From: Vicinamibacterales bacterium
Lineage (GTDB): Bacteria; Acidobacteriota; Vicinamibacteria; Vicinamibacterales; UBA2999
Length of the DNA: 64,000 nucleotides
Direction of reading: 5' to 3'
Assembly (NCBI GenBank): GCA_036274155.1
Contig: DASUGH010000043.1
Span: 11,165-75,164 of the forward strand
The position numbers and the translations under genes were made by a program. The notes under the pieces were generated by a model, which was given only the letters and a program-made list of their open reading frames with translations, ran no database searches and was not told the origin of the DNA. Shown here in pieces: positions 1 through 64,000 of this stretch (positions are counted from its first letter, which is position 1; each line of letters begins with the position of its first letter).

Positions 1-1961
1 GAAATGAGCACGTCCGCGGCCGCGCTGCGGAGGCAGCGACGCGCCTCGTCCGCCGACGCCGCGGTTTCGACGTCAGCCCCCGCCTGCTCCAGCAGCACAC
101 GCACCGCTTCCCGCGATCCCGGGTCGTCATCCACGACGAGCACGCGAATCGAGGCCAGGCTATCGGCCGAACCTCCCTGGCCGGATCGGTCCGGATCTGC
201 CGTGAGCGCTTCCTCGTGCAGCGGCAACGTCACCACGAAGGTGGCGCCAGCGTTCCGTCCGCCGCTCTCGGCTCTGACGCTTCCTCCGTGCAGCTCCACG
301 AGCTGACGCACCAGCGCCAGACCGAGGCCGAGACCTTGGTTCGCCGTGCGGGCGTCGCGGTCTGCCCGTCTGAACCAACCGAAGACGTGCGGCAGGAATT
401 CCGCATCGATGCCGATGCCGTTGTCGGTGACGGTCACTTCGACGAGCCCGCCCACGTTTCGCACACGAACGGTCACGCGACCACCTGATGGCGTGAACTT
501 GACGGCGTTCCAGAGCAGGTTCCAGATCACTTGCTGGATCCGCTGGGGATCCGCGTGCACCGTCAGACGGGCGTCGTCCATATCGACGCCGATGTGGACA
601 TCCTTTTCGTCGGCGCGCGGTCCCACGGCATCGACGGCGGCCTCGACTACGGCAGCGAGCCGCGTCGGGACACGCTCCATCCGGATACGTCCCGCCGCGA
701 TGCCGGTGACGTCGAGCAGGTCCTCGATCAGGCGGCGCTGCGCTTCGGCGCCGCGCTCGATGGCCGCGGCCGCGCGCTGGACCCGCTCAGGATCCATCCG
801 GCCTGTCTTCAGTGTGTGCGCCCAACCGCGAATGGCCGTGAGCGGCGTTCTGAGCTCGTGCGAGAGCATGGCCAGGAACTGGTCTTTTGAACGGTTGGCG
901 GCCTCGGCTTCGCGTCTTGCGGCCTTTTCCCGTGTGACGAGCTCGGCAATGTCTTTCGCCATCCCTGCCACGGCTCTCCCGAGGTCGCGAACTTCCGAGG
1001 GTCCCGCAATCGGGACTGGCTTGCCGAAGTCGCCCGCCTGCAGCGCACGGGCGGTCTGCGCCAGCCGTGTCACCGGCGCGGCCACGAACTGCGCGGCGAA
1101 GAGCGAGAGCAGGATGCCGATCACGATGAACGTGAGACCTTGACCGGCGAGGTCGTATCGCAGGCTCCGCGCCGGCGCGCGGGCTGCGGCCTCGGACAGC
1201 AGCACGACGATGCACGTTCCGGGCAGGGCCCTGGCTCGCCGGAACGCCGGGACGACCGGATCGCCGGCGTAACTCGTCATGACGCTCTGTCTGGTGTCCG
1301 ACCGCCGGCATTGATCGGCTTCCGAGGTCAACGTGATGACCTTCGTCGTCTGCAGCGGCGTCAGCGGCCGCCCGCCCGCATCGATCAGGATGACCTCGTC
1401 GACCGGAGTGGCAAGTCCTGTGGAATCGCTGAAGAGCGACACGACGTCGGTGCTGTCGAACCGGAGCACGAGGCGTGCATCGCCGCGGGTCGCGGCCATG
1501 ATGTAGTCGACGAGCCGTCCCTTCGCGGCCACCGTCCAGCCGTCTGAACCCGCCGTTTCGCCGACCGGTCCGCCGGCCACTCCAACCGTCCGGTCGCGAA
1601 ACGTCAGGGCCGCTCCGGTGGCGCGCTCCGTCGTCAGGAACTCCGTGAGCATCGCCTGCACGCAGTCTTCGTCCCACCCGTAGCCGCGTCGTCCTGCCGG
1701 TTCGCCGCAGATGGATTCGGCGCGTTCCAGGAAGCCGGCCGCGCGGCGCTGGCGCGACTCGAGCAGCAGCGTCAACAGCTGGTCGCGGGTCGTGGCGGTC
1801 ACCCGGGCGTCGTGCCGGGCCGCGTCAATCAGCTTGTCAATGGAGTCGGTGTACGCAAACACACCGAGCAGGATGGCTGTCACTGCCACGAGCACGGCAA
1901 ACGTCAGCAGCAGCTGCGCGGTCAGCGAGATCGATCGCGGCAGAAACGACGACAGCTTCAC
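1..1961 (-). CDS. Hybrid sensor histidine kinase/response regulator (membrane sensor-HAMP-HisKA-HATPase-REC), C-terminus runs off the window start
   Basis: Not in the ORF track because it is open to the window edge. Translated by hand from GTG at 1961 (VKLSSFLPRSISLTAQLLLTFAVLVAV...): H-box FLAMLSHELRTPL, N-box WNLLWNAVKFTP, receiver motif VLVVDDD, ending ...DVLI at the edge. Confidence 0.88.
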   Translation of the reverse strand, partial: MKLSSFLPRSISLTAQLLLTFAVLVAVTAILLGVFAYTDSIDKLIDAARHDARVTATTRDQLLTLLLESRQRRAAGFLERAESICGEPAGRRGYGWDEDCVQAMLTEFLTTERATGAALTFRDRTVGVAGGPVGETAGSDGWTVAAKGRLVDYIMAATRGDARLVLRFDSTDVVSLFSDSTGLATPVDEVILIDAGGRPLTPLQTTKVITLTSEADQCRRSDTRQSVMTSYAGDPVVPAFRRARALPGTCIVVLLSEAAARAPARSLRYDLAGQGLTFIVIGILLSLFAAQFVAAPVTRLAQTARALQAGDFGKPVPIAGPSEVRDLGRAVAGMAKDIAELVTREKAARREAEAANRSKDQFLAMLSHELRTPLTAIRGWAHTLKTGRMDPERVQRAAAAIERGAEAQRRLIEDLLDVTGIAAGRIRMERVPTRLAAVVEAAVDAVGPRADEKDVHIGVDMDDARLTVHADPQRIQQVIWNLLWNAVKFTPSGGRVTVRVRNVGGLVEVTVTDNGIGIDAEFLPHVFGWFRRADRDARTANQGLGLGLALVRQLVELHGGSVRAESGGRNAGATFVVTLPLHEEALTADPDRSGQGGSADSLASIRVLVVDDDPGSREAVRVLLEQAGADVETAASADEARRCLRSAAADVLI

Positions 1962-2027
1962 CAGGCTTTTCCGGCTGTCGAGGGAGCGGGTTCATGCTCC
2001 GCCCCGTGGGCAGCGGGGCGGGTGTCG

Positions 2028-2972
2028 TTACTTCGCGGCGCCGTGCGCCGCGCGGTACCAATCGATGGTCTGCCGGAGGCCAACGTCGAAGCTGATCATC
2101 GGTCGGTAGCCCAGCAACCGCTGCGCCTTTTCGATGTCGGCCTGCGAGGCGCGCACGTCGCCGGCACGCGGCGCTGCGAACTGCGGCTCGATCGTGGACC
2201 CTACCAGCGTCCGGATGGTCTTGAAGAGATGGTTCAGCGACACGCGATTCCCCATGGCGACGTTGATGACCTCGCCGCTGGCGTCGCGCGCCTCGCAGGC
2301 GCGCAGGACACCGTCGACGACGTTGGCGACGTAGGTGAAGTCGCGCGTCTGTTCGCCGTCACCGTAGATCGTCGGCCTGCGTCCTTCGCAGAGCGCGCTG
2401 ATGAACAAAGAGATGACGCCCGAATAGGGCGACGAGGGATCCTGCCGCGGGCCGAAGACGTTGAAGTAGCGAATCGTCACCGTCTCCAGTCCGTAGAGCG
2501 ACGTGAACAGCTGGCAATACTTTTCGGCGACGAGCTTCTGGAGCGCGTACGGCGACACCGGTGCCGTCGGCATGGTCTCGACCTTGGGCAACGTCGCAGC
2601 GTTCCCGTACGCCGACGACGAGCCGGCGTACACGACGCGTCGGACACCTTCGTCGCGGGCGGCGACGAGCAGGGTCAGCGACGCATCGACGTTCGCGCGG
2701 TTGGAGGCGATTGGCTCCTGCACCGAGCGCGGAACCGACGGTATCGCGGCCTGGTGGAGAACGAAGTCCACGCCCTTGACGGCGCGCCGGGCCACCTCGA
2801 GATCAGCGAGATCGCCCTCGATGAACTCGACCGACTTCACATGTCCGAGGTTCTCGCGCCTGCCCGTCACGAGATTGTCGACAACGCGAACGGTCTCGCC
2901 CCTTCGGGCCAGTTCTTCGACCAGGTGAGAACCGATGAATCCAGCGCCACCTGTCACCAGGTAGTGAGACAT
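2028..2972 (-). CDS. NAD-dependent epimerase/dehydratase (extended SDR, UDP-hexose/HexNAc 4-epimerase-like)
   Basis: TGGAGFIGSH Rossmann motif, YALQK (YxxxK), RYFNVFGPRQDP. Confidence 0.9.
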   Translation of the reverse strand: MSHYLVTGGAGFIGSHLVEELARRGETVRVVDNLVTGRRENLGHVKSVEFIEGDLADLEVARRAVKGVDFVLHQAAIPSVPRSVQEPIASNRANVDASLTLLVAARDEGVRRVVYAGSSSAYGNAATLPKVETMPTAPVSPYALQKLVAEKYCQLFTSLYGLETVTIRYFNVFGPRQDPSSPYSGVISLFISALCEGRRPTIYGDGEQTRDFTYVANVVDGVLRACEARDASGEVINVAMGNRVSLNHLFKTIRTLVGSTIEPQFAAPRAGDVRASQADIEKAQRLLGYRPMISFDVGLRQTIDWYRAAHGAAK

Positions 2973-3154
2973 CTGAAAGTGACCTCAGCAAGAAACCTGC
3001 CCGTGGTGACGCGTGACCTCGTGATGCTGCAACGGCGGCCGGCGGGCGGGACCGTGACACACGGTGCAGTCTTTACCGCGGGAAGCCGCTCCGGGGAAGG
3101 GGCGGCCTCAAGCGAAGTGCGTTTCCGTAATAGAGCTTACGAAGGAGGAAGCAG

Positions 3155-3629
3155 TGTCGCAACCGGCCGGTAAGCCGAATTCTGTCCGCCTACGCCGGTG
3201 GGGGCCTCGCGGCCTCCACCGGCTTCGGCGGGACGACCATTCATCTAGGCTCACGATCGCTCGCGAGCTCCAGCGACCTACCCGGTGGCATCGGACGGGC
3301 CGTCCGATCGGCCGTCTGCGGTTGCCCGCGCGCGGCCGCTGCCACCCTATTTGGTCTTGCTCCGGGCGGGGTTTTGCCTGCCGCCGACGTTGCCGCCAGC
3401 GCGGTGCGCTCTTACCGCACCTTTTCACCCTTACCCTTCGACTCGGCCTCGCCTCTCGGCGAGGCCTCGCTCAGGGCGGTATATTTTCTGTGCCACTGAT
3501 CCGTCAGGTTGCCCTGCCCGGGAGTTACCCGGCGCCCTGCCCTGTGGAGTTCGGACTTTCCTCTCCCTCCAGTACTTCGCGGCAGCGCCGCGGTTTCCGG
3601 AAGCAGCGGTCGTCTGGCCGGCTGCGACA
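3155..3629 (-). ncRNA. rnpB: RNase P RNA (bacterial type A)
   Basis: Minus strand carries the conserved GAGGAAAGUCC(G) and ACAGAAUUCGGCUUA elements plus GGGUGAAA-GGUGCGGUAAGAGCGCACC; the ends GUCGCAGCCGGCC and GGCCGGUUGCGAC pair as P1. Confidence 0.95.
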
Positions 3630-3642
3630 AGGTGATTATCGC

Positions 3643-3696
3643 ATTGACGGATTGACGGATTGACGGATTGACGGATTGACGGATTGACGATTGTCG
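3643..3696. repeat. Octamer tandem repeat (ATTGACGG) x5 plus 2 degenerate copies
   Basis: Read directly: attgacgg at 3643, 3651, 3659, 3667, 3675, then attgacg and attgtcg. Confidence 0.95.
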
Positions 3697-3725
3697 AATC
3701 GGGGAGTGGCTGACTTCGTCTTCGT

Positions 3726-5132
3726 TCAGCCGTCCGTTTCCTGCTTGATTCCGTACTGCTCGAGCTTCTTATAGAGGTTGCTCCGTGGCGTGTCGATGAT
3801 CTCGGCCGTCTTCGAGATGTTCCAGTTCGTCTCGCGGAGCTTCTGAACGAGGTAGGCGCGCTCGGCTGCGTCCTTGAACTCGCGGAGGGTTCCAGCGGAA
3901 GCCTTGTCGACGGGCAGCGGCGCAACAGCGGGATCTTCGGGTGGCGGCGCGACCCGTGCGGACGATTCACCACCTCTGAGCTCGGCCGGCAGATCGTCCA
4001 CACGCACGACATCTCCTGGAGCCATGATCATCACGCGCTCGACGGCATTGCGCAGCTCGCGGATGTTGCCGCGCCAGCGGTATCGCTGAAGCGCCTCCAT
4101 CGCCGCCGTCTCGAAGCGCTTCGGCTTGAGGTTGTGCTCGTCGCTCGTACGGCGGGCGAAGTGCTGTACGAGCAGCGGAATATCGTCACGGCGCTCGCGC
4201 AGCGGCGGCACGACGATCGGGATGACGTTCAGGCGGAAGTAGAGATCCTCGCGGAACTCGCCGCGCTGAATCGCTTCCTCGAGGTTCTTGTTGGTGGCGG
4301 CGATGACCCGCACATCGACCTTGGTGGTGCGCGCCGAGCCGATGCGCTCGACCTCCTGCTCCTGCAGCACGCGGAGCACCTTGGCCTGGGTCTTCGGACT
4401 CATGTCCCCGATCTCGTCCAGGAAGATCGTTCCGCGATCGGCCTGCTCGAACTTGCCGATCTGCTTTTCAGTGGCGCCGGTGAACGAACCTTTCTCGTGC
4501 CCGAAGAGCTCTGACTCGATCAGCTCCTCCGGAATGGCCGCACAGTTCACCTGAATGAAACGCTGCCCCGCCCGCGGGCTGTTCCGGTGAATCGTGCGGG
4601 CGACCAGCTCCTTGCCGACGCCGCTCTCGCCAAGGAGCAGCACGGTGGCGTTGGTCGGCGCCGCCCGTTTCACCGACTCGAGGACTTTCCGCAGCGAAGC
4701 GCTCTGGCCGACGATCTCGTACTTCGACTCGGTGGCCAACCTGAGCTCGCGGTTCTCCTGACGGAGCTCGCGCACTTCGAGCCCTTTGGCCACCGTCACC
4801 AGGACCCGCTCGCTCGTGAACGGTTTCTCGATGAAATCGAACGCCCCGAGCCGCGTCGCCTGCATGGCGTCGGTGATGGTGCCGTGCCCGGAAATCATCG
4901 CCACCGGCAGCGCTTCGTCCAGACGACGGATCTCTGCCAGCGTCTCGAGACCGTTCATCCCCGGCATCTTGATGTCGAGCAGGACCAGATCGGGCGATTC
5001 GCGCTTGACGGTCGTGATGCCATCAGGGCCGGAGGCCGCGCCGATGAACTCGTAATCTTCGTACTCGAGGATCATCTTCAACGAGTCGCGGATGGCGGCC
5101 TCGTCGTCGATGATCAGGATGCGCGGTTTCAT
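3726..5132 (-). CDS. Sigma-54-dependent response regulator (NtrC/NtrX family; REC-AAA+-Fis HTH)
   Basis: REC ILIIDDE and LLDIKMP, Walker [15 protein letters not shown] loop, FLDEIGDM, C-terminal HTH; start taken at MKPRIL. Confidence 0.93.
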
Positions 5133-5170
5133 GTCAGCGGATCGAGAGCGGTCGGACGGCGTTCGGTGTG

Positions 5171-6669
5171 TCAATCAGGACGGACGGTGCGCAGCACCCG
5201 TTGCATCGCCGCGGGGCTGTAAACGTAGAACGTGAGGATTTCCCCCGGCTGGGCCTGCGCGATCATCCGTTTGTAGTCGCTCACCGAGCGCACGGGCCGC
5301 CGATTGATCTCGAGGAGTACGTCGTTCCGTTCGAGAGCCGCGTCGTCGGCCGGGCTGAGCGACTCGACCTTCGAGACGATCACGCCACGGAGTCCGTCCG
5401 GCAGCAGGCTGCGCGAGGCGAACTCGGGATCGAGCTCGCGAACGGAAAGTCCGAGCGCCGGCCCGGTCCAGCGCGACGGCTGCGGCTGTCCGCCACCCGC
5501 CGGCACCCCGATGGACGACTCCATGCGCGGACGCTCGGCGAGCTTCACCGGAATCGTGAGCGGGCGGTCGTCGCGCAGCACGTGCAGAGTGGCGGTCGTG
5601 CCCGGCTGCCGCGATGCGATCAGCTGAATCAGCTCGTCGCTGCCGGATACCGCCTTGCCGTCGACCGCCACGATGAGGTCGTAGGCGCGAACCCCTGCCC
5701 TCGCGCCTGGAGACCCTTCCGTGACGTCCTGCACCAGGGCGCCGTGCGACGTTCGCAGCCGCAGCGAATGCTGGAGATCGGGATCGACGTCGCGCGGCCC
5801 CACCCCGATGTAGCCGCGCGTGACGCGCCCTTTCTCGATGAGCTGCGGAAGCACGGCCGTCGCCTGGTTGATGGGCACCGCAAAGCCGATGTTCGCCGCG
5901 CGCGAGCTGATGGCCGAGTTGATGCCCACCACCTCACCGCGCGTGTTGATCAGCGGACCGCCGCTGTTGCCGAAATTGATGGCCGCGTCCGTCTGGATGT
6001 AGCGGTCGAGCGATCGGTTGAACAGCTTCCGTCCCATGAAGCTCACGATGCCCACGGTGACCGTGTGCTCGTAGGCGAGCGGATTCCCGATGGCCACCAC
6101 CCACTCGCCAACACGCAATGTATCGGAGTCGCCGAGCGGTGCGAACGGCAGAGGCTCCGGCGAATCGACCTTGAGGAGGGCGAGATCGCTGTCCGGGTCG
6201 ATGCCGACACGCTGCGCCCGCAGGCTCCGTCCGTCCGCCAGTCGCACCGTGATGCGGTCCGCGGGCTCGACGACGTGCTGATTGGTGAGAATGTGACCTT
6301 CGGCGTCGATGAGAAAGCCGGTTCCGGCACCGCGCCGCAGATCGTCAGGGCTGCGGTCCGGCGGCCGTTCGAACGGGTTGGGTCTGTCGAAGAGCTCGGC
6401 AAAAGGGCGGCGCCGGCTGCTCGACTCGCCCCGCGACGTGGCATCGATGTTCACCACAGCAGGATTGAGTCGCTCCGCAACGTCGGCAAACGAGGCGAGG
6501 GCCGGAGCGGCAGCGCCGACGCTTCGCGTGGGAATCGCCCGGGCCGCACGCGGAGCGGAAATCGCTGGTGCCGGCGTGAGCGAGCCAGCGATCACGAGCC
6601 CGAGCAGGAGCCCGACCGTGGCGCTCAGGCAGACGATCGCGGCGAGAAACCGCCGTGACATGAAGTCCA

Positions 6670-6670
<1 letters not shown>
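5171..6670 (-). CDS. HtrA/DegP-family serine protease with two PDZ domains
   Basis: TNQHV (His), DSDLALLK (Asp), AINFGNSGGPL (Ser), N-terminal TM segment, two PDZ repeats. Confidence 0.93.
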
Positions 6671-8838
<2,168 letters not shown>

Positions 8839-9843
8839 CTATCGATCCCGCGAGACGACGTAGTCGGGCAGATACATCAGCGCGTCACGCGCATCGGACG
8901 GCGGAAACGCACACAGCGCTTTCTTGGCCCTCTCGACGTAGTCGGCGGCCACGCGCTGCACGTAGTCGATCGAGCGCGCTTGTACGAGCCGGGAGCGGAG
9001 TTCCCGCCATTCGTCGATGGTGAGCGAACGATCGACGACGGCCCTGCGGATGAGCGCCTGCGAGGCCGGGTCTCCGCGCGACAGCAGGTGAATGACCGGC
9101 AGCGTCATCTTGCCCTCGCGCAAATCGCCGCCCACCGGCTTGCCGAGCACCACCTCGTCACCCGTGAAGTCCAGCAGATCGTCGACGAGCTGAAACGCGA
9201 TCCCGATGTTCAGCCCGTAATCCCACAGCGCGTCGCGCTGCTCGCGCGACACGGGGCCGAGCATCCCGCCGATTTTCGCGCTGCCGGCGAACAGGTACGC
9301 CGTCTTGCGCCGGACGATGTCGAAATGCTCTTCTTCGCTGAGCTCCACCACGCCATTCTTCGTGAGCTGGTAGATCTCCCCCTCGACAATGCGCAGCGTG
9401 ACGTCGCACAACAGCCGGATGACATCCAGGTTGTCGTGGGTGAGCGCCAGTGACATCGACTTCAGGTAGAGGAAGTCACCGAGCAGCACGGTGACGTGGT
9501 TCCCCCAACGGGTGTGCACCGCGTCGCGTCCGCGGCGGAGCTCCGCCTCGTCGATGATGTCGTCGTGGACGAGCGTCGCCGAATGAATGAACTCGATGAC
9601 GGTCGCGTACAGGACCGCCCGCTCGCCGGTGTAGCCGGCCATCCGCGCGGCCATGAGCAGCACCGCGGGACGGATGCGTTTGCCGCCGCCATCCTGGATG
9701 TAGGTGCCGATCGTTGGAATCAGGCCGACCTGCGATTGGACGTGCCGGGCGAACTCGCGCTCGACTTCGCGCAAGTCGTCCCGAATCGGCTCGAACATCT
9801 GCGCGAGCGTGACGGCCGAGGGTTTCTGCGCGGCTGGATTCAC
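8839..9843 (-). CDS. Polyprenyl diphosphate synthase (IspB/HepT-like); start codon uncertain
   Basis: GGKRIRP, HDDIID and QLVDDLLD aspartate-rich motifs, GKPVGGDLREGK. Confidence 0.92.
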   Translation of the reverse strand: MNPAAQKPSAVTLAQMFEPIRDDLREVEREFARHVQSQVGLIPTIGTYIQDGGGKRIRPAVLLMAARMAGYTGERAVLYATVIEFIHSATLVHDDIIDEAELRRGRDAVHTRWGNHVTVLLGDFLYLKSMSLALTHDNLDVIRLLCDVTLRIVEGEIYQLTKNGVVELSEEEHFDIVRRKTAYLFAGSAKIGGMLGPVSREQRDALWDYGLNIGIAFQLVDDLLDFTGDEVVLGKPVGGDLREGKMTLPVIHLLSRGDPASQALIRRAVVDRSLTIDEWRELRSRLVQARSIDYVQRVAADYVERAKKALCAFPPSDARDALMYLPDYVVSRDR

Positions 9844-10018
9844 GCTGGTCTGCTGATCGGCTGCATCAACGGTTGGGGCCGGCCTCGATGCGCGGTTTGA
9901 GCGAGCTGCCGACTGTGACCGGTCGACCGCTCGAGTTTGAAGGCGCCGCACCACTAGACCATATCCGCGCGCGGGGTGTCAATGTCGCGCGGCCCCTAAT
10001 CCGTGCAAGGAGTAGCAC

Positions 10019-10801
10019 TTACGCTGCAAACAGCCGGCGGAAGTTGGCGGCCGCTGCCGCGCCGACCTCCTCCACCGCCATGCCCCGCAACTCCGCGACA
10101 ACCTCGGCGACGCGCACGACGTTTGCCGGCTCGTTCCGCTTGCCTCTGAGCGGTGATGGAGCGAGAAACGGACTGTCGGTCTCGATCAGCAGCCGGTCGA
10201 GCGGGACCATTCGGGCAACTTCCTTCAGTTCGAGAGCCCGCGGAAAGGTCACGATGCCGGCGAGAGAAATGTGAAAGCCGGTGTCGAGCGCGCGGCGCGC
10301 CGCGTCGCGGTCGCCAGTAAAGCAGTGAAACACGCCTCCGCTCTCGGCTGCCGCTTCCTCCTGAAGGATCCGGAATGTATCGTCGTCGGCCTCGCGCGTG
10401 TGGATGACGATCGGCAGCTGCCGGCGCTTCGCCAGTCGGATCTGTGCCGCGAACACCGACTGCTGCACCGGCCGCGGCGCGAAGTCGTAGTGATAGTCGA
10501 GTCCGATCTCGCCGACCGCACGTGTGAGCGGCTGCGACTCGATGACCCGGTCGACCAGTCGTGCCGCTGCTTCGGCGTCGCCGGCATATTTGCCGGCATT
10601 GTGCGGGTGCACGCCAACCGAATACCGGACCTCCGGCCAGAGGGCGGTCACCGCCGCCGCCTGCTCCATCTCCGGCTCGTCGTCAGCGGCCAGGATGACC
10701 ATCGCGTGGGCCAGGCCGCTGCTCCGCGCGCGCTCGACGACCTCAGCCAGATCGGCCGCGAACTCGGGTCCGGCGATATGGCAGTGGGAGTCTACGAACA
10801 C
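10019..10801 (-). CDS. tatD: TatD family deoxyribonuclease
   Basis: DSHCH, GVHPH, GEIGLDY, IHTREA, FHCFTG, ETDSPFL. Confidence 0.94.
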   Translation of the reverse strand: MFVDSHCHIAGPEFAADLAEVVERARSSGLAHAMVILAADDEPEMEQAAAVTALWPEVRYSVGVHPHNAGKYAGDAEAAARLVDRVIESQPLTRAVGEIGLDYHYDFAPRPVQQSVFAAQIRLAKRRQLPIVIHTREADDDTFRILQEEAAAESGGVFHCFTGDRDAARRALDTGFHISLAGIVTFPRALELKEVARMVPLDRLLIETDSPFLAPSPLRGKRNEPANVVRVAEVVAELRGMAVEEVGAAAAANFRRLFAA

Positions 10802-10838
10802 CCGATTTCAACCCCGGATCCGCGGCACAGCGAGACCA

Positions 10839-12794
10839 TCATCGAACCCTGGTACCCGGCGGAACAGCAGGGTCGACCGCGAGGAGGGAGGGAAGACCTT
10901 CCTGCGTCGCGGCCAGGACCATGCCGTTCGAATCGATACCCATCAGCTTTGCCGGCTTGAGGTTCGCGACGACGACGATCGCCCGGCCGACGAGCTGCTC
11001 GGGAGAGTACGCCTCGGCGATTCCCGCCACGATCGTGCGTTCTTCGGTGCCGACATCGATGCGCAGCTTGATCAGCTTCTTCGACTTCGGGACGGCTTCC
11101 GCGGCAAGCACCTTCGCCACCCGCAGGTCGACCTTCATGAAGTCGTCGAACGTCATCCGCGCGTCATCCGCGGGCGTCGCGGCCGGCTGGGGAGCCGCAG
11201 GCGTCGCTGCCGGCTGGGTCTGGGTGGATTCGTTGGTCATGGCGGCCTCGCGCAACTCCTCGACTGTCTTCTCGATTCGCGGAAACAGTGCTTCGGCCTC
11301 GCCAAGGCGGGTGCCGTCGAAACGCGCTCCTTCCGACAGGCTCGTCCACTGCTCCCTCGCGACGCCGAGCATCCGCCGAATGCGGTCGGCGGCGTCGGGC
11401 ATCACCGGCTCGACGAGCGCCGCGATCACCCGCAGGGCATCGGCCGAGTGATAGAGCGTGGTATCGAGCAGCGAACGCCGAGCCGGGTCTTTGGCCAGCG
11501 TCCACGGCTCACGCTCGACGATGTACTTGTTGACGCGCCCGATGAGACTCCAGATCGTCTGCAGCGCCTGGCTGACCTGATACGCCTCGAAGTCCGCAAC
11601 CGCCGAACGGATCGTGCTGGTAACCGCATCCGCCAGATCCGTATCGAGTGGCTGCGACGCGGCGGCCGGCGCCGGCACGACCCCGCCGCAATAGCGGTGG
11701 ATCATCGTGATGGTCCGGCTCGCCAGGTTGCCGAGATCGTTGGCCAGATCCGCGTTGTACCGGGTGAGCACCGCGTCGTCGGCAAAGTTCGCGTCCTGGC
11801 CGAGCGGCATCTCGCGCATCACGAAGTATCGCAACGCGTCGAGTCCAAACACCTGCACGTAGTCCTGGTAGCGGGCGACGTTGCCGAGCGACTTCGACAT
11901 CTTGGCGCCGCCCATGAGCCAGAATCCGTGTGCGACGACCCGGGCCGGCGGCGGCAGTCCGGCCGACATCAGGAACGCCGGCCAGTACAGAGCGTGCTGC
12001 CTGACGATTTCCTTCCCGATGAAGTGCGTCACGGTCGGCCAGTAGCGCGCGAGGCGCTCGTCAGCGTCGGGCGCGCCCGAGCCGAAACCGAGCACAGTGA
12101 GGTAATTGGTCAGGGCATCGAACCACACGTACATCACGTGCGCGGGATCACCTGGAACAGGTATTCCCCACTTGAACGACGTGCGGCTGATGCTCAAATC
12201 CTGGAGACCCGCTTCGACGAAGGTCCGGACCTCGTTCAGCCGGAACGCGGGCTGCACGAAGTCGGGATGATCGCGATAGAAATCGAGCAGCGGCTGCTGG
12301 TACTTCGACAGCCGGAAGTAGTAGCTTTCCTCCTTGAGCCTTTCGACCTTGCTGCCGCAATTCGGACACCGGCCGTCGGCGAGCTGCGCCTCGGGCACGA
12401 AGATCTCGTCGACCGTGCAGTACCACCCTTCGTAATCGCCCTTGTAGATGTCGCCCGCCTTCTCGACGCGCCTCCAGATCTCCTGGGCCGCCGCATGGTG
12501 CCTCGGCTCGGTGGTGCGGATGAAATCGTCGTTCGTGATGGTCAGGTCGGCACACATCTGGCGAAAGGCGGCCGATACCTGATCGGCGAACTGCGGCGTC
12601 GGCAATCCCGCCTTCTGCGCCGCCCTCTCCACCTTCTGGCCGTGCTCGTCGGTGCCGGTGAGAAAGAACACGTCATGGCCGAGCAGACGCCGTGACCTGG
12701 CGATCGCGTCTGCCAGCATCGTGGTGTAGGCGTGCCCGATGTGCGGTTGAGCGTTGATGTAGTAGATCGGGGTCGTGATGTAGGACGAAATCAT
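10839..12794 (-). CDS. metG: Methionine--tRNA ligase with C-terminal tRNA-binding domain
   Basis: YITTPIYY, HIGH, GTDEHG, KMSKS, C-terminal OB domain (DLRVAKV...SNGMVLA); start at MISSY overlaps the larC stop (ATGA). Confidence 0.97.
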   Translation of the reverse strand: MISSYITTPIYYINAQPHIGHAYTTMLADAIARSRRLLGHDVFFLTGTDEHGQKVERAAQKAGLPTPQFADQVSAAFRQMCADLTITNDDFIRTTEPRHHAAAQEIWRRVEKAGDIYKGDYEGWYCTVDEIFVPEAQLADGRCPNCGSKVERLKEESYYFRLSKYQQPLLDFYRDHPDFVQPAFRLNEVRTFVEAGLQDLSISRTSFKWGIPVPGDPAHVMYVWFDALTNYLTVLGFGSGAPDADERLARYWPTVTHFIGKEIVRQHALYWPAFLMSAGLPPPARVVAHGFWLMGGAKMSKSLGNVARYQDYVQVFGLDALRYFVMREMPLGQDANFADDAVLTRYNADLANDLGNLASRTITMIHRYCGGVVPAPAAASQPLDTDLADAVTSTIRSAVADFEAYQVSQALQTIWSLIGRVNKYIVEREPWTLAKDPARRSLLDTTLYHSADALRVIAALVEPVMPDAADRIRRMLGVAREQWTSLSEGARFDGTRLGEAEALFPRIEKTVEELREAAMTNESTQTQPAATPAAPQPAATPADDARMTFDDFMKVDLRVAKVLAAEAVPKSKKLIKLRIDVGTEERTIVAGIAEAYSPEQLVGRAIVVVANLKPAKLMGIDSNGMVLAATQEGLPSLLAVDPAVPPGTRVR

Positions 12795-14107
12795 GGTGTC
12801 CGATGCTGTGAGTCGAGGTACGCCTGCATGGCGACGGTCTGCACCTGTTTCGCCGGCAGCCGGTGCTCGGTCGCCAGCCGCACGCAGTCGTCGAACTCCG
12901 GCGCGACGTTCATCACCACGCCGTTGCGGCGAGCGATCTTGAAGCGGATGGTGCCGAGCGGCGTCTCCACCGCAATCGTCTCGCGGTCGAGACATTCGCG
13001 TCGCACGTCCTGATAGCGGACGCCAATCGTCGTCGTCTCACGGAACACCGTGGACGTGAGCCGCTCGCGGACCGTCGGCGGCGCCACGATCGTCAGCAGC
13101 GTGCCCGGCCGGCTCTTCTTCATCTGGATCGGTGTGTAGAAGACGTCGAGCGCCCCTTCCCCGAGCAGCCGGTCCATCAGGACGCCGAAGATCTGCGGGT
13201 TCATGTCGTCGATTTCGGCTTCGATGACGACGACGCTGTGTGACGACGCGGAGTCATCCTGTTCGCCGAGGACGACGCGCACGACGTTAGGGGTGTCGGG
13301 TAAGTCGCGGGCGCCGGCGCCATACCCGATCCGGCTCACCCGCATCGGCGGCATGGCGCCGTACGCAGCGGCGTAGTCGGTCACGAGCAGCGCACCCGTA
13401 GGGGTGACCAGCTCGACCTGCTGCGCGCTCGCATACACGGGCGCACCCTGCAACAGCCGGAGGGTCGCCGGCGCCGGCACCGGATACACACCGTGTGCAG
13501 ACCGCACAGTGCCGCCACCCACGTTCAGTGGCGACGCGACAATCCGGTCGACCCGAAGCCGTTCGAGCGCGAAAACGGTACCGACCACATCGATGATCGA
13601 GTCGAGGGCACCCACTTCGTGCAGGTGTACCTGCTCGAGCAGCACGCCGTGAACGGCCGCCTCCGCCGTGCCGAGACGCTGAAACAGATGCTTCGCCCGT
13701 GCCTTGCCTTCGGCGCTGAGCGCCGAGCGGTCGATCAGAGACGCGATTTCATTCAGGGTGCGGTTCTGATGCGCCGCGCCCTGCGTGTGCACATGGGCGC
13801 CGCCGTGCCGATGCGGGTGCCGGGCCCCGTGCGGCTCGTGCTCGTGATAGTGGTCGTGCACGAGCGCCGACACGTGCTGCGGCAGGCCTGAGGCAGGGGC
13901 GTGCTCGCCACGGACGCAGAACCGGGTCGCGCTGATTCCCGCACGGCTGACACGGTCGGTCCATACCGTGTCGGGGGTGATCGCCAGACTGCCGAGCGCG
14001 CCTCGCACCTCTTCGAGCGGCACGCCGACATCGATCAGCGCACCGAGGATCATGTCGCCGGCCGCGCCCGAAAAGCAGTCGAAGTAGAGCGTCGTCAACC
14101 TCCCCAT
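12791..14107 (-). CDS. larC: Nickel pincer cofactor Ni-insertion protein LarC
   Basis: YFDCFSGAAGDMILGAL, His-rich insert, HLHEVGALDSIID, HGVYPVPAPAT, ELVTPTGA, MKKSRPG, ETTTIGVR. Confidence 0.93.
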   Translation of the reverse strand: MGRLTTLYFDCFSGAAGDMILGALIDVGVPLEEVRGALGSLAITPDTVWTDRVSRAGISATRFCVRGEHAPASGLPQHVSALVHDHYHEHEPHGARHPHRHGGAHVHTQGAAHQNRTLNEIASLIDRSALSAEGKARAKHLFQRLGTAEAAVHGVLLEQVHLHEVGALDSIIDVVGTVFALERLRVDRIVASPLNVGGGTVRSAHGVYPVPAPATLRLLQGAPVYASAQQVELVTPTGALLVTDYAAAYGAMPPMRVSRIGYGAGARDLPDTPNVVRVVLGEQDDSASSHSVVVIEAEIDDMNPQIFGVLMDRLLGEGALDVFYTPIQMKKSRPGTLLTIVAPPTVRERLTSTVFRETTTIGVRYQDVRRECLDRETIAVETPLGTIRFKIARRNGVVMNVAPEFDDCVRLATEHRLPAKQVQTVAMQAYLDSQHRTP

Positions 14108-14108
14108 C

Positions 14109-14792
14109 TTACCCTGCGCGCGAACCGATGCGCCCCGACTCGACGAGCGAGTAATAGCGCTGATCAGCGAGGATCACATGGTCGACGACGTCGATGCCCA
14201 TCACCGATCCGGCGCTGACCATGCGCGACGTGAGCATGAGATCGTCGGCGCTCGGCGTCGGATCGCCGGACGGGTGGTTGTGAAACAGCACGATCGCCGC
14301 AGCGGAGGCGGCGGTGGCTTCGCGGAAGACCTCGCGAGGATGGACCACCGTGGTGTCGAGCGATCCCACCGCCACGATCTTGATGCGAATCAGGCGGTGC
14401 TTCGTGTCGAGCAGCACGATGCCGAACTGTTCGACCGGACGCGACCCGTACTGTGGCAGCAGATACGCCGCCACCTCTGATGGGGTTCGAAAGCGCGGAC
14501 GCTCCCTGACTGCCGGCAGCAGCGTACGGCGCCCGAGCTCGACGGCGGCCAGCACCTGTGCGGCGCGTGCACGGCCCACGCCTGACACCTGACAGAGAGC
14601 GCCGGCGTCGACACGGGCCAGGCCGTGGACCCCGCCGGCCTGCTCGAGCAGCCGGTTGGCAACGTCGAGTGCTCCGGAGCCGCGGGCGCCGCTGCCCAGC
14701 ACCACGGCCAGCAGCTCGTTGTCGCCGAGTCCGGCAGCACCGAGACGCTCCAACTTCTCGCGAGGACGATCGTGCGGGGCGAGGTCTTTCAT
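14109..14792 (-). CDS. radC: RadC/UPF0758 JAB-domain protein
   Basis: RPREKL, HhH, VHPREVF, HNHPSGDPTPSADD JAMM motif, DHVIL. Confidence 0.94.
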   Translation of the reverse strand: MKDLAPHDRPREKLERLGAAGLGDNELLAVVLGSGARGSGALDVANRLLEQAGGVHGLARVDAGALCQVSGVGRARAAQVLAAVELGRRTLLPAVRERPRFRTPSEVAAYLLPQYGSRPVEQFGIVLLDTKHRLIRIKIVAVGSLDTTVVHPREVFREATAASAAAIVLFHNHPSGDPTPSADDLMLTSRMVSAGSVMGIDVVDHVILADQRYYSLVESGRIGSRAG

Positions 14793-14807
14793 CTATACTC
14801 AATTTCC

Positions 14808-15404
14808 ATGTGCCGTTGGTCGCCGCGGCCGCCGCGGTTTCGCTGGCTGCTCGTGGCCCTGCCGCTTCTCTCTCTCGCCTGCGCGGCCCCTCCGAACAAG
14901 GAGATCGGTGACGCGCAGAACGCCTTGAAGGCCGCACAGGCCGGAGGCGCCCAGCAGTACGCACCCGAGTCGTATGCGGAGGCCGAGGACGCCTACCGGC
15001 GCGCCAACCAGGCGGTGCTCGCCGGCGACTATCGTCTGGCGTTGAACTACGCCCTCGAGAGCCGCGAACACGCCCAGAACGCCACCAGGCAGTCGGCCGA
15101 CGCCAACGTGCGCGCCCGCGACGAAGTGCAGCGCCTGATGATCGACGTGACCGGCCTGCTCGCGCAGACGGTGGCGTTGACCGAGCAAGCGGAACGGGCG
15201 AACGTGTCGCCGCGCGTGGTGCGGGAGGCGCGCCAGTCGCTGGCGCAACTCAATGGAGACGTGCAAAAAGCGAGCGCAGCGATGGCCGAGAAGAACTACG
15301 TCGGTGCCAGGCCGCTGCTGCTCGGGGTGAAAGAGCGTCTCGAGAAGACGAACGCGTCGGTGCAGCGAGTGATGCCGGCGCAGTCCTCGAAACGCCGCAC
15401 CTAG
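14808..15404 (+). CDS. Putative lipoprotein (DUF4398-like, helical)
   Basis: Lipobox-like LSLAC after a hydrophobic signal; AQNALKAAQAGGAQQYAPESY pattern. Confidence 0.6.
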   Translation: MCRWSPRPPRFRWLLVALPLLSLACAAPPNKEIGDAQNALKAAQAGGAQQYAPESYAEAEDAYRRANQAVLAGDYRLALNYALESREHAQNATRQSADANVRARDEVQRLMIDVTGLLAQTVALTEQAERANVSPRVVREARQSLAQLNGDVQKASAAMAEKNYVGARPLLLGVKERLEKTNASVQRVMPAQSSKRRT

Positions 15405-15446
15405 CGCCAGTACGACGAAACTGCACCCGGTGCCTGACCCGGGCGC

Positions 15447-16232
15447 TTACAAAAGCCACTCCCCTTCGAACACGAGCTCGGCCCATCCGGTCAGGTAGAC
15501 GCCGTCCGCGCGCCATTCCACGTGCTGCGTGCCGCCGGGGGCGTCCACGTCCATCTCCCGGGCTGCGCCGCCGTGGGCGGCAGCCGCCACTGCCGACGCC
15601 GACGTCCCTGTCCCCGACGAAGACGTCGGCCCGACACCGCGTTCCCAGATCAGGATGCGGATGCGGTCGGGCGCCAGGATCTGCGCGAACTCCACGTTGG
15701 TGCCGGACGGAAACATGCGATGGGTTGCCAGCGCCGGACCGAGTCGGGCAAAGCGGGCGGCATCGGGCAGCTGTCCGAGCACCACACATTGCGGGTTGCC
15801 CATGCCGAGCACACTCGCCGTCAGCAGCTCGCCCTCGACCGGTATCCGCTCCTGACGCAGGTCGGTCGGCGGACCGAGAGCCGCACGAAGCGTATGCCGG
15901 GGGCCGTCCACGGACATCAGTTCGAGCGTTTTCAGGCCAGCGCCGGTGTCGATGGTCAGGATCGCACCGGCGCTCAGACCCTGCCGGTGCGCGACCAGCG
16001 CCGCCAGGCAGCGCAACCCGTTTCCCGAGAGCTCCGAGGGACTGCCATCGGCATTGAACAGCGTCATCGACGCCGCGCGCTCGCGAAGCTGGAACACGAC
16101 GAGGCCGTCCGCGCCCGCACCGAGATGGCGGTCGCACATTCGCCGTGCCTGAGACGAGAGGTCGCCGCGTACGTCCTCGGCCGGGGCCAGAAGGAAGTCG
16201 TTCCCGTAGGCGTGTGCCTTCACTATGCGCAT
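15447..16232 (-). CDS. dapF: Diaminopimelate epimerase homologue (catalytic Cys replaced by Ser)
   Basis: KAHAYGNDF, GADGL, NADGS, SGNGLRC, GNPQCV, TNVEF, WERGVG, SSGTG. Confidence 0.8.
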   Translation of the reverse strand: MRIVKAHAYGNDFLLAPAEDVRGDLSSQARRMCDRHLGAGADGLVVFQLRERAASMTLFNADGSPSELSGNGLRCLAALVAHRQGLSAGAILTIDTGAGLKTLELMSVDGPRHTLRAALGPPTDLRQERIPVEGELLTASVLGMGNPQCVVLGQLPDAARFARLGPALATHRMFPSGTNVEFAQILAPDRIRILIWERGVGPTSSSGTGTSASAVAAAAHGGAAREMDVDAPGGTQHVEWRADGVYLTGWAELVFEGEWLL

Positions 16233-16260
16233 CGAGGTGAACGCCAGGTCGCGGGATGGT

Positions 16261-17106
16261 TCAGGGCACCGTGAAAGCACTGAACACGTAGGTAAATCCT
16301 GCCGCCACACCGAAACCCGGATCCCGGTCCGCCAGACCGACGATCAGCGCGGCGTCCGCGCGCCAGCTCCCGACCGTGTAGCGCGCGCCCACCCGGAGCA
16401 CGCTGCTCGACTCGGTGCCGGGCAGCGGATCCCCGTTCCGCGTATCGACATGGCCGTTCACTTCACCGACGATCTCGGCCGCCGTGGTGAGAGCGCGCGC
16501 GAACGACGCCCCGTAGGTCAACGCATCGTCCTGCCGATCCCCCCGCGTCGGATCGGACAGGATGGCAACCCCGAGGTTCCCGACGACGCGAAGCGACTCG
16601 AACGTCTTGGCGCCCAGCACCGACACGTAGAAATCGATCGTGTCGAGGCCGATGCCGCTCTCGTTGGACGCATTCGGCAGCTTGGTGGCGAACCGCACGC
16701 CGAAACCGGGCGACATCGCGCCCTCGGATACGACCCGGACCTTCGTGCCGATGACGAAGTCCTGAACGCTCCACGTCGTATCGCCAGTGGCCGTGATCAT
16801 CCCGGCAAGCGGCGCCGACGGATCACGGTCCGTGATACTCAAGCGATTGTAGAGGCCGCCGTCAATCTGGACTTCAGCGATCGAGCTGATCCCGACGCTG
16901 ACGCCGACGAGCGGCACGCGCAGCAGGTTGCCCTGCAGACCGGACGCGGAGTACTCGACGCCGCGGCCGTAGTCGAACCCTCCCTCCACGAGGACACGGC
17001 CGGCGCCCACCGTCTCGGGATCTTCCGTGACGAGCGGACGCTGCTGCGCAAACACAGTCAGGGGCACACACAGGGCGTATACGACAACCAGCAACACACG
17101 TGTCAT
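16261..17106 (-). CDS. Secreted/outer-membrane beta-strand-rich protein (putative beta-barrel)
   Basis: Signal peptide ending VFAQQ; alternating amphipathic beta strands; aromatic C-terminal strand GFTYVF. Confidence 0.6.
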   Translation of the reverse strand: MTRVLLVVVYALCVPLTVFAQQRPLVTEDPETVGAGRVLVEGGFDYGRGVEYSASGLQGNLLRVPLVGVSVGISSIAEVQIDGGLYNRLSITDRDPSAPLAGMITATGDTTWSVQDFVIGTKVRVVSEGAMSPGFGVRFATKLPNASNESGIGLDTIDFYVSVLGAKTFESLRVVGNLGVAILSDPTRGDRQDDALTYGASFARALTTAAEIVGEVNGHVDTRNGDPLPGTESSSVLRVGARYTVGSWRADAALIVGLADRDPGFGVAAGFTYVFSAFTVP

Positions 17107-17202
17107 GGAAGATTTCGCGTGCCGGATCGACCGGCGCGGTCATCCTGAGGGCACGATTGACGGCCAGTGGATCGGCCGTCGAGTCAATGTTAGCGAGTCT
17201 CG

Positions 17203-17655
17203 TCAGAACTGACGCCTGCTGTCGACGAGAATCGTGACCGGCCCGTCGTTCACGAGCTCGACGTCCATCATTGCCTGGAACTCCCCGGTGGAGACGGACA
17301 ACAGCGCTGCACGCAATTCTCTCACGAGATCCTCGTAGAGCCCGCGCGCGGCGTCGGGCGGCGCGGCGCCGTCGAACGACGGGCGCCTCCCCTTGCGCAC
17401 GTCGCCGTACAACGTGAACTGGGAAACAACCAGAACGGCGCCGCCGATCTCGGTGACCGAGCGGTCGTTCGGCCGCCCGTTCTCGCCGTCGAAGATGCGC
17501 ACATCGCGAATCTTGCCGGCAATGTACCGCACGTCCGCCGCCGTGTCGTCGCGGCCGATGCCGAGGAAGACGAGCACGCCCTGCCCGATCTCGCCGGCGA
17601 TCCGGTCGCCCACGCGCACCCGGGCCGACTTCACCCGCTGGACGACGGCTCGCAC
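17203..17655 (-). CDS. dtd: D-aminoacyl-tRNA deacylase
   Basis: RAVVQRV, VSQFTL, GRRPSF, VNDGPVT; GTG start at 17655. Confidence 0.95.
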   Translation of the reverse strand: MRAVVQRVKSARVRVGDRIAGEIGQGVLVFLGIGRDDTAADVRYIAGKIRDVRIFDGENGRPNDRSVTEIGGAVLVVSQFTLYGDVRKGRRPSFDGAAPPDAARGLYEDLVRELRAALLSVSTGEFQAMMDVELVNDGPVTILVDSRRQF

Positions 17656-17751
17656 GCTCCTCCATCGTTCATATGAATGTCGGATGACGGTTTGAAGGCC
17701 CGTCTCTAACCATCCGCGTACCTGCACCGGAGCTCGGTTGCGCCCGGTATG

Positions 17752-17790
17752 GACCACGAAGGGCGTGAGTGCCGTAAGGCCTTCGTGGTC
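17752..17790. repeat. Inverted repeat/hairpin GACCACGAAGG...CCTTCGTGGTC just downstream of ttcA
   Basis: 11-bp perfect arms read directly. Confidence 0.6.
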
Positions 17791-17799
17791 TCCACGCGG

Positions 17800-18633
17800 T
17801 CAATGCTGAATCTGGATCAGCGGTTGATTGCGCCCTTCGTCTTCCAGGCGCAGCGCGACGCTGTCGCGGAGCTCGCCGCTCGGATTCAGGCGGGTGTCCA
17901 GCAGATGGCGCGGCATCACGTTGCCGAGCGCCTTGAGCATCGACTGTTTCACGCCAGGATGTTCGCGTTCCAGATCCAGGATGAGCCGCTTCACCCGTTG
18001 ACGCTGCAGGCTGAGATCGCCGCAGGCGGGACAGCAGCAGCCGATGATGGGCAGCCCGCACTCCTTCGTGTACAGCCTGGCCTCGTCCTCGCCGACGTAG
18101 ACGAGCGGTCGAATGACGACATGCTCGCCGTTGTCGGACACGAGGCGCGCCGGCATCGCCTTGAGCGCACCGGCAAAGAAGAGGTTCAGCAGGAGCGTTT
18201 CGATGAAGTCGTCCTGATGGTGCCCGAGCGCAATCTTGGTGGCCTGCACCTCGGCGGCGATGCGATACAGGACGCCGCGCCGCAGGCGCGCGCAGAGCGA
18301 GCACGGCGTCGCGTTCGCCTCCAGCAGGTCGTCCATCACCTCGCCGATCGCCGTGTGCTCGATCCGGTACTCCCAGCCACGCTGCTGGCAGGTCCTGGCG
18401 ATCACGTCGTGCTTGTAGTCCTTGTAGCCGGAGTCGACGTTCACGGCGATGAGCGAGAAGCGAATCGGTGCGCGCTGACGCAGGTTGTCGAGCGTCTGCA
18501 TCAGCGCCCAGCTGTCCTTGCCGCCGGACAGCCCCACCATCACCCGATCGCCGTCTTCGATCAGGTTGAAGTCGGTGATGGCACGTGTGGTCTTCTTCGC
18601 GACTCGCGCTTCGAGCGGGCTTCTGTACGACAT
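17800..18633 (-). CDS. ttcA: tRNA 2-thiocytidine(32) synthetase
   Basis: PP-loop SGGKDS, CSLCARLRRG, LGHHQDD, IRPL, CCCPAC. Confidence 0.93.
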   Translation of the reverse strand: MSYRSPLEARVAKKTTRAITDFNLIEDGDRVMVGLSGGKDSWALMQTLDNLRQRAPIRFSLIAVNVDSGYKDYKHDVIARTCQQRGWEYRIEHTAIGEVMDDLLEANATPCSLCARLRRGVLYRIAAEVQATKIALGHHQDDFIETLLLNLFFAGALKAMPARLVSDNGEHVVIRPLVYVGEDEARLYTKECGLPIIGCCCPACGDLSLQRQRVKRLILDLEREHPGVKQSMLKALGNVMPRHLLDTRLNPSGELRDSVALRLEDEGRNQPLIQIQH

Positions 18634-18637
18634 GTCC

Positions 18638-19246
18638 CTATGAGTGTAGCCCGGCCGAACGTTGTCGCCATCTCGCCCAGATCCACCAGGCAACCACCGC
18701 GAGCACGATGAGACCGACGAGGAACAGCGCCACCGCCCGCCCCTGCGTTCGCATCAGCTCCAGGGCCGCGTCGCCGTAGTACACGGCAAGCAGTCCCAGC
18801 GCCAGATACCGGGCACCGCGCGCCACGGCGATGGCCAGCACGAAAGGCACCGGCCGGACATTGGCGAGACCTGCCGCCAGGACGAACAGCTTGAAGGGCG
18901 CCGGCGGCGGCAGCAGCGCCGGCACCATCAGCGCGAGCAGCCCGTGCCGGCGATACAAGGCGAGGGCGCGGTTCACGCTTCCCTCCTTCAGCCGGCGGCG
19001 CAGGAACGCCTCACCCCCTTTCTCGGCGAGGTAATAGATCACGTAGCAGCCGGCAATCGAGCCCAGTGTTGCCATCGCTGCGTAGTACAGCATCCAGTTC
19101 TTGTGCTGCGTGATCATCAGCACGACCAGGAGATCGTTGATCTGCGGGAGCGACACGAATGACGAATCGAGCATCGCGATGACGAAAATGCCCGGTCCGC
19201 CGAGCGAGGCGGCGATGGCCTGGATCCAGTTGATGAACGACTGCAC
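18638..19246 (-). CDS. DedA/YqaA (VTT domain) membrane protein
   Basis: LDSSFVSLP, TLGSIAG, LPPPAPFKLFVLAAG, ARGARY. Confidence 0.85.
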   Translation of the reverse strand: MQSFINWIQAIAASLGGPGIFVIAMLDSSFVSLPQINDLLVVLMITQHKNWMLYYAAMATLGSIAGCYVIYYLAEKGGEAFLRRRLKEGSVNRALALYRRHGLLALMVPALLPPPAPFKLFVLAAGLANVRPVPFVLAIAVARGARYLALGLLAVYYGDAALELMRTQGRAVALFLVGLIVLAVVAWWIWARWRQRSAGLHS

Positions 19247-19399
19247 GCGTGGCTGGTCTCGGGACCAGCGGCCGGGGAGGCACCAGCAACTGGCCTCGCC
19301 TTCGACTGGGATCGGCCGCCTGGGATCGCCCGAAGGGCGCTCAGTGATTATAGCCGCGGACCATCAGGGCCCGGTCGGGACGACCGGAGGGTGACGGGC

Positions 19400-19439
19400 G
19401 AAAACAGGGCTGCCCGGAGATCACTGTCTCCGGGCAGCC
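19400..19439 (-). terminator. Intrinsic terminator after the beta-barrel gene
   Basis: GGCTGCCCGGAGA-loop-TCTCCGGGCAGCC stem followed by CTGTTTT on the minus strand. Confidence 0.7.
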
Positions 19440-19458
19440 AGGTACTGCGCTCGCGGAC

Positions 19459-20211
19459 TCAGAATCGGGCGCCGACCGTGGCCTGGAATGTCATGCCGCC
19501 CAGGTCGATCTTGGGACCGGCGAAGTCGGTGCTCAAGTCGCCCTCTGCCCAGTGCCATCTGAACTCGCCACCGACGCTGAATCCGCCGTGGACGAAACGG
19601 GCGCCGGTGAGGAAGATGGGGCCGGTCGACGTGCCGCTCTCCTCGAAGGTGTCCTCGAAGATCGCCATGTCCTGCGAGAAGTCGATGAACTCCCCGGCCT
19701 CGCTGTAGTTCCAGAAGAACACGCCGAGCCCGCCGCCAACGTACGGCTGAATCGCGGATCGGGAGCCGAGCGGAAGCACGCGCGCGGTGAATGCCAGCGG
19801 AACCTCGCGCAGCCGCAGATCCGAATCGATCTCGGTGCCGTCGCTATCGCTGAAATACAGGTAAGTGCTCGGCACCGTCTTGCTCGAATAGCTGATGCCG
19901 GCACCGAACTCGATGAACCTGCCGATCGGCAGCAGCCACTCGCCGCCGAACGTCACGCCCTTGAAGCCGTTGATGTCGAACAGGAAGGCTGAGGGGCTCG
20001 CGGGATCGAGGTTGGCGATGAGCACGTCGCCTTCGGTACGCGAACCCTCACCCTTCGGGAAGAAGCCGCCGAACAGAAAGTTGAACGTCTGAAACTGGAC
20101 GTCCTGGCTCCGTCCGACCGCCGGGGCGGGCCGCTGTGCGTAAGCGGGGCGCGCCGCGCCGGCGACGACGGCACACACCAGCAGTCCGCACAAGGTCATC
20201 TTCTTGATCAT
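19459..20211 (-). CDS. Outer-membrane beta-barrel protein
   Basis: Signal peptide (MIKKMTL...AYAQ), PYVGGGLG strand, C-terminal Phe (VGARF). Confidence 0.8.
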   Translation of the reverse strand: MIKKMTLCGLLVCAVVAGAARPAYAQRPAPAVGRSQDVQFQTFNFLFGGFFPKGEGSRTEGDVLIANLDPASPSAFLFDINGFKGVTFGGEWLLPIGRFIEFGAGISYSSKTVPSTYLYFSDSDGTEIDSDLRLREVPLAFTARVLPLGSRSAIQPYVGGGLGVFFWNYSEAGEFIDFSQDMAIFEDTFEESGTSTGPIFLTGARFVHGGFSVGGEFRWHWAEGDLSTDFAGPKIDLGGMTFQATVGARF

Positions 20212-20272
20212 GAGGTTCTCTCCGGAAACTAAGGCCGCGCCAACGATCGCGAGGGCGGTCCGGCCGGCAGGC

Positions 20273-20288
20273 TGCAAGGCAGATGCCG
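20273..20288 (-). promoter_or_regulatory. Putative sigma-54 (-24/-12) promoter
   Basis: CGGCATCTGCCTTGCA = GG-N10-GC about 60 bp upstream of the beta-barrel gene. Confidence 0.55.
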
Positions 20289-20380
20289 TGGGTGTGCGGC
20301 CGGTCGAGAGCGCCTGTTTGCATGGCCTTGCACGCCGCATGGTGACGGCCGCCCGTCCAGCCAGGTGTCGCTCGCAGGTA

Positions 20381-21205
20381 TCAACCCGTCCCGTTTCGAG
20401 CACGTTCGGTGCGGTACTCGCGGATGACGCCGAGAATTTCGTCGTGGAGCCGCCCGTTCGACGCCACCAGGTGCGCCGCCACCGGGTTGAACGGAGAACC
20501 GTCCATCCCTGTCACCCGGCCGCCAGCCTCCGCGACGATGAGCGCTCCCGCCGAAACGTCCCACGGCTTCAAATGCTGCTCCCAGAAGCCGTCGAATCGA
20601 GCACAGGCCACGTAGCACAGATCGAGTGCCGCCGACCCCAGCCGCCGTACCGCCCTGGCGGTGCCGAGAAACGCGCCGAACAGCCCGACCAGCTCGGCGG
20701 TCTGGCGGTGGACGTCGTACGGGAAACCGGTCACCAGCAGCGCATCGAGAAGAGTCGCTGTGGCGGACACCCGCATCGGCACGCCATTGAGAAACGCGCC
20801 GGCGCCACGCTCGGCCGTGAACAACTCCTGGCGCGTGGGATCGAAGATGGCCGCGACCTCGGCGCGACCGTCCACCTCGAGCGAGAGCGATGCGCAGAAG
20901 ATCGGCAGGCCGTGCGCGTAGTTCGTGGTTCCGTCGAGCGGATCGAACACCCACCGGAACCGCGATCGCGGCGGGTCTTCGGGGCCGGCGCTCAGCTCCT
21001 CGGCGAGGATGTCGTGCGCGGGGAACCGGTCGGCGAGCAGCGTCCGGCACATCCGCTCGCACTCGAGATCGACCTCGGTGACGAGATCGATCGTCCCCTT
21101 CTTGCTGACCTCGAAGCCCGATTCGCGGCGTTGCAGCTGGATGGCGCCGGCGCGGAGAACGATCTCGACCGCGGTGGAAAGGTAGATGGGATCGGGACCA
21201 CTCAT
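20381..21205 (-). CDS. suhB: Inositol monophosphatase family protein
   Basis: DLVTEVD, WVFDPLDGTTNYAHG, RRLGSAALDL, WDVSAG. Confidence 0.92.
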   Translation of the reverse strand: MSGPDPIYLSTAVEIVLRAGAIQLQRRESGFEVSKKGTIDLVTEVDLECERMCRTLLADRFPAHDILAEELSAGPEDPPRSRFRWVFDPLDGTTNYAHGLPIFCASLSLEVDGRAEVAAIFDPTRQELFTAERGAGAFLNGVPMRVSATATLLDALLVTGFPYDVHRQTAELVGLFGAFLGTARAVRRLGSAALDLCYVACARFDGFWEQHLKPWDVSAGALIVAEAGGRVTGMDGSPFNPVAAHLVASNGRLHDEILGVIREYRTERARNGTG

Positions 21206-21209
21206 CCCA

Positions 21210-21677
21210 TCATGGAGAGCTCGTCGACACGTGCTCGTGGCCGGCGTCGGCACGTTTGATCATCGTCACTTCCATCCCGCCTTCCGGGGCCGGACGCAAC
21301 TCCACCCGGTCCATGAAGCTCCTGATCAGAAAGATGCCGCGGCCGCTCGATTTGAGGATGTTCTCGGGGGCCAGCGGGTCGGGCAGGTGGGATGGATCGA
21401 ATCCGGTGCCCTCGTCTCGTACGCGGACCGCAAGGCCGCGTGGCGATTCGGCTTCGAGCGGCGTGAACTCGACGTGCACGCGCTTGCTGGCGTCGCCGGC
21501 GTTGCCGTGCTTGATCGCGTTGATGACCGACTCGCGCACGGCGACACCGACCCAATGCACGGCGTCTTCATCGAGACCGACGAGCCTGCCGATGTGATCG
21601 CTCACGACCTGCACGAAATCCAGCATCTCGAACGTGCTCTGAAAATCGAGTCGAACGGTGCTGTCGCGCTGGATCAT
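21210..21677 (-). CDS. Anti-sigma factor Ser/Thr kinase (RsbW-like HATPase)
   Basis: ESVINAIKHGN, VRDEGTGF, SGRGIFLIRSFMD. Confidence 0.9.
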   Translation of the reverse strand: MIQRDSTVRLDFQSTFEMLDFVQVVSDHIGRLVGLDEDAVHWVGVAVRESVINAIKHGNAGDASKRVHVEFTPLEAESPRGLAVRVRDEGTGFDPSHLPDPLAPENILKSSGRGIFLIRSFMDRVELRPAPEGGMEVTMIKRADAGHEHVSTSSP

Positions 21678-21694
21678 CGGCTCTGCGAAGCCCG

Positions 21695-22684
21695 TTACTG
21701 GATCTGGCCGTCGGTCGAGACGACCAGCTGCGCCCCGGGGTTGTTCGACAGTGTCAGAGAGAACTGCTTCATCGGACCGGTCGCACCCGCCGGGCGCTCG
21801 AGAATGAGCCGGTGCTGCATCATCTGCTTGATGTAGCGGGCGGTGATGCTCTGCGCCAGCTCCGGGAGAATCGTCGTGCCGAGCGAGCTGGCACCGGTCT
21901 GGCTGATCGGAACGTAGCGTCCCTTCGTGAACTGGAAGACGGCGTTGGCGAGCTCGGACGTCTGCGCCTCATCGGCATCGATCGTCGGAGCGTTCCCTGG
22001 TTCAGCCGCGGCCTTCGAGGGCTGAACCATGATCATGTTGGTCCAGACGTGGTGCTTGCGCAGCGACTTCAGCATGTCCTGATTCAGGTCGCGCTGCACG
22101 TGGCTGCCGTCCTGCTGCGTCGTGGCAATCGAGACGAGGACGGGCAGGTAGGGTGGCAGCTGCTCGGGCGAGACCTTACGGAACTCCTCGTCGAGACGCC
22201 TCGAGTATTCGTACAGGGCGTCGCTGAACTTGCCCAGCCCATCGTCCTGCGTGATCAGATTGACGCCTTTCTGGATCTGGACGCGGTCCTTCGTATCCTT
22301 GAACAGGAAGCGCGGGTTGGGTGCCGTCGTGAGCATCGTGACCGGAACTTCGGGAGGAAGACCTTCGAAGAATTTCTTCAGGCCGTTGCGGTAGTGCAGG
22401 AGCAACGACTCGGTCTTGGTGCCGTTATCGACCAGGACCGTCACTTTGAGAGGCCAGCCGAATCGGTTGACGCTCACCACGGTGCTTTGCCCGACGTCTT
22501 CCTTGACCGTCAGATCGGAAGGCTTGATGTCGAGCACCGGCACGCCCTTCGGATCCGTCACGAAGATGTAGAGGGCAAATTGATCCTGTGCGCGAATCGC
22601 TACGGTCGCCACCGCAGCAACACCCACCAGCGACGCGAGCACGACAGCCCTCATTTTCCGAGGCCGCCACTGAATCCTTGCCAT
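21695..22684 (-). CDS. Secreted hypothetical protein, VWA-like (paralogue of 22882-23859)
   Basis: Signal peptide, VTDPKGVPVLD, PLKVTVLVDNG, TTAPNPR. Confidence 0.6.
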   Translation of the reverse strand: MARIQWRPRKMRAVVLASLVGVAAVATVAIRAQDQFALYIFVTDPKGVPVLDIKPSDLTVKEDVGQSTVVSVNRFGWPLKVTVLVDNGTKTESLLLHYRNGLKKFFEGLPPEVPVTMLTTAPNPRFLFKDTKDRVQIQKGVNLITQDDGLGKFSDALYEYSRRLDEEFRKVSPEQLPPYLPVLVSIATTQQDGSHVQRDLNQDMLKSLRKHHVWTNMIMVQPSKAAAEPGNAPTIDADEAQTSELANAVFQFTKGRYVPISQTGASSLGTTILPELAQSITARYIKQMMQHRLILERPAGATGPMKQFSLTLSNNPGAQLVVSTDGQIQ

Positions 22685-22881
22685 GCGAATACTCCCTCTT
22701 CGAGCCTGGGCGGAAAACGGACGGCCACACCCGGACTGCCGATTCGACGGCAGCCCGAGCCGGCCGCAGTGCATCAATTATAGGACAGCCTCGTTAGCCC
22801 GTAGTGAAAACCAACTGACGGTGCTGTGCCCCCCTTCGACTGAGAGGCACCGGGCACAGAGATTCATCTCATCACGGCCTG

Positions 22882-23859
22882 CTAGTATCGTCCGTTCCCG
22901 CTCACGGCGGCGGCGAGACCAGCCCGCGTGACGCGCAGATCGAGATTCTGGGGGTTGATCTGGCCACTGACGCCGGCTGGACGCTGAAGAACGAGCCGGT
23001 ACTGATTCGTCTGTTTGGTGTGCAAGTCGCCCAGCGCCTTGCCCCACTCAGCCAGGGTGCCCGGAATGTTCCTTGGATCGGGTATCGCCTGGAACTGACC
23101 GCGCGTGGACTGCACGAGCAGGCGGGCGATCGTCCCCTGCCGGCCCTCGGTCAAATCGCGGACATATTCGCTGCTGCCCACCTTCGAGGTCGTCATGATC
23201 ACCGACCCGACCGCTCCGTTCTTGGCCATCGTCCCGATCGACTTCTGCACGTCCTGCAGCTGGTATGTCGTCGCATCATCGGCGGGAGTTGCGATCATGA
23301 TGAGAAACGGCAGGTAGTTGACCTTCTTCGCCTTGACATCCTTGTCGAGCCGATCGCCGAACTCCATCAGCGCGTCGGTGAAGCGCGGCGACTCGCTTTC
23401 ACGGCCCAACCGCCCGAACGCCTTCTTGATCTCACCCCGATCAGTCGTGGGACGGACAACCTGCCGCGGCTGCGGGGCAGTCGTCCAGACGTTGATTTCC
23501 AGGTCGGGTGGCAGCGCGTCCACCAGCCCTGTCAGCCCCGTACGATAGAACTCGACTGCCCGATCGGTGTCGGGGCCGTTGTCGATGGCCAGCGTCAGTT
23601 TCACCGGGAGGTTATATCGCTCCAGCGTCACCACCTTCCCCGGCATGCCGCTCTCGGACATCGAAATGTCTTCAGGCTTCAGATCGACCACCGGTTTGCC
23701 GCTGGCGGCTTCCGTGACCGCCAGGAAGACCTGAAACTGATTGTCCTGGGCGGCGACGGCGAGCGTCGAGAGCGCCGCAACGACCGCCACGCCAAATACT
23801 CCAGAGGCGAGGCGAATAGGCCTTCGATGAAGCCGGCTAGGCCGATATGAACGTGCCAT
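22882..23859 (-). CDS. Secreted hypothetical protein, VWA-like (paralogue of 21695-22684)
   Basis: Signal peptide, GKPVVDLKPED, PVKLTLAIDNG, TTAPQPR. Confidence 0.6.
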   Translation of the reverse strand: MARSYRPSRLHRRPIRLASGVFGVAVVAALSTLAVAAQDNQFQVFLAVTEAASGKPVVDLKPEDISMSESGMPGKVVTLERYNLPVKLTLAIDNGPDTDRAVEFYRTGLTGLVDALPPDLEINVWTTAPQPRQVVRPTTDRGEIKKAFGRLGRESESPRFTDALMEFGDRLDKDVKAKKVNYLPFLIMIATPADDATTYQLQDVQKSIGTMAKNGAVGSVIMTTSKVGSSEYVRDLTEGRQGTIARLLVQSTRGQFQAIPDPRNIPGTLAEWGKALGDLHTKQTNQYRLVLQRPAGVSGQINPQNLDLRVTRAGLAAAVSGNGRY

Positions 23860-23948
23860 GAAAGTCCCTCTCTTTCGTTCGAGGCCCGGGCAGCGTCCCG
23901 GGAACCTGTCGAATAGGCGCGCGCAAGCCCACCTGTTATATTTCGGCG

Positions 23949-25256
23949 ATGCCCTCTTCGCAAAGCGTGATCGTGCAGCCTGCCCGGTGCGTCCGCGGCG
24001 AGGTTCGCCCGCCGGGCGATAAGTCTATCTCGCATCGCTACGCCCTGCTCGCGGCGCTCTCCGACGGGGTGACCACGATCGGCGGATATTCTACAGGCGC
24101 CGATTGCGCTTCGACCCTCTCATGTTTGCGGGCGCTGGGCGCCGGTATCACGGAGCTCGGTGCAGACTCAGCTGGCCTTCACATCCGTATCGAGGGCCGC
24201 GGGCTCAGAGGGTTGGCCCCGCCGGCCGGCACGCTCGATGCCGGTAATTCGGGCAGTACGATGCGGATGCTGGCCGGCATCCTGGCCGCTCACCCGTTCA
24301 GCTCCACCATAACCGGCGACTCCTCGCTGAGACGCCGGCCGATGCGCCGCATCATCCAGCCGCTCGAGCGTATGGGCGCGGCAATCGACTCGCTCGAAGG
24401 CCGGCCCCCGTTGACCATCCACGGCACGAGCGCGCTTCGTCCCATCGACTTTGCGCCCGAGGTGCCGAGCGCCCAGGTGAAGAGCGCCGTGCTGCTCGCC
24501 GGACTCCATGCCGAGGGTGTGACGACCGTCAACGAGGCCATCCAGACGCGCGATCACACCGAGCGTGCGCTGACGGCGTTCGGCATCGAGGTTCGAACGG
24601 CGGGTCGGGCCGTGTCGGTCAGCGGCGGACAGCGGCTGCGGGCACAGGCGCTCGAAGTCCCGGGCGATATCTCGTCGGCCGCCTTCTGGATGGTTGCCGC
24701 TGCCGCTCTTCCCGGTTCCGAGGTGGTGATTACCGGCGTCGGCCTCAACCCGACACGCATGGGCATCGTCAACATTCTTCGCCGGATGGGCGCCGAGATA
24801 CAGGTGGAGATTCGAGAAGCTGACGCGGGAACTGAACCGACCGGACGGATCACCGTCCGTCATCGCACGCTGGTGCCGGCGCAGGTGACTGCCGACGAGG
24901 TCCCCGGGGTGATCGACGAACTGCCGGTGCTGGGCGCGCTGGCGACGCAGGGCGGCGAGCTGCACGTGAGCGGCGCGCAGGAGTTGCGGGTCAAGGAGAG
25001 TGACCGCATTTCCGCCCTGGCCGATGGCTTCCGCCGGATGGGCGCCGACATCGACGAAGCCGCCGACGGCTTCTCGATCCGCGGCCATCAGCGGCTGCAC
25101 GGCGGCGACGTGGACGCCCGGCACGATCATCGGCTCGCGATGTCGTTTGCGATTGCCGCGCTCGGCGCCTCCGGACCGACGACGGTGCGCGATGCCGGTG
25201 CGGTGGCGGTATCGTATCCGGAGTTCTTCACCGTCCTGGATTCGCTGCGCGCGTGA
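23949..25256 (+). CDS. aroA: 3-phosphoshikimate 1-carboxyvinyltransferase
   Basis: PGDKSISHR, DAGNSGST, SAQVKSA, RDHTER, RVKESDRI, HDHRLAM. Confidence 0.97.
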   Translation: MPSSQSVIVQPARCVRGEVRPPGDKSISHRYALLAALSDGVTTIGGYSTGADCASTLSCLRALGAGITELGADSAGLHIRIEGRGLRGLAPPAGTLDAGNSGSTMRMLAGILAAHPFSSTITGDSSLRRRPMRRIIQPLERMGAAIDSLEGRPPLTIHGTSALRPIDFAPEVPSAQVKSAVLLAGLHAEGVTTVNEAIQTRDHTERALTAFGIEVRTAGRAVSVSGGQRLRAQALEVPGDISSAAFWMVAAAALPGSEVVITGVGLNPTRMGIVNILRRMGAEIQVEIREADAGTEPTGRITVRHRTLVPAQVTADEVPGVIDELPVLGALATQGGELHVSGAQELRVKESDRISALADGFRRMGADIDEAADGFSIRGHQRLHGGDVDARHDHRLAMSFAIAALGASGPTTVRDAGAVAVSYPEFFTVLDSLRA

Positions 25257-25750
25257 AGGCTGACAAACTCTATCTCGTAGGGTTCATGGGAGCGGGAAAG
25301 AGCACCGTCGCGCGCGTGCTCGGCGCCCGGATCGGATGGCGTGTCGAGGACATCGATGTCCGGATCGAGGCCCGCGAACGGCGGTCGGTGGCGACGATCT
25401 TCGCGCAGTCGGGCGAAGCGTACTTCCGGCAGGCGGAGCGGCAGGTGCTGAGCGATCTCCTGCCACAACGCGAGCTGATCGTCGCAACTGGCGGCGGCAC
25501 CTTCGTCGAAGCCGACAACCGCGCCCTGATGCTCGCCGACGGCGCGGTGGCCTGGCTCGATGTGCCGCTCGAGCGAGTCTTTCAACGGGTTCCCGCCGAC
25601 GGCCGCCGGCCGCTGGCCGCGGATCGTGCGCAGATGCAGCTGCTGTTCGCACGGCGGCAGCTCGTTTACGCCGAGGCGCACACGCGCATCGATGCGTCGG
25701 GCCGTGTGGCGGACGTTGTGGAGCGTCTGCTCGAGTGGATCGATTTCTGA
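25253..25750 (+). CDS. aroK: Shikimate kinase
   Basis: GFMGAGKST, GEAYFR, ATGGG, RRPL. Confidence 0.95.
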   Translation: MKADKLYLVGFMGAGKSTVARVLGARIGWRVEDIDVRIEARERRSVATIFAQSGEAYFRQAERQVLSDLLPQRELIVATGGGTFVEADNRALMLADGAVAWLDVPLERVFQRVPADGRRPLAADRAQMQLLFARRQLVYAEAHTRIDASGRVADVVERLLEWIDF

Positions 25751-25757
25751 CCGCGGG

Positions 25758-25821
25758 TGGTCCGGCTGAAGCGCGACCCTACGACATGATGTTGGTCCGG
25801 CTGAAAACGGACACTACGACA
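25758..25821. repeat. Pair of degenerate GTAG-type REP-like palindromes
   Basis: tggtccggctgaagcgcgaccctacgaca and tggtccggctgaaaacggacactacgaca in tandem; the reverse complements contain a GTAG tag next to the palindrome. Confidence 0.65.
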
Positions 25822-25823
25822 CG

Positions 25824-26558
25824 ATGCGTTATCTGGTGCTGAGCGACATCCATGCGAACCTCGAAGCGCTCGAAGCGGCGCTCGCGGCGGGCCCGACTGC
25901 CGATGCGGTGCTCATCCTCGGCGATCTGGTGGGGTACGGGGCCGACCCCAACGCGGTGATCGAGCGGGTGCGCTCGCTGCCCCGCACGACGATGATCCGC
26001 GGCAATCACGACAAGGTCGGCGCCGGTATCGACAGCGTGCGCAGCTTCAATCATCTGGCGCGTCAGGCCATCGAATGGACGGCGGCAGCGCTGACGGCCG
26101 AACACCGGCAGTGGCTGGCGGAGCTGGCTCGCGGTCCGCAGGTCGTCGACGACCTGATCGAGATCTGCCACGGCGCCCCCTTCGACGAAGACTTTTACAT
26201 CTTCGATGAGCTCGATGCCCGGCGGGCACTCTCCGAACAGACACGGCCGCTGTGCCTCTTTGGTCACACGCACGTGCCGGCCGCCTTCCGGTTCGATGGC
26301 GACTTCGAGTCCTTCGGACCGCCGAAAGGCGCCAAATTCGACATCGCCCTCAATGACGCGGTGCGGTACCTGGTGAACTGCGGGGCCGTGGGCCAGCCGC
26401 GTGACGGCGACGCCCGTGCCGCGTTCGGCGTGCTCGACACGGCCAGGAAGCGGCTGACGGTCCGAAGAGTCGAGTACGACGTCGGGAGTGCTCAGGCGAA
26501 GATCATCGCCGCGGGTCTCCCCGACGTGCTCGCCCAGCGCCTGGGCGTCGGGAGGTAG
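25824..26558 (+). CDS. Calcineurin-like metallophosphoesterase
   Basis: SDIHAN, LGDLVGYG, RGNHD, CHG, GHTH, GQPRDGD. Confidence 0.92.
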   Translation: MRYLVLSDIHANLEALEAALAAGPTADAVLILGDLVGYGADPNAVIERVRSLPRTTMIRGNHDKVGAGIDSVRSFNHLARQAIEWTAAALTAEHRQWLAELARGPQVVDDLIEICHGAPFDEDFYIFDELDARRALSEQTRPLCLFGHTHVPAAFRFDGDFESFGPPKGAKFDIALNDAVRYLVNCGAVGQPRDGDARAAFGVLDTARKRLTVRRVEYDVGSAQAKIIAAGLPDVLAQRLGVGR

Positions 26559-26593
26559 AGGAACAGGCGCACGCCAGGCGGACCTGCCCGCCT

Positions 26594-26752
26594 CTACGTG
26601 CCGCCTTTTGATCCGCCGTGATCCTGACGGGCCCGTTTGCGCATTTCCGAGGCGTAGGCATCCGCCGCCGCGCGCGATCCGAGGATCCAGCCGATCACGA
26701 TCCCGATCAGCAGGACACCAGGGATGTAGATGAAATGCGCGGCGGTGGGCAT
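26594..26752 (-). CDS. Small single-pass membrane protein (52 aa), last gene of the ccm operon
   Basis: Hand translation MPTAAHFIYIPGVLLIGIVIGWILGSRAAADAYASEMRKRARQDHGGSKGGT*; ATG overlaps the upstream TGA (TGATG); below the ORF-track size cutoff. Confidence 0.75.
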   Translation of the reverse strand: MPTAAHFIYIPGVLLIGIVIGWILGSRAAADAYASEMRKRARQDHGGSKGGT

Positions 26753-27126
26753 CAGGTGCGGCCGCTCCGCTTCAACTCCGATTCGAGCCGGGAGATTTCC
26801 TGCTTCACCGCGCCCAGACGGCGCGCCAGAGACAGCAGGTAGGCAAAGAACGCGAGCATGACGAAGGCATAGGCGGCAATCACCATCGGCGCCGCCGGCA
26901 TTCGATCTTCGGGCGGGATCTCGGAGATGGGCTCGAACCCGTCCGGCGGTTTTTGCGCAGACGGCGTCTGCTGCAGGCGAAGTTGCCCAGGCACCCGCAT
27001 GACGGACGGCTGTGGCAGCGTCTGATGAGCGGCCGGGAACGCCGCCCCGCTCGCGTCGCGCACGGGCGATCCAGTCGACATCATCACGAAAAGCGCGACC
27101 GAGACTCCTAGTGACGGCGCAGGCAT
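26752..27126 (-). CDS. CcmD-like small membrane protein (N-terminally extended; start uncertain)
   Basis: TM segment MVIAAYAFVMLAFFAYLLSL followed by a charged helix; lies directly after ccmC. Confidence 0.65.
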   Translation of the reverse strand: MPAPSLGVSVALFVMMSTGSPVRDASGAAFPAAHQTLPQPSVMRVPGQLRLQQTPSAQKPPDGFEPISEIPPEDRMPAAPMVIAAYAFVMLAFFAYLLSLARRLGAVKQEISRLESELKRSGRT

Positions 27127-27129
27127 GTC

Positions 27130-27786
27130 CTATTCATCCAGGGAAAGGTAGAGGGAGTCCATGCGCGCCCGCTGTTCCTCGAGGTGGACCCGAAGGCGAA
27201 GGAGCATCACGAAGAGCAGCGTGAACGCCGTGACACTCAGATAAAAGGGCACGCCGAACGACAACGGAAGCTTCGGAACGACGCTGGTCGGCGGATGAAT
27301 CGTCCGCCAGTAGTTCACCGAGATGTAGATGAACGGCACGTTGGCGATGCCGAAGAGCGCCAGCCCGGCAGCCAGCTTGTCGGAACCTGGCCCCGCGTAC
27401 CGCCGCACGAGCAGGTAGGCCACGCCGATCATCCAGCCGAGGAGGCTGGACGTGAGGCGGACGTCCCACTGCCACCAGACACCCCACGTCTTCCGGGCCC
27501 ACAGCGGGCCGGTCACCAGCGCGATGGCGCCGAAGAGCACGAGGAGCTCCGCAGACGCCCATGCCACCCGATCGAACCTCGGGGAAGGATTCGCCAGGTA
27601 ACGCGCGCTGGCGACACCGCACACGACGCCGGCCGTCAGGAACATCCAGGCGGAGGGCGTGTGGAAGTAGAAGATCTTCTGAACCAGCCCCATATCTCGT
27701 TCGTACGGAGCCAGCGCGATGAAGACCAGCGCCGCGATGAAGAGGGCGGCGCAGGCGACGGCGGTGCGCATGAACCAGGAAGGCAT
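27130..27786 (-). CDS. ccmC: Heme chaperone-loading protein CcmC
   Basis: FYFHTP His, WWD motif WGVWWQWDVRLTS, RTIHP His. Confidence 0.93.
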   Translation of the reverse strand: MPSWFMRTAVACAALFIAALVFIALAPYERDMGLVQKIFYFHTPSAWMFLTAGVVCGVASARYLANPSPRFDRVAWASAELLVLFGAIALVTGPLWARKTWGVWWQWDVRLTSSLLGWMIGVAYLLVRRYAGPGSDKLAAGLALFGIANVPFIYISVNYWRTIHPPTSVVPKLPLSFGVPFYLSVTAFTLLFVMLLRLRVHLEEQRARMDSLYLSLDE

Positions 27787-27789
27787 CGC

Positions 27790-28479
27790 TTATCTCTGTT
27801 CGTCGGTCATGAGCGGTTCGAAGGTCCAGAGCGCGAGCGTGATGAAGACCGCGTCGAACGAGATCAGCAGCTGCACCCAGAACCGCAGGAGCGCGTAGTC
27901 GACCTCAGGCTGCAGCAGCGCCGTCGTGCCGCGAACTCCCGCCATGATGACCGGAAATGTCAGCGGATACAACAGCACCGGCAGCAGCATGTCGCGGCTG
28001 CGCGCGCGCACGAGCATCGCCGCGAACAGCGTGCCGACGGAGGCGAACCCGAGGGTACCGGTCACCACGATGACGGTCAGCCAGACCGGATGTCTGAACA
28101 TCGGCGCCTGGAAGAAGTAGGCGACGAGCGGCACGAGCAGCAGTTCGGCGGCGGTGAGCAGCGCCATCAGCCCGAGCAGCTTTCCGAGGTAGATGGCCGG
28201 CCGGGATGTGGGAGCGAGGAGCAGCGCTCGCAGCGTCTCGGACTGGCGCTCGCGCTCGAAGGTGCGGCCGAGCGCGAGGTTTCCGGAGAACATGATCGCA
28301 ATCCACAGGACGCCGGCGCCGCCGTCTTCGGGCGGCTTCCCTTCCCTGACCAGGGCAAACGCAAATGCGAGAATGCACGAGATCGCGAAGAACAGCGTCG
28401 TGAAGGCGATCTCGCCGCTGCGCGTCTCGATCGTCAGGTCCTTCCGGACGATCAGCCAGATGGTCTGCAGGACGGACAT
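27790..28479 (-). CDS. ccmB: Heme exporter permease CcmB
   Basis: RKDLTIETRS, GVLWIA, FERERQSETLRALLL, IYLGK, LLPVLLYPL. Confidence 0.92.
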   Translation of the reverse strand: MSVLQTIWLIVRKDLTIETRSGEIAFTTLFFAISCILAFAFALVREGKPPEDGGAGVLWIAIMFSGNLALGRTFERERQSETLRALLLAPTSRPAIYLGKLLGLMALLTAAELLLVPLVAYFFQAPMFRHPVWLTVIVVTGTLGFASVGTLFAAMLVRARSRDMLLPVLLYPLTFPVIMAGVRGTTALLQPEVDYALLRFWVQLLISFDAVFITLALWTFEPLMTDEQR

Positions 28480-28495
28480 GCTCAGCCGCGGCGTC

Positions 28496-29206
28496 TCACT
28501 GCGCTTCCCTGCCGATGACGTGCCGGTAGATCGATCGCAGCCCCTCCGGCCGTGCGATTGCCTGGGCAACGCGGCCGTCGCGGAGGAAGATGGCTTCGTC
28601 CAGCAGCCCGTCGGCGATGTCGAGATCGTGGGTGGCGAGCACGACCATGGCGCCGGCCGCGCGAAGCTGCTCGAGGCGTGCGACGAGCGCGCCGGCCGAT
28701 ACGTCGTCGAGGCCGGTGAACGGCTCGTCGAGGAGGACCAGCCGCGGATTCTGAATCAGTGCGCGCTCCAGCGCCACCCGCTGCCGCATGCCTCGCGACA
28801 GGCTGCTCACCGGGTCATCAGCACGATCGCTCAACCCCGCACGGGCGAGCGCATCGGTCGCCGCCCCGTAGCGGTCGTGGATCGAATAGAGCCCGCCGAA
28901 GAAGGCGAGATTCTCACGCGCTGTCAGCTCGCCATAGAGGAACAGGTCATGTCCGAGCACGCCGATACGCGCGCGGACCTGCGAGCGGTGCGAATCGTGT
29001 TGCAGGTCGCCGTAGCGAATGCGTCCGCTCGAGGGGCGCATGAGCGTGGCGAGAACGGACAGCATGGTGGACTTGCCCGCGCCGTTCGGGCCGAGCAGGC
29101 CGAGGATCCGGCCGCGCTGGATCTGGAATGAGACGCGCGAAAGGGCACGCCGGCGGCCGAAGTCGCGGGAGACGTTCTCGGCAGCGACCTCGTGGAAGTC
29201 AAGCAC
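28496..29206 (-). CDS. ccmA: Heme exporter ATP-binding protein CcmA
   Basis: GPNGAGKST, LTARENL, LSRGMRQR, LLDEPFTGLD; operon context. Confidence 0.9.
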   Translation of the reverse strand: MLDFHEVAAENVSRDFGRRRALSRVSFQIQRGRILGLLGPNGAGKSTMLSVLATLMRPSSGRIRYGDLQHDSHRSQVRARIGVLGHDLFLYGELTARENLAFFGGLYSIHDRYGAATDALARAGLSDRADDPVSSLSRGMRQRVALERALIQNPRLVLLDEPFTGLDDVSAGALVARLEQLRAAGAMVVLATHDLDIADGLLDEAIFLRDGRVAQAIARPEGLRSIYRHVIGREAQ

Positions 29207-29237
29207 GGCTCACGGCTCGCGCTGCGTGCCGCGCCCG

Positions 29238-30470
29238 CTATGCGGCAACGCCCTCCCCGCCTCCGCGGGGCGTCGTGCCTGGCACATCCAGTTCGCCGTA
29301 GATCTGTTCGAGGTCCTTGAGCAGCCGCTCGCGACGGGCAGCATACCGCTCCTCGGAGATCGAGCCGGCGCGCCGCCCACGCTCGAGGTCCTCGAGTTTG
29401 CCGAGCAGCGCCTCGCGCCGATGGACGAGCGCGTCGCGTGCGTTGGCGTCGGCCTTGCGTCCGGCCAGCGACAGCCACACGCCGATGCCGAGGATCGCCA
29501 GCGCGCCCAGCACGGCAATCGTCGAGGCCACACGGCTCTGCGCCGGGAGATTGGAGAGCTGGAGCGTCAGCGAGGATCCAGCAGGCATCGGGGCGCCGCT
29601 GCCGACCGTATAAACGGTGCCGTCGTCGGTCCGGCGTTCCTCCATCTGCGGCATCTGCGGTGACGAGACGCGCACGTCGTTGACTCGTTCGACCGCAACC
29701 ATCCACTCCTGGACCGCAACGGGCCACGTTTGCGTGACGGTGTGCTCGTGACCGGAATAGCGCAGCTCGTAGATGAGGCTGACCTTGGTCGTTCCCGGGT
29801 TGAAGGGACCCTCGACCGTCAGACGGGATCCCTCGATGCGAGCCGACTTCGGCGATCCCTCACGAAGCTCGGCGCCGACAGCCGCGCGCGGGAGGTCGAG
29901 CACGAACGGACCGGTGTCGACTCGCGTCCTCGCGCTGTTGACGATGTCGAGGTCGTAGAAGAAGCGCAGGACGTCGCTCTGAAAGTCGCCGACGATTCGA
30001 GTGCCTGCCCCCAGCACGACCACGCCTTTCACCGGCGCCGCCGCCAGTGCCTCGGCCTCTTCCCGTTTCCGGCGCTCCGCCGCGGCTGCGAGATTGGCGA
30101 CGAGAATCACGCGCAGTCCACCGGTCGTCGGGACCGTGAACGGATCCGAGATGAGCTTTTCGCCGGCGACGACCGCCTCCGCTCGCGCCTGCCCGCCGCC
30201 TGGCAGATCGCGAAATTCGGCGCGCCCGCCCTCGTCGGTCGTGGCGGTGCGAGTCTTGCCGTCGACCGACACGGTGACCGGCTGCCCGGCGATGTTGTTG
30301 CCGAGGCCTTCACGGACGACGCGAACCGTGACGACTCCGTTCGCCAACTCGCCGGCGGGAATCGCCTTTCCGTGGATCATCTCCGGCGCCGGCATGTTGT
30401 TCTGCGCCAGAGCGCCGATGCCGGTGACCAGCACCAGCGCGGCACCAAGGACGAAGGTGCGCGCGTTCAT
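29238..30470 (-). CDS. Exported beta-rich protein with C-terminal TM segment and CcmI-like helical tail
   Basis: Signal peptide; TTDEGGRAEF (carboxypeptidase-regulatory-like domain); TM; RREALLGKLEDLE...GSISEERY tail; ATGA-coupled to the upstream gene. Confidence 0.7.
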   Translation of the reverse strand: MNARTFVLGAALVLVTGIGALAQNNMPAPEMIHGKAIPAGELANGVVTVRVVREGLGNNIAGQPVTVSVDGKTRTATTDEGGRAEFRDLPGGGQARAEAVVAGEKLISDPFTVPTTGGLRVILVANLAAAAERRKREEAEALAAAPVKGVVVLGAGTRIVGDFQSDVLRFFYDLDIVNSARTRVDTGPFVLDLPRAAVGAELREGSPKSARIEGSRLTVEGPFNPGTTKVSLIYELRYSGHEHTVTQTWPVAVQEWMVAVERVNDVRVSSPQMPQMEERRTDDGTVYTVGSGAPMPAGSSLTLQLSNLPAQSRVASTIAVLGALAILGIGVWLSLAGRKADANARDALVHRREALLGKLEDLERGRRAGSISEERYAARRERLLKDLEQIYGELDVPGTTPRGGGEGVAA

Positions 30471-31153
30471 GCCGCACCCAGCCTGGCGCCACACGCCTTG
30501 CAGAAGCGAGCGTCAGCATCGTTGCGGGTGCCACAGCTCCCGCAGGCGGCCACATCACGGTCCATGGTGGCCGCCGGTGAGAGGCGGCCAGCCGAGGCCT
30601 CCTCATCGCCGGATTCAGCTGGAGCACGCTTCTCCACCGCTGTGGCCACCGCGGCCGCCGGCTGCGCGAGGCGACGGGTGATCTCGCTCTCGATCTCGGC
30701 ACGATACCCGGTGCCGGCGTCCAGCTGACGAAGGATCCTCATCGCGCGGGCTCTCAACCGGGCGCTCATCTCGGAGAAATCCTTCTCGGAGACCTTGCCC
30801 ATCGCCCGATCGAATTCGAGCTCTTTGATGGAGCGGAGGACGAGTGTCTTCTCACGCTCCAGGGCGGCGCGCGTGCGGCCGCCGATGATCGCCGGCGCGC
30901 TCGGTCCCCTGCCACTTGCGAAAGGCAACAGCGTTCGCAGCGCGGCGACGCCGATGGCGCCCGCAGCGAAGACCGTGAGAATGAGCGCAACCCGGACGGA
31001 GGACGGCAGGTAACCGGCGCGCAGCGCCACGGCCGATGCGCTGATCAACGCCGCAAGGGTGAACAGCTGCCAGGCCTGAAAGGGGGCGCGTTCCCGCGGG
31101 GTTTCAGGGTGCCGCACGAGGAGCTGCGCGTCAGTCGAGGTCTCGGAGCTCAT
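30467..31153 (-). CDS. Membrane protein with CcmI-like helix and C-terminal zinc ribbon
   Basis: Two TM segments, IKELEFDRAMGKVSEKDF, CGSCG...FCKACG. Confidence 0.75.
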   Translation of the reverse strand: MSSETSTDAQLLVRHPETPRERAPFQAWQLFTLAALISASAVALRAGYLPSSVRVALILTVFAAGAIGVAALRTLLPFASGRGPSAPAIIGGRTRAALEREKTLVLRSIKELEFDRAMGKVSEKDFSEMSARLRARAMRILRQLDAGTGYRAEIESEITRRLAQPAAAVATAVEKRAPAESGDEEASAGRLSPAATMDRDVAACGSCGTRNDADARFCKACGARLGAA

Positions 31154-33590
31154 CGTCCAGGCGCGCGCTGAGCGCCGAATCGACACCGGCATCGCCGGCG
31201 ACCGCAGGCGCGGCCGGCCGCGACCAGCGTCGCGCCGTCATGACGATGACGACGAGGGCGGCGCCCGCCGCGGCGTACGGGAAGAGCCACGCCAGGCGGT
31301 TGAAGCCGCGATCGATGGGCGATGCCAGGATGTCCTGGCCCATGTCGCGCACGAAGATCGCCAGAATCTCCTCGCGGCTCTTGCCTTCGGCGAGCAGGGC
31401 GCGAAGCTTCTTGCTCTGCGCGGCGTGTCCGTGGCAGTTCGGCATACCGCAGCTGGCCAGCGTGCGGCGGCAGGCACCGCACGTACACATCAGCTCGCCC
31501 TCGATCTTCCGCTCCACATCGCTGCGCTGTTCGATCTTGCCGGTCGTCGTGGACTGCGCCGTTCCAGTCACCGGCAGCAACACCAGCATGAAGAAGAGGA
31601 GGCTCGTGGTTGCCGCATTGGCGGGGATCCTGACGAGCGCGGCAGCGAAGAGCGTCTCGGGCAGCAGGGCAATACCGGTTCCGATCGCCATCACGCCGAA
31701 ACCGAGCCACAGCCAGTTGACCAGCGGATTGATATGGAAATCCAGGCTGGCCTCCTGCGTGCCTGGCTCGAACGAGGCCAGAAACACGTAAACGTCCTGC
31801 GCGAACGACCGCCAGATCGCCGTCTCGGTGGTCGGACTGTCCTCGTGGCCGTGGAAGTACCACCGCGCGGGATACATCGTGGTGAGTTCCTTGCCGTCAC
31901 GAAGCACCGTGACCTGCGCGGTGACCATCTGCTTCTGCGCATCGTCGTGCGTCTTCAGCGAGTCGTAGCGCAGCACGAACTCTCCGACTTTCACCTGCTG
32001 GCCCGGCGTAAGGCTCGCCTTCTCCTCGATCTTGAAACCCTTGCCGGCAAAGCCGAGGAAGATGAGCACGATGCCCAGGTGGACGACGTAGCCGCCGTAG
32101 CGGCGCTTGTTGCGGCCCACGAGACCGACGAGCGCCGTGAAGCGATCCGTGCCCGTCACCCCGGCACGGACGCCGGCACCGCGCCAGAACTCCTGGCCGA
32201 CCGTGCCCACCACGAACGCGCAGAGCGCGAAGCAGAGTCCTGAAGACCACACGCGCACGCCGAGTGACACCAGCAGTCCGGCCGTGACGACCGCGAATCC
32301 GACCGGAATGAGGAACTGGTCGCGCAGGTTGACGAGCGTCGAGCGACGCCATGCCAGCAGCGGTCCGATGCCGGTCAGAACGAGCAGGATGAGACCAATC
32401 GGCCGCATCCACTGATTGAAGAACGGCTCCGCCACGGTGAGACGCTGCCCGGTGACCGCCTCGCTCAGCGTGGGGAACATCGTGGCGAACAGCACGAAGA
32501 ACGCTGAAAACAGCAGGATCCAGTTGTTGACCAGGAACGCGGCTTCGCGCGACACCCACGAGTCGAGCTCGTTGCGGGCCTTGAGAAGCGGCAGCCGGTA
32601 GATCACGAGGCCGAAGCTGAACGTCAGCAGCGCGATCATGAACACGATGAACATGCGCGCCAGCTCAGGATCCTGCCCGAACGCGTGCACCGACTGCACG
32701 ACACCGGAACGGGTCATGAAGGTGCCGAAGATCGTGAGGAAGAAAGTCGTGATCACGAGCGTCACGTTCCAGACGCGCAGCATCCCGCGGCGCTCCTGGA
32801 CCATCACCGAATGCAGGAATGCGGTTGCCGTGAACCACGGAAGCAGTCCGGCGTTCTCGACCGGGTCCCACATCCAGTAGCCGCCCCAGCCGAGCTCCTC
32901 GTAAGCCCAGATCATGCCCAGGCCCAGGCCGACGCTGAGGAACAACCACGCCACCATCGTCCAGCGGCGGACGGCTCGCAGCCAGGCGTCGTCCAGGTAG
33001 CCGGTGATGAGCGCCGACATGCCGAAGGCAAAGGGGATGGTGAGGCCGACGAAGCCGAGGTACATGGTGGGCGGGTGGATCACCATGTAGAAGTTCTGCA
33101 GCGCCGGGTTGAGGCCGCGACCCGCGGTGTTCGTCTCGGTCAGATAGGTGGCGAACGGATTGTTGTGCACCACCATCAGCAGCAGGAAGAACATCTGCAC
33201 GCCGGAGATGACCGCGACGACGTAAGGGATCAGCTCGCGATGCCGCTCTCTGTTGACGTACACCGCCACGCTGCCGAAGAGCGACAGCAGGAACACCCAG
33301 AACATGATGGAGCCGTCGAGCCCGCCCCAGTACGACGTGATCTTGTAGAAGAGCGGAAGGGCGGCATCCGAGTAGCGGTGGACGTACTTGATGTTGTACT
33401 CGCCGGCAAGGAAGGCGTAGAGGATCACGCCCGAGGCTGCCGCCATGATGGCCGCCACGAGGTAGAACGCGCCGATGCCGCTTTCGATCAGCGCGTTCGA
33501 GCGCCGGCGCGCGCCCGCCACGGCAATCGCCGCCGAGTAGGCGCTGACAACGAAGGCGGCAAGCAGCAGGTAGTAGCCGAGCGAAGCCAT
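31131..33590 (-). CDS. ccmF: Cytochrome c heme lyase CcmF fused to a C-terminal CcmH-like domain
   Basis: IHPP, WAYEELGWGGYWMWDPVEN, SVHAF, VHLG; C-terminal LMCTCGAC...GKSREEILAIFVRDMGQDILASP...LAWLFP resembles CcmH. Confidence 0.93.
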   Translation of the reverse strand: MASLGYYLLLAAFVVSAYSAAIAVAGARRRSNALIESGIGAFYLVAAIMAAASGVILYAFLAGEYNIKYVHRYSDAALPLFYKITSYWGGLDGSIMFWVFLLSLFGSVAVYVNRERHRELIPYVVAVISGVQMFFLLLMVVHNNPFATYLTETNTAGRGLNPALQNFYMVIHPPTMYLGFVGLTIPFAFGMSALITGYLDDAWLRAVRRWTMVAWLFLSVGLGLGMIWAYEELGWGGYWMWDPVENAGLLPWFTATAFLHSVMVQERRGMLRVWNVTLVITTFFLTIFGTFMTRSGVVQSVHAFGQDPELARMFIVFMIALLTFSFGLVIYRLPLLKARNELDSWVSREAAFLVNNWILLFSAFFVLFATMFPTLSEAVTGQRLTVAEPFFNQWMRPIGLILLVLTGIGPLLAWRRSTLVNLRDQFLIPVGFAVVTAGLLVSLGVRVWSSGLCFALCAFVVGTVGQEFWRGAGVRAGVTGTDRFTALVGLVGRNKRRYGGYVVHLGIVLIFLGFAGKGFKIEEKASLTPGQQVKVGEFVLRYDSLKTHDDAQKQMVTAQVTVLRDGKELTTMYPARWYFHGHEDSPTTETAIWRSFAQDVYVFLASFEPGTQEASLDFHINPLVNWLWLGFGVMAIGTGIALLPETLFAAALVRIPANAATTSLLFFMLVLLPVTGTAQSTTTGKIEQRSDVERKIEGELMCTCGACRRTLASCGMPNCHGHAAQSKKLRALLAEGKSREEILAIFVRDMGQDILASPIDRGFNRLAWLFPYAAAGAALVVIVMTARRWSRPAAPAVAGDAGVDSALSARLDDELRDLD

Positions 33591-33608
33591 CGCTACAGTC
33601 CGTTCCCG

Positions 33609-34031
33609 TCAATCAGCCTGGGCAACGATCTTCGGCCCCTTCCCCGGGCTTTCCTCGTACTTCGAAGGACATTTGGCGGACATGTCGCTGGCGATGAACC
33701 GCTGGCCCGTGAGCACCCCCGTCAGCACGACCTCGGAATCGTCCTTGAACGCATCCGGGGGTGACCCGACGAACGAGGCCTGTATCACCTTGCCGTTGCG
33801 CTGCACCTCGAAGCGATATTCACGTGTCGCCCTGTTCCGTGTAATCGATCCTGCCTTGACGTAGCCATGCACCTTGAGCGGCTTGCCTTCCCACGCGTGC
33901 GGCTCCGCCATGACCTCGTCAACGAACTTGTAGTACTGCAGGTTCTCGTTGAGCGAGGTGAACAGGAGTGCACCGAACGCGGCCGCGAGCACTGCCGACG
34001 TAATGCCGATCTTCGCTGCTTTGTGGCTCAT
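33609..34031 (-). CDS. ccmE: Heme chaperone CcmE, CxxxY type
   Basis: N-terminal TM, GYVKAGSI, PPDAFK, AKCPSKYE. Confidence 0.92.
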   Translation of the reverse strand: MSHKAAKIGITSAVLAAAFGALLFTSLNENLQYYKFVDEVMAEPHAWEGKPLKVHGYVKAGSITRNRATREYRFEVQRNGKVIQASFVGSPPDAFKDDSEVVLTGVLTGQRFIASDMSAKCPSKYEESPGKGPKIVAQAD

Positions 34032-34063
34032 ATATAAGGACTTCGAGGAAGTGTTAACACCGC

Positions 34064-34657
34064 TCAGGATACCAGTATTCCCGCCTCCGTGCACATGCGG
34101 TAAACGAGCGCAACCGGCAGGCCCACCACGTTCGAGTACGAGCCTTCGATTCGCCTGACGAACCGGGACGCCAGCCCCTGGATCGCGTATGCGCCGGCCT
34201 TCCCCATCGGCTCACCGCTGGCGACGTACCAGTCGAGTTCGTGGGGTCTCAACACGTCGAACTCGACGGTGGTCGATTCCACCCGGCAGACGATGGCCCG
34301 TGTGAGGCTCGACGGCTCCGCTGCGTCTGAGACGACACAGACCGCCGTGAGGACGATGTGGGTCCGACCCGAGAGCGACTCGAGCATATGCCGCGCATCG
34401 GCCGCATCCCGCGGCTTTCCAAGAGCCCGTCCGCCGTTGACGACGACGGTATCGGCGGAGAGGATGGCGCGCCGTTCGCCTGCCGCAATGACGGCGCGCG
34501 CCTTGACCTCGGCGATCCGCCGGACGTATTCCTCCGGCGACTCGTCAGGGTGCGGCGATTCGTCGACCTCCGACACGCGTACGTCGAACGCTATGCCGGC
34601 AGCGCGCAGCAGATCCGCGCGCCGAGGGGAGGCCGACGCAAGAACAAGAGTGGGCAT
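34064..34657 (-). CDS. maf: Maf family nucleoside triphosphate pyrophosphatase
   Basis: LASASPRR, ADTVV, LGKP, GKAGAYAIQG, NVVGLP. Confidence 0.95.
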   Translation of the reverse strand: MPTLVLASASPRRADLLRAAGIAFDVRVSEVDESPHPDESPEEYVRRIAEVKARAVIAAGERRAILSADTVVVNGGRALGKPRDAADARHMLESLSGRTHIVLTAVCVVSDAAEPSSLTRAIVCRVESTTVEFDVLRPHELDWYVASGEPMGKAGAYAIQGLASRFVRRIEGSYSNVVGLPVALVYRMCTEAGILVS

Positions 34658-34669
34658 GTGGGTTTCGCA

Positions 34670-34728
34670 GAACCGAGCTTCAGCTCGGTTCACACGCAGT
34701 CCGCCTGACCCGAGCTTCAGCCCGGTTC
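34670..34728. repeat. Two REP-like palindromes (GAACCGAGCTTCAGCTCGGTTC and a variant)
   Basis: Hairpin with perfect 10-bp arms at 34670-34691 and a near copy at 34707-34728, between divergent genes. Confidence 0.7.
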
Positions 34729-34770
34729 CAAATTGAACATCCGATATCAGCCGTGTACGATTCGGACGCC

Positions 34771-35049
34771 ATGCGCCCTGTTAGTACTTCGATCCCCGAT
34801 GCCCTGGCAACCATCCTCCGCAAGGCGCCTCTCACCGACGAGAAAGTGTCGTTCGCGTGGCGGACTGCGGTCGGCCCGGCCGTGGACAAGGCAACGGCAA
34901 TCGAGCTCCGGAACGGCATCCTGTTCGTTCGCGCAAAAGACGAGGCGTGGCGGCGCGAGGTCGAGCGGTCCGCAGCAGTCGTTCGCGCGCGGCTCGACTC
35001 TCTGCTCGGCAAAGGCATCGTTCGAACAATCCGGGTGGAACCTCGATGA
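34771..35049 (+). CDS. DUF721/DciA family protein
   Basis: AWRTAVGPAV...RNGILFVRA...WRREV pattern, about 92 aa. Confidence 0.75.
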   Translation: MRPVSTSIPDALATILRKAPLTDEKVSFAWRTAVGPAVDKATAIELRNGILFVRAKDEAWRREVERSAAVVRARLDSLLGKGIVRTIRVEPR

Positions 35050-35087
35050 CGGCGCCCTGCATGACCCGCTGCCGCTAAGATGAAGTC

Positions 35088-36269
35088 ATGCAGGAAGCAG
35101 TGATCGTCTCGGCGTGCCGGACGCCTACCGGGAAATTCCTCGGGACCCTGAAGGCCTTTTCCGCGACCGACCTCGGTGCCCTGGTCGTGCGGGAAGCCGT
35201 ACGCCGCGCCGGCATCGAAGCCGCCTCGGTCGACGAATGCATCATGGGCAACGTCGTGTCGGCCGGGCTCGGCCAGGCCCCGGCGCGTCAGGCGGCGCTC
35301 CGCGGCGGCCTCGCCGACCATGTCGCAGCACTGACGATCAACAAGGTGTGCGGGTCGGGGCTGAAGGCGGTCATGCTGGCGGCGCAAGGCATCGCGACCG
35401 GCGACACCGAGATCGCCGTCGCTGGCGGCATGGAGTCGATGAGCAACGCCCCCTACCTGCTCGATCGCGTACGCGAAGGGCTGCGCATGGGAAACGGCCA
35501 GGTGATCGATTCCATGATCCAGGACGGCCTCTGGTGCTCGTTCGAGCAGTGGCACATGGGACAGGCCGGTGAAGTGGTCGCCTGCGAATACGGTGTGTCG
35601 CGCACGGCACAGGACACGTTCGCGGTCGAGAGTCACCGGAAAGCGGCCGCGGCCACTGCAGAGGGACGTTTGGCGGCCGAAATCCTGCCGGTCGCGATTC
35701 CCCAGAAGGGTCGTCCTGCGACGTCGTTCGAGCGTGACGAGTCGATTCGCGCCGACACCAGCCTCGAGGCGCTCGCAGCGCTGCGCCCGGCGTTCAAGAG
35801 CGACGGCACGGTCACGGCCGGCAACGCTCCACCCGTCAACGATGGTGCGGCAGCACTCGTGGTGATGGCCGCTCACCGCGCTGCGGCCCTCGGAGTCGAA
35901 CCGTTGGCGCGAATCGTCGCGCAGGCCACGAGCGGCCTGCCGCCGAAGTTGATCCTGATGACGCCGGTCGAAGCGGTGCGACGTGTGGCGTCCAAGGCTG
36001 GCTGGAAGCTGGACGAGGTCGACCTGTTCGAGATCAACGAAGCCTTCTCGGTGCAGATCGTTGCGGTGCTGCAACAGCTCGCGATCGACCCGGCGAAGGT
36101 CAACGTCAATGGCGGCGCCGTTGCACTCGGACACCCGATCGGCGCCAGCGGCGCACGAATCCTCACCACGCTGCTCTACGCCTTGAAGCAGCGCCGTCTC
36201 CGGCGCGGAATCGCCGCGCTGTGCCTGGGCGGCGGCAACGGAGTGGCGCTGGCCGTCGAGCGTGTCTGA
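35088..36269 (+). CDS. Acetyl-CoA C-acetyltransferase (thiolase)
   Basis: [32 protein letters not shown]. Confidence 0.95.
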
Positions 36270-36435
36270 TTCGCCTGAGGGACCCGGTCCGGCGGCCGTG
36301 GCAGAAACCGCACCGCCGAGCGGCCGCGGGGCGCGCCGATCCTGCACATGCCGCGCCTGGAGGCGAAAGTGGTCGCCGGGCAGTAACTCATTGACTGATA
36401 AGAGTGAGCGAGCCTGTTTCTCGCTTCGTTTCGGC

Positions 36436-36464
36436 TTGACTTTCGCTCGGCACGTCCTTAGGAT
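36436..36464 (+). promoter_or_regulatory. Sigma-70-type promoter upstream of recA
   Basis: TTGACT-17 bp-TAGGAT. Confidence 0.65.
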
Positions 36465-36749
36465 CAGCCCGGCTGTGACCTGCCCTGTCCCTCTACACCC
36501 GCATACTCACGAACAACCTGGAACGCCGGGTGTGGTCGGGCACACGGGCGTCGGAAACCAGGCTGCCGCAACCGTTCGCTCCGGCCGCGTTCGCGCTTCA
36601 GCCGGTGCTGCTCGGTCCGTTATGCGGCTCGAAACGTGAACTCTGTACTCGTTGCCGCGGAAGCCGCAGAACGGACCAGGCGCGCGGAGCGCGCCCAGAA
36701 GATACTGGTTTGAGCCAGAGGCGCAGCGCCTCTGGTCGAAGGAGACCGC

Positions 36750-37778
36750 ATGGCCCTCGATGATCTCAAGGAACGCACCAGAGCCCTCGACATTGCCGTC
36801 GGGCAGATCGAGAAACAGTTCGGCAAGGGCTCGATCATGCGCCTCGGACAGCGCAACCAGATTGCGCCAATCGAGGCGATCTCCACTGGCGCCATCAGTA
36901 TCGACTATGCGCTCGGCATCGGCGGTCTGCCGCGCGGCCGGGTCACCGAAATCTTCGGTCCCGAGTCGTCGGGAAAGACCACGCTGGCGCTGCAGGTGAT
37001 CGCCGAGGCGCAGCGCGCCGGCGGCATGGCCGCGTTCGTCGATGCCGAGCATGCGCTCGACGCCCAGTACGCGCAGAAGCTCGGCGTCGATTTGGAGAAT
37101 CTGCTCGTCTCACAGCCGGATCACGGCGAGCAGGCGCTCGAGATCGTCGAGGTGCTGGTGCGTTCCAACAGCATCGACGTCGTGGTCGTCGACTCGGTGG
37201 CGGCCCTCGTGCCGAAGGCCGAGATCGACGGCGAGATGGGCGAAGCGCAGATGGGGCTGCAGGCGAGGCTGATGTCGCAGGCGCTCCGCAAGCTGACCGG
37301 CATCGTGTCGAAGTCGAAGACGACACTGATCTTCATCAACCAGTTGCGCGAGAAGATCGGCGTCATGTTCGGGAACCCCGAGACGACGACCGGCGGGCGG
37401 GCGCTGAAGTTCTACGCGTCAGTACGTATCGACATCCGCCGCATCGCCAGCATCAAGGACGGCGACCAGATCGTAGGCGGCAGGACGCGTGTCAAGGTCG
37501 TCAAGAACAAGGTCGCGCCACCGTTCCGCGAGGCCGAATTCGACGTGATGTACGGCGAAGGCATCTCACGCGAAGGCGACCTGCTCGACCTCGCCGTCGA
37601 GAAGCGGATCATCGAGAAGAGCGGGGCCTGGTTCGCCTATGGCGGCGAGCGTCTCGGACAGGGCCGGGAAAACGCGAAGCAGTTCCTCAAGGACAACGCC
37701 GACGTGCGTCGGGCGATCGAGGAGCGGGTCCGCAAGGAGCTGGGTCTGGTGGGGGCTGCTGAAATCGCCGCGGTGTAA
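36750..37778 (+). CDS. recA: Recombinase RecA
   Basis: [50 protein letters not shown]; SD GAAGGAG. Confidence 0.99.
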
Positions 37779-37784
37779 GGCCGG

Positions 37785-37976
37785 TCAGTCAGCTCTTCGC
37801 TCGGTGTCGGGCGCCCAGTCGGGCGTCCGGCGCCGGCGCTTGGGGAAGCACGATACCTCTGAGAGCGCGTCTGGACCCGGATATCTGAACCTCTGCTGAC
37901 CGCTGCGATCGGCTCGCCTTTCGGTTCTGGCCTTGTTCTGTGCCAGCCTGTTCACAAACCGGATAACTGTAGCCAT
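37785..37976 (-). CDS. Possible small protein (63 aa, MATVIRFVNRLAQ...)
   Basis: GGGAG SD-like site before ATG and a sigma-54-like motif upstream; no recognisable domain. Confidence 0.3.
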   Translation of the reverse strand: MATVIRFVNRLAQNKARTERRADRSGQQRFRYPGPDALSEVSCFPKRRRRTPDWAPDTERRAD

Positions 37977-38013
37977 CGACGCTCCCGTGGTGCGCTGTCC
38001 CCCAACAGCAGAG

Positions 38014-38028
38014 GCAAGAGCTCGGCCA
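38014..38028 (-). promoter_or_regulatory. Putative sigma-54 promoter
   Basis: TGGCCGAGCTCTTGC = GG-N10-GC. Confidence 0.45.
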
Positions 38029-38238
38029 GTACCGCGCCGCCCGAAATACTCGAAATACTGAGTGATTTCCTTGCGCAGCCACACGGATGCGTTTGGTCTG
38101 AATACAGTCGGGCTTGCGTATCAATACACTTCCACGACGCCGGTTGGCCTGCTCCACGCTCCGGCTGCCGGGAAACGGGTGAAAAAAGCCGCGTGATATA
38201 CTCACCAGCCTTTCACCTCTTTTTTGGGCGCCGTTCGA

Positions 38239-38314
38239 GGCCAGGTAGCTCAGTTGGTAGAGCATACGACTGAAAATCGTAGTGTCGGCGGTTCGATTCC
38301 GTCCCTGGCCACCA
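38239..38314 (+). tRNA. tRNA-Phe (GAA)
   Basis: GGCCAGG acceptor stem, TAGCTCAGTTGGTAGAGC D-arm, anticodon loop CTGAAAA, GGTTCGATTCC T-arm, encoded CCA; 76 nt. Confidence 0.98.
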
Positions 38315-38467
38315 CCTGACGCCCCCTTGCAGCGGTTCCCGCAGAGCTCTCATCCCGAGCGTGTGGTTTTGCCGGCCGGTCCGCTCAATGGAGCCGCCAG
38401 CGCGAGTTTGACCTGATCGGACGCGCGTCGTAACCTGACCGGGTCACCGCTCCGAGGAGTAGTCATC

Positions 38468-39547
38468 GTGCGCCGAGTCATTCCGTTTCTCGCCCTCATC
38501 GCGGTCGTCGCCGGCTGCTCCAAGCAGGCGCCAGCGCCCAAAGAGGGCACCGAAGCCGCCAGCCCCGCGGCGTCAGCCACCCCCCTGGCCCCAGGCGATC
38601 CACCGCCAGCCTCGGCGCTGCCGGGAGGCCCGACTGGACCGGCGGCGAAGCCGATTCCGGCGGAGCTGCCAGCAGTCATCGCCCGGGTGAACGGCGAGGA
38701 CATCAGCAAGTCCGACTTCGAAGTCGCCGTCCGCAACGTCGAGGCGCGTGCCGGCAGCCCGGTGCCGGCGAGCGAACGGGACCGCGTGTTTCATGGAGTC
38801 CTCGACGAGCTGATTGGCTACAAGCTGCTGCTGCAGGAATCCCGCGCCCGCAAGATGAGCGTGCCGGAAACCGACATCGACGCGCGGATGGTCGAAGTCA
38901 AGCGCCAGTTCCCCTCCGAAGACGCGTTTCAGAAAATGCTCGCCGAACGCAAGATCACGGTGCAGCAGGTGCGCTCGGAGATGAAGAGCGAGATGGTCGT
39001 GAACCGTCTCATCGAAGCGGAGATCGCTTCAAAGATCGCCGTCGCTGGTGACGATGTCGCTTCCTTCTACAAACGCAATCCCAAGGAATTCGAGGTCCCG
39101 GAACGAGTCCGCGCCAGCCACATCCTCATCGCGGTTCCGGCTGGCGCCGATGCGGCGACCAAGACGAACGCGCTCACCAAGGCGAGCAGTATCCTCAAGA
39201 CCGTGCGCGGCGGCGGCGACTTCGCACTGCTCGCCCGCGAGAACTCGCAGGACCCGGGCAGCGCCGCCAACGGCGGCGATCTCGGCTTCTTCCAGCAGGG
39301 GCAGATGGTCGGTGCCTTCAACGACACGGCGTTCAAGCTTGGCAAGGGCGAGGTCAGCGACGTTGTCGAAACCGAATTCGGGTACCACATCATCAAGGTG
39401 ACCGACAAACAGCCGAGTCGCGCGGTGACGCTCGACGAAGCGCGTCCGCAGATCGAGAAGTACCTGCAGGGGGTCAACAGGAAGAAGGCGACCGAGGCCT
39501 TCGTTCAGTCGCTGCGCGCCAAGGGGAAGATCGAGGTGTTCATCTGA
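38468..39547 (+). CDS. Parvulin-type peptidyl-prolyl isomerase lipoprotein (SurA/PrsA-like)
   Basis: Lipobox VAGC, VRASHILI, SQDPGSAANGGDLG, ETEFGYHIIK. Confidence 0.93.
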   Translation: MRRVIPFLALIAVVAGCSKQAPAPKEGTEAASPAASATPLAPGDPPPASALPGGPTGPAAKPIPAELPAVIARVNGEDISKSDFEVAVRNVEARAGSPVPASERDRVFHGVLDELIGYKLLLQESRARKMSVPETDIDARMVEVKRQFPSEDAFQKMLAERKITVQQVRSEMKSEMVVNRLIEAEIASKIAVAGDDVASFYKRNPKEFEVPERVRASHILIAVPAGADAATKTNALTKASSILKTVRGGGDFALLARENSQDPGSAANGGDLGFFQQGQMVGAFNDTAFKLGKGEVSDVVETEFGYHIIKVTDKQPSRAVTLDEARPQIEKYLQGVNRKKATEAFVQSLRAKGKIEVFI

Positions 39548-39548
39548 C

Positions 39549-39950
39549 GTGACGGCCGGAAACGATGCCGCCGGCGCGATGCGCGTCGACGTGTGGCTCG
39601 ACATCGCCTGCCTGTTCAAGACGCGCTCGGAGGCAAAGCGCGCGTGCGAGGGCGGCAAGGTCGACGTCAACGGCGAGCACGCCCGGCCCAACCGGCTCGT
39701 CCGCGAGGGCGACCGCCTGCGAATCAGCCGTGGCTTCGGGCGCTATCAGGACGTCGTCGTCCGCATCCTCATCGATCAGCACGTGAAGAAGTCGGAGGCC
39801 AGGGCGCTCTACGACGACGTGACACCGGTACCGACGCCAGCGGAGATCGAGATGCGCCGGATGGAGCGGACGTATCGGGCTGCGGCTCAGGCGGCCGGCA
39901 CTCCCGATCGGAGACGGCGACGCGAGATCCGGCGTCTCAAGGGACTGTAA
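39549..39950 (+). CDS. hslR: S4-domain ribosome-associated protein (Hsp15/HslR-like); alternative start at 39579
   Basis: RVDVWL..ACLFKTRSEAKRACEGGKV, ARALYDD, C-terminal GTPDRRRRREIRRLKG. Confidence 0.85.
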   Translation: MTAGNDAAGAMRVDVWLDIACLFKTRSEAKRACEGGKVDVNGEHARPNRLVREGDRLRISRGFGRYQDVVVRILIDQHVKKSEARALYDDVTPVPTPAEIEMRRMERTYRAAAQAAGTPDRRRRREIRRLKGL

Positions 39951-39986
39951 CGGCTGCCCACGTAGTTGCCAACGTAGGATGCGCTT

Positions 39987-41006
39987 GTGCCGCGGAATCA
40001 GGAAGTCATCCGTCAGTGGCGGGTACTGCACCTGTTGGAGTCGTCACGCCACGGCGCTTCGATAGACGCGCTGGCATCTGAGCTCGACGTCACGACACGG
40101 ACAATCCGCCGCGATCTCGCCGCGCTTCAGGAAGCGGGCTTCCCGCTGTACGACGAGCGTGACGACGATGGTCACGTTCGATGGCTGCTCGAGGGGCAGG
40201 CGCTCAAGGGGCTCGAAGCCGGGTTCACCCTGTCGGAGCTGTGTGCGCTGTACCTCAGCCGGCACCTGCTGGAGTCGGTGACCGGTACTCCCTTTCAGCG
40301 CGACCTGATGCAGGCGTTCGCGCGGCTCGAGAAGATGCTGTCGCCGCGCATGCGCCAGTTCCTCGACCGGCTGCCCTCGGTGCTCGCCGCCAAGCCCGGA
40401 CCGCGCGTCCGCGGCGGCGAGTCGGCCGAGCTGCTCGTGGCACGGCTCCTCGAAGCGACACTCCATTTCCGATCCGCTCGCATGCGCTACCACTCGGTCT
40501 CGAGCGGGCGTGACAAGGATTATCTGGTCCACCCGTATCGCCTCCTGTTCGCACAAGGGGGGATGTACCTGCTGGCGTATGTTCCCGAATACGGAAACGT
40601 GCGCACCTTCGCCATCGATCGGATTGCATCGGTGTCGCTCGAAAAGGAGACGTTCACACCGAAGCCGCACATCGCCGAGGACGTGTTTGCCAACTCGCTC
40701 GGCGTGAACACCGGACCGGCGGCGCCGGTGGAGATCGTCTTCGATCGGCGAGTCGCGCCGTACGTTCGCGCCCGGGTCTGGCATGCGTCCCAGCGCGTGC
40801 GCGACGAAGCCGACGGCGGAGTCACGCTGTCGATGGATGTCTGTCACGACTGGGCTCTCAGAAGCTGGATTCTGAGCTGGGGACCGTTTGCGCAGGTGGT
40901 GACGCCGCCCGCTCTGGCCGCCGACGTTCGTGCGGACCTGGAGTCGGCGGCGGGACGGTATGAGGACGGGCCGGCGCCGCGCCGCGCACGCGCAGGCCGG
41001 ACCTGA
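39987..41006 (+). CDS. WYL-domain transcriptional regulator (wHTH-WYL-WCX)
   Basis: LASELDVTTRTIRRDL HTH, VHPY...YLLAY...RTFAIDRI WYL, WHASQ...WILSWG WCX. Confidence 0.93.
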   Translation: MPRNQEVIRQWRVLHLLESSRHGASIDALASELDVTTRTIRRDLAALQEAGFPLYDERDDDGHVRWLLEGQALKGLEAGFTLSELCALYLSRHLLESVTGTPFQRDLMQAFARLEKMLSPRMRQFLDRLPSVLAAKPGPRVRGGESAELLVARLLEATLHFRSARMRYHSVSSGRDKDYLVHPYRLLFAQGGMYLLAYVPEYGNVRTFAIDRIASVSLEKETFTPKPHIAEDVFANSLGVNTGPAAPVEIVFDRRVAPYVRARVWHASQRVRDEADGGVTLSMDVCHDWALRSWILSWGPFAQVVTPPALAADVRADLESAAGRYEDGPAPRRARAGRT

Positions 41007-41018
41007 GTCGAGCCGAAC

Positions 41019-43766
41019 ATGCTTCGAATCTTCTCGCCTTTCGCCATGCTCGCCGGCGTGATCCTGCTGCTGCTGGTCACGCCGACGATCGTCGGGTTCT
41101 ACACGGACTGGCTCTGGTTCGGCGAAGTCGGATATCAGCCCGTCTTCACGACGATGCTGCGTGCTCAGGCACTGCTGTTCCTGACTGCGTTCGTCGTGGC
41201 ATTCGCCTGGCTGGCCTTCAACGTTCAGGTCGCCCTGCGGTCGATGCGCCACTCCAGGCTGGTCATCACGACGCGCGATGGCATCGAGCTCAGGCTCCCT
41301 GGTCCGCAGCAGTTGCGATCGCTCGTGCTGGTCGTCGCCATGCTCCTCGCCGTCGTGGTGGGACTGTGGGCATCGCGCGAGTGGGAAACATGGCTTCTCT
41401 GGCGATACGCCGTCCCGTTCGGCCAGGCGGATCCGATCCTCGGCTACGACGTCGGCTTCTTCGTCTATTCGCTTCCCTTTCTGCAGTTCGTCCGCGGTCT
41501 GCTTCAAGCGCTCGTCGTCCTGGCCGCGCTGGGCTCCGGCGCGATCTACCTGTTGACCGGCAACCTGACGTCCGGCCTGCGGATGACATTCTCCATGTCG
41601 CCGCTGGCACGAAAGCATCTTTCGCTGCTGGCGGCAGCGTTTCTCCTGCTGCTGGCATTCGGCGCCTGGATCGGGCGGGCGGAGTACCTCGTCCAGGCAT
41701 CAGCCCACATCCATGGGGCCAGCTACGCCGACGTGCACGCGCGGATGCCGATGGCGCTGGTGCTGACCGCGGCGGCGGTGATGGGCGCCGCGCTCGCCGC
41801 CTTGCACGCGACGACGGCGCGCCGCTGGCCGCTGCCGGCGGCCTTCGCGCTTTACGTGGCGGTCGCCGCCGCCGGTCAGATCTACGGCAACGTGCTGCAG
41901 CGCCTGGTGGTGTCGCCGAACGAGCAGGCGCTCGAGACGCCGTTCATCCGGCACAACATCGACGCCACGCGGCGCGCGTTCGGCCTGGACGGAATCGAGG
42001 AACGCCAGATATCAGGAGACGAGCAGCTCACGCGCGACGACATCGCACGCAACGCCGACACGCTGCAGAACGTACGGCTGTGGGATCACGATCCGCTCCT
42101 CGACACATTCGGACAACTGCAGGTCATCCGCACGTACTACGACTTCGAGCACGTCGACAACGATCGCTACCGGATCGACGGCACACTGCGGCAGGTGATG
42201 CTCTCGGCCCGGGAGCTCAATACGATGGCGCTGCCGAACAAGACCTGGATCAACGAGCGGCTGACGTTCACGCACGGCTTCGGGTTGACGCTCGGGCCGG
42301 TGAATCAGGTCACCGACCAGGGTCTGCCGGTGCTCTTCGTCAAGGACATTCCGCCGCAGACGGTTCCCGACCTCAAGATCGATGAGCCGAGCATCTACTT
42401 TGGCGAGCTCTCGAACGACTACGTCATCGTCCGCACGCGCACCGAAGAACATCACTACCCCAGGGGCGACAAGCCGGTGCTGACGAAATACGCCGGTTCC
42501 GGCGGCGTGCCGATCGGCTCGCTCTGGCGGAAGCTGCTCTTCGCGGCCAGGTTCGGCTCCTATCAGATCCTGCTGAGCAACGACATCGGGCCCGAGAGCC
42601 GGATCCTGTTCAATCGGCGGATCGCTCAACGGATCAACGCGGTGGCGCCGTTTCTGGGCCTCGACCCCGATCCGTACCTGGTATTGGCGGACGGCAGGCT
42701 CTTCTGGCTCCACGATGCCTACACCACCTCCCGCCTGTATCCGTACTCGAGCCCGTCGCCCACGGCCCGCGTGAACTACATCCGCAACGCGGTCAAATTC
42801 GTGATCGACGCCTACAACGGCACCATGACGGCGTATCTTGCGGACGAACGCGACCCGATCGCGCGCACCTACGCGCGCGCGTTCCCGGGTTTGTTCAAAC
42901 CGCTCTCATCGATGCCGCCGGCCATCCGCGCGCACGTCCGGTATCCGGAGGGCATCTTCGGCGTGCAGGCGGAACGGTACGCCACCTATCACATGACCGA
43001 GCCCTCGGTGTATTACAACCGCGAGGATCTCTGGCAGATCCCTGCTGCCGATCAGCCGACGGCCGGTCGCGCCGCTGCGATGGAACCGTACTACACGATC
43101 ATGCGGCTGCCGGGGGAACGCGAGGCGGAGTTCATCCAGATGCTCCCCTTCACGCCCGCGAGCCGCGAGAACCTCGCTGCGTGGCTGGTGGCGCGAAGCG
43201 ACGGCGAGCACTATGGCCGTCTGAGCGCGTTCGAGTTCCCGAAGCAGAAGACCGTCTACGGGCCGCGGCAGATGATCGCCCGTATCAGCCAGGATCAGAC
43301 GATCTCGCCGCAGATCACCCTCTGGAACCAGCAGGGCTCGCAGGTGATCTGGGGCACGCTGATGGTGATTCCGGTCGAGGAATCGCTGATCTACGTGCGT
43401 CCGCTGTACCTCCGCGCCTCGGGAGGACGCATCCCCGAGCTGACCCGCGTTGTCGTCGCCTACCAGGACGACATCGTCATGGAGCGGACGCTGGACGACG
43501 CGGTGGCGCGTCTCTTTGGCGGTCCGTCGCGTTCAAGGCCGTCAGGTGAGGAGCAGACGCGATCGCGCGATACGGCATCACCGCCGATCGAAGCGCCTGC
43601 CGGCGGCGAGCTCGGCCAGCTGGCCGCCGAGGCGCGCGCCCACTACGAGCGAGCCGTTCAGGCGCAACGGGCCGGCGATTGGGCCAAGTACGGAGAGGAG
43701 ATCACCCTGCTCGGCCAGACGCTCGAGCGCATGCAGCGGCCTGGCGGCCAGTCGCCAAAACGCTGA
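41019..43766 (+). CDS. UPF0182 family membrane protein
   Basis: YTDWLWFGEVGY, DPILGYDVGFF, NVRLWD, DNDRY, FTHGFG, NYIRNAVK..IDAYNG, HVRYPE. Confidence 0.92.
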   Translation: MLRIFSPFAMLAGVILLLLVTPTIVGFYTDWLWFGEVGYQPVFTTMLRAQALLFLTAFVVAFAWLAFNVQVALRSMRHSRLVITTRDGIELRLPGPQQLRSLVLVVAMLLAVVVGLWASREWETWLLWRYAVPFGQADPILGYDVGFFVYSLPFLQFVRGLLQALVVLAALGSGAIYLLTGNLTSGLRMTFSMSPLARKHLSLLAAAFLLLLAFGAWIGRAEYLVQASAHIHGASYADVHARMPMALVLTAAAVMGAALAALHATTARRWPLPAAFALYVAVAAAGQIYGNVLQRLVVSPNEQALETPFIRHNIDATRRAFGLDGIEERQISGDEQLTRDDIARNADTLQNVRLWDHDPLLDTFGQLQVIRTYYDFEHVDNDRYRIDGTLRQVMLSARELNTMALPNKTWINERLTFTHGFGLTLGPVNQVTDQGLPVLFVKDIPPQTVPDLKIDEPSIYFGELSNDYVIVRTRTEEHHYPRGDKPVLTKYAGSGGVPIGSLWRKLLFAARFGSYQILLSNDIGPESRILFNRRIAQRINAVAPFLGLDPDPYLVLADGRLFWLHDAYTTSRLYPYSSPSPTARVNYIRNAVKFVIDAYNGTMTAYLADERDPIARTYARAFPGLFKPLSSMPPAIRAHVRYPEGIFGVQAERYATYHMTEPSVYYNREDLWQIPAADQPTAGRAAAMEPYYTIMRLPGEREAEFIQMLPFTPASRENLAAWLVARSDGEHYGRLSAFEFPKQKTVYGPRQMIARISQDQTISPQITLWNQQGSQVIWGTLMVIPVEESLIYVRPLYLRASGGRIPELTRVVVAYQDDIVMERTLDDAVARLFGGPSRSRPSGEEQTRSRDTASPPIEAPAGGELGQLAAEARAHYERAVQAQRAGDWAKYGEEITLLGQTLERMQRPGGQSPKR

Positions 43767-43787
43767 TTGGCGGCGTCGTTCGAGCGT

Positions 43788-45857
43788 TCACCCTGCGCCT
43801 GGTGTGTCGGGTTCGGTGAGGAGCCACGCCCTCAGCACCTCGGCCACCGTCCATGCCTGCGCGATGCACCCTCGAGGTGTAAACGGATAGTCGGCGTCGA
43901 AGATTTCACTGAGCGTGCCGACACCGGCCTCGTCGAGATGCGCCTTGAACCCCTCGACGCACTGGCGTGCGGCGGCGCGATCCTCCGGCCGGACCTTGAG
44001 CCACGCGTCCACGAATGGTCCGATCAGCCAGCCCCAGACCGTTCCCTGGTGATATGCCGCGTCGCGCGCCCGCAGGTCGCCGTAGTACTGCGGCCGGTAG
44101 TCACGGTGACCTGGCGCGAGGGATCGCAGACCTACCGGCGTCAGCAGACGCTCGCGCACCACGTCGAAGACCGGCTGCCAGCGGTCGCGGTCGAGGATGG
44201 GGTATTCAAGAGAGATCGCCAGCACCTGGTTCGGACGGCACGCCGAATCGTCGCCCTGCTCGCCGTCTATGACGTCGTACAGGTATCCGCCCTCCTCGTA
44301 CCAGAACCTCGCGTTGAATGAGCTCCGGGTTCGCTCGGCGTGACCGTCGACTTCGGTCGCCATTGGATCGCCCTCTTCGCCAAGCCACTGCGCCATCAGC
44401 CGCAGGGCGTTGTACCAGAGCGCGTTGATCTCCACGGTCTTGCCGCGGCGAGGGGTCACGACCCAGTCGTCGACCTTCGCGTCCATCCAGGTGAGCTGGT
44501 AGCCATCCGCGCCCTGGCGCAGCAACCCGTCGGCCGGATCGACGCCGATGCCGAAGCGCGTGCCGGTGAGGTGGTGCTGGACGATCGATTTCAGGGTCGG
44601 CAGCAGCTGACGCAGCGTGACGCGATCTCCGCTGAGAGTCAGGTATCGGGCGATGGCGTGGAAGAACCACAAGGTCGCGTCGGCCGTGTGGTAGAGGCCC
44701 TCCTTTGTCCCTTCCGGAAACATGTTCGGAATGAGGCCGTCGCGCACGTAGTGCGCGAAGGTCCGCAGGATGTATCCCGCTTCGCGCTGCCGCCCTGTGC
44801 ACAGCGTCAGCCCCTCCAGGCTGATCATCGTGTCGCGGCCCCAGTCGGTGAACCAGTGGTAGCCGGCGATGACGGTGCGAACCTCGTCGCCTGCGGCGCG
44901 CGCGCGCGCCGCTTCCTCGGCTCGGCCCGCCGGCGAAATGATGAACTGGTCGGCGGCGAGGACCAGCTCGGCTCCGAAATCCGTGAGCCGCGCCTCCTTC
45001 ATCGACTCGATGAGGCGCCGGCGCCGGTGCCGCTCGGCGCCCAGGAGCTCGTCCGGCTCGAGGGCGCCAATCGTCTCCCACGACTCCGTCGAGGCGACGA
45101 GCGTCCCGGGAGCGTCGGGGGTAAGGGTCAGACGGAAGTAGCCCGGCAGCCAGAGATCGCCGCGCGAGTCGTAGCCTCTACTCTCTTCGAGCTCGTACGA
45201 CACATCGTGAATGGTTTCCGGCACCACGGTAAACGCCTTGTCACGCCCGTAGACGAACAACCGCAGCGGTGGCAGATTCGCTTCCGGGTCGATCTCGAAC
45301 CGATCCCCGACGGCGCGCAGCGTATACGGTGCCGCCAGCTGCTGGCTGACCGGCGCGTCGTGCAGCCGGAAGGCCACGAGCGGCGAGAGCTCGATACGAA
45401 CGGCAGTGCTCGACAGCGGTGTGTAGACGATGTGGGTGGTGTTCTGCTGAAAGGGCATCACCACCCGCTTCTCGAAACGGATACCCTCGACGTCGTAGAC
45501 CCAGACCGGCAGTCCTGCCTCGATCCGGCATTCCATCAGGTACTTCGAACAGTCGAACTCGCGGCCCTGCGGGTTTTCGGTGATCGCGGGCAGCGACACG
45601 AGCCGCCCGTCCGGCAGACGCAGGCGCTCCCAGAGATGGGTGAGCACCACGGTCCGGCCGAACGGCGTTGGCAGAGCCGCCACGAGCAGCGCGTGATAGC
45701 GGCGTGTGATCGCACCGCTGATGGTGCCTGACGCGTAGCCTCCGAGGCCATTGGTCACCAGCCATTCCTTCGAAACCAGCGACCTGTGCCCTTCCTCGCT
45801 GCGCTCCCAGGTGAGCTCTCGAACGAGCTCCGACTCAGATCGCTCGAGCACCGCCAT
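43788..45857 (-). CDS. Glycogen debranching enzyme (amylo-alpha-1,6-glucosidase family)
   Basis: EWLVTNGLGGYASGT, IAGYHWFTDWGRDTMISL, TWMDAK, VEINALWYN, YHQGTVW, AQAW. Confidence 0.92.
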   Translation of the reverse strand: MAVLERSESELVRELTWERSEEGHRSLVSKEWLVTNGLGGYASGTISGAITRRYHALLVAALPTPFGRTVVLTHLWERLRLPDGRLVSLPAITENPQGREFDCSKYLMECRIEAGLPVWVYDVEGIRFEKRVVMPFQQNTTHIVYTPLSSTAVRIELSPLVAFRLHDAPVSQQLAAPYTLRAVGDRFEIDPEANLPPLRLFVYGRDKAFTVVPETIHDVSYELEESRGYDSRGDLWLPGYFRLTLTPDAPGTLVASTESWETIGALEPDELLGAERHRRRRLIESMKEARLTDFGAELVLAADQFIISPAGRAEEAARARAAGDEVRTVIAGYHWFTDWGRDTMISLEGLTLCTGRQREAGYILRTFAHYVRDGLIPNMFPEGTKEGLYHTADATLWFFHAIARYLTLSGDRVTLRQLLPTLKSIVQHHLTGTRFGIGVDPADGLLRQGADGYQLTWMDAKVDDWVVTPRRGKTVEINALWYNALRLMAQWLGEEGDPMATEVDGHAERTRSSFNARFWYEEGGYLYDVIDGEQGDDSACRPNQVLAISLEYPILDRDRWQPVFDVVRERLLTPVGLRSLAPGHRDYRPQYYGDLRARDAAYHQGTVWGWLIGPFVDAWLKVRPEDRAAARQCVEGFKAHLDEAGVGTLSEIFDADYPFTPRGCIAQAWTVAEVLRAWLLTEPDTPGAG

Positions 45858-47769
45858 CGTCGTTCTCCACCGGCCGAAGCACGACGGCCGCCTGGCCGGG
45901 AATGCGCCATCCCGAGGCGCTCACGACATCAGCGGTGCCCGTGCCTCCGTAGTCCGGGTGTTCGCTCGACCAGCGCAGCTCCCACCTCGAACCGCGAGGC
46001 GGAGCGATCAGCGGCTCGACGAGCGAGGCGGCGACGATCTCGGGCCCGAGGTTGACGATCAGCACGCGCTCGTCGCTCTGCGTCTCGCCCGTGAATCGCA
46101 GCACGAGCGCTTCCGGGTCGAGGACCGCGCCGTCGACGAGGCCTCGACGCTGTGAATGAAACGCCGCATCGCTGCGACGCAACGCGATGAGCTCGCGATG
46201 CAGCCTCCAGTGCGGGCTGTCGTCGCTCATCTCCTCCCAGCGCAGCTTGCACCGTTCGAAGGTCTCGGGGCTTTCGGGTGCTGGCAGCCGGGTTCGCATC
46301 TCCGCCGACGCGAGGCTCGGAAACTGCGCCAGGAACTCGCCGCGCCCCTTTCGGACCGCAGCGGCGAGCTCCGGCTTGTGGTCCGCAAAGAACAGGAACG
46401 GTGACGAAGCGCCGAACTCCTGACCCTGGAAGAGCATCGGCGTTCCCGGCATCAGCAGAAGAAGCGCGGTCATCGCACGGTATCGTCCCTCCGCCGTCAA
46501 CAAACGGAGCCGCGTGCCGTCGCCGGAGTTCGCCACCTGGTCGTGGTTCTCGAGAAAGGCGACGAACGCCGCCGGCGTGATCCCGTCGGTCCGACTGCCG
46601 CGGGCCTTTCCCTGCCACGCGTATCTCTGCCCCTGGAAGAGGAATCCGTATTTGGCGGCCGACACGAATTCCTGCGGCCTTCCCCTGAAGTCGGCGTAGT
46701 AGGCTTCCCGGCGTCCGGTCAACGCCACGAACGCGCTGTGATGAAAATCGTCGTTCCACATCGCGTCGAGGCCGTGACCTCCGAGCGCAATCGGCGTCAC
46801 CATCGTCACGTCCTGTGGCTCGTTCTCCGAGACGAGCAACACGCTGCGATCGACGGCAGCGGCACGCGCCTTCGTGGAGATCACCCTGACGATGTGCTCC
46901 TCCGAGCGATCCGCGATGGTTTGCGTGGCATCGAGTCGCAGGCCGTCGAGGTGATACTCCGCGATCCAGTACGATGCGTTGCAGGCGAAGTACTCCCGGA
47001 CCGGACCGGACGCCGGACCATCGAAATTGAGCTCGTCGCCCCATTCCGTCTTGCCCTGACGGGTGAAGTAATCCTGTGAGAACGTGTGGTGCACCGCCCC
47101 GTCGGGCCCCAGATGGTTGTAGACGACGTCGAGAATTACGCCGAGACCGAGCGCATGCGCGCGATCGACGAAGAACCGGAAGTCGTCTGGCGTCCCGTAG
47201 AGACGGGTCGGCGCGTACAAAAGGACGCCGTCGTAGCCCCAGCCGAAGCGGCCGGGAAACTCCGCCACCGGCATCAGCTCCACGAGCGAGATCCCGGTGT
47301 TCGCCAGGTGCGGCAACCGCTCTGCGGCAGACCGCCACGTGCCGGTCTGCGTGAACGTTCCGATGTGCAGCTCATAGACGACCTGGCCGTGGAGTTGCGC
47401 CCCGCGCCACCCCGCGTCCGACCACTGATACCGTGCCGGGTCGACGACCTGCGAGGGACCGAATGGGCCGTCTGGCTGGTAGCGCGATGCCGGGTCGGCG
47501 AACAACGAGCCGTCGAGGCGGTAGCGATAACGGGCACCGTCGCCGACCTGCGCGACTCGAACCGACCGATAGCCGTCGCCTTCCGCTTCGAGCGGAAACT
47601 CCCGATCGACTGCGCCTTCCTTGTCGAGCACGAGAGACACGCTGGACGGACGAGGAGCCCACACTCGAAAGTGCGTCGACCCGTCAGGCTGGGCTTCCGC
47701 TCCGACGGGCAATCGACGGATGACGGCAGTATCGGCTGTGGACTTCGCTGCCTCGACGCGGCTCATCAT
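45835..47769 (-). CDS. treZ: Malto-oligosyltrehalose trehalohydrolase (GH13)
   Basis: FRVWAP, YELHIGTF, WGYDGV, DVVYNH, DGLRLDA, WNDDFHH, NHDQVAN, LFQGQE. Confidence 0.88.
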   Translation of the reverse strand: MMSRVEAAKSTADTAVIRRLPVGAEAQPDGSTHFRVWAPRPSSVSLVLDKEGAVDREFPLEAEGDGYRSVRVAQVGDGARYRYRLDGSLFADPASRYQPDGPFGPSQVVDPARYQWSDAGWRGAQLHGQVVYELHIGTFTQTGTWRSAAERLPHLANTGISLVELMPVAEFPGRFGWGYDGVLLYAPTRLYGTPDDFRFFVDRAHALGLGVILDVVYNHLGPDGAVHHTFSQDYFTRQGKTEWGDELNFDGPASGPVREYFACNASYWIAEYHLDGLRLDATQTIADRSEEHIVRVISTKARAAAVDRSVLLVSENEPQDVTMVTPIALGGHGLDAMWNDDFHHSAFVALTGRREAYYADFRGRPQEFVSAAKYGFLFQGQRYAWQGKARGSRTDGITPAAFVAFLENHDQVANSGDGTRLRLLTAEGRYRAMTALLLLMPGTPMLFQGQEFGASSPFLFFADHKPELAAAVRKGRGEFLAQFPSLASAEMRTRLPAPESPETFERCKLRWEEMSDDSPHWRLHRELIALRRSDAAFHSQRRGLVDGAVLDPEALVLRFTGETQSDERVLIVNLGPEIVAASLVEPLIAPPRGSRWELRWSSEHPDYGGTGTADVVSASGWRIPGQAAVVLRPVENDDGGARAI

Positions 47770-47865
47770 TAAGATGGATGCGCCACGCGATGGCGCCCCG
47801 AGCTACGCACGCTGCAGAGATGATGCCGAACTCCTGCGGGCGCGGAAAGGAATGTTCGAGTCCGG

Positions 47866-48651
47866 ATGAGGTTCAAGCTCACGATCGAGTACGCCGGCAC
47901 ACGTTACAGCGGCTGGCAGATTCAAAAGAACGCGCGGACCGTTCAGGGCGAGATCGAGCGCGCCCTTCAGCAGGCCGTCGGGTCGAAACCGATCGAGCTG
48001 TATGGATCGGGACGCACCGATGCCGGTGTCCATGCCCTCGCCCAGGTGGCGCACCTCGACCTGGACGCCGCGATCGCTCCCGAACTGCTCCGCCGCCGTC
48101 TCAACGATGCGCTCCCTTCTGATATCGCGATCCTCCGCGTGGAAAAGGTCCGCGCGCGATTTCACGCCCGCCACGATGCCGTGGCGCGCAGCTACCTCTA
48201 TCAGATCGCGAGGCGCAAGACCGCGTTTGCCAAGTCGTTCGTGTGGTGGGTGAAGGAGCCGATCTCGGTCGAGGCGATGCGGCAGGCTGCTGGCGCCTGC
48301 GTCGGGTTTCACGACTTCAGGTCGTTCTCCGACGACGACCCGGGTGAGAAGTCGACGGCAGTCGCCGTCGACGCGCTCGACATCCACGAGGACGAAGACC
48401 TGGTCGTGATTCACATCGAGGGATCCCACTTCATCTGGAAAATGGTTCGACGAATCGCCGGCGTGCTGGTGGCGGTCGGCCGCGGAGATCTGAAGGCGGA
48501 GGAGATGACCGCTCTTCTTTCGTCGGCGTCTGACCTGCCGGCTCGTCTCACGGCGCCGGCTTCAGGATTGTTTCTCGAGCGGGTTTATTATCCGGGCGAT
48601 CGCCGGGATGAGAGCGTCCGAGCGGTGTCGACTCTGCGCAGTCCGGGATGA
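47866..48651 (+). CDS. truA: tRNA pseudouridine(38-40) synthase
   Basis: YAGTRYSGWQ, SGRTDAGVHA, FHAR, HDFRSF, MVRRI, TAPASGL. Confidence 0.93.
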   Translation: MRFKLTIEYAGTRYSGWQIQKNARTVQGEIERALQQAVGSKPIELYGSGRTDAGVHALAQVAHLDLDAAIAPELLRRRLNDALPSDIAILRVEKVRARFHARHDAVARSYLYQIARRKTAFAKSFVWWVKEPISVEAMRQAAGACVGFHDFRSFSDDDPGEKSTAVAVDALDIHEDEDLVVIHIEGSHFIWKMVRRIAGVLVAVGRGDLKAEEMTALLSSASDLPARLTAPASGLFLERVYYPGDRRDESVRAVSTLRSPG

Positions 48652-48704
48652 TGTCGAGGCGGGGCTCCGTTCCCCGCCTCGATGATGCGTGGCCGCCGCC
48701 AGCG

Positions 48705-49439
48705 TCAGGGCTTCTTGCGATAGGGCGCGATCAGACCGGCGCGGCTGGGAATGTAGATGACGTCTTCAGTAACGCCCTGGCGTGCGAACACGGGAAACCC
48801 GTAGTACTCGCCAACCAGCTGGAACTCGGAGGCGCGGAGCGGAACGGCGCTTCCGGCACTGATCCACTTGGCCCCGTTGTAACGGACCCAGACTCCGTCG
48901 TTGTTTTCCGGCCGCAGCAGGACGACCTCGGGAGTCGCAGCCTGAGGTTCGGCGGCGGGCGCGAGCGGCTGACCGGCACCCGTCGCCGAATAGGCGCTGA
49001 TCGCGCCGAGCGGCTGCGGGAGGTTGGTCGGCGAGACGGCGGCCGAAAGTACACCTCTGCCTTCGTAGTCGGTGCTCACCGGGAACGACGGCGTCCGGCT
49101 GCCCGTCGTGCCCGCAAGGTCACCGCGCCGCGGTTTCTCATACGGTTGCATCACGCCGCGCGCCACTGGCACGTACACGATGCTGTACGGCTCGATCGTG
49201 GTGTCCGCGTAGAGCGGGATGCCGTTGTAGTGCCCCGTCCGGACCATGACGTTCCCGTTGAAGAACACGGTGGCGCCGGCGGGATAGTACAAGTCACCGG
49301 CGAACTGCACCGGTTCGGCGAGTCGATACCACGACTCGTTTTCGGCCGTGACGATCGGCGGATCAGTTGGCCGGCTGTTGACCTGGGCGAACGCTGGCGC
49401 TGCCGTGAGCAGCGCGAGCGCGATGAACAGACCACGCAT
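48705..49439 (-). CDS. Secreted hypothetical protein
   Basis: Signal peptide MRGLFIALALLTAAPAFAQ; Tyr/Pro/Gly-rich body. Confidence 0.7.
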   Translation of the reverse strand: MRGLFIALALLTAAPAFAQVNSRPTDPPIVTAENESWYRLAEPVQFAGDLYYPAGATVFFNGNVMVRTGHYNGIPLYADTTIEPYSIVYVPVARGVMQPYEKPRRGDLAGTTGSRTPSFPVSTDYEGRGVLSAAVSPTNLPQPLGAISAYSATGAGQPLAPAAEPQAATPEVVLLRPENNDGVWVRYNGAKWISAGSAVPLRASEFQLVGEYYGFPVFARQGVTEDVIYIPSRAGLIAPYRKKP

Positions 49440-49470
49440 GTGAAAGCCCTCCCCTGCAGCGATCACACGG

Positions 49471-49485
49471 TCAAAGCACGTGCCA
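49471..49485 (-). promoter_or_regulatory. Possible sigma-54-like promoter
   Basis: TGGCACGTGCTTTGA: perfect -24 box, -12 reads TTGA instead of TTGC. Confidence 0.4.
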
Positions 49486-49619
49486 TTCGGCGAACGCGGA
49501 AAGATGCGTTCTACCACGGCGCGCGCGAAGTGTCACGCGGCGATCACAGAACTGGCGCCTGGCGATTGGGAGCGCCGCCGCCTTTAGTCTTCCCCAAGGA
49601 TGACGCGCGAACGAACGCG

Positions 49620-50225
49620 CTACACGCCGCCGCGCTGGCTCGCTGGAGGCGTCACTCCGTTCAGGCGCAGATACACGACGAGCTGACCGTAAATATCCTC
49701 CGTGTGCTGCAGGTCGTAGTAGAACACCTTCACGCGGCTCGCTGAGGACCCGAGGAACGGCGGCGGCGTGACGCGCTCGACCAGCTGCTGATCGTTGAAC
49801 TCTTTCAGCACCGCCGCCTGCCAGTCGTACGACTGCTTCAACGCCGCGAGGATGTCGGCCTTCGTCGTGGCCTTCTGATTGATCGTTGGAGCGGCAGTCT
49901 TCCCACCGAGGGAGTTGAACAGGAAGCCGTCCACGGTCACGATGTGCATCACGCGCTCGCCGAAACTCTGCTGAGCCGGCGTCGGCTTGAAGCCGAACTT
50001 GTCCTCGGGCATTGCGTTGACGAGGTTGACGATCAGCTCTCTGGTGCGATCGAGATCCGACTGCACGTCACCAGCCAGCGTCGTGATTGGCGGCCCTTGT
50101 GGGCCGCGCCCCGCCCCGCCGCCCGACCTGCCCTGCCCGCGGCCGTCCTGGGGCGCGGCGAACGCACCCTGTGCAGCGGCCAGCAATACTGTCACGCCGA
50201 GGAACATGGTGACGACACGGTGCAT
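49620..50225 (-). CDS. DinB/YfiT family protein with signal peptide
   Basis: AMPEDKFGFKPTP, SFGERVMH, YGQLVVYLRLNGVTPPAS. Confidence 0.85.
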   Translation of the reverse strand: MHRVVTMFLGVTVLLAAAQGAFAAPQDGRGQGRSGGGAGRGPQGPPITTLAGDVQSDLDRTRELIVNLVNAMPEDKFGFKPTPAQQSFGERVMHIVTVDGFLFNSLGGKTAAPTINQKATTKADILAALKQSYDWQAAVLKEFNDQQLVERVTPPPFLGSSASRVKVFYYDLQHTEDIYGQLVVYLRLNGVTPPASQRGGV

Positions 50226-50273
50226 ACGATCCTCCTGACTCGAACTGGGCACCAACCGGGGTGCCCACGAGAT

Positions 50274-51011
50274 TTACAACTCCGCCTGCAGCTGACGCAG
50301 CAGTACTTGCCAGTGGCGCTCGGAAGCCTCGTGCTCATAGACGGGGTGGCCGGTCACCGCAAAACCATGTCTGGCGCCTTCGTAGCGCTCGAACATGTAC
50401 TGCACGCCGGCATCGTCGAGCGCGCGCTTGAGCCGCGCTTCCTGTTCGGTGGTGAACGAGGGGTCGATCCCGGCCGCACCCACATAGATGCGCCCTCGCA
50501 TCTTTGCGGCCAGAAGGTGCGGACTGTCGGGCTTGTCAGTGGCGAGGCCTCCTCCGTGAAACGACGCTGCCGTCACGACACGTTCGGGAAATGTACCGGC
50601 AGCGCTCAAGGCGAAGCCGCCACCCATGCAGTAGCCGACGGCGGCGGTCGGACCCGGCCGCACGAACGGCAGCCGATCGAGCGCCTCGAGCACCGACGCC
50701 GTGTCGCGCATCACCTTCGTATCGGAGATCGACGCAATCATCCCTTTGAACCGATCGCGCTCGGGCCCTTCCGTGAAGACCTTCGAGCTGTCGAACGGCG
50801 CATAGGAGCCGCTGCGGTAGTAGAGATTGGGAATGGCAACGACGAAGCCGTGCGAGGCGAGGCGCTCAGCCATCGAGGCGAGCGCGGGGCGGACGCCGAA
50901 GGCGTCCATATAGAAGAGGACCGGCGGCCAGGGCCCGTCACCGTTCGGTCTGAATACGTGACAGTCGATGACGCCGTCCTGGGTGGTGACGTCAATCCGT
51001 GCCTGAACCAT
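50274..51011 (-). CDS. Dienelactone hydrolase family protein
   Basis: YMDAFGVR, VGYCMGG nucleophile, SFHGG, HGFAV. Confidence 0.92.
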   Translation of the reverse strand: MVQARIDVTTQDGVIDCHVFRPNGDGPWPPVLFYMDAFGVRPALASMAERLASHGFVVAIPNLYYRSGSYAPFDSSKVFTEGPERDRFKGMIASISDTKVMRDTASVLEALDRLPFVRPGPTAAVGYCMGGGFALSAAGTFPERVVTAASFHGGGLATDKPDSPHLLAAKMRGRIYVGAAGIDPSFTTEQEARLKRALDDAGVQYMFERYEGARHGFAVTGHPVYEHEASERHWQVLLRQLQAEL

Positions 51012-51029
51012 CGGCCCTCGACGCCGCCC

Positions 51030-51347
51030 CTACCAGCGCGGTTCGCGCTTCCGGTCGCCCCCGCGGCCGCCGCCACCTCCGCCGCCGAAACTGCGAGCCG
51101 GCTGCGGCCGGGCTTCATTCACCGTCAGATTCCGGCCGCCAAACGGACGGTCGTGCAGCTTGTCGATCGCGTTCTGCGCATCCGCCTCGGTGGCCATCTC
51201 CACGAACGCAAACCCGCGCGCGCGTCCTGTCTCCCGGTCGCGCATGACGCTGATCGACGCGACGGAGCCCACCTCGCCGAAAAGCCCCTGGAGATCGTCC
51301 TCGGTGGCCTCATAAGGAAGATTGCCAACGTAGAGCTTTCGATTCAT
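51030..51347 (-). CDS. RRM-domain RNA-binding protein with Gly-rich tail
   Basis: RNP2 LYVGNL, RNP1 RGFAFVEM, LTVNEARP, GGGGGGG; start at MNRK. Confidence 0.94.
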   Translation of the reverse strand: MNRKLYVGNLPYEATEDDLQGLFGEVGSVASISVMRDRETGRARGFAFVEMATEADAQNAIDKLHDRPFGGRNLTVNEARPQPARSFGGGGGGGRGGDRKREPRW

Positions 51348-51510
51348 CTCTCGACTCCTGCCGCACCCCTCGAAGGGTGGCAAAGGAAACCGGCCCGAGC
51401 CGGATTGCTCGGCCCGACGCGCAGGAGAATCGAGGCTGTCGAATCTGATGCGTAGCAGGGAGGGCTCAGCTTCCGGAAGGTGTGCGAGTGTAACACACAC
51501 GGCCAAATGG

Positions 51511-53034
51511 TCATCGCGACTTCAGAAACTGCCGGACCACCTCGGCGGCGTCGCGATGGTCGACATCCACGGCGCGATTCATCGTGCGCATCTCAGCGGC
51601 GCTCACCTGTCCTCCGAGCGCCTCGAGCGCCTGTCGCACTTCTGGACGCCGCAGCAGCGTCGCCGTGCGCGCCACCGCAACCGCATCGTAGGGCGGGAAG
51701 TAGCCGCGATCGTCGGCCAGCACGGCCAGATCGAGCGCGGCGATCATCGCGCTGGTCGCATCGCCGGCGACGACGTCGACCTCGCCTGATGCCAGCGCAC
51801 GGTACATGAGCGCAAGATCCATCACCCGCGGGTCGCGGGCGAAGCTGAGCCCATAGGCGGCCGCCAGACCGCGATACCCGTCCTGCCGTTCCACGAACTC
51901 GAACCCGAACCCGGGCTGCCACCGCTGCTGCACCTGCTTCAGATCGCCGATGCTCCTCAGGCCGAGCGACTCGGCATCGGCGCGCCGCACCAGAATCGCG
52001 AACGTGTTGTCAAAGCCGAGCGGCTCGAGGACGGTCACACCGCCTTCGGCGTAACGCCGTCGAGTTCGCTCGAGCACACTGCCGCGGTCGTGTCCGACCG
52101 TCTCGTGAAAGACCGCGGTAAGGGCAGTGCCGGTGTACTCGGGATACACGTCGATGTCGCCTGAGCGGAGGGCGCGATCGCAGATGAACGTCCCGCCGAG
52201 ATTCAGCCGTCGCGTGACCACGATGCCTCTGGCTTCGAGACTCTGTGCGAACAGCTCGCCGAGAATGATCTGTTCGGTGAAGTTCTTCGATCCGACGACG
52301 ATCGCGTCCGGCGCCGAGCGCATCGACAGGCCGCCGAACGCGACCGCGATCACGGTGAGTGCAGAGGCGGTGACCAGCACTCGGCGCCGCGAGGCGCGGT
52401 GACGCGAGGGGCGCAGCGTACGCTCGACCCACGTGAGCAGCAGGTCGGCCGCCACGGCGAGAAGCGCCGCCGGGACCGCTCCGGCCAGGATGACCGTGGA
52501 GTCGACCATCGACAGCCCTCGAAAGATGTACTCCCCGAGCCCGCCGGCGCCGATCGCCGCGGCGATCGTCGCCGTGCCGACGCCCACCACGGTGGCGACC
52601 CTGATGCCAGCGAGGATTGACGGCAGCGCCAGCGGCAATTCGACGAGCCACAACAGCTGACGGTTCGTCATGCCCATCGCAGTCGCGGCGGTCACGACGC
52701 CCGCATCCACAGTGGTGATGCCGGCAATCGTTCCCCGGACAATGGGCAGCAGTGCGTACAGGATGAGCGCCAGGATCGCCACTCGTGAGCCGATGCCGCC
52801 GATGAACGGGAGCGGCAGCAGAAACCCGAGCAGCGCCAGGCTTGGAACCGTCTGCGCCACGTTCGCGAAGGCGACGAGCGGTTTTCCGATTCGCGGCCGG
52901 TGCGCGGCGAGGATGCCGATTGGCACGCCGAGCGCGATTGCCGCGCCGCTCGAAAGGACGACGAGCACGACGTGCCGTTCGATCATGGCCCACAGTTCGG
53001 ACGCGTGCGCCTGCCAGAAGCGGAGCAAGGTCAT
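51511..53034 (-). CDS. Osmoprotectant (glycine betaine/choline) ABC transporter, permease fused to substrate-binding domain
   Basis: QTVPSLALLG, ATAMGM, IGAGGLG, VGSKNFTEQ, YPEYTGT, FPPYDA. Confidence 0.93.
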   Translation of the reverse strand: MTLLRFWQAHASELWAMIERHVVLVVLSSGAAIALGVPIGILAAHRPRIGKPLVAFANVAQTVPSLALLGFLLPLPFIGGIGSRVAILALILYALLPIVRGTIAGITTVDAGVVTAATAMGMTNRQLLWLVELPLALPSILAGIRVATVVGVGTATIAAAIGAGGLGEYIFRGLSMVDSTVILAGAVPAALLAVAADLLLTWVERTLRPSRHRASRRRVLVTASALTVIAVAFGGLSMRSAPDAIVVGSKNFTEQIILGELFAQSLEARGIVVTRRLNLGGTFICDRALRSGDIDVYPEYTGTALTAVFHETVGHDRGSVLERTRRRYAEGGVTVLEPLGFDNTFAILVRRADAESLGLRSIGDLKQVQQRWQPGFGFEFVERQDGYRGLAAAYGLSFARDPRVMDLALMYRALASGEVDVVAGDATSAMIAALDLAVLADDRGYFPPYDAVAVARTATLLRRPEVRQALEALGGQVSAAEMRTMNRAVDVDHRDAAEVVRQFLKSR

Positions 53035-53036
53035 CG

Positions 53037-53780
53037 TCAGCCTGCGGTCGTTGGCGTGCGGACGGGCTCGAGGAACCGGCGCACGCGCGCGTCGGTCGCG
53101 CGCAGGACGGCCGCCGGCGTATCGCAGATGATCAGTGCGCCATCGTCCAGTATGCCGACGCGCGTGCCGAGGGCTGTGGCTTCGGCGATGTCGTGGGTGA
53201 CGAGAAGAACGGTTTGACGAAGCTCCTGCTGGATCCGCGAGAAGGCCCGCTGCAGCTCACGTCTGGTCACCGGATCCAGGGCGCCGAACGGCTCGTCCAT
53301 CAACAGCACGGGCGGGTTGATCGCCAGCGCCCGTGCCACGCCGACTCGCTGCTGCTGCCCGCCCGAAAGTTCGCTCGGCCAGCGGTGCGCGTAGTCGTCC
53401 GGTGCGAGACCGACGAGCTGGAGCAACTCGCGGGCACGTGCCTCGCGGCGCGGCACGGCCCACCCTTCGAGTCGCGGCACGAGGCCGATGTTCTCCTGGA
53501 CCGTCAAGTGCGGAAAGAGCCCGATGCTCTGGAGCACGTATCCCGTACGGCGTCGAAGCTGAATCGGGTCCCATTCCCGCGTGTCGCGCCCATCCACCAG
53601 CACCGAGCCCTGCTGCGGGATGAGCATGCGGTTCACGAGCTTGAGCAGCGTGCTCTTCCCGGCCCCGCTTCGTCCCACCAGAGCCAGGGCTTCGCCCCGT
53701 CCGACTGACAGAGTGAGATCGGCGAGTGCCCGGCGGTCGCCGTAGGCGCAGGTCACACCCCGAAATTCGACCAGACTCAT
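53037..53780 (-). CDS. Osmoprotectant ABC transporter ATP-binding subunit
   Basis: GRSGAGKST, LSGGQQQRVGVARAL, LMDEPFGALDP, VTHD. Confidence 0.93.
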   Translation of the reverse strand: MSLVEFRGVTCAYGDRRALADLTLSVGRGEALALVGRSGAGKSTLLKLVNRMLIPQQGSVLVDGRDTREWDPIQLRRRTGYVLQSIGLFPHLTVQENIGLVPRLEGWAVPRREARARELLQLVGLAPDDYAHRWPSELSGGQQQRVGVARALAINPPVLLMDEPFGALDPVTRRELQRAFSRIQQELRQTVLLVTHDIAEATALGTRVGILDDGALIICDTPAAVLRATDARVRRFLEPVRTPTTAG

Positions 53781-54074
53781 GCGCTCGGCCTGCAGCCTGT
53801 TGAGGTGCACCAGGTGATTGCGCGCCGGCCGGTCGTCATTCGTGGATTGTGCATTGGCCCGAACGCAATGCCAAGCCGCGGACGATCGGACGTCACATCG
53901 TTTTTGCCGGGGACCCGCGACAGTTCATCCGCTGCGGAGTATCCTGTCCATCGGGATGTGTCCCTCACGTCCCTGAAGAGTCGGGTGATGCTCGTCCGGC
54001 GGCGAACGTCTCCGCGTGCCACCTCGTCCGTCGGGCCCCGGTTGCGCCAGCCAAGGCGGGGGTAGGTCCGCCAT

Positions 54075-55361
54075 ATGCACGGAGCTGACAACACGTCGAT
54101 GCACCCACGGCTGTCCCGCGAAACGCGCCGGCTGTTGACCGCTGCTACGGTCGCGCTGGTCGCGCTGTGGGTGCTGGCACGAGTCCGGTTCCCCGATCGT
54201 CCGGTCACGCCCAATCCGATATCGCCGCTCCTCACACAGCTCGCCGCGCGGCCGGCATTCAACGATCTCGCCGCCGAGATCGGACAGCTGCGGACGTTGA
54301 TTGCACCGTCGGTGGTGATGCTTCCGGAAACCGATACCGAGAATGCCACCGGCCGGCCCCGCGTCGGCGTGCGACTCAGCGCCGATGCCGCCGTCACGTA
54401 TCTCCAGCCGGGGGAACGTCGCGGCGATCCGATCGGGCTCGATCTCGTGGCGCTCGACAGGGTGACCGGGCTTGCGGTCGTGCGTGTCATGAGCGCGCGG
54501 CAGGATCAGGCGCCGGTGCCATGGTCTCCCGTCCGTACCGACACGCCGAAATATCTTGCCGCTACCGAGCCCTGGCACGACGGCGTCTCGCTGAGTCCGC
54601 TGTTCGTGAGCCGGTTTCCCCCGATTACAGCCTCCGGATGGTCCGGACCAATCTGGCAGCTGCCATCGGCCGTCGAATTCCCCAGCGGGACATTCCTGTT
54701 CACGCCGGACGGCGAGCTCGCCGGACTGATCGTCCGTGAAACCGGCGCTGCTGGAATCGTCCCGGGCGAGATGATCCTGGCGGACGCCGAACGGCTCGTC
54801 GCGCAGCGCAACGTCGTTCCCGGTGAGCTCGGCGTCTCGGTGCGATCGCTCACGCCCGCTCTCGCCGCGGCCACCGGTGCCGAGGCCGGAGTCGTCGTCG
54901 CCTGGGTCAACGCGCGCAGCAGCGCCGCGGCTCACCTCGCCGTCGGTGACGTGATCGAAGGCTTCAACGATTCGCCGGTGAAGACGCTGAGAGACTGGGA
55001 AGTGCGAAGCGGCCGTCTCGCCGTCGGCGATGTCGTCGAGCTCTCGGTGCGGCGGATGGGAGAGGTCCGCCGCGTCAAGCTGACGGCGGCGGCACCGCCG
55101 GTGTCGGAGCAACGGGCGCTTGGGCTCACGCTGCGATGGGTGCCAGGCGTCGGCTCGGAAGTGGTGCGTGTGGAAAACTCATCGGCGGCTGCAGTGGCCG
55201 GGGTGGCGAGGGGCGACTTCATCACCTCGATCGGTTCGTCGAAGACACCGACGCCGGCAACCGTCCGCGAGGTGTTCGACGAGGCGCGTGAGGGGCAGCC
55301 GATTGTGCTCGGACTCAGCCGGGGCGACGCTCACGACGTGGTGGCGCTGACCAAACGATGA
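54075..55361 (+). CDS. Membrane-anchored PDZ protein with degenerate HtrA-like protease domain; alternative start at 54099
   Basis: N-terminal TM; DRVTGLAVV and GTFLFTPDGELAGL resemble HtrA segments; two PDZ-like repeats (SSAAAHLAVGDVI, SAAAVAGVARGDFI). Confidence 0.7.
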   Translation: MHGADNTSMHPRLSRETRRLLTAATVALVALWVLARVRFPDRPVTPNPISPLLTQLAARPAFNDLAAEIGQLRTLIAPSVVMLPETDTENATGRPRVGVRLSADAAVTYLQPGERRGDPIGLDLVALDRVTGLAVVRVMSARQDQAPVPWSPVRTDTPKYLAATEPWHDGVSLSPLFVSRFPPITASGWSGPIWQLPSAVEFPSGTFLFTPDGELAGLIVRETGAAGIVPGEMILADAERLVAQRNVVPGELGVSVRSLTPALAAATGAEAGVVVAWVNARSSAAAHLAVGDVIEGFNDSPVKTLRDWEVRSGRLAVGDVVELSVRRMGEVRRVKLTAAAPPVSEQRALGLTLRWVPGVGSEVVRVENSSAAAVAGVARGDFITSIGSSKTPTPATVREVFDEAREGQPIVLGLSRGDAHDVVALTKR

Positions 55362-56530
55362 CCGCCTCCGTCACCGAAAAGGACACTGCATCCGCCAGCG
55401 ATCGCCTTGGCCTCGAGCTGGGGCGGTCAGGCCCGCACACGGCCCGGGCGCGGGCCGTCCCGTGGCACGTTCGGCTCGGTCTCAGCTGGTCGTCCGGGTC
55501 GCCACCTGTCGTCCTGCTGCTCCTCATCGGCATGGCGCTCGGTCCGCAGGCGCTCGCAATCCTGTCGCCGGCCGTGCTCTCGGCTATCGACCCGGCGCTT
55601 CCTGTTGCGCTCGCGACACTCGGCGTGCAGGTCGCTCTGGAGCTCCCCTTGCGGCGTTCGGCGCTCGATCCGCGTCTGGCACGCGCGGCGTGCGTAGAGG
55701 CGGTGTTCACCGGCGTCACGGTCACGGGTGGAGCGCTGCTCGTCCTCGCGCCGGACGTCGCGCTTCCCGGCGCGGACGTGTGGCTCATCGCGATCGCCGC
55801 AGGCATCTGCGCCGCGATGTCCGCCGGCCTGCCGTCCGACACCGCCGGGGTGACCGCCGCGGCCGCCGGAGTGCGGCAACTCGACGTCGTCCTGCCGGCG
55901 TTCGCGGGTGGAATCATGCTGGCCTGGGTTCGAGAGCAGGCGATTGGTCCAGCGCTGTTGCTCGCGGCGCAGGCCGTTCTCCTCGCGCTCGTGATCGGCG
56001 TCTCGGCATGGCTGCTCCTCGTGCGAACATCTTCGGAGACCGAGCAGCGCATCTTCGGCGCCTCCGCGCTGCTCCTGCTCGGCGGCCTCGCCGACTATCT
56101 CTCACTGTCGGCATTGCTGAGCGGCCTCGTGGCGGGCACGTTCTGGCGGCTGATCGGAGGTCAGGCGGCTGACGCGATCAGGCGCGACAGCGGGCACGTT
56201 CAGCACCCGCTGCTCGTGTTCCTGCTGGTCGTCGCGGGTGCACGCAGCGCAGTGTCGACTCCCGTCCTGGGCCTCATCGCCGCGTATCCGATCCTGCGTA
56301 CGCTCGGCAAGCTCGCGGGCGCCTGGCTGGCCCGTCGAGTGACGAAGCCAGCGCTCCCGGACGATCTGGGTCTGGCACTCGTCGCGCCCGGCGTCTTCGG
56401 CATCGCGTTCAGCGTGAACGTCGTTCGCGCCGCAGGCCCCGTGTCCGATCCGCTCCTGGCTGCCGTCGTGATCGGCAGCATCGTGTCGCAGCTCATTCCG
56501 TTCCGGCGGCCGCAGGAGCCTGGCCCGTGA
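55358..56530 (+). CDS. Cation/proton antiporter (CPA)-like polytopic membrane protein
   Basis: LLLIGMALGP, LSALLSGLVAG, RTLGKLAG, about 11-12 hydrophobic segments; ATGA overlap with the upstream gene. Confidence 0.7.
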   Translation: MTASVTEKDTASASDRLGLELGRSGPHTARARAVPWHVRLGLSWSSGSPPVVLLLLIGMALGPQALAILSPAVLSAIDPALPVALATLGVQVALELPLRRSALDPRLARAACVEAVFTGVTVTGGALLVLAPDVALPGADVWLIAIAAGICAAMSAGLPSDTAGVTAAAAGVRQLDVVLPAFAGGIMLAWVREQAIGPALLLAAQAVLLALVIGVSAWLLLVRTSSETEQRIFGASALLLLGGLADYLSLSALLSGLVAGTFWRLIGGQAADAIRRDSGHVQHPLLVFLLVVAGARSAVSTPVLGLIAAYPILRTLGKLAGAWLARRVTKPALPDDLGLALVAPGVFGIAFSVNVVRAAGPVSDPLLAAVVIGSIVSQLIPFRRPQEPGP

Positions 56531-59289
56531 GGCGGCTCGCCGCACTGCTGCTCGCCGTCATCGCGATTCTGTGGGCACAAGGCCTCGGTTCGACGACGAG
56601 CGCCGGATCGGCTGGCACAGCGCTGGCAATCGGCTTCACACTGCTCGGCGCCTGGGTCGCTGGCGACGTGTTGCGCCGCCTGCAGCTTCCCCGTCTGACC
56701 GGCTACCTGCTCTTTGGCGTGCTCGTCGGCCCGTATCTCGGCAACGTGATCACCGAGTCGATGGCAGGGCAGCTCCAGGTCATTACGGGAATCGCCACGA
56801 CGCTCATTGCCCTGATCGCGGGGTTGACGCTCAACATCGAGCGGCTCGGCCGGCAGCTGAAGGCGATCGCCCGGTTGACGGCAATCATCCTTGGCGTCTC
56901 GATGTTCGGCCTCGGTGTGCTCGCCTGGATTCTCTGGCCGTGGCTTCCACTGGCTCCCGAGGCGACCGGCTGGGAGCGTCTCGTCATCGTCGTCCTGCTC
57001 GCGGTCATCGCCGTGAGCTTCTCGCCGACGATGGCCGCAGCCGTGACGACCGAGACCAGTGCGCGAGGCCGCCTCAGCGAGCTCGTGCTGCCGGTGGTCG
57101 TCCTGGCGGATCTGGCGTTGCTCTTCCTCTTCTCGCTGGCGATGCAGTTCAGCAGGGCCGTTCTGAGCAGCGGTCCCGACGAGGGCGTCGGAACCCTGGT
57201 GCGCTTCGCGTGGGAGATTGGCGGAGCCGTGGCATTCGGCAGCCTCGTCGGCGCCCTCTTTGCTCTGTATCTGCGATACATCGGACGTGAAGTCACCGTC
57301 GCGATCATCGCCGTGTGCGCCATCCTCAGCCAGGTGGGGACGACGCAGGAGTTCGAGCCGTTGCTGGCGGCCGTGGCCGCCGGGCTCGTCATCGAAAATC
57401 TTTCGATCTCACAGGGAGACGCCCTCAAGACCGCGGTCCAGCGTGGCGCAACACCGGTCCTCGTCATCTTCTTCGTCGCCGTCGGCACGTCCCTTCGTCT
57501 CGACGCGCTGGAAGTCGTCGGCTTCGCAGCCCTCGTCTTGTCGGCGATTCGTCTGGCACTCATCCGGCTGGGGATCGCCCTCGGGATTCGCGTCTCCGGC
57601 CTCGAACCGGATGCCGGACGATATTTGTGGACGGGATTGATCTCGCAGGCCGGGATCACGCTGGGCTTCGCGTCGGTTGTCGCCGCAGAGTTCGTCACCT
57701 GGGGTCCACGGTTTCAGACACTGCTCGTCGCGTTGATCGCCATTCACGAGATGACGGGGCCACTGCTTTTCCGCTATGGCCTGGCGCGCAGCGGTGAGCT
57801 CGACCCAAAGGTACCCCGGCCGCTCGTCGTGGTCTCGAATCGCGAGCCGTACCTGCATACACGCCGCCCGACCGGGCAGATCGTGGCGTCGCCGGCGCCC
57901 GGCGGGGTGGCTGTCGCGCTCGACGCGCTGATGCGGGAACGTGGCGGCGTATGGGTGGCGCACGGCGCCGGTCCGGCGGATCGTCTTGTCGTGGACGCCG
58001 GCGACAAGGTCAGGGTTCCACCCGAACATCCGTCATACGAGTTGCGCCGGCTCTGGCTCGAAGAGCCAACCTTCTCAGCGTATTACAACGGTTTTGCCAA
58101 CGAAGGCTTGTGGCCGCTATGCCATCTGGTCGACATTCGTCCGCAATTCCGGGCTGAGGACTGGGCCGCCTACAAGGAGATCAACGATCGCTTCGCCGCG
58201 GCCGTCGATGAGGAGATCGGCACCTCGAACCCGGCCGTCTTCATTCAGGATTATCACCTGGCGCTCGTAGCGCCGGCGCTCCGCAGCCGGCGCCCTGCTG
58301 CACGCACCGCCCTCTTCTGGCACATTCCGTGGCCATACCCTGATCGCCTCCGCATCTGCCCGTGGTCGCGCGAGCTTCTCGCCGGTCTGCTCTCGAACGA
58401 CCTGCTGGCGTTTCAGCTCGAGCGCGATCGCCGTCACTTTCTCCTGGCGGTGGAGGACGAGCTCGGCGCCGAGGTCGAGCCGGAGTCGTCCCGCGTGCGA
58501 TTTGGCGATCGCTACAGCACGGTCATTTCCGTTCCGATTGGCGTGGACTACGATCGGATCCAGGCCATTGCCGCCGATCCGGCACTGGCTGTCGAACAGG
58601 ATCGGCTGCGGCAGCTGTTCGATCTGCGCGCCGACATCGTTGGGATTGGCGTCGACCGTCTGGATTACACGAAGGGCATACCCGAGCGCCTGGCCGCGCT
58701 CGACGAGGTGCTTCGCCGCCGTCCGCAGCTGCGCGGGCACATTACGTTCGTGCAGATTGGCGTGCCGTCGCGCTCGTCGCTCGGCAGCTACTCCGCCATC
58801 GAATCGGAGATCGATCAGCGCATCGCCGAGCTCAACGCGCGCCACTCGGCGGGCCCGGGCTCACCGCCCGTCGTGCGATATCACAAGGTGCCGCTGACGA
58901 TTGGCAGCCTCGTGGCGCTCTACCGGATGGCCGACTTCTGCATCGTCAGCTCGCTGCACGACGGGATGAATCTGGTTGCCAAGGAATTCGTGGCCGCACG
59001 AGACGACGAGGACGGAGTGCTGGTCCTCAGCGCGCTGGCCGGTGCGGCGCAGGAGCTGACCGAAGCGCTCATCATCAACCCTTACGACGTCGAAGGCTTT
59101 GCCGACGCACTCATGGCCGCGATCGACATGGCGCCCGAGGGGCGGCGGGCGCGCATGCGTGCGATGCGGCGCGTGGTCGCCGGACGTAACGTCTTCGGCT
59201 GGGCGTCTGACATCCTGGAAGGCCTCGAGAGCCTCTGGACGAAGCCGCTGCACTACTCGGTCCGCCACTGGGAGGAAATGTCGGTGTGA
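56527..59289 (+). CDS. otsA: Fusion of a CPA-like transporter domain (aa ~1-425) and trehalose-6-phosphate synthase (GT20)
   Basis: N-terminal [23 protein letters not shown]; C-terminal [54 protein letters not shown]. Confidence 0.9.
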
Positions 59290-60092
59290 CGCGTACGCGG
59301 AATATTCTGGCCAACCGAAACCTGTCGGTTCTTTCTACATTTGCTGCTTCGAACGTGCTGCTGGCGTTCGATTACGACGGAACTCTGGCGCCGATCGCGG
59401 CGGCGCCGCGGCTGGCGCGCATGCGGGCCCACACACGGCGGCTCCTCGTGCGCGTCTCGCGGGTCTATCCGTGCGTCGTCATCTCCGGACGCACGCTGTC
59501 CGACATTTCACGGAGGGTGAAGCGCATTCCCCTCTGCTATGTCTTCGGGAATCACGGGCTCGAACCGCTCGACGAGAAGGGACCGTCGGCGCCAGCCACA
59601 GCCGAATGGCTGCGCCGGCTGCGCGAACAGCTTCCCGATCACCCGGGCGTGGTCATCGAAGACAAGAAACACACCGTGACCATTCACTACCGGGCGGCCC
59701 GTGATCGCGGCCGCGCGATCGAAGCCATCGGCGAGGTCGTCGACAAATTGCCGGGAGCGAGGGTCGTCGGCGGCGTGGAAGCGGTGAACCTCCTGCCCCG
59801 CCACGGCCCGCACAAGGGCGCTGCGCTGCAGCGCGCCTTACGGCTGTTCGGTTGCACGACCGCGATTTATGTGGGTGACGATGCGACCGACGAGGACGCG
59901 TTCGGCGCCGTCGCCGCCGATCGAATCCTCGGCATCCGGATCGGCTCCGCCCAGGCGTCCCAGGCGCGTTACCATCTCGCAGCGCAGGACGACATCGACA
60001 CGTTCCTCAGGACGCTGCTCACGCTGAGGCCGTCGCGGCGCCTCGATCTCAAAGGCGGATGTGCGGCGAGCGCCGACCGCGCCCGGCCATAG
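59286..60092 (+). CDS. otsB: Trehalose-6-phosphate phosphatase (HAD)
   Basis: FDYDGTLAPI, ISGR, GNHGLE, IHYR, YVGDDATDEDAF. Confidence 0.93.
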   Translation: MTRTRNILANRNLSVLSTFAASNVLLAFDYDGTLAPIAAAPRLARMRAHTRRLLVRVSRVYPCVVISGRTLSDISRRVKRIPLCYVFGNHGLEPLDEKGPSAPATAEWLRRLREQLPDHPGVVIEDKKHTVTIHYRAARDRGRAIEAIGEVVDKLPGARVVGGVEAVNLLPRHGPHKGAALQRALRLFGCTTAIYVGDDATDEDAFGAVAADRILGIRIGSAQASQARYHLAAQDDIDTFLRTLLTLRPSRRLDLKGGCAASADRARP

Positions 60093-60101
60093 ACCGGACG
60101 C

Positions 60102-60938
60102 TCATTTCGGCACGGTAGCGGACGCCGCCGACACACTGCTTGACGAACCGTTCGGCAGGGCGTGAACGTCGGCGTCCGCTCCCCAGAGCTGTCGGATTCG
60201 TGCTATCGCCTCGCCCGAACCGCTCGTCCAGAAGGTTTCGCGGCCAGTCCGTTCGCCTTCGGCCAGCAGGCCTGCGCTCTCGAGACGCCGTTTCAACTCG
60301 CGGGCAACCGGCGCCGCCGGATCGATGAGGGTGACGTTCGGGCCGGCGATGTCCTGGATGAGCGGCCTGAGGAAGGCGTAGTGCGTGCAGCCGAGGACGA
60401 GCGTGTCCGCACCTTTGGCCAGCAGCGGCTGCACGTAACCTTCCAGCAACGTTCGCGTCTTCGTCGCCTGCAGCTCGCCCTGCTCGACCTGATCGACCAG
60501 GCCGGGGCACGGCTGGATCAGGACCTGGGCCCGCGCCCCGTGCTCGTCGACCAACTTCAGGAAGTTGGCGCTCGAGAGCGTCTGCGTCGTGGCAAGCACG
60601 CCGACGATCCCGCTGCGGGTGGTCGTGGCGGCCGGCTTCACTGCCGGCTCCATCGCCACGATCGGGAAGGTGAACCGACTGCGCAGCGTCCTCACCGCAA
60701 CCCCCGTCGCCGTGTTGCACGCCACGACCAGCGCTTTCACCCCGTGGTCGCACAGGAACTCGACAATGGCAATCGATCGCCGCTCGATGAAGTCGCGCGG
60801 TCGATCGCCGTACGGCGCGTTGCCCGAGTCGGCGACGTAGATCACGTCCTCCGACGGCAGCGCCTGCCGGATGGCGCGAAGGACCGACAGGCCGCCCACG
60901 CCGGAATCGAATACGCCAATCGGGCGAGGGCTGCTCAC
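60102..60938 (-). CDS. murI: Glutamate racemase
   Basis: FDSGVGGLSV, PYG, VACNTA, VLAT, LGCTHY. Confidence 0.96.
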   Translation of the reverse strand: MSSPRPIGVFDSGVGGLSVLRAIRQALPSEDVIYVADSGNAPYGDRPRDFIERRSIAIVEFLCDHGVKALVVACNTATGVAVRTLRSRFTFPIVAMEPAVKPAATTTRSGIVGVLATTQTLSSANFLKLVDEHGARAQVLIQPCPGLVDQVEQGELQATKTRTLLEGYVQPLLAKGADTLVLGCTHYAFLRPLIQDIAGPNVTLIDPAAPVARELKRRLESAGLLAEGERTGRETFWTSGSGEAIARIRQLWGADADVHALPNGSSSSVSAASATVPK

Positions 60939-61021
60939 AGGCCGGCCTCCAGAGCCACGGGTTTCAGCCGAGCGATCAACTGTCCTAGGGTTTCGGCGCA
61001 GCGGTTCGAATGCAACACGGG

Positions 61022-63505
61022 CTAAAGCTGCACACGGCGTAGCCGCAATGCGTTCCCGATCACAGATACGGAGCTCAACGTCATGGCGGCGCTGGCAATC
61101 ATCGGACTCAGCAGCAGACCAGTGAACGGGTAGAGCACTCCTGCCGCAACAGGCACGCCGAGCGTGTTGTACACGAACGCGAAGAACAGATTCTGTCGCA
61201 CGTTGCTCATGGTCGCACGGCTGAGACGCCTGGCACGTACGATGCCGCGCAGATCGCCTTTGACCAGCGTGACCCCTGCGCTTTCCATTGCCACGTCGGT
61301 ACCGGTGCCCATGGCGATCCCGACGTCGGCCTGCGCGAGCGCCGGAGCGTCGTTGATGCCATCGCCGGCCATGGCGACTCGCTGCCCCTCGCGTTGAATC
61401 GACTTGACGACTTCCGCTTTCTCGCCTGGCAGGACGCCCGCCCGCACGTCGTCGATGCCGACGCGGCCGGCCACGGCCTTCGCGGTCACCTCGGTATCAC
61501 CGGTGACCATCAGAATCCGCAGCCCCTCGCGATGAAGCGAGTCGATGGCCTCCGGCGTCGTGTCTTTCACAGGATCGGCAACCGACAGGAACCCGGCCAG
61601 CGATCCGTCGATGGCCACGTACGCGACCGTCTGGCCCTGCGCTCGCAGCTTGTCCCCCTCCGACGTGACGCTCGACACGGCGACGCCATGCTCTGACAGC
61701 TGCGCGGCGTTGCCGATGACGACTCGATGCCCGGCCACGACCCCTGAGACGCCGGTTCCCGTGTGCGATTGGAAGTCCGAGACGGGAAAGAGGGAAAGCT
61801 TTCGCTCTCCGGCTCCCGCGACGATTGCCGCGGCGAGCGGGTGCTCGCTGACCTGCTCGACGCTCGCGGCATAGCGCAGAAGGTCGGCTTCCGGAATCCC
61901 GGACGTCGGGGTCACGGTCATCAAACGCGGTTTGCCCTGGGTGAGCGTTCCCGTCTTGTCGACAATGAGCGTCGACACACGCTCGGTCACTTCCAGTGCT
62001 TCGGCGTCACGAAACAGCACGCCCGCCTCGGCGCCGCGCCCGGTGCCGACCATGATCGACATCGGCGTCGCCAGCCCGAGCGCACAGGGACAGGCGATGA
62101 TCAAAACCGCAACGGCGTTGACGAGCGCGTGCGCCAGCCGCGGCTCGGGGCCGAACAGACCCCAGGCCGCCGCCGTCAGAACCGCGACGACGATAACCGC
62201 CGGCACGAACCAGGCCGACACGCGATCGGCGAGACGCTGAATGGGCGCGCGCGATCGCTGCGCCTGGCTGACCTGCCGGACGATCTGCGCGAGCAGCGTG
62301 TCGGCGCCGACGCGACGCGCCTCCATCACGAAGGCGCCTGTCCCGTTCACGGTGCCGCCGGTCACGAGGCTCTGAGCCGAGACAGACACCGGCATCCCCT
62401 CCCCGGTGACCATCGACTCGTCGACACTGCTCGAGCCGTCGACCACGATGCCGTCGACCGGAATCCGTTCGCCCGGCCTGACCCGGAGCCGGTCGCCGAC
62501 CCGGACGGTTGCGAGCGGGACCTCCTCCTCGACGCCTCCTGCCCCTACCCGCCTCGCAACCGTCGGAGCGAGTGCAAGGAGGGAGCGAATGGCCGCACTC
62601 GTGCGGCTCCGGGCACGCAGCTCCAGTACCTGTCCGAAGAGGACGAGCACGACGATGACAGCCGCTGGCTCGAAGTAGACAGGCACTACACCGTGCTGGC
62701 GGAGCGAGGCCGGCAAGGCCCATGGGATGAGCGTGACGACCACGCTGTAGACATATGCCGTTCCGACGCCCAACCCGATGAGCGTGAACATGTTCAGGTG
62801 CCGGTTGACGACCGAGGTCCAGGCGCGCACGAAAAACGGCCAACCGCCCCACAGCACCACAGGTGAGGTCAGGGCAAGCTGCGTCCACCTGAGGATGTCC
62901 GGCGTGACGCTCCGGTGCACGAGGTCTCCTGGCAGCAGCTCGCTGACCATCACCAGCAACAGCGGCGCCGTCAGGAACAGCGACAGCCGGAAGCGGTGCG
63001 TCATGTCGTCGAGCTCAGGATTACGGTCTTCGAGCGTCACCGTGCGCGGCTCGAGGGCCATGCCGCAAATCGGACACGCACCTGGGGAGTCGCGGACGAC
63101 TTCCGGATGCATCGGACAGGTCCATTCGGTCCGGGTCAGCGGCTCGGCGACGACCGGCTCGAGCGCCATCCCGCACTTCGGGCACGCGCCCGGGCCCTGC
63201 TGACGGACCTCGGGGTCCATCGGGCACGTGTAATCGGCCGGAGAGGCGGCTCGTGTGGGGGCCGGCGGAGCCACGGCTGCCGGGACATCATGAGTCGCGC
63301 CGTGGCCCGTCGCGGGGCGTTCCCGCTGAAGGCGAATCGGGCTGGCCTGGGCAGCCGGTTTCAACGCGAACGACGCCGGATTGGCATCGAACTTCGCACG
63401 GCAGCCTTCGCAGCAGAAGTAGTACGTCGTCCCCTGCCACTCGCTGGTGGCTTTTGCTTTCTGCGGGTCCACCTGCATCCCGCACACAACGTCACGTTCC
63501 ATCAC
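61022..63505 (-). CDS. copA: Cu(I)/Ag-translocating P1B-type ATPase with N-terminal YHS and heavy-metal-binding (YTCPMHP-type) domains
   Basis: DVVCGM...[47 protein letters not shown] and MTLSS Cu(I) motifs. Confidence 0.93.
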
Positions 63506-63694
63506 TCTTCAGAATACCGCTCCGATCGGAGCGTCGTGGGAAATACCGCCGCGTTCTGCCGGCCGATGCTCACGCGATCACCCCCGCCGGCTTCCAGTGG
63601 CTGCCACGATCCTCCGAAACATCGCGCAATGGCGGGCACACCCTCCGACTCTACCGTCCGAGACATACGTAGAGGACCCGAAGGAGGTCACCCA

Positions 63695-64000
63695 ATGAAT
63701 CTCCGTCATCTGGTCGCGGCGGTGGCGCTGGTGTCGCTGGCTGTGCCGGCGTTTGCAGAACCGTCTGCCGCTGGTCGTGTGAAGGTCGTCTCCGGTTCAG
63801 CGTTCATCATCAGAGGAAGTGAAGTGATGGCCGCCGAGCTCGGCCAACCGGTGTTCGAGTCCGACCGGGTGAGAACGGGTTCGGACGGACGTCTCGGCAT
63901 CACCCTCAAGGACGACACGCGGTTCTCGCTCGGTCCGGGGAGCGAAGTAGAACTCAGCCGCTTCGCGTACGTCCCGGCCCAGGGTCGCGTCGCGCTCGCG
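63695..64000 (+). CDS. FecR-domain secreted protein (partial, runs off the window end)
   Basis: SD AAGGAGG; MNLRHLVAAVALVSLAVPAFA signal, then GRVKVVSG...DRVRTGSDGRLGITLKDDTRFSLGPGSE. Confidence 0.8.
   Translation, partial: MNLRHLVAAVALVSLAVPAFAEPSAAGRVKVVSGSAFIIRGSEVMAAELGQPVFESDRVRTGSDGRLGITLKDDTRFSLGPGSEVELSRFAYVPAQGRVALA

Follow-up and report, generated by a model that had tools for sequence, protein, structure and literature searches.

Within the window, the 64,000-nucleotide stretch of Vicinamibacterales DNA analysed here, four genes lie on the plus strand (54075-55361, 55358-56530, 56527-59289, and 59286-60092), each overlapping the next. They encode a PDZ pseudoprotease (P0001), a CPA-fold membrane protein termed CPA-B (P0002), a fusion of a second CPA-fold protein, CPA-A, to OtsA (P0003), and OtsB (P0004). 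The features of the locus are as follows.

53811-54074, no strand: 264 bp intergenic region between a divergent opuA-like ATPase gene and P0001, presumed promoter region
54075-55361, plus strand: P0001, 428 aa, with a TM at ~15-38, a triad-less HtrA-fold domain, and PDZ domains at ~245-336 and ~350-426
55358-56530, plus strand: P0002 (CPA-B), 390 aa, a divergent CPA-fold membrane protein whose start, in ATGA, overlaps the P0001 stop
56527-57801, plus strand: P0003 residues 1-425 (CPA-A), a CPA2-like Na_H_Exchanger domain with S166-P167-T168, A194-D195, R342, and S373-Q374..T378
57802-57822, plus strand: P0003 residues 426-432, a very short linker from the last membrane-domain helix to the first OtsA strand
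57823-59229, plus strand: P0003 residues 433-901, the OtsA (GT20) domain, alignable over its full length to solved OtsA enzymes
59230-59289, plus strand: P0003 residues 902-920 and stop, a conserved C-terminal tail ending in WEEMSV, whose last codon, GTG, is the otsB start
59286-60092, plus strand: P0004, 268 aa, OtsB, trehalose-6-phosphate phosphatase

The overlaps consist of ATGA at 55358 and GTGA at 56527 and 59286, and both GTG starts are preceded by AGGAG/GGGAGGA-like stretches. A preliminary description of this DNA had reported four overlapping genes and proposed their translational coupling; the positions are confirmed as given, and the three overlaps support the coupling. No plus-strand consensus promoter was found in 53811-54074, and a promoter/terminator scan performed no better than on shuffles. 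Tiling contigs from four further metagenome runs cover 54000-60200; they show 0-2 differences and contain no indels. As these contigs span the three junctions between genes as well as the joint of CPA and OtsA, the fusion is not an assembly artefact. An upstream glycine-betaine ABC transporter was considered as supporting context and dropped, as it does not adjoin the operon in the relatives L011-L030.

P0001 has an HtrA fold without a conserved catalytic triad. Its Pfam content is PDZ_2, PDZ, and PDZ_6, and its model (pLDDT 88.5) matches DegQ/DegP in Foldseek over ~400 columns (E 3.5e-22). The position aligned to DegP Ser210 is Ser in 4/39 family members and Pro in 21/39, no column between 45 and 240 of the family alignment has His in at least 20% of the 39 members, and a by-eye reading of the alignment to HtrA places Gly132 at the position of the catalytic Asp. 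The HtrA family profile TIGR02037 scores P0001 at 68.7 bits, below its cut-off of 416.2, and the trypsin Pfam domain is absent from P0001 and from all 120 relatives listed. P0001 resembles DegS, DegP, and DegQ (HtrA, S1C) in fold and in the order protease domain-PDZ1-PDZ2, with an N-terminal anchor as in DegS. It differs from them in lacking a conserved His-Asp-Ser triad and a Pfam trypsin match, and in having a gene dedicated to a transporter operon. The protein is membrane-anchored and probably periplasmic; by charge its topology is ambiguous, with Arg clusters flanking the TM on both sides.

P0002 is a divergent CPA paralog with an NhaA/NapA-type fold. Pfam gives no match at E 0.1, Na_H_Exchanger (PF00999) matches 0/62 members of its family, and a PDB sequence search with the P0002 profile returned no match. 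BLASTP of P0002 against P0003 also found nothing (best E 0.37); profiles were needed to detect the homology. By hhalign, the P0002 family aligns with the P0003 CPA domain at a probability of 96.4% (E 1.4e-9, 299 columns), and the P0002 family HMM also matches CPA-A ORFs (E 1e-5 to 2e-14). The AF2 model of P0002 (pLDDT 88) retrieves SOS1, SLC9C1, NapA, NHE, and KefC in Foldseek, with E down to 7.6e-6 and TMq of 0.55-0.66. P0002 lacks the first TM of CPA-A, and its N-terminus is extended by ~45 residues that are modelled poorly. Across the family (n=62), S155 is kept in 60/62 and R314 in 61/62, while the position of D176 holds D in 47 and E in 5. No longer protein containing a P0002-like domain and no single-chain fusion of both paralogs was found, which is weak evidence against the exchanger reading given below.

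P0003 joins a CPA2-like domain to a complete OtsA. Pfam assigns Na_H_Exchanger to residues 39-395 (E 3e-22, 79.4 bits vs. a cut-off of 26.2) and Glyco_transf_20 to residues 433-901 (E 9e-107), with PF00982 scoring 358.1 bits (cut-off 32.5) over profile positions 3-472 of 473. The OtsA domain aligns end to end with the solved OtsA 5jij (E 7e-77). Its score against the TIGR02400 equivalog (402.5 bits) is under the cut-off of 564.85, making it a divergent OtsA member that would not be automatically named as an equivalog. No TrkA/RCK family was reported in P0003; its C-terminal domain is GT20. Among 120 fused proteins, D195, S166-P167-T168, R342, and S373/Q374/G376/T378 are conserved in all 120, and the OtsA motifs, including DGMNLVAKE, occur in 118-120 and align with the solved enzymes. 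These motifs presumably hold the catalytic residues.

The candidate ion-site motif of P0003 is 'AD', compared to 'QD' in KefC and 'DD' in NapA. The K+ site of KefC is formed by D156 together with a Lys and a pair of Ser/Thr residues where the helix is broken (PMC11150392). D195 is equated with D156 of KefC by motif spacing and the Pfam match rather than by superposing structures. An alignment to MjNhaP1 would put the ND motif at R180-G181, but this part is a terminal stretch of a local alignment where confidence is low. That placement was rejected; the spacing in P0003 was preferred, as was D195 for being invariant.

P0004 is identified as OtsB by TIGR00685 (108.4 bits vs. a cut-off of 68.05) and PF02358 (Trehalose_PPase, E 5.6e-25). 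Genome G000 contains one GT20 match and one Trehalose_PPase match, both in the operon, and in nine genomes with the fused gene that gene is the sole match to P0003. TreS and TreY are also present in G000, hence trehalose is not dependent on the operon alone. The preliminary description had called P0001 a TM-anchored degenerate HtrA protein, P0002 CPA-like, and the remaining genes a CPA-like::OtsA fusion followed by OtsB. The first call agrees with the DegQ/DegP fold and the loss of a conserved His and Ser210 equivalent, the second proved right by hhalign and predicted fold though Pfam is silent, and the third is confirmed by the Pfam and NCBIfam matches, with OtsA tethered to the membrane.

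The operon is shared with many relatives. At the 16 fused loci fetched, the P0002 gene is directly upstream in all 16 and the P0001 gene is present in 15, and the four genes occur in order in 12/16, two of these with P0001 cut by a contig end. Within Vicinamibacterales the P0002 gene adjoins the CPA-A gene in 23/24 loci. The fusion was found only in this order, in 5/25 sampled genomes, with 0/276 elsewhere in the phylum. Five genomes of the order carry OtsA orthologs (60-66% identity) as standalone genes without CPA or PDZ neighbours; therefore, the enzyme does not need the membrane part. Unfused operons of P0001, P0002, and CPA have no adjoining trehalose gene in 6/7 cases, and genome G032 has a divergent Trehalose_PPase gene next to such an operon, a link to trehalose beyond the fusion. 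The preliminary description had made its proposal depend on the four-gene set occurring in other genomes, and the set is conserved in many. It had also regarded the architecture as undescribed, which agrees with a literature search that found no publication on an antiporter-OtsA architecture. In public databases, however, the fused protein is common, and JGI labels it 'trehalose-6-phosphate synthase/Kef-type K+ transport system membrane component'.

The preliminary description missed that the CPA pair is older than the fusion and that elsewhere in the phylum it is linked to PtsN-like and PII-like regulators. Outside Vicinamibacterales, PTS_EIIA_2 (PtsN-like) and PII-like genes flank the pair in 12/16 loci; these genes were found in none of the 30 loci fetched from the order (L011-L030 and L047-L056), nor in the window. 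Within the order, the EIIA/PII neighbours are replaced by the PDZ pseudoprotease, and in one clade OtsA and OtsB are added. Four loci of family f37 (L036, L037, L038, and L040), in which no P0002-like ORF was detected, were left out of the pair counts. Two of them have a polytopic ORF between the PII-like gene and CPA-A, of 351 aa in L040 and at longest 401 aa in L037. The L040 ORF, the one of the two that was compared, was not linked to the P0002 family by hhalign (probability 0.8%, E 0.07).

Regulators of these kinds have parallels among known transporters. The K+/H+ antiporter YcgO of E. coli is inhibited by PtsN in its unphosphorylated form (PMC11808508). YcgO (CvrA) is a CPA exchanger under PTS_EIIA_2 control, and an EIIA of the same kind flanks the acidobacterial CPA pair outside Vicinamibacterales. 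YcgO differs in being a CPA1 protein that carries a CorC/RCK tail itself and in having a gene that ptsN does not adjoin. SbtA, a transporter in the wider CPA/AT fold class, is gated by the PII-like protein SbtB, and the Na+/H+ exchanger NHE3 is regulated by NHERF, a protein with tandem PDZ domains. SbtB and NHERF are cytoplasmic regulators unrelated in sequence to the proteins of the window and serve as analogies only.

P0002 and the CPA domain of P0003 probably form a heterodimer. Complex prediction gave an ipSAE of 0.59 (runs 0.55, 0.59, and 0.61) against 0.00 for the best control, rated as 'weak support'; the mark used is reached by 58/80 solved complexes and 2/110 mismatched pairs, with 7/80 and both mismatches at or below 0.60. 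The score may stem from solved CPA homodimers that the predictor has memorised. Of the earlier interpretation, the anatomy stands (PDZ pseudoprotease, two CPA folds, tethered OtsA, and OtsB), the heterodimer is weakly borne out by the multimer prediction, and the coupling of transport to trehalose synthesis is an inference.

The reading tentatively favoured here, at somewhat less than even confidence, is a regulated, probably heteromeric cation/proton exchanger that would be physically coupled to synthesis of the osmoprotectant trehalose. P0002 and residues 1-425 of P0003 would jointly form a regulated monovalent cation/proton exchanger, with K+/H+ as the leading guess. The larger subunit would carry a predicted competent OtsA on its cytoplasmic C-terminus, after the linker of ~7 residues and in the place of the RCK of Kef-type exchangers, with OtsB translationally coupled downstream of the fusion. 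P0001 may be a sensor or scaffold that has replaced the PtsN-like/PII-like cytoplasmic regulators. The ion status of the exchanger and trehalose synthesis would be linked allosterically, so that on drying or osmotic upshift cations would be extruded and compatible solute accumulated in step. Counting against this reading are the weak complex score, the standalone OtsA orthologs, the unfused operons that lack an adjoining trehalose gene, the divergence of the P0003 CPA domain and its AD motif, the presence of TreS and TreY, the glycine-betaine transporter not being a conserved neighbour, and the ambiguous topology of P0001. Vicinamibacterales are common soil bacteria. Trehalose is described as a main osmolyte of drying soils (PMC11245096).

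An unlikely alternative is that the CPA-fold proteins are degenerate transporters serving as a membrane anchor, without ion transport. Trehalose or trehalose-6-P would then be made at the inner membrane face for local protection in drying, or the product would feed an exporter or a glycolipid/exopolysaccharide pathway. Such a role fits the invisibility of P0002 to Pfam and the scores of the P0003 CPA domain, which is the lowest of eight PF00999 matches in the genome (82.8 bits, with six others at 121-197) and far under the cut-off of the CPA2 subfamily TIGR00932 (50.7 vs. 238.3 bits). The very short linker also means that the OtsA active site is at the membrane. Nonetheless, the candidate ion-site Asp, the broken-helix Ser/Thr, and the TM Arg are invariant in 120/120 fused proteins and largely kept in the P0002 family, which is more than a mere anchor would need. 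In addition, the pair occurs without OtsA across the phylum, beside regulators typical of ion transporters.

It is rather improbable that OtsA is chiefly a ligand-sensing regulator of the exchanger with trehalose output secondary, in which case binding of UDP-glucose, G6P, or T6P would open and close its two Rossmann-like halves and thereby gate the exchanger in the manner of RCK in KefC. OtsA does sit exactly at the RCK place of KefC (PMC11150392), and within the order it appears where the EIIA/PII regulators were lost. Against this, all OtsA motifs that were checked are invariant, OtsB is translationally coupled, and these are the only OtsA and OtsB detected in the genome, so that catalysis is clearly under selection. 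Gating and catalysis by OtsA are mutually compatible.

Co-regulation without physical coupling, that is, a fusion and operon of convenience that co-expresses stress genes (ion homeostasis, envelope PDZ protein, and trehalose synthesis) with independent domains, is quite unlikely. In its favour, five genomes of the order have close OtsA orthologs that are neither fused nor linked, unfused operons are common, and G032 splits the parts over two loci. Against it, the fusion is stable, with 16 of the 17 fused CPA domains in one clade (support 96/86), both halves are well conserved (mean identity among fused proteins 69.7% and 77.8%), and the length-conserved linker of ~7 residues leaves little freedom for the domains to act independently.

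The coupled exchanger favoured above invites comparison with KefC and KefB, glutathione-gated K+/H+ exchangers of the CPA2 group with a C-terminal RCK/KTN. KefC, itself a dimer, shares the NhaA/NapA-type 13-TM fold, a conserved Asp in the helix that follows the first broken one, and a cytoplasmic alpha/beta nucleotide-binding-type domain directly after the last TM (PMC11150392). Unlike KefC, P0003 appends the complete glycosyltransferase OtsA and not RCK, has AD in place of QD, and has as its membrane partner apparently a second, very divergent paralog instead of a second copy. The TPSP-GT-MSC operon of Thermoproteus tenax also combines trehalose-6-P synthase/phosphatase genes with an osmotically responsive membrane protein, for which its authors proposed a joint stress response (PMC3634074). 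As described there, that operon differs in having a separate mechanosensitive channel, a TPS-TPP enzyme fusion, and a glycosyltransferase activator, and involves neither an antiporter fold nor a PDZ protein.

In the model drawn from enterobacteria, K+ accumulates early and gives way later to compatible solutes, and the coordination of ion efflux with solute synthesis is described as not settled (PMC3827549). An exchanger fold joined to OtsA would make this coordination directly testable and would add a metabolic enzyme to the cytoplasmic domains carried by CPA transporters. The paired, strongly diverged CPA paralogs point to a likely heteromeric transporter type, and the PtsN-like/PII-like flanked pair in other Acidobacteriota provides a second, independent system for studying regulation. 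An 'osmolyte-swap machine' is a doubtful proposition, in which a heteromeric CPA elevator cycle would be allosterically locked to the open/closed cycle of the fused glycosyltransferase, K+ extrusion and trehalose synthesis would be swapped in step with each other on drying, and the periplasmic PDZ pseudoprotease would control the process by reading the envelope state. If true, the machine would be without precedent both as an enzyme-coupled CPA transporter and as an obligate CPA heterodimer.

The C-terminal tail of the fused proteins was considered as a PDZ ligand and set aside, as P0001 is probably periplasmic, locus L024 has P0001 but lacks the tail, and the tail-coding sequence in part doubles as the ribosome-binding site and start of otsB. 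The last residue of the tail is V in 109/120 and I in 9/120 fused proteins, and the tail is kept where otsB does not overlap (L011, L022, L050, and L056).

The four reading frames proposed in the preliminary description, all on the + strand, were confirmed together with their overlaps (ATGA at 55358, GTGA at 56527, GTGA at 59286):

54075-55361, + strand, P0001: PDZ/HtrA-fold protein with two PDZ regions and weak similarity to the DegP/HtrA profile, in the C-terminal half of that profile (Pfam, NCBIfam)
55358-56530, + strand, P0002: 390-aa CPA-fold protein (CPA-B), no Pfam/NCBIfam match
56527-59289, + strand, P0003: CPA-A::OtsA fusion, Na_H_Exchanger at residues 39-395 (E 3e-22) and Glyco_transf_20 at residues 433-901 (E 9e-107)
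59286-60092, + strand, P0004: OtsB, a trehalose-phosphatase above the TIGR00685 cut-off

Both GTG starts are preceded by purine-rich Shine-Dalgarno-like stretches, and 4-base overlaps are seen again in relatives, e.g. at loci L017 and L018. Positions 54000-60200 are tiled by contigs from four other metagenome runs with 0-2 differences and no indels, spanning all gene junctions and the CPA/OtsA joint; the fusion is therefore real DNA and not a product of assembly. The linker from CPA to OtsA is ~7 residues and its length is constant throughout the fused clade.

This architecture is well supported, and it is widespread in a soil order that is itself abundant. The best 120 database matches of P0003 (P0005-P0124) are all about 797-939 aa, 112 of them carry both PF00999 and PF00982, and NCBI names them Vicinamibacterales or Acidobacteria. 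Some bear the JGI label 'trehalose-6-phosphate synthase/Kef-type K+ transport system membrane component'. A match across the joint was found in 19 of 41 related genomes (15/25 in the genus, 4/16 in other families of the order), with G026, G016, G020, and G004 matched in at least two pieces, one crossing the joint. The match in G003 consists of frameshifted fragments only, which meet at the joint. An even sample of the phylum, with two candidates scored per genome and the unpublished genomes G086 and G189 included, contained the fused form in 5/25 genomes of the order and 0/276 outside it.

The neighbouring genes are conserved with the fusion. At the 16 fetched fused loci the P0002 gene is always immediately upstream, and P0001 is missing only from L023. 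The otsB gene directly follows the fusion in 12 and lies upstream of it in one (L022); three fetched flanks lack it (L011, L023, L056). The complete order P0001-P0002-P0003-P0004 is kept in 12/16, with P0001 cut by a contig end in two of the 12, which bears out conservation of the four-gene set.

P0001 is a pseudoprotease of HtrA fold with a TM helix at its N-terminus. Its model (pLDDT 88.5) matches DegQ, DegP, and HtrA across about 400 columns (E 3.5e-22). P0001 itself has a Ser aligned to DegP Ser210; in its family this column holds Ser in 4/39 and Pro in 21/39. His reaches 20% of members in no column from residue 45 to residue 240, and none of the 120 P0001 relatives listed has a trypsin Pfam domain. 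The degenerate nature first proposed for this protein is upheld, and it is not an HtrA protease because the triad is lacking. Arg clusters lie on both flanks of the TM helix, therefore charge leaves the orientation unfixed. The usual location of the HtrA family is periplasmic, and this, together with the variable N-terminal tails that precede the helix, makes a periplasmic body likely. P0001 would then act as a periplasmic sensor or scaffold.

P0002 belongs to no curated family. Its own family comprises 428 representatives at E ≤0.001 among 1.84 billion searched and is invisible to Pfam, with a PF00999 match in 0/62 members; a profile search found no solved relative by sequence. Against the P0003 CPA domain together with ten homologs, the P0002 profile aligns at 96.4% probability (E 1.4e-9, 299 columns; hhalign), in a register that places the start of P0002 at the equivalent of its partner's second TM. 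CPA-A ORFs are also cross-matched by the P0002-family HMM. The AF2 model (pLDDT 88.1, pTM 0.86) matches SOS1, SLC9C1, NapA, NHE1/3/9, NHA2, MjNhaP1, and KefC with TMq about 0.55-0.66. From these three lines, P0002 is a strongly diverged CPA paralog, as its description as CPA-like had held.

The two paralogs would form a heteromeric exchanger. This is suggested by genes that are tandem, overlapping, and widely conserved, and by a complex prediction with ipSAE 0.59 against 0.00 for the best control, at least 81% of contacts common to the runs, and partner pLDDT of at least 70. At ≤0.60 such passes are wrong more often than right unless the guess is likely beforehand, and solved homodimers may be remembered. 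The prediction for the heterodimer of the preliminary description is graded as 'weak support'. No single-chain fusion of the two paralogs was found, which counts weakly against a heteromer.

Both CPA subunits look transport-competent from their conserved residues. D195, S166-P167-T168, R342, S373, Q374, G376, and T378 are invariant in the 120 fused proteins, where mean identity to P0003 is 69.7% in the membrane half and 77.8% in OtsA. The P0002 family keeps S155 in 60/62, D176 as 47 D and 5 E of 62, E229 in 58/62, R314 in 61/62, and K318 as 46 K and 7 R. An excerpt of PMC11150392 describes KefC K+ as held by Q155, D156, T127, the S125 carbonyl, and S336, with K307 close by, and NapA as having DD at the KefC QD position. 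P0003 instead has AD, and the ion cannot be read from the sequence. The exchanger is not Kef-type, as it has no RCK domain and its CPA domain falls far under the CPA2 cut-off. Among the eight PF00999 matches in the window's genome (G000), this domain also diverges most, which counts against an exchanger.

Seven loci of the order (L025, L026, L029, L030, L047, L048, L049) have P0001-P0002-CPA, the CPA gene stopping where OtsA would start, and at L027 (genome G038) the CPA gene is alone. Elsewhere in G038, L028 (G038:C3:832000-843000) has at 3793-6988 a P0001 homolog divergent beside an unfused soluble OtsA ortholog (63% identity), without CPA genes. In two families of the order, a VitK2_biosynth gene (menaquinone via futalosine) adjoins the unfused operon (L026:704-1534, L029:1570-3348). 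G032 has both types: P0002-CPA::OtsA without P0001 or otsB, plus an otsB (Trehalose_PPase, E 5.7e-34) divergent from an unfused operon.

Outside the order, at sixteen loci fetched solely for their CPA-A homolog, a P0002-like ORF lies beside CPA-A in 10/16 by match to the P0002-family HMM (A1). In 12/16 the cluster has a PTS_EIIA_2 (PtsN-like) gene and a small PII-like gene at its flank (L031-L045; e.g. L032:2905-3785, L043:4299-5116, L033:7655-8623), and in L033 the two are joined in one 322-aa protein. Neither neighbour occurs in the window or in any of the 30 loci fetched within the order (L011-L030, L047-L056). The flanked CPA pair seems to be a separate regulated transporter cluster, not yet described. 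In family f37 a polytopic ORF occupies the P0002 slot between the PII-like gene and CPA-A (L040:4316-5371, 351 aa; L037:2925-4130, longest ORF 401 aa); the L040 ORF, the one compared, has no significant link to the P0002 family (hhalign probability 0.8%).

The ion exchanged for H+ would be K+ or Na+, and the PtsN-like neighbours favour K+: in E. coli, the K+/H+ antiporter YcgO is reported to be inhibited by PtsN in its unphosphorylated form (PMC11808508, excerpt).

The CPA-A domain tree places the order in one clade (support 100/98) and 16/17 fused copies in one clade (96/86). As the 17th, from G028, is a long unresolved branch, the tree is compatible with a single fusion event. An EIIA/PII-regulated CPA pair may have come first; Vicinamibacterales would then have lost these neighbours and gained the PDZ pseudoprotease, before one lineage fused OtsA to CPA-A with otsB behind.

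The OtsA half appears to be a working enzyme. It aligns over its whole length with OtsA enzymes of known structure (5jij, E 7e-77), and its motifs (26 residues not shown here, and DGMNLVAKE) are kept in 118-120 of 120 fused proteins. G000, 86% complete, has a single GT20 and a single Trehalose_PPase match, both in the operon, so gene content indicates that OtsA catalysis is needed; TreS and TreY were also found. At about 47104-47385 (G000:C43:58268-58549, - strand), a stretch of a 655-aa open frame weakly matches the TreS/TreY profiles in their N-terminal part; the gene, ~7 kb upstream of the operon, is probably a further member of the GH13 alpha-amylase family. A conserved tail, [WPS]-E-[DE]-x-[SPA]-V, closes the fused proteins (window 59230-59286; last residue V in 109/120, I in 9/120) and persists even without the otsB overlap. 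The tail may serve as a PDZ ligand or reflect constraint from the ribosome-binding site and start of otsB.

OtsA stands where Kef exchangers carry RCK and may be allosterically linked to the exchanger. E. coli OtsA is stimulated by K+, and K+-glutamate is later replaced by trehalose. In the enterobacterial model, the accumulation of osmoprotectants responds to K+-glutamate as a secondary signal (PMC3827549, excerpt). Through the allosteric link, cation extrusion and trehalose accumulation would be coordinated under osmotic or desiccation stress. Against coupling, five genomes of the order have standalone OtsA orthologs of 60-66% identity, and 6/7 unfused operons have no trehalose gene nearby. 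A membrane half that only tethers the enzyme is unlikely. Less likely still are an enzyme that serves as the exchanger's gate and co-regulation alone.

Every part of the operon falls in a known fold family. What is new is an enzyme at the regulatory-domain position of a CPA exchanger, together with the dedicated PDZ pseudoprotease and the probable CPA heteromer. In a literature library without most subscription journals, no published account was found of the CPA::OtsA fusion, of the paralog pair, or of the cluster EIIA-PII-CPA.

Upstream, the 503-aa ORF at 49944-51455 (+) has no Pfam match at E 0.001. Next to the operon and divergent from it lies a glycine-betaine ABC transporter of OpuA type (51511-53810, -), consisting of a 507-aa permease-OpuAC fusion and a 257-aa ATPase. 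It is a second osmoprotectant system adjoining the operon, but this adjacency is not conserved in L011-L030, which counts against coupling. Downstream and convergent are an Asp/Glu racemase-family gene (60102-60938, -), starting 9 bp past the otsB stop, and a heavy-metal P-type ATPase with YHS and HMBD domains (61022-63505, -).
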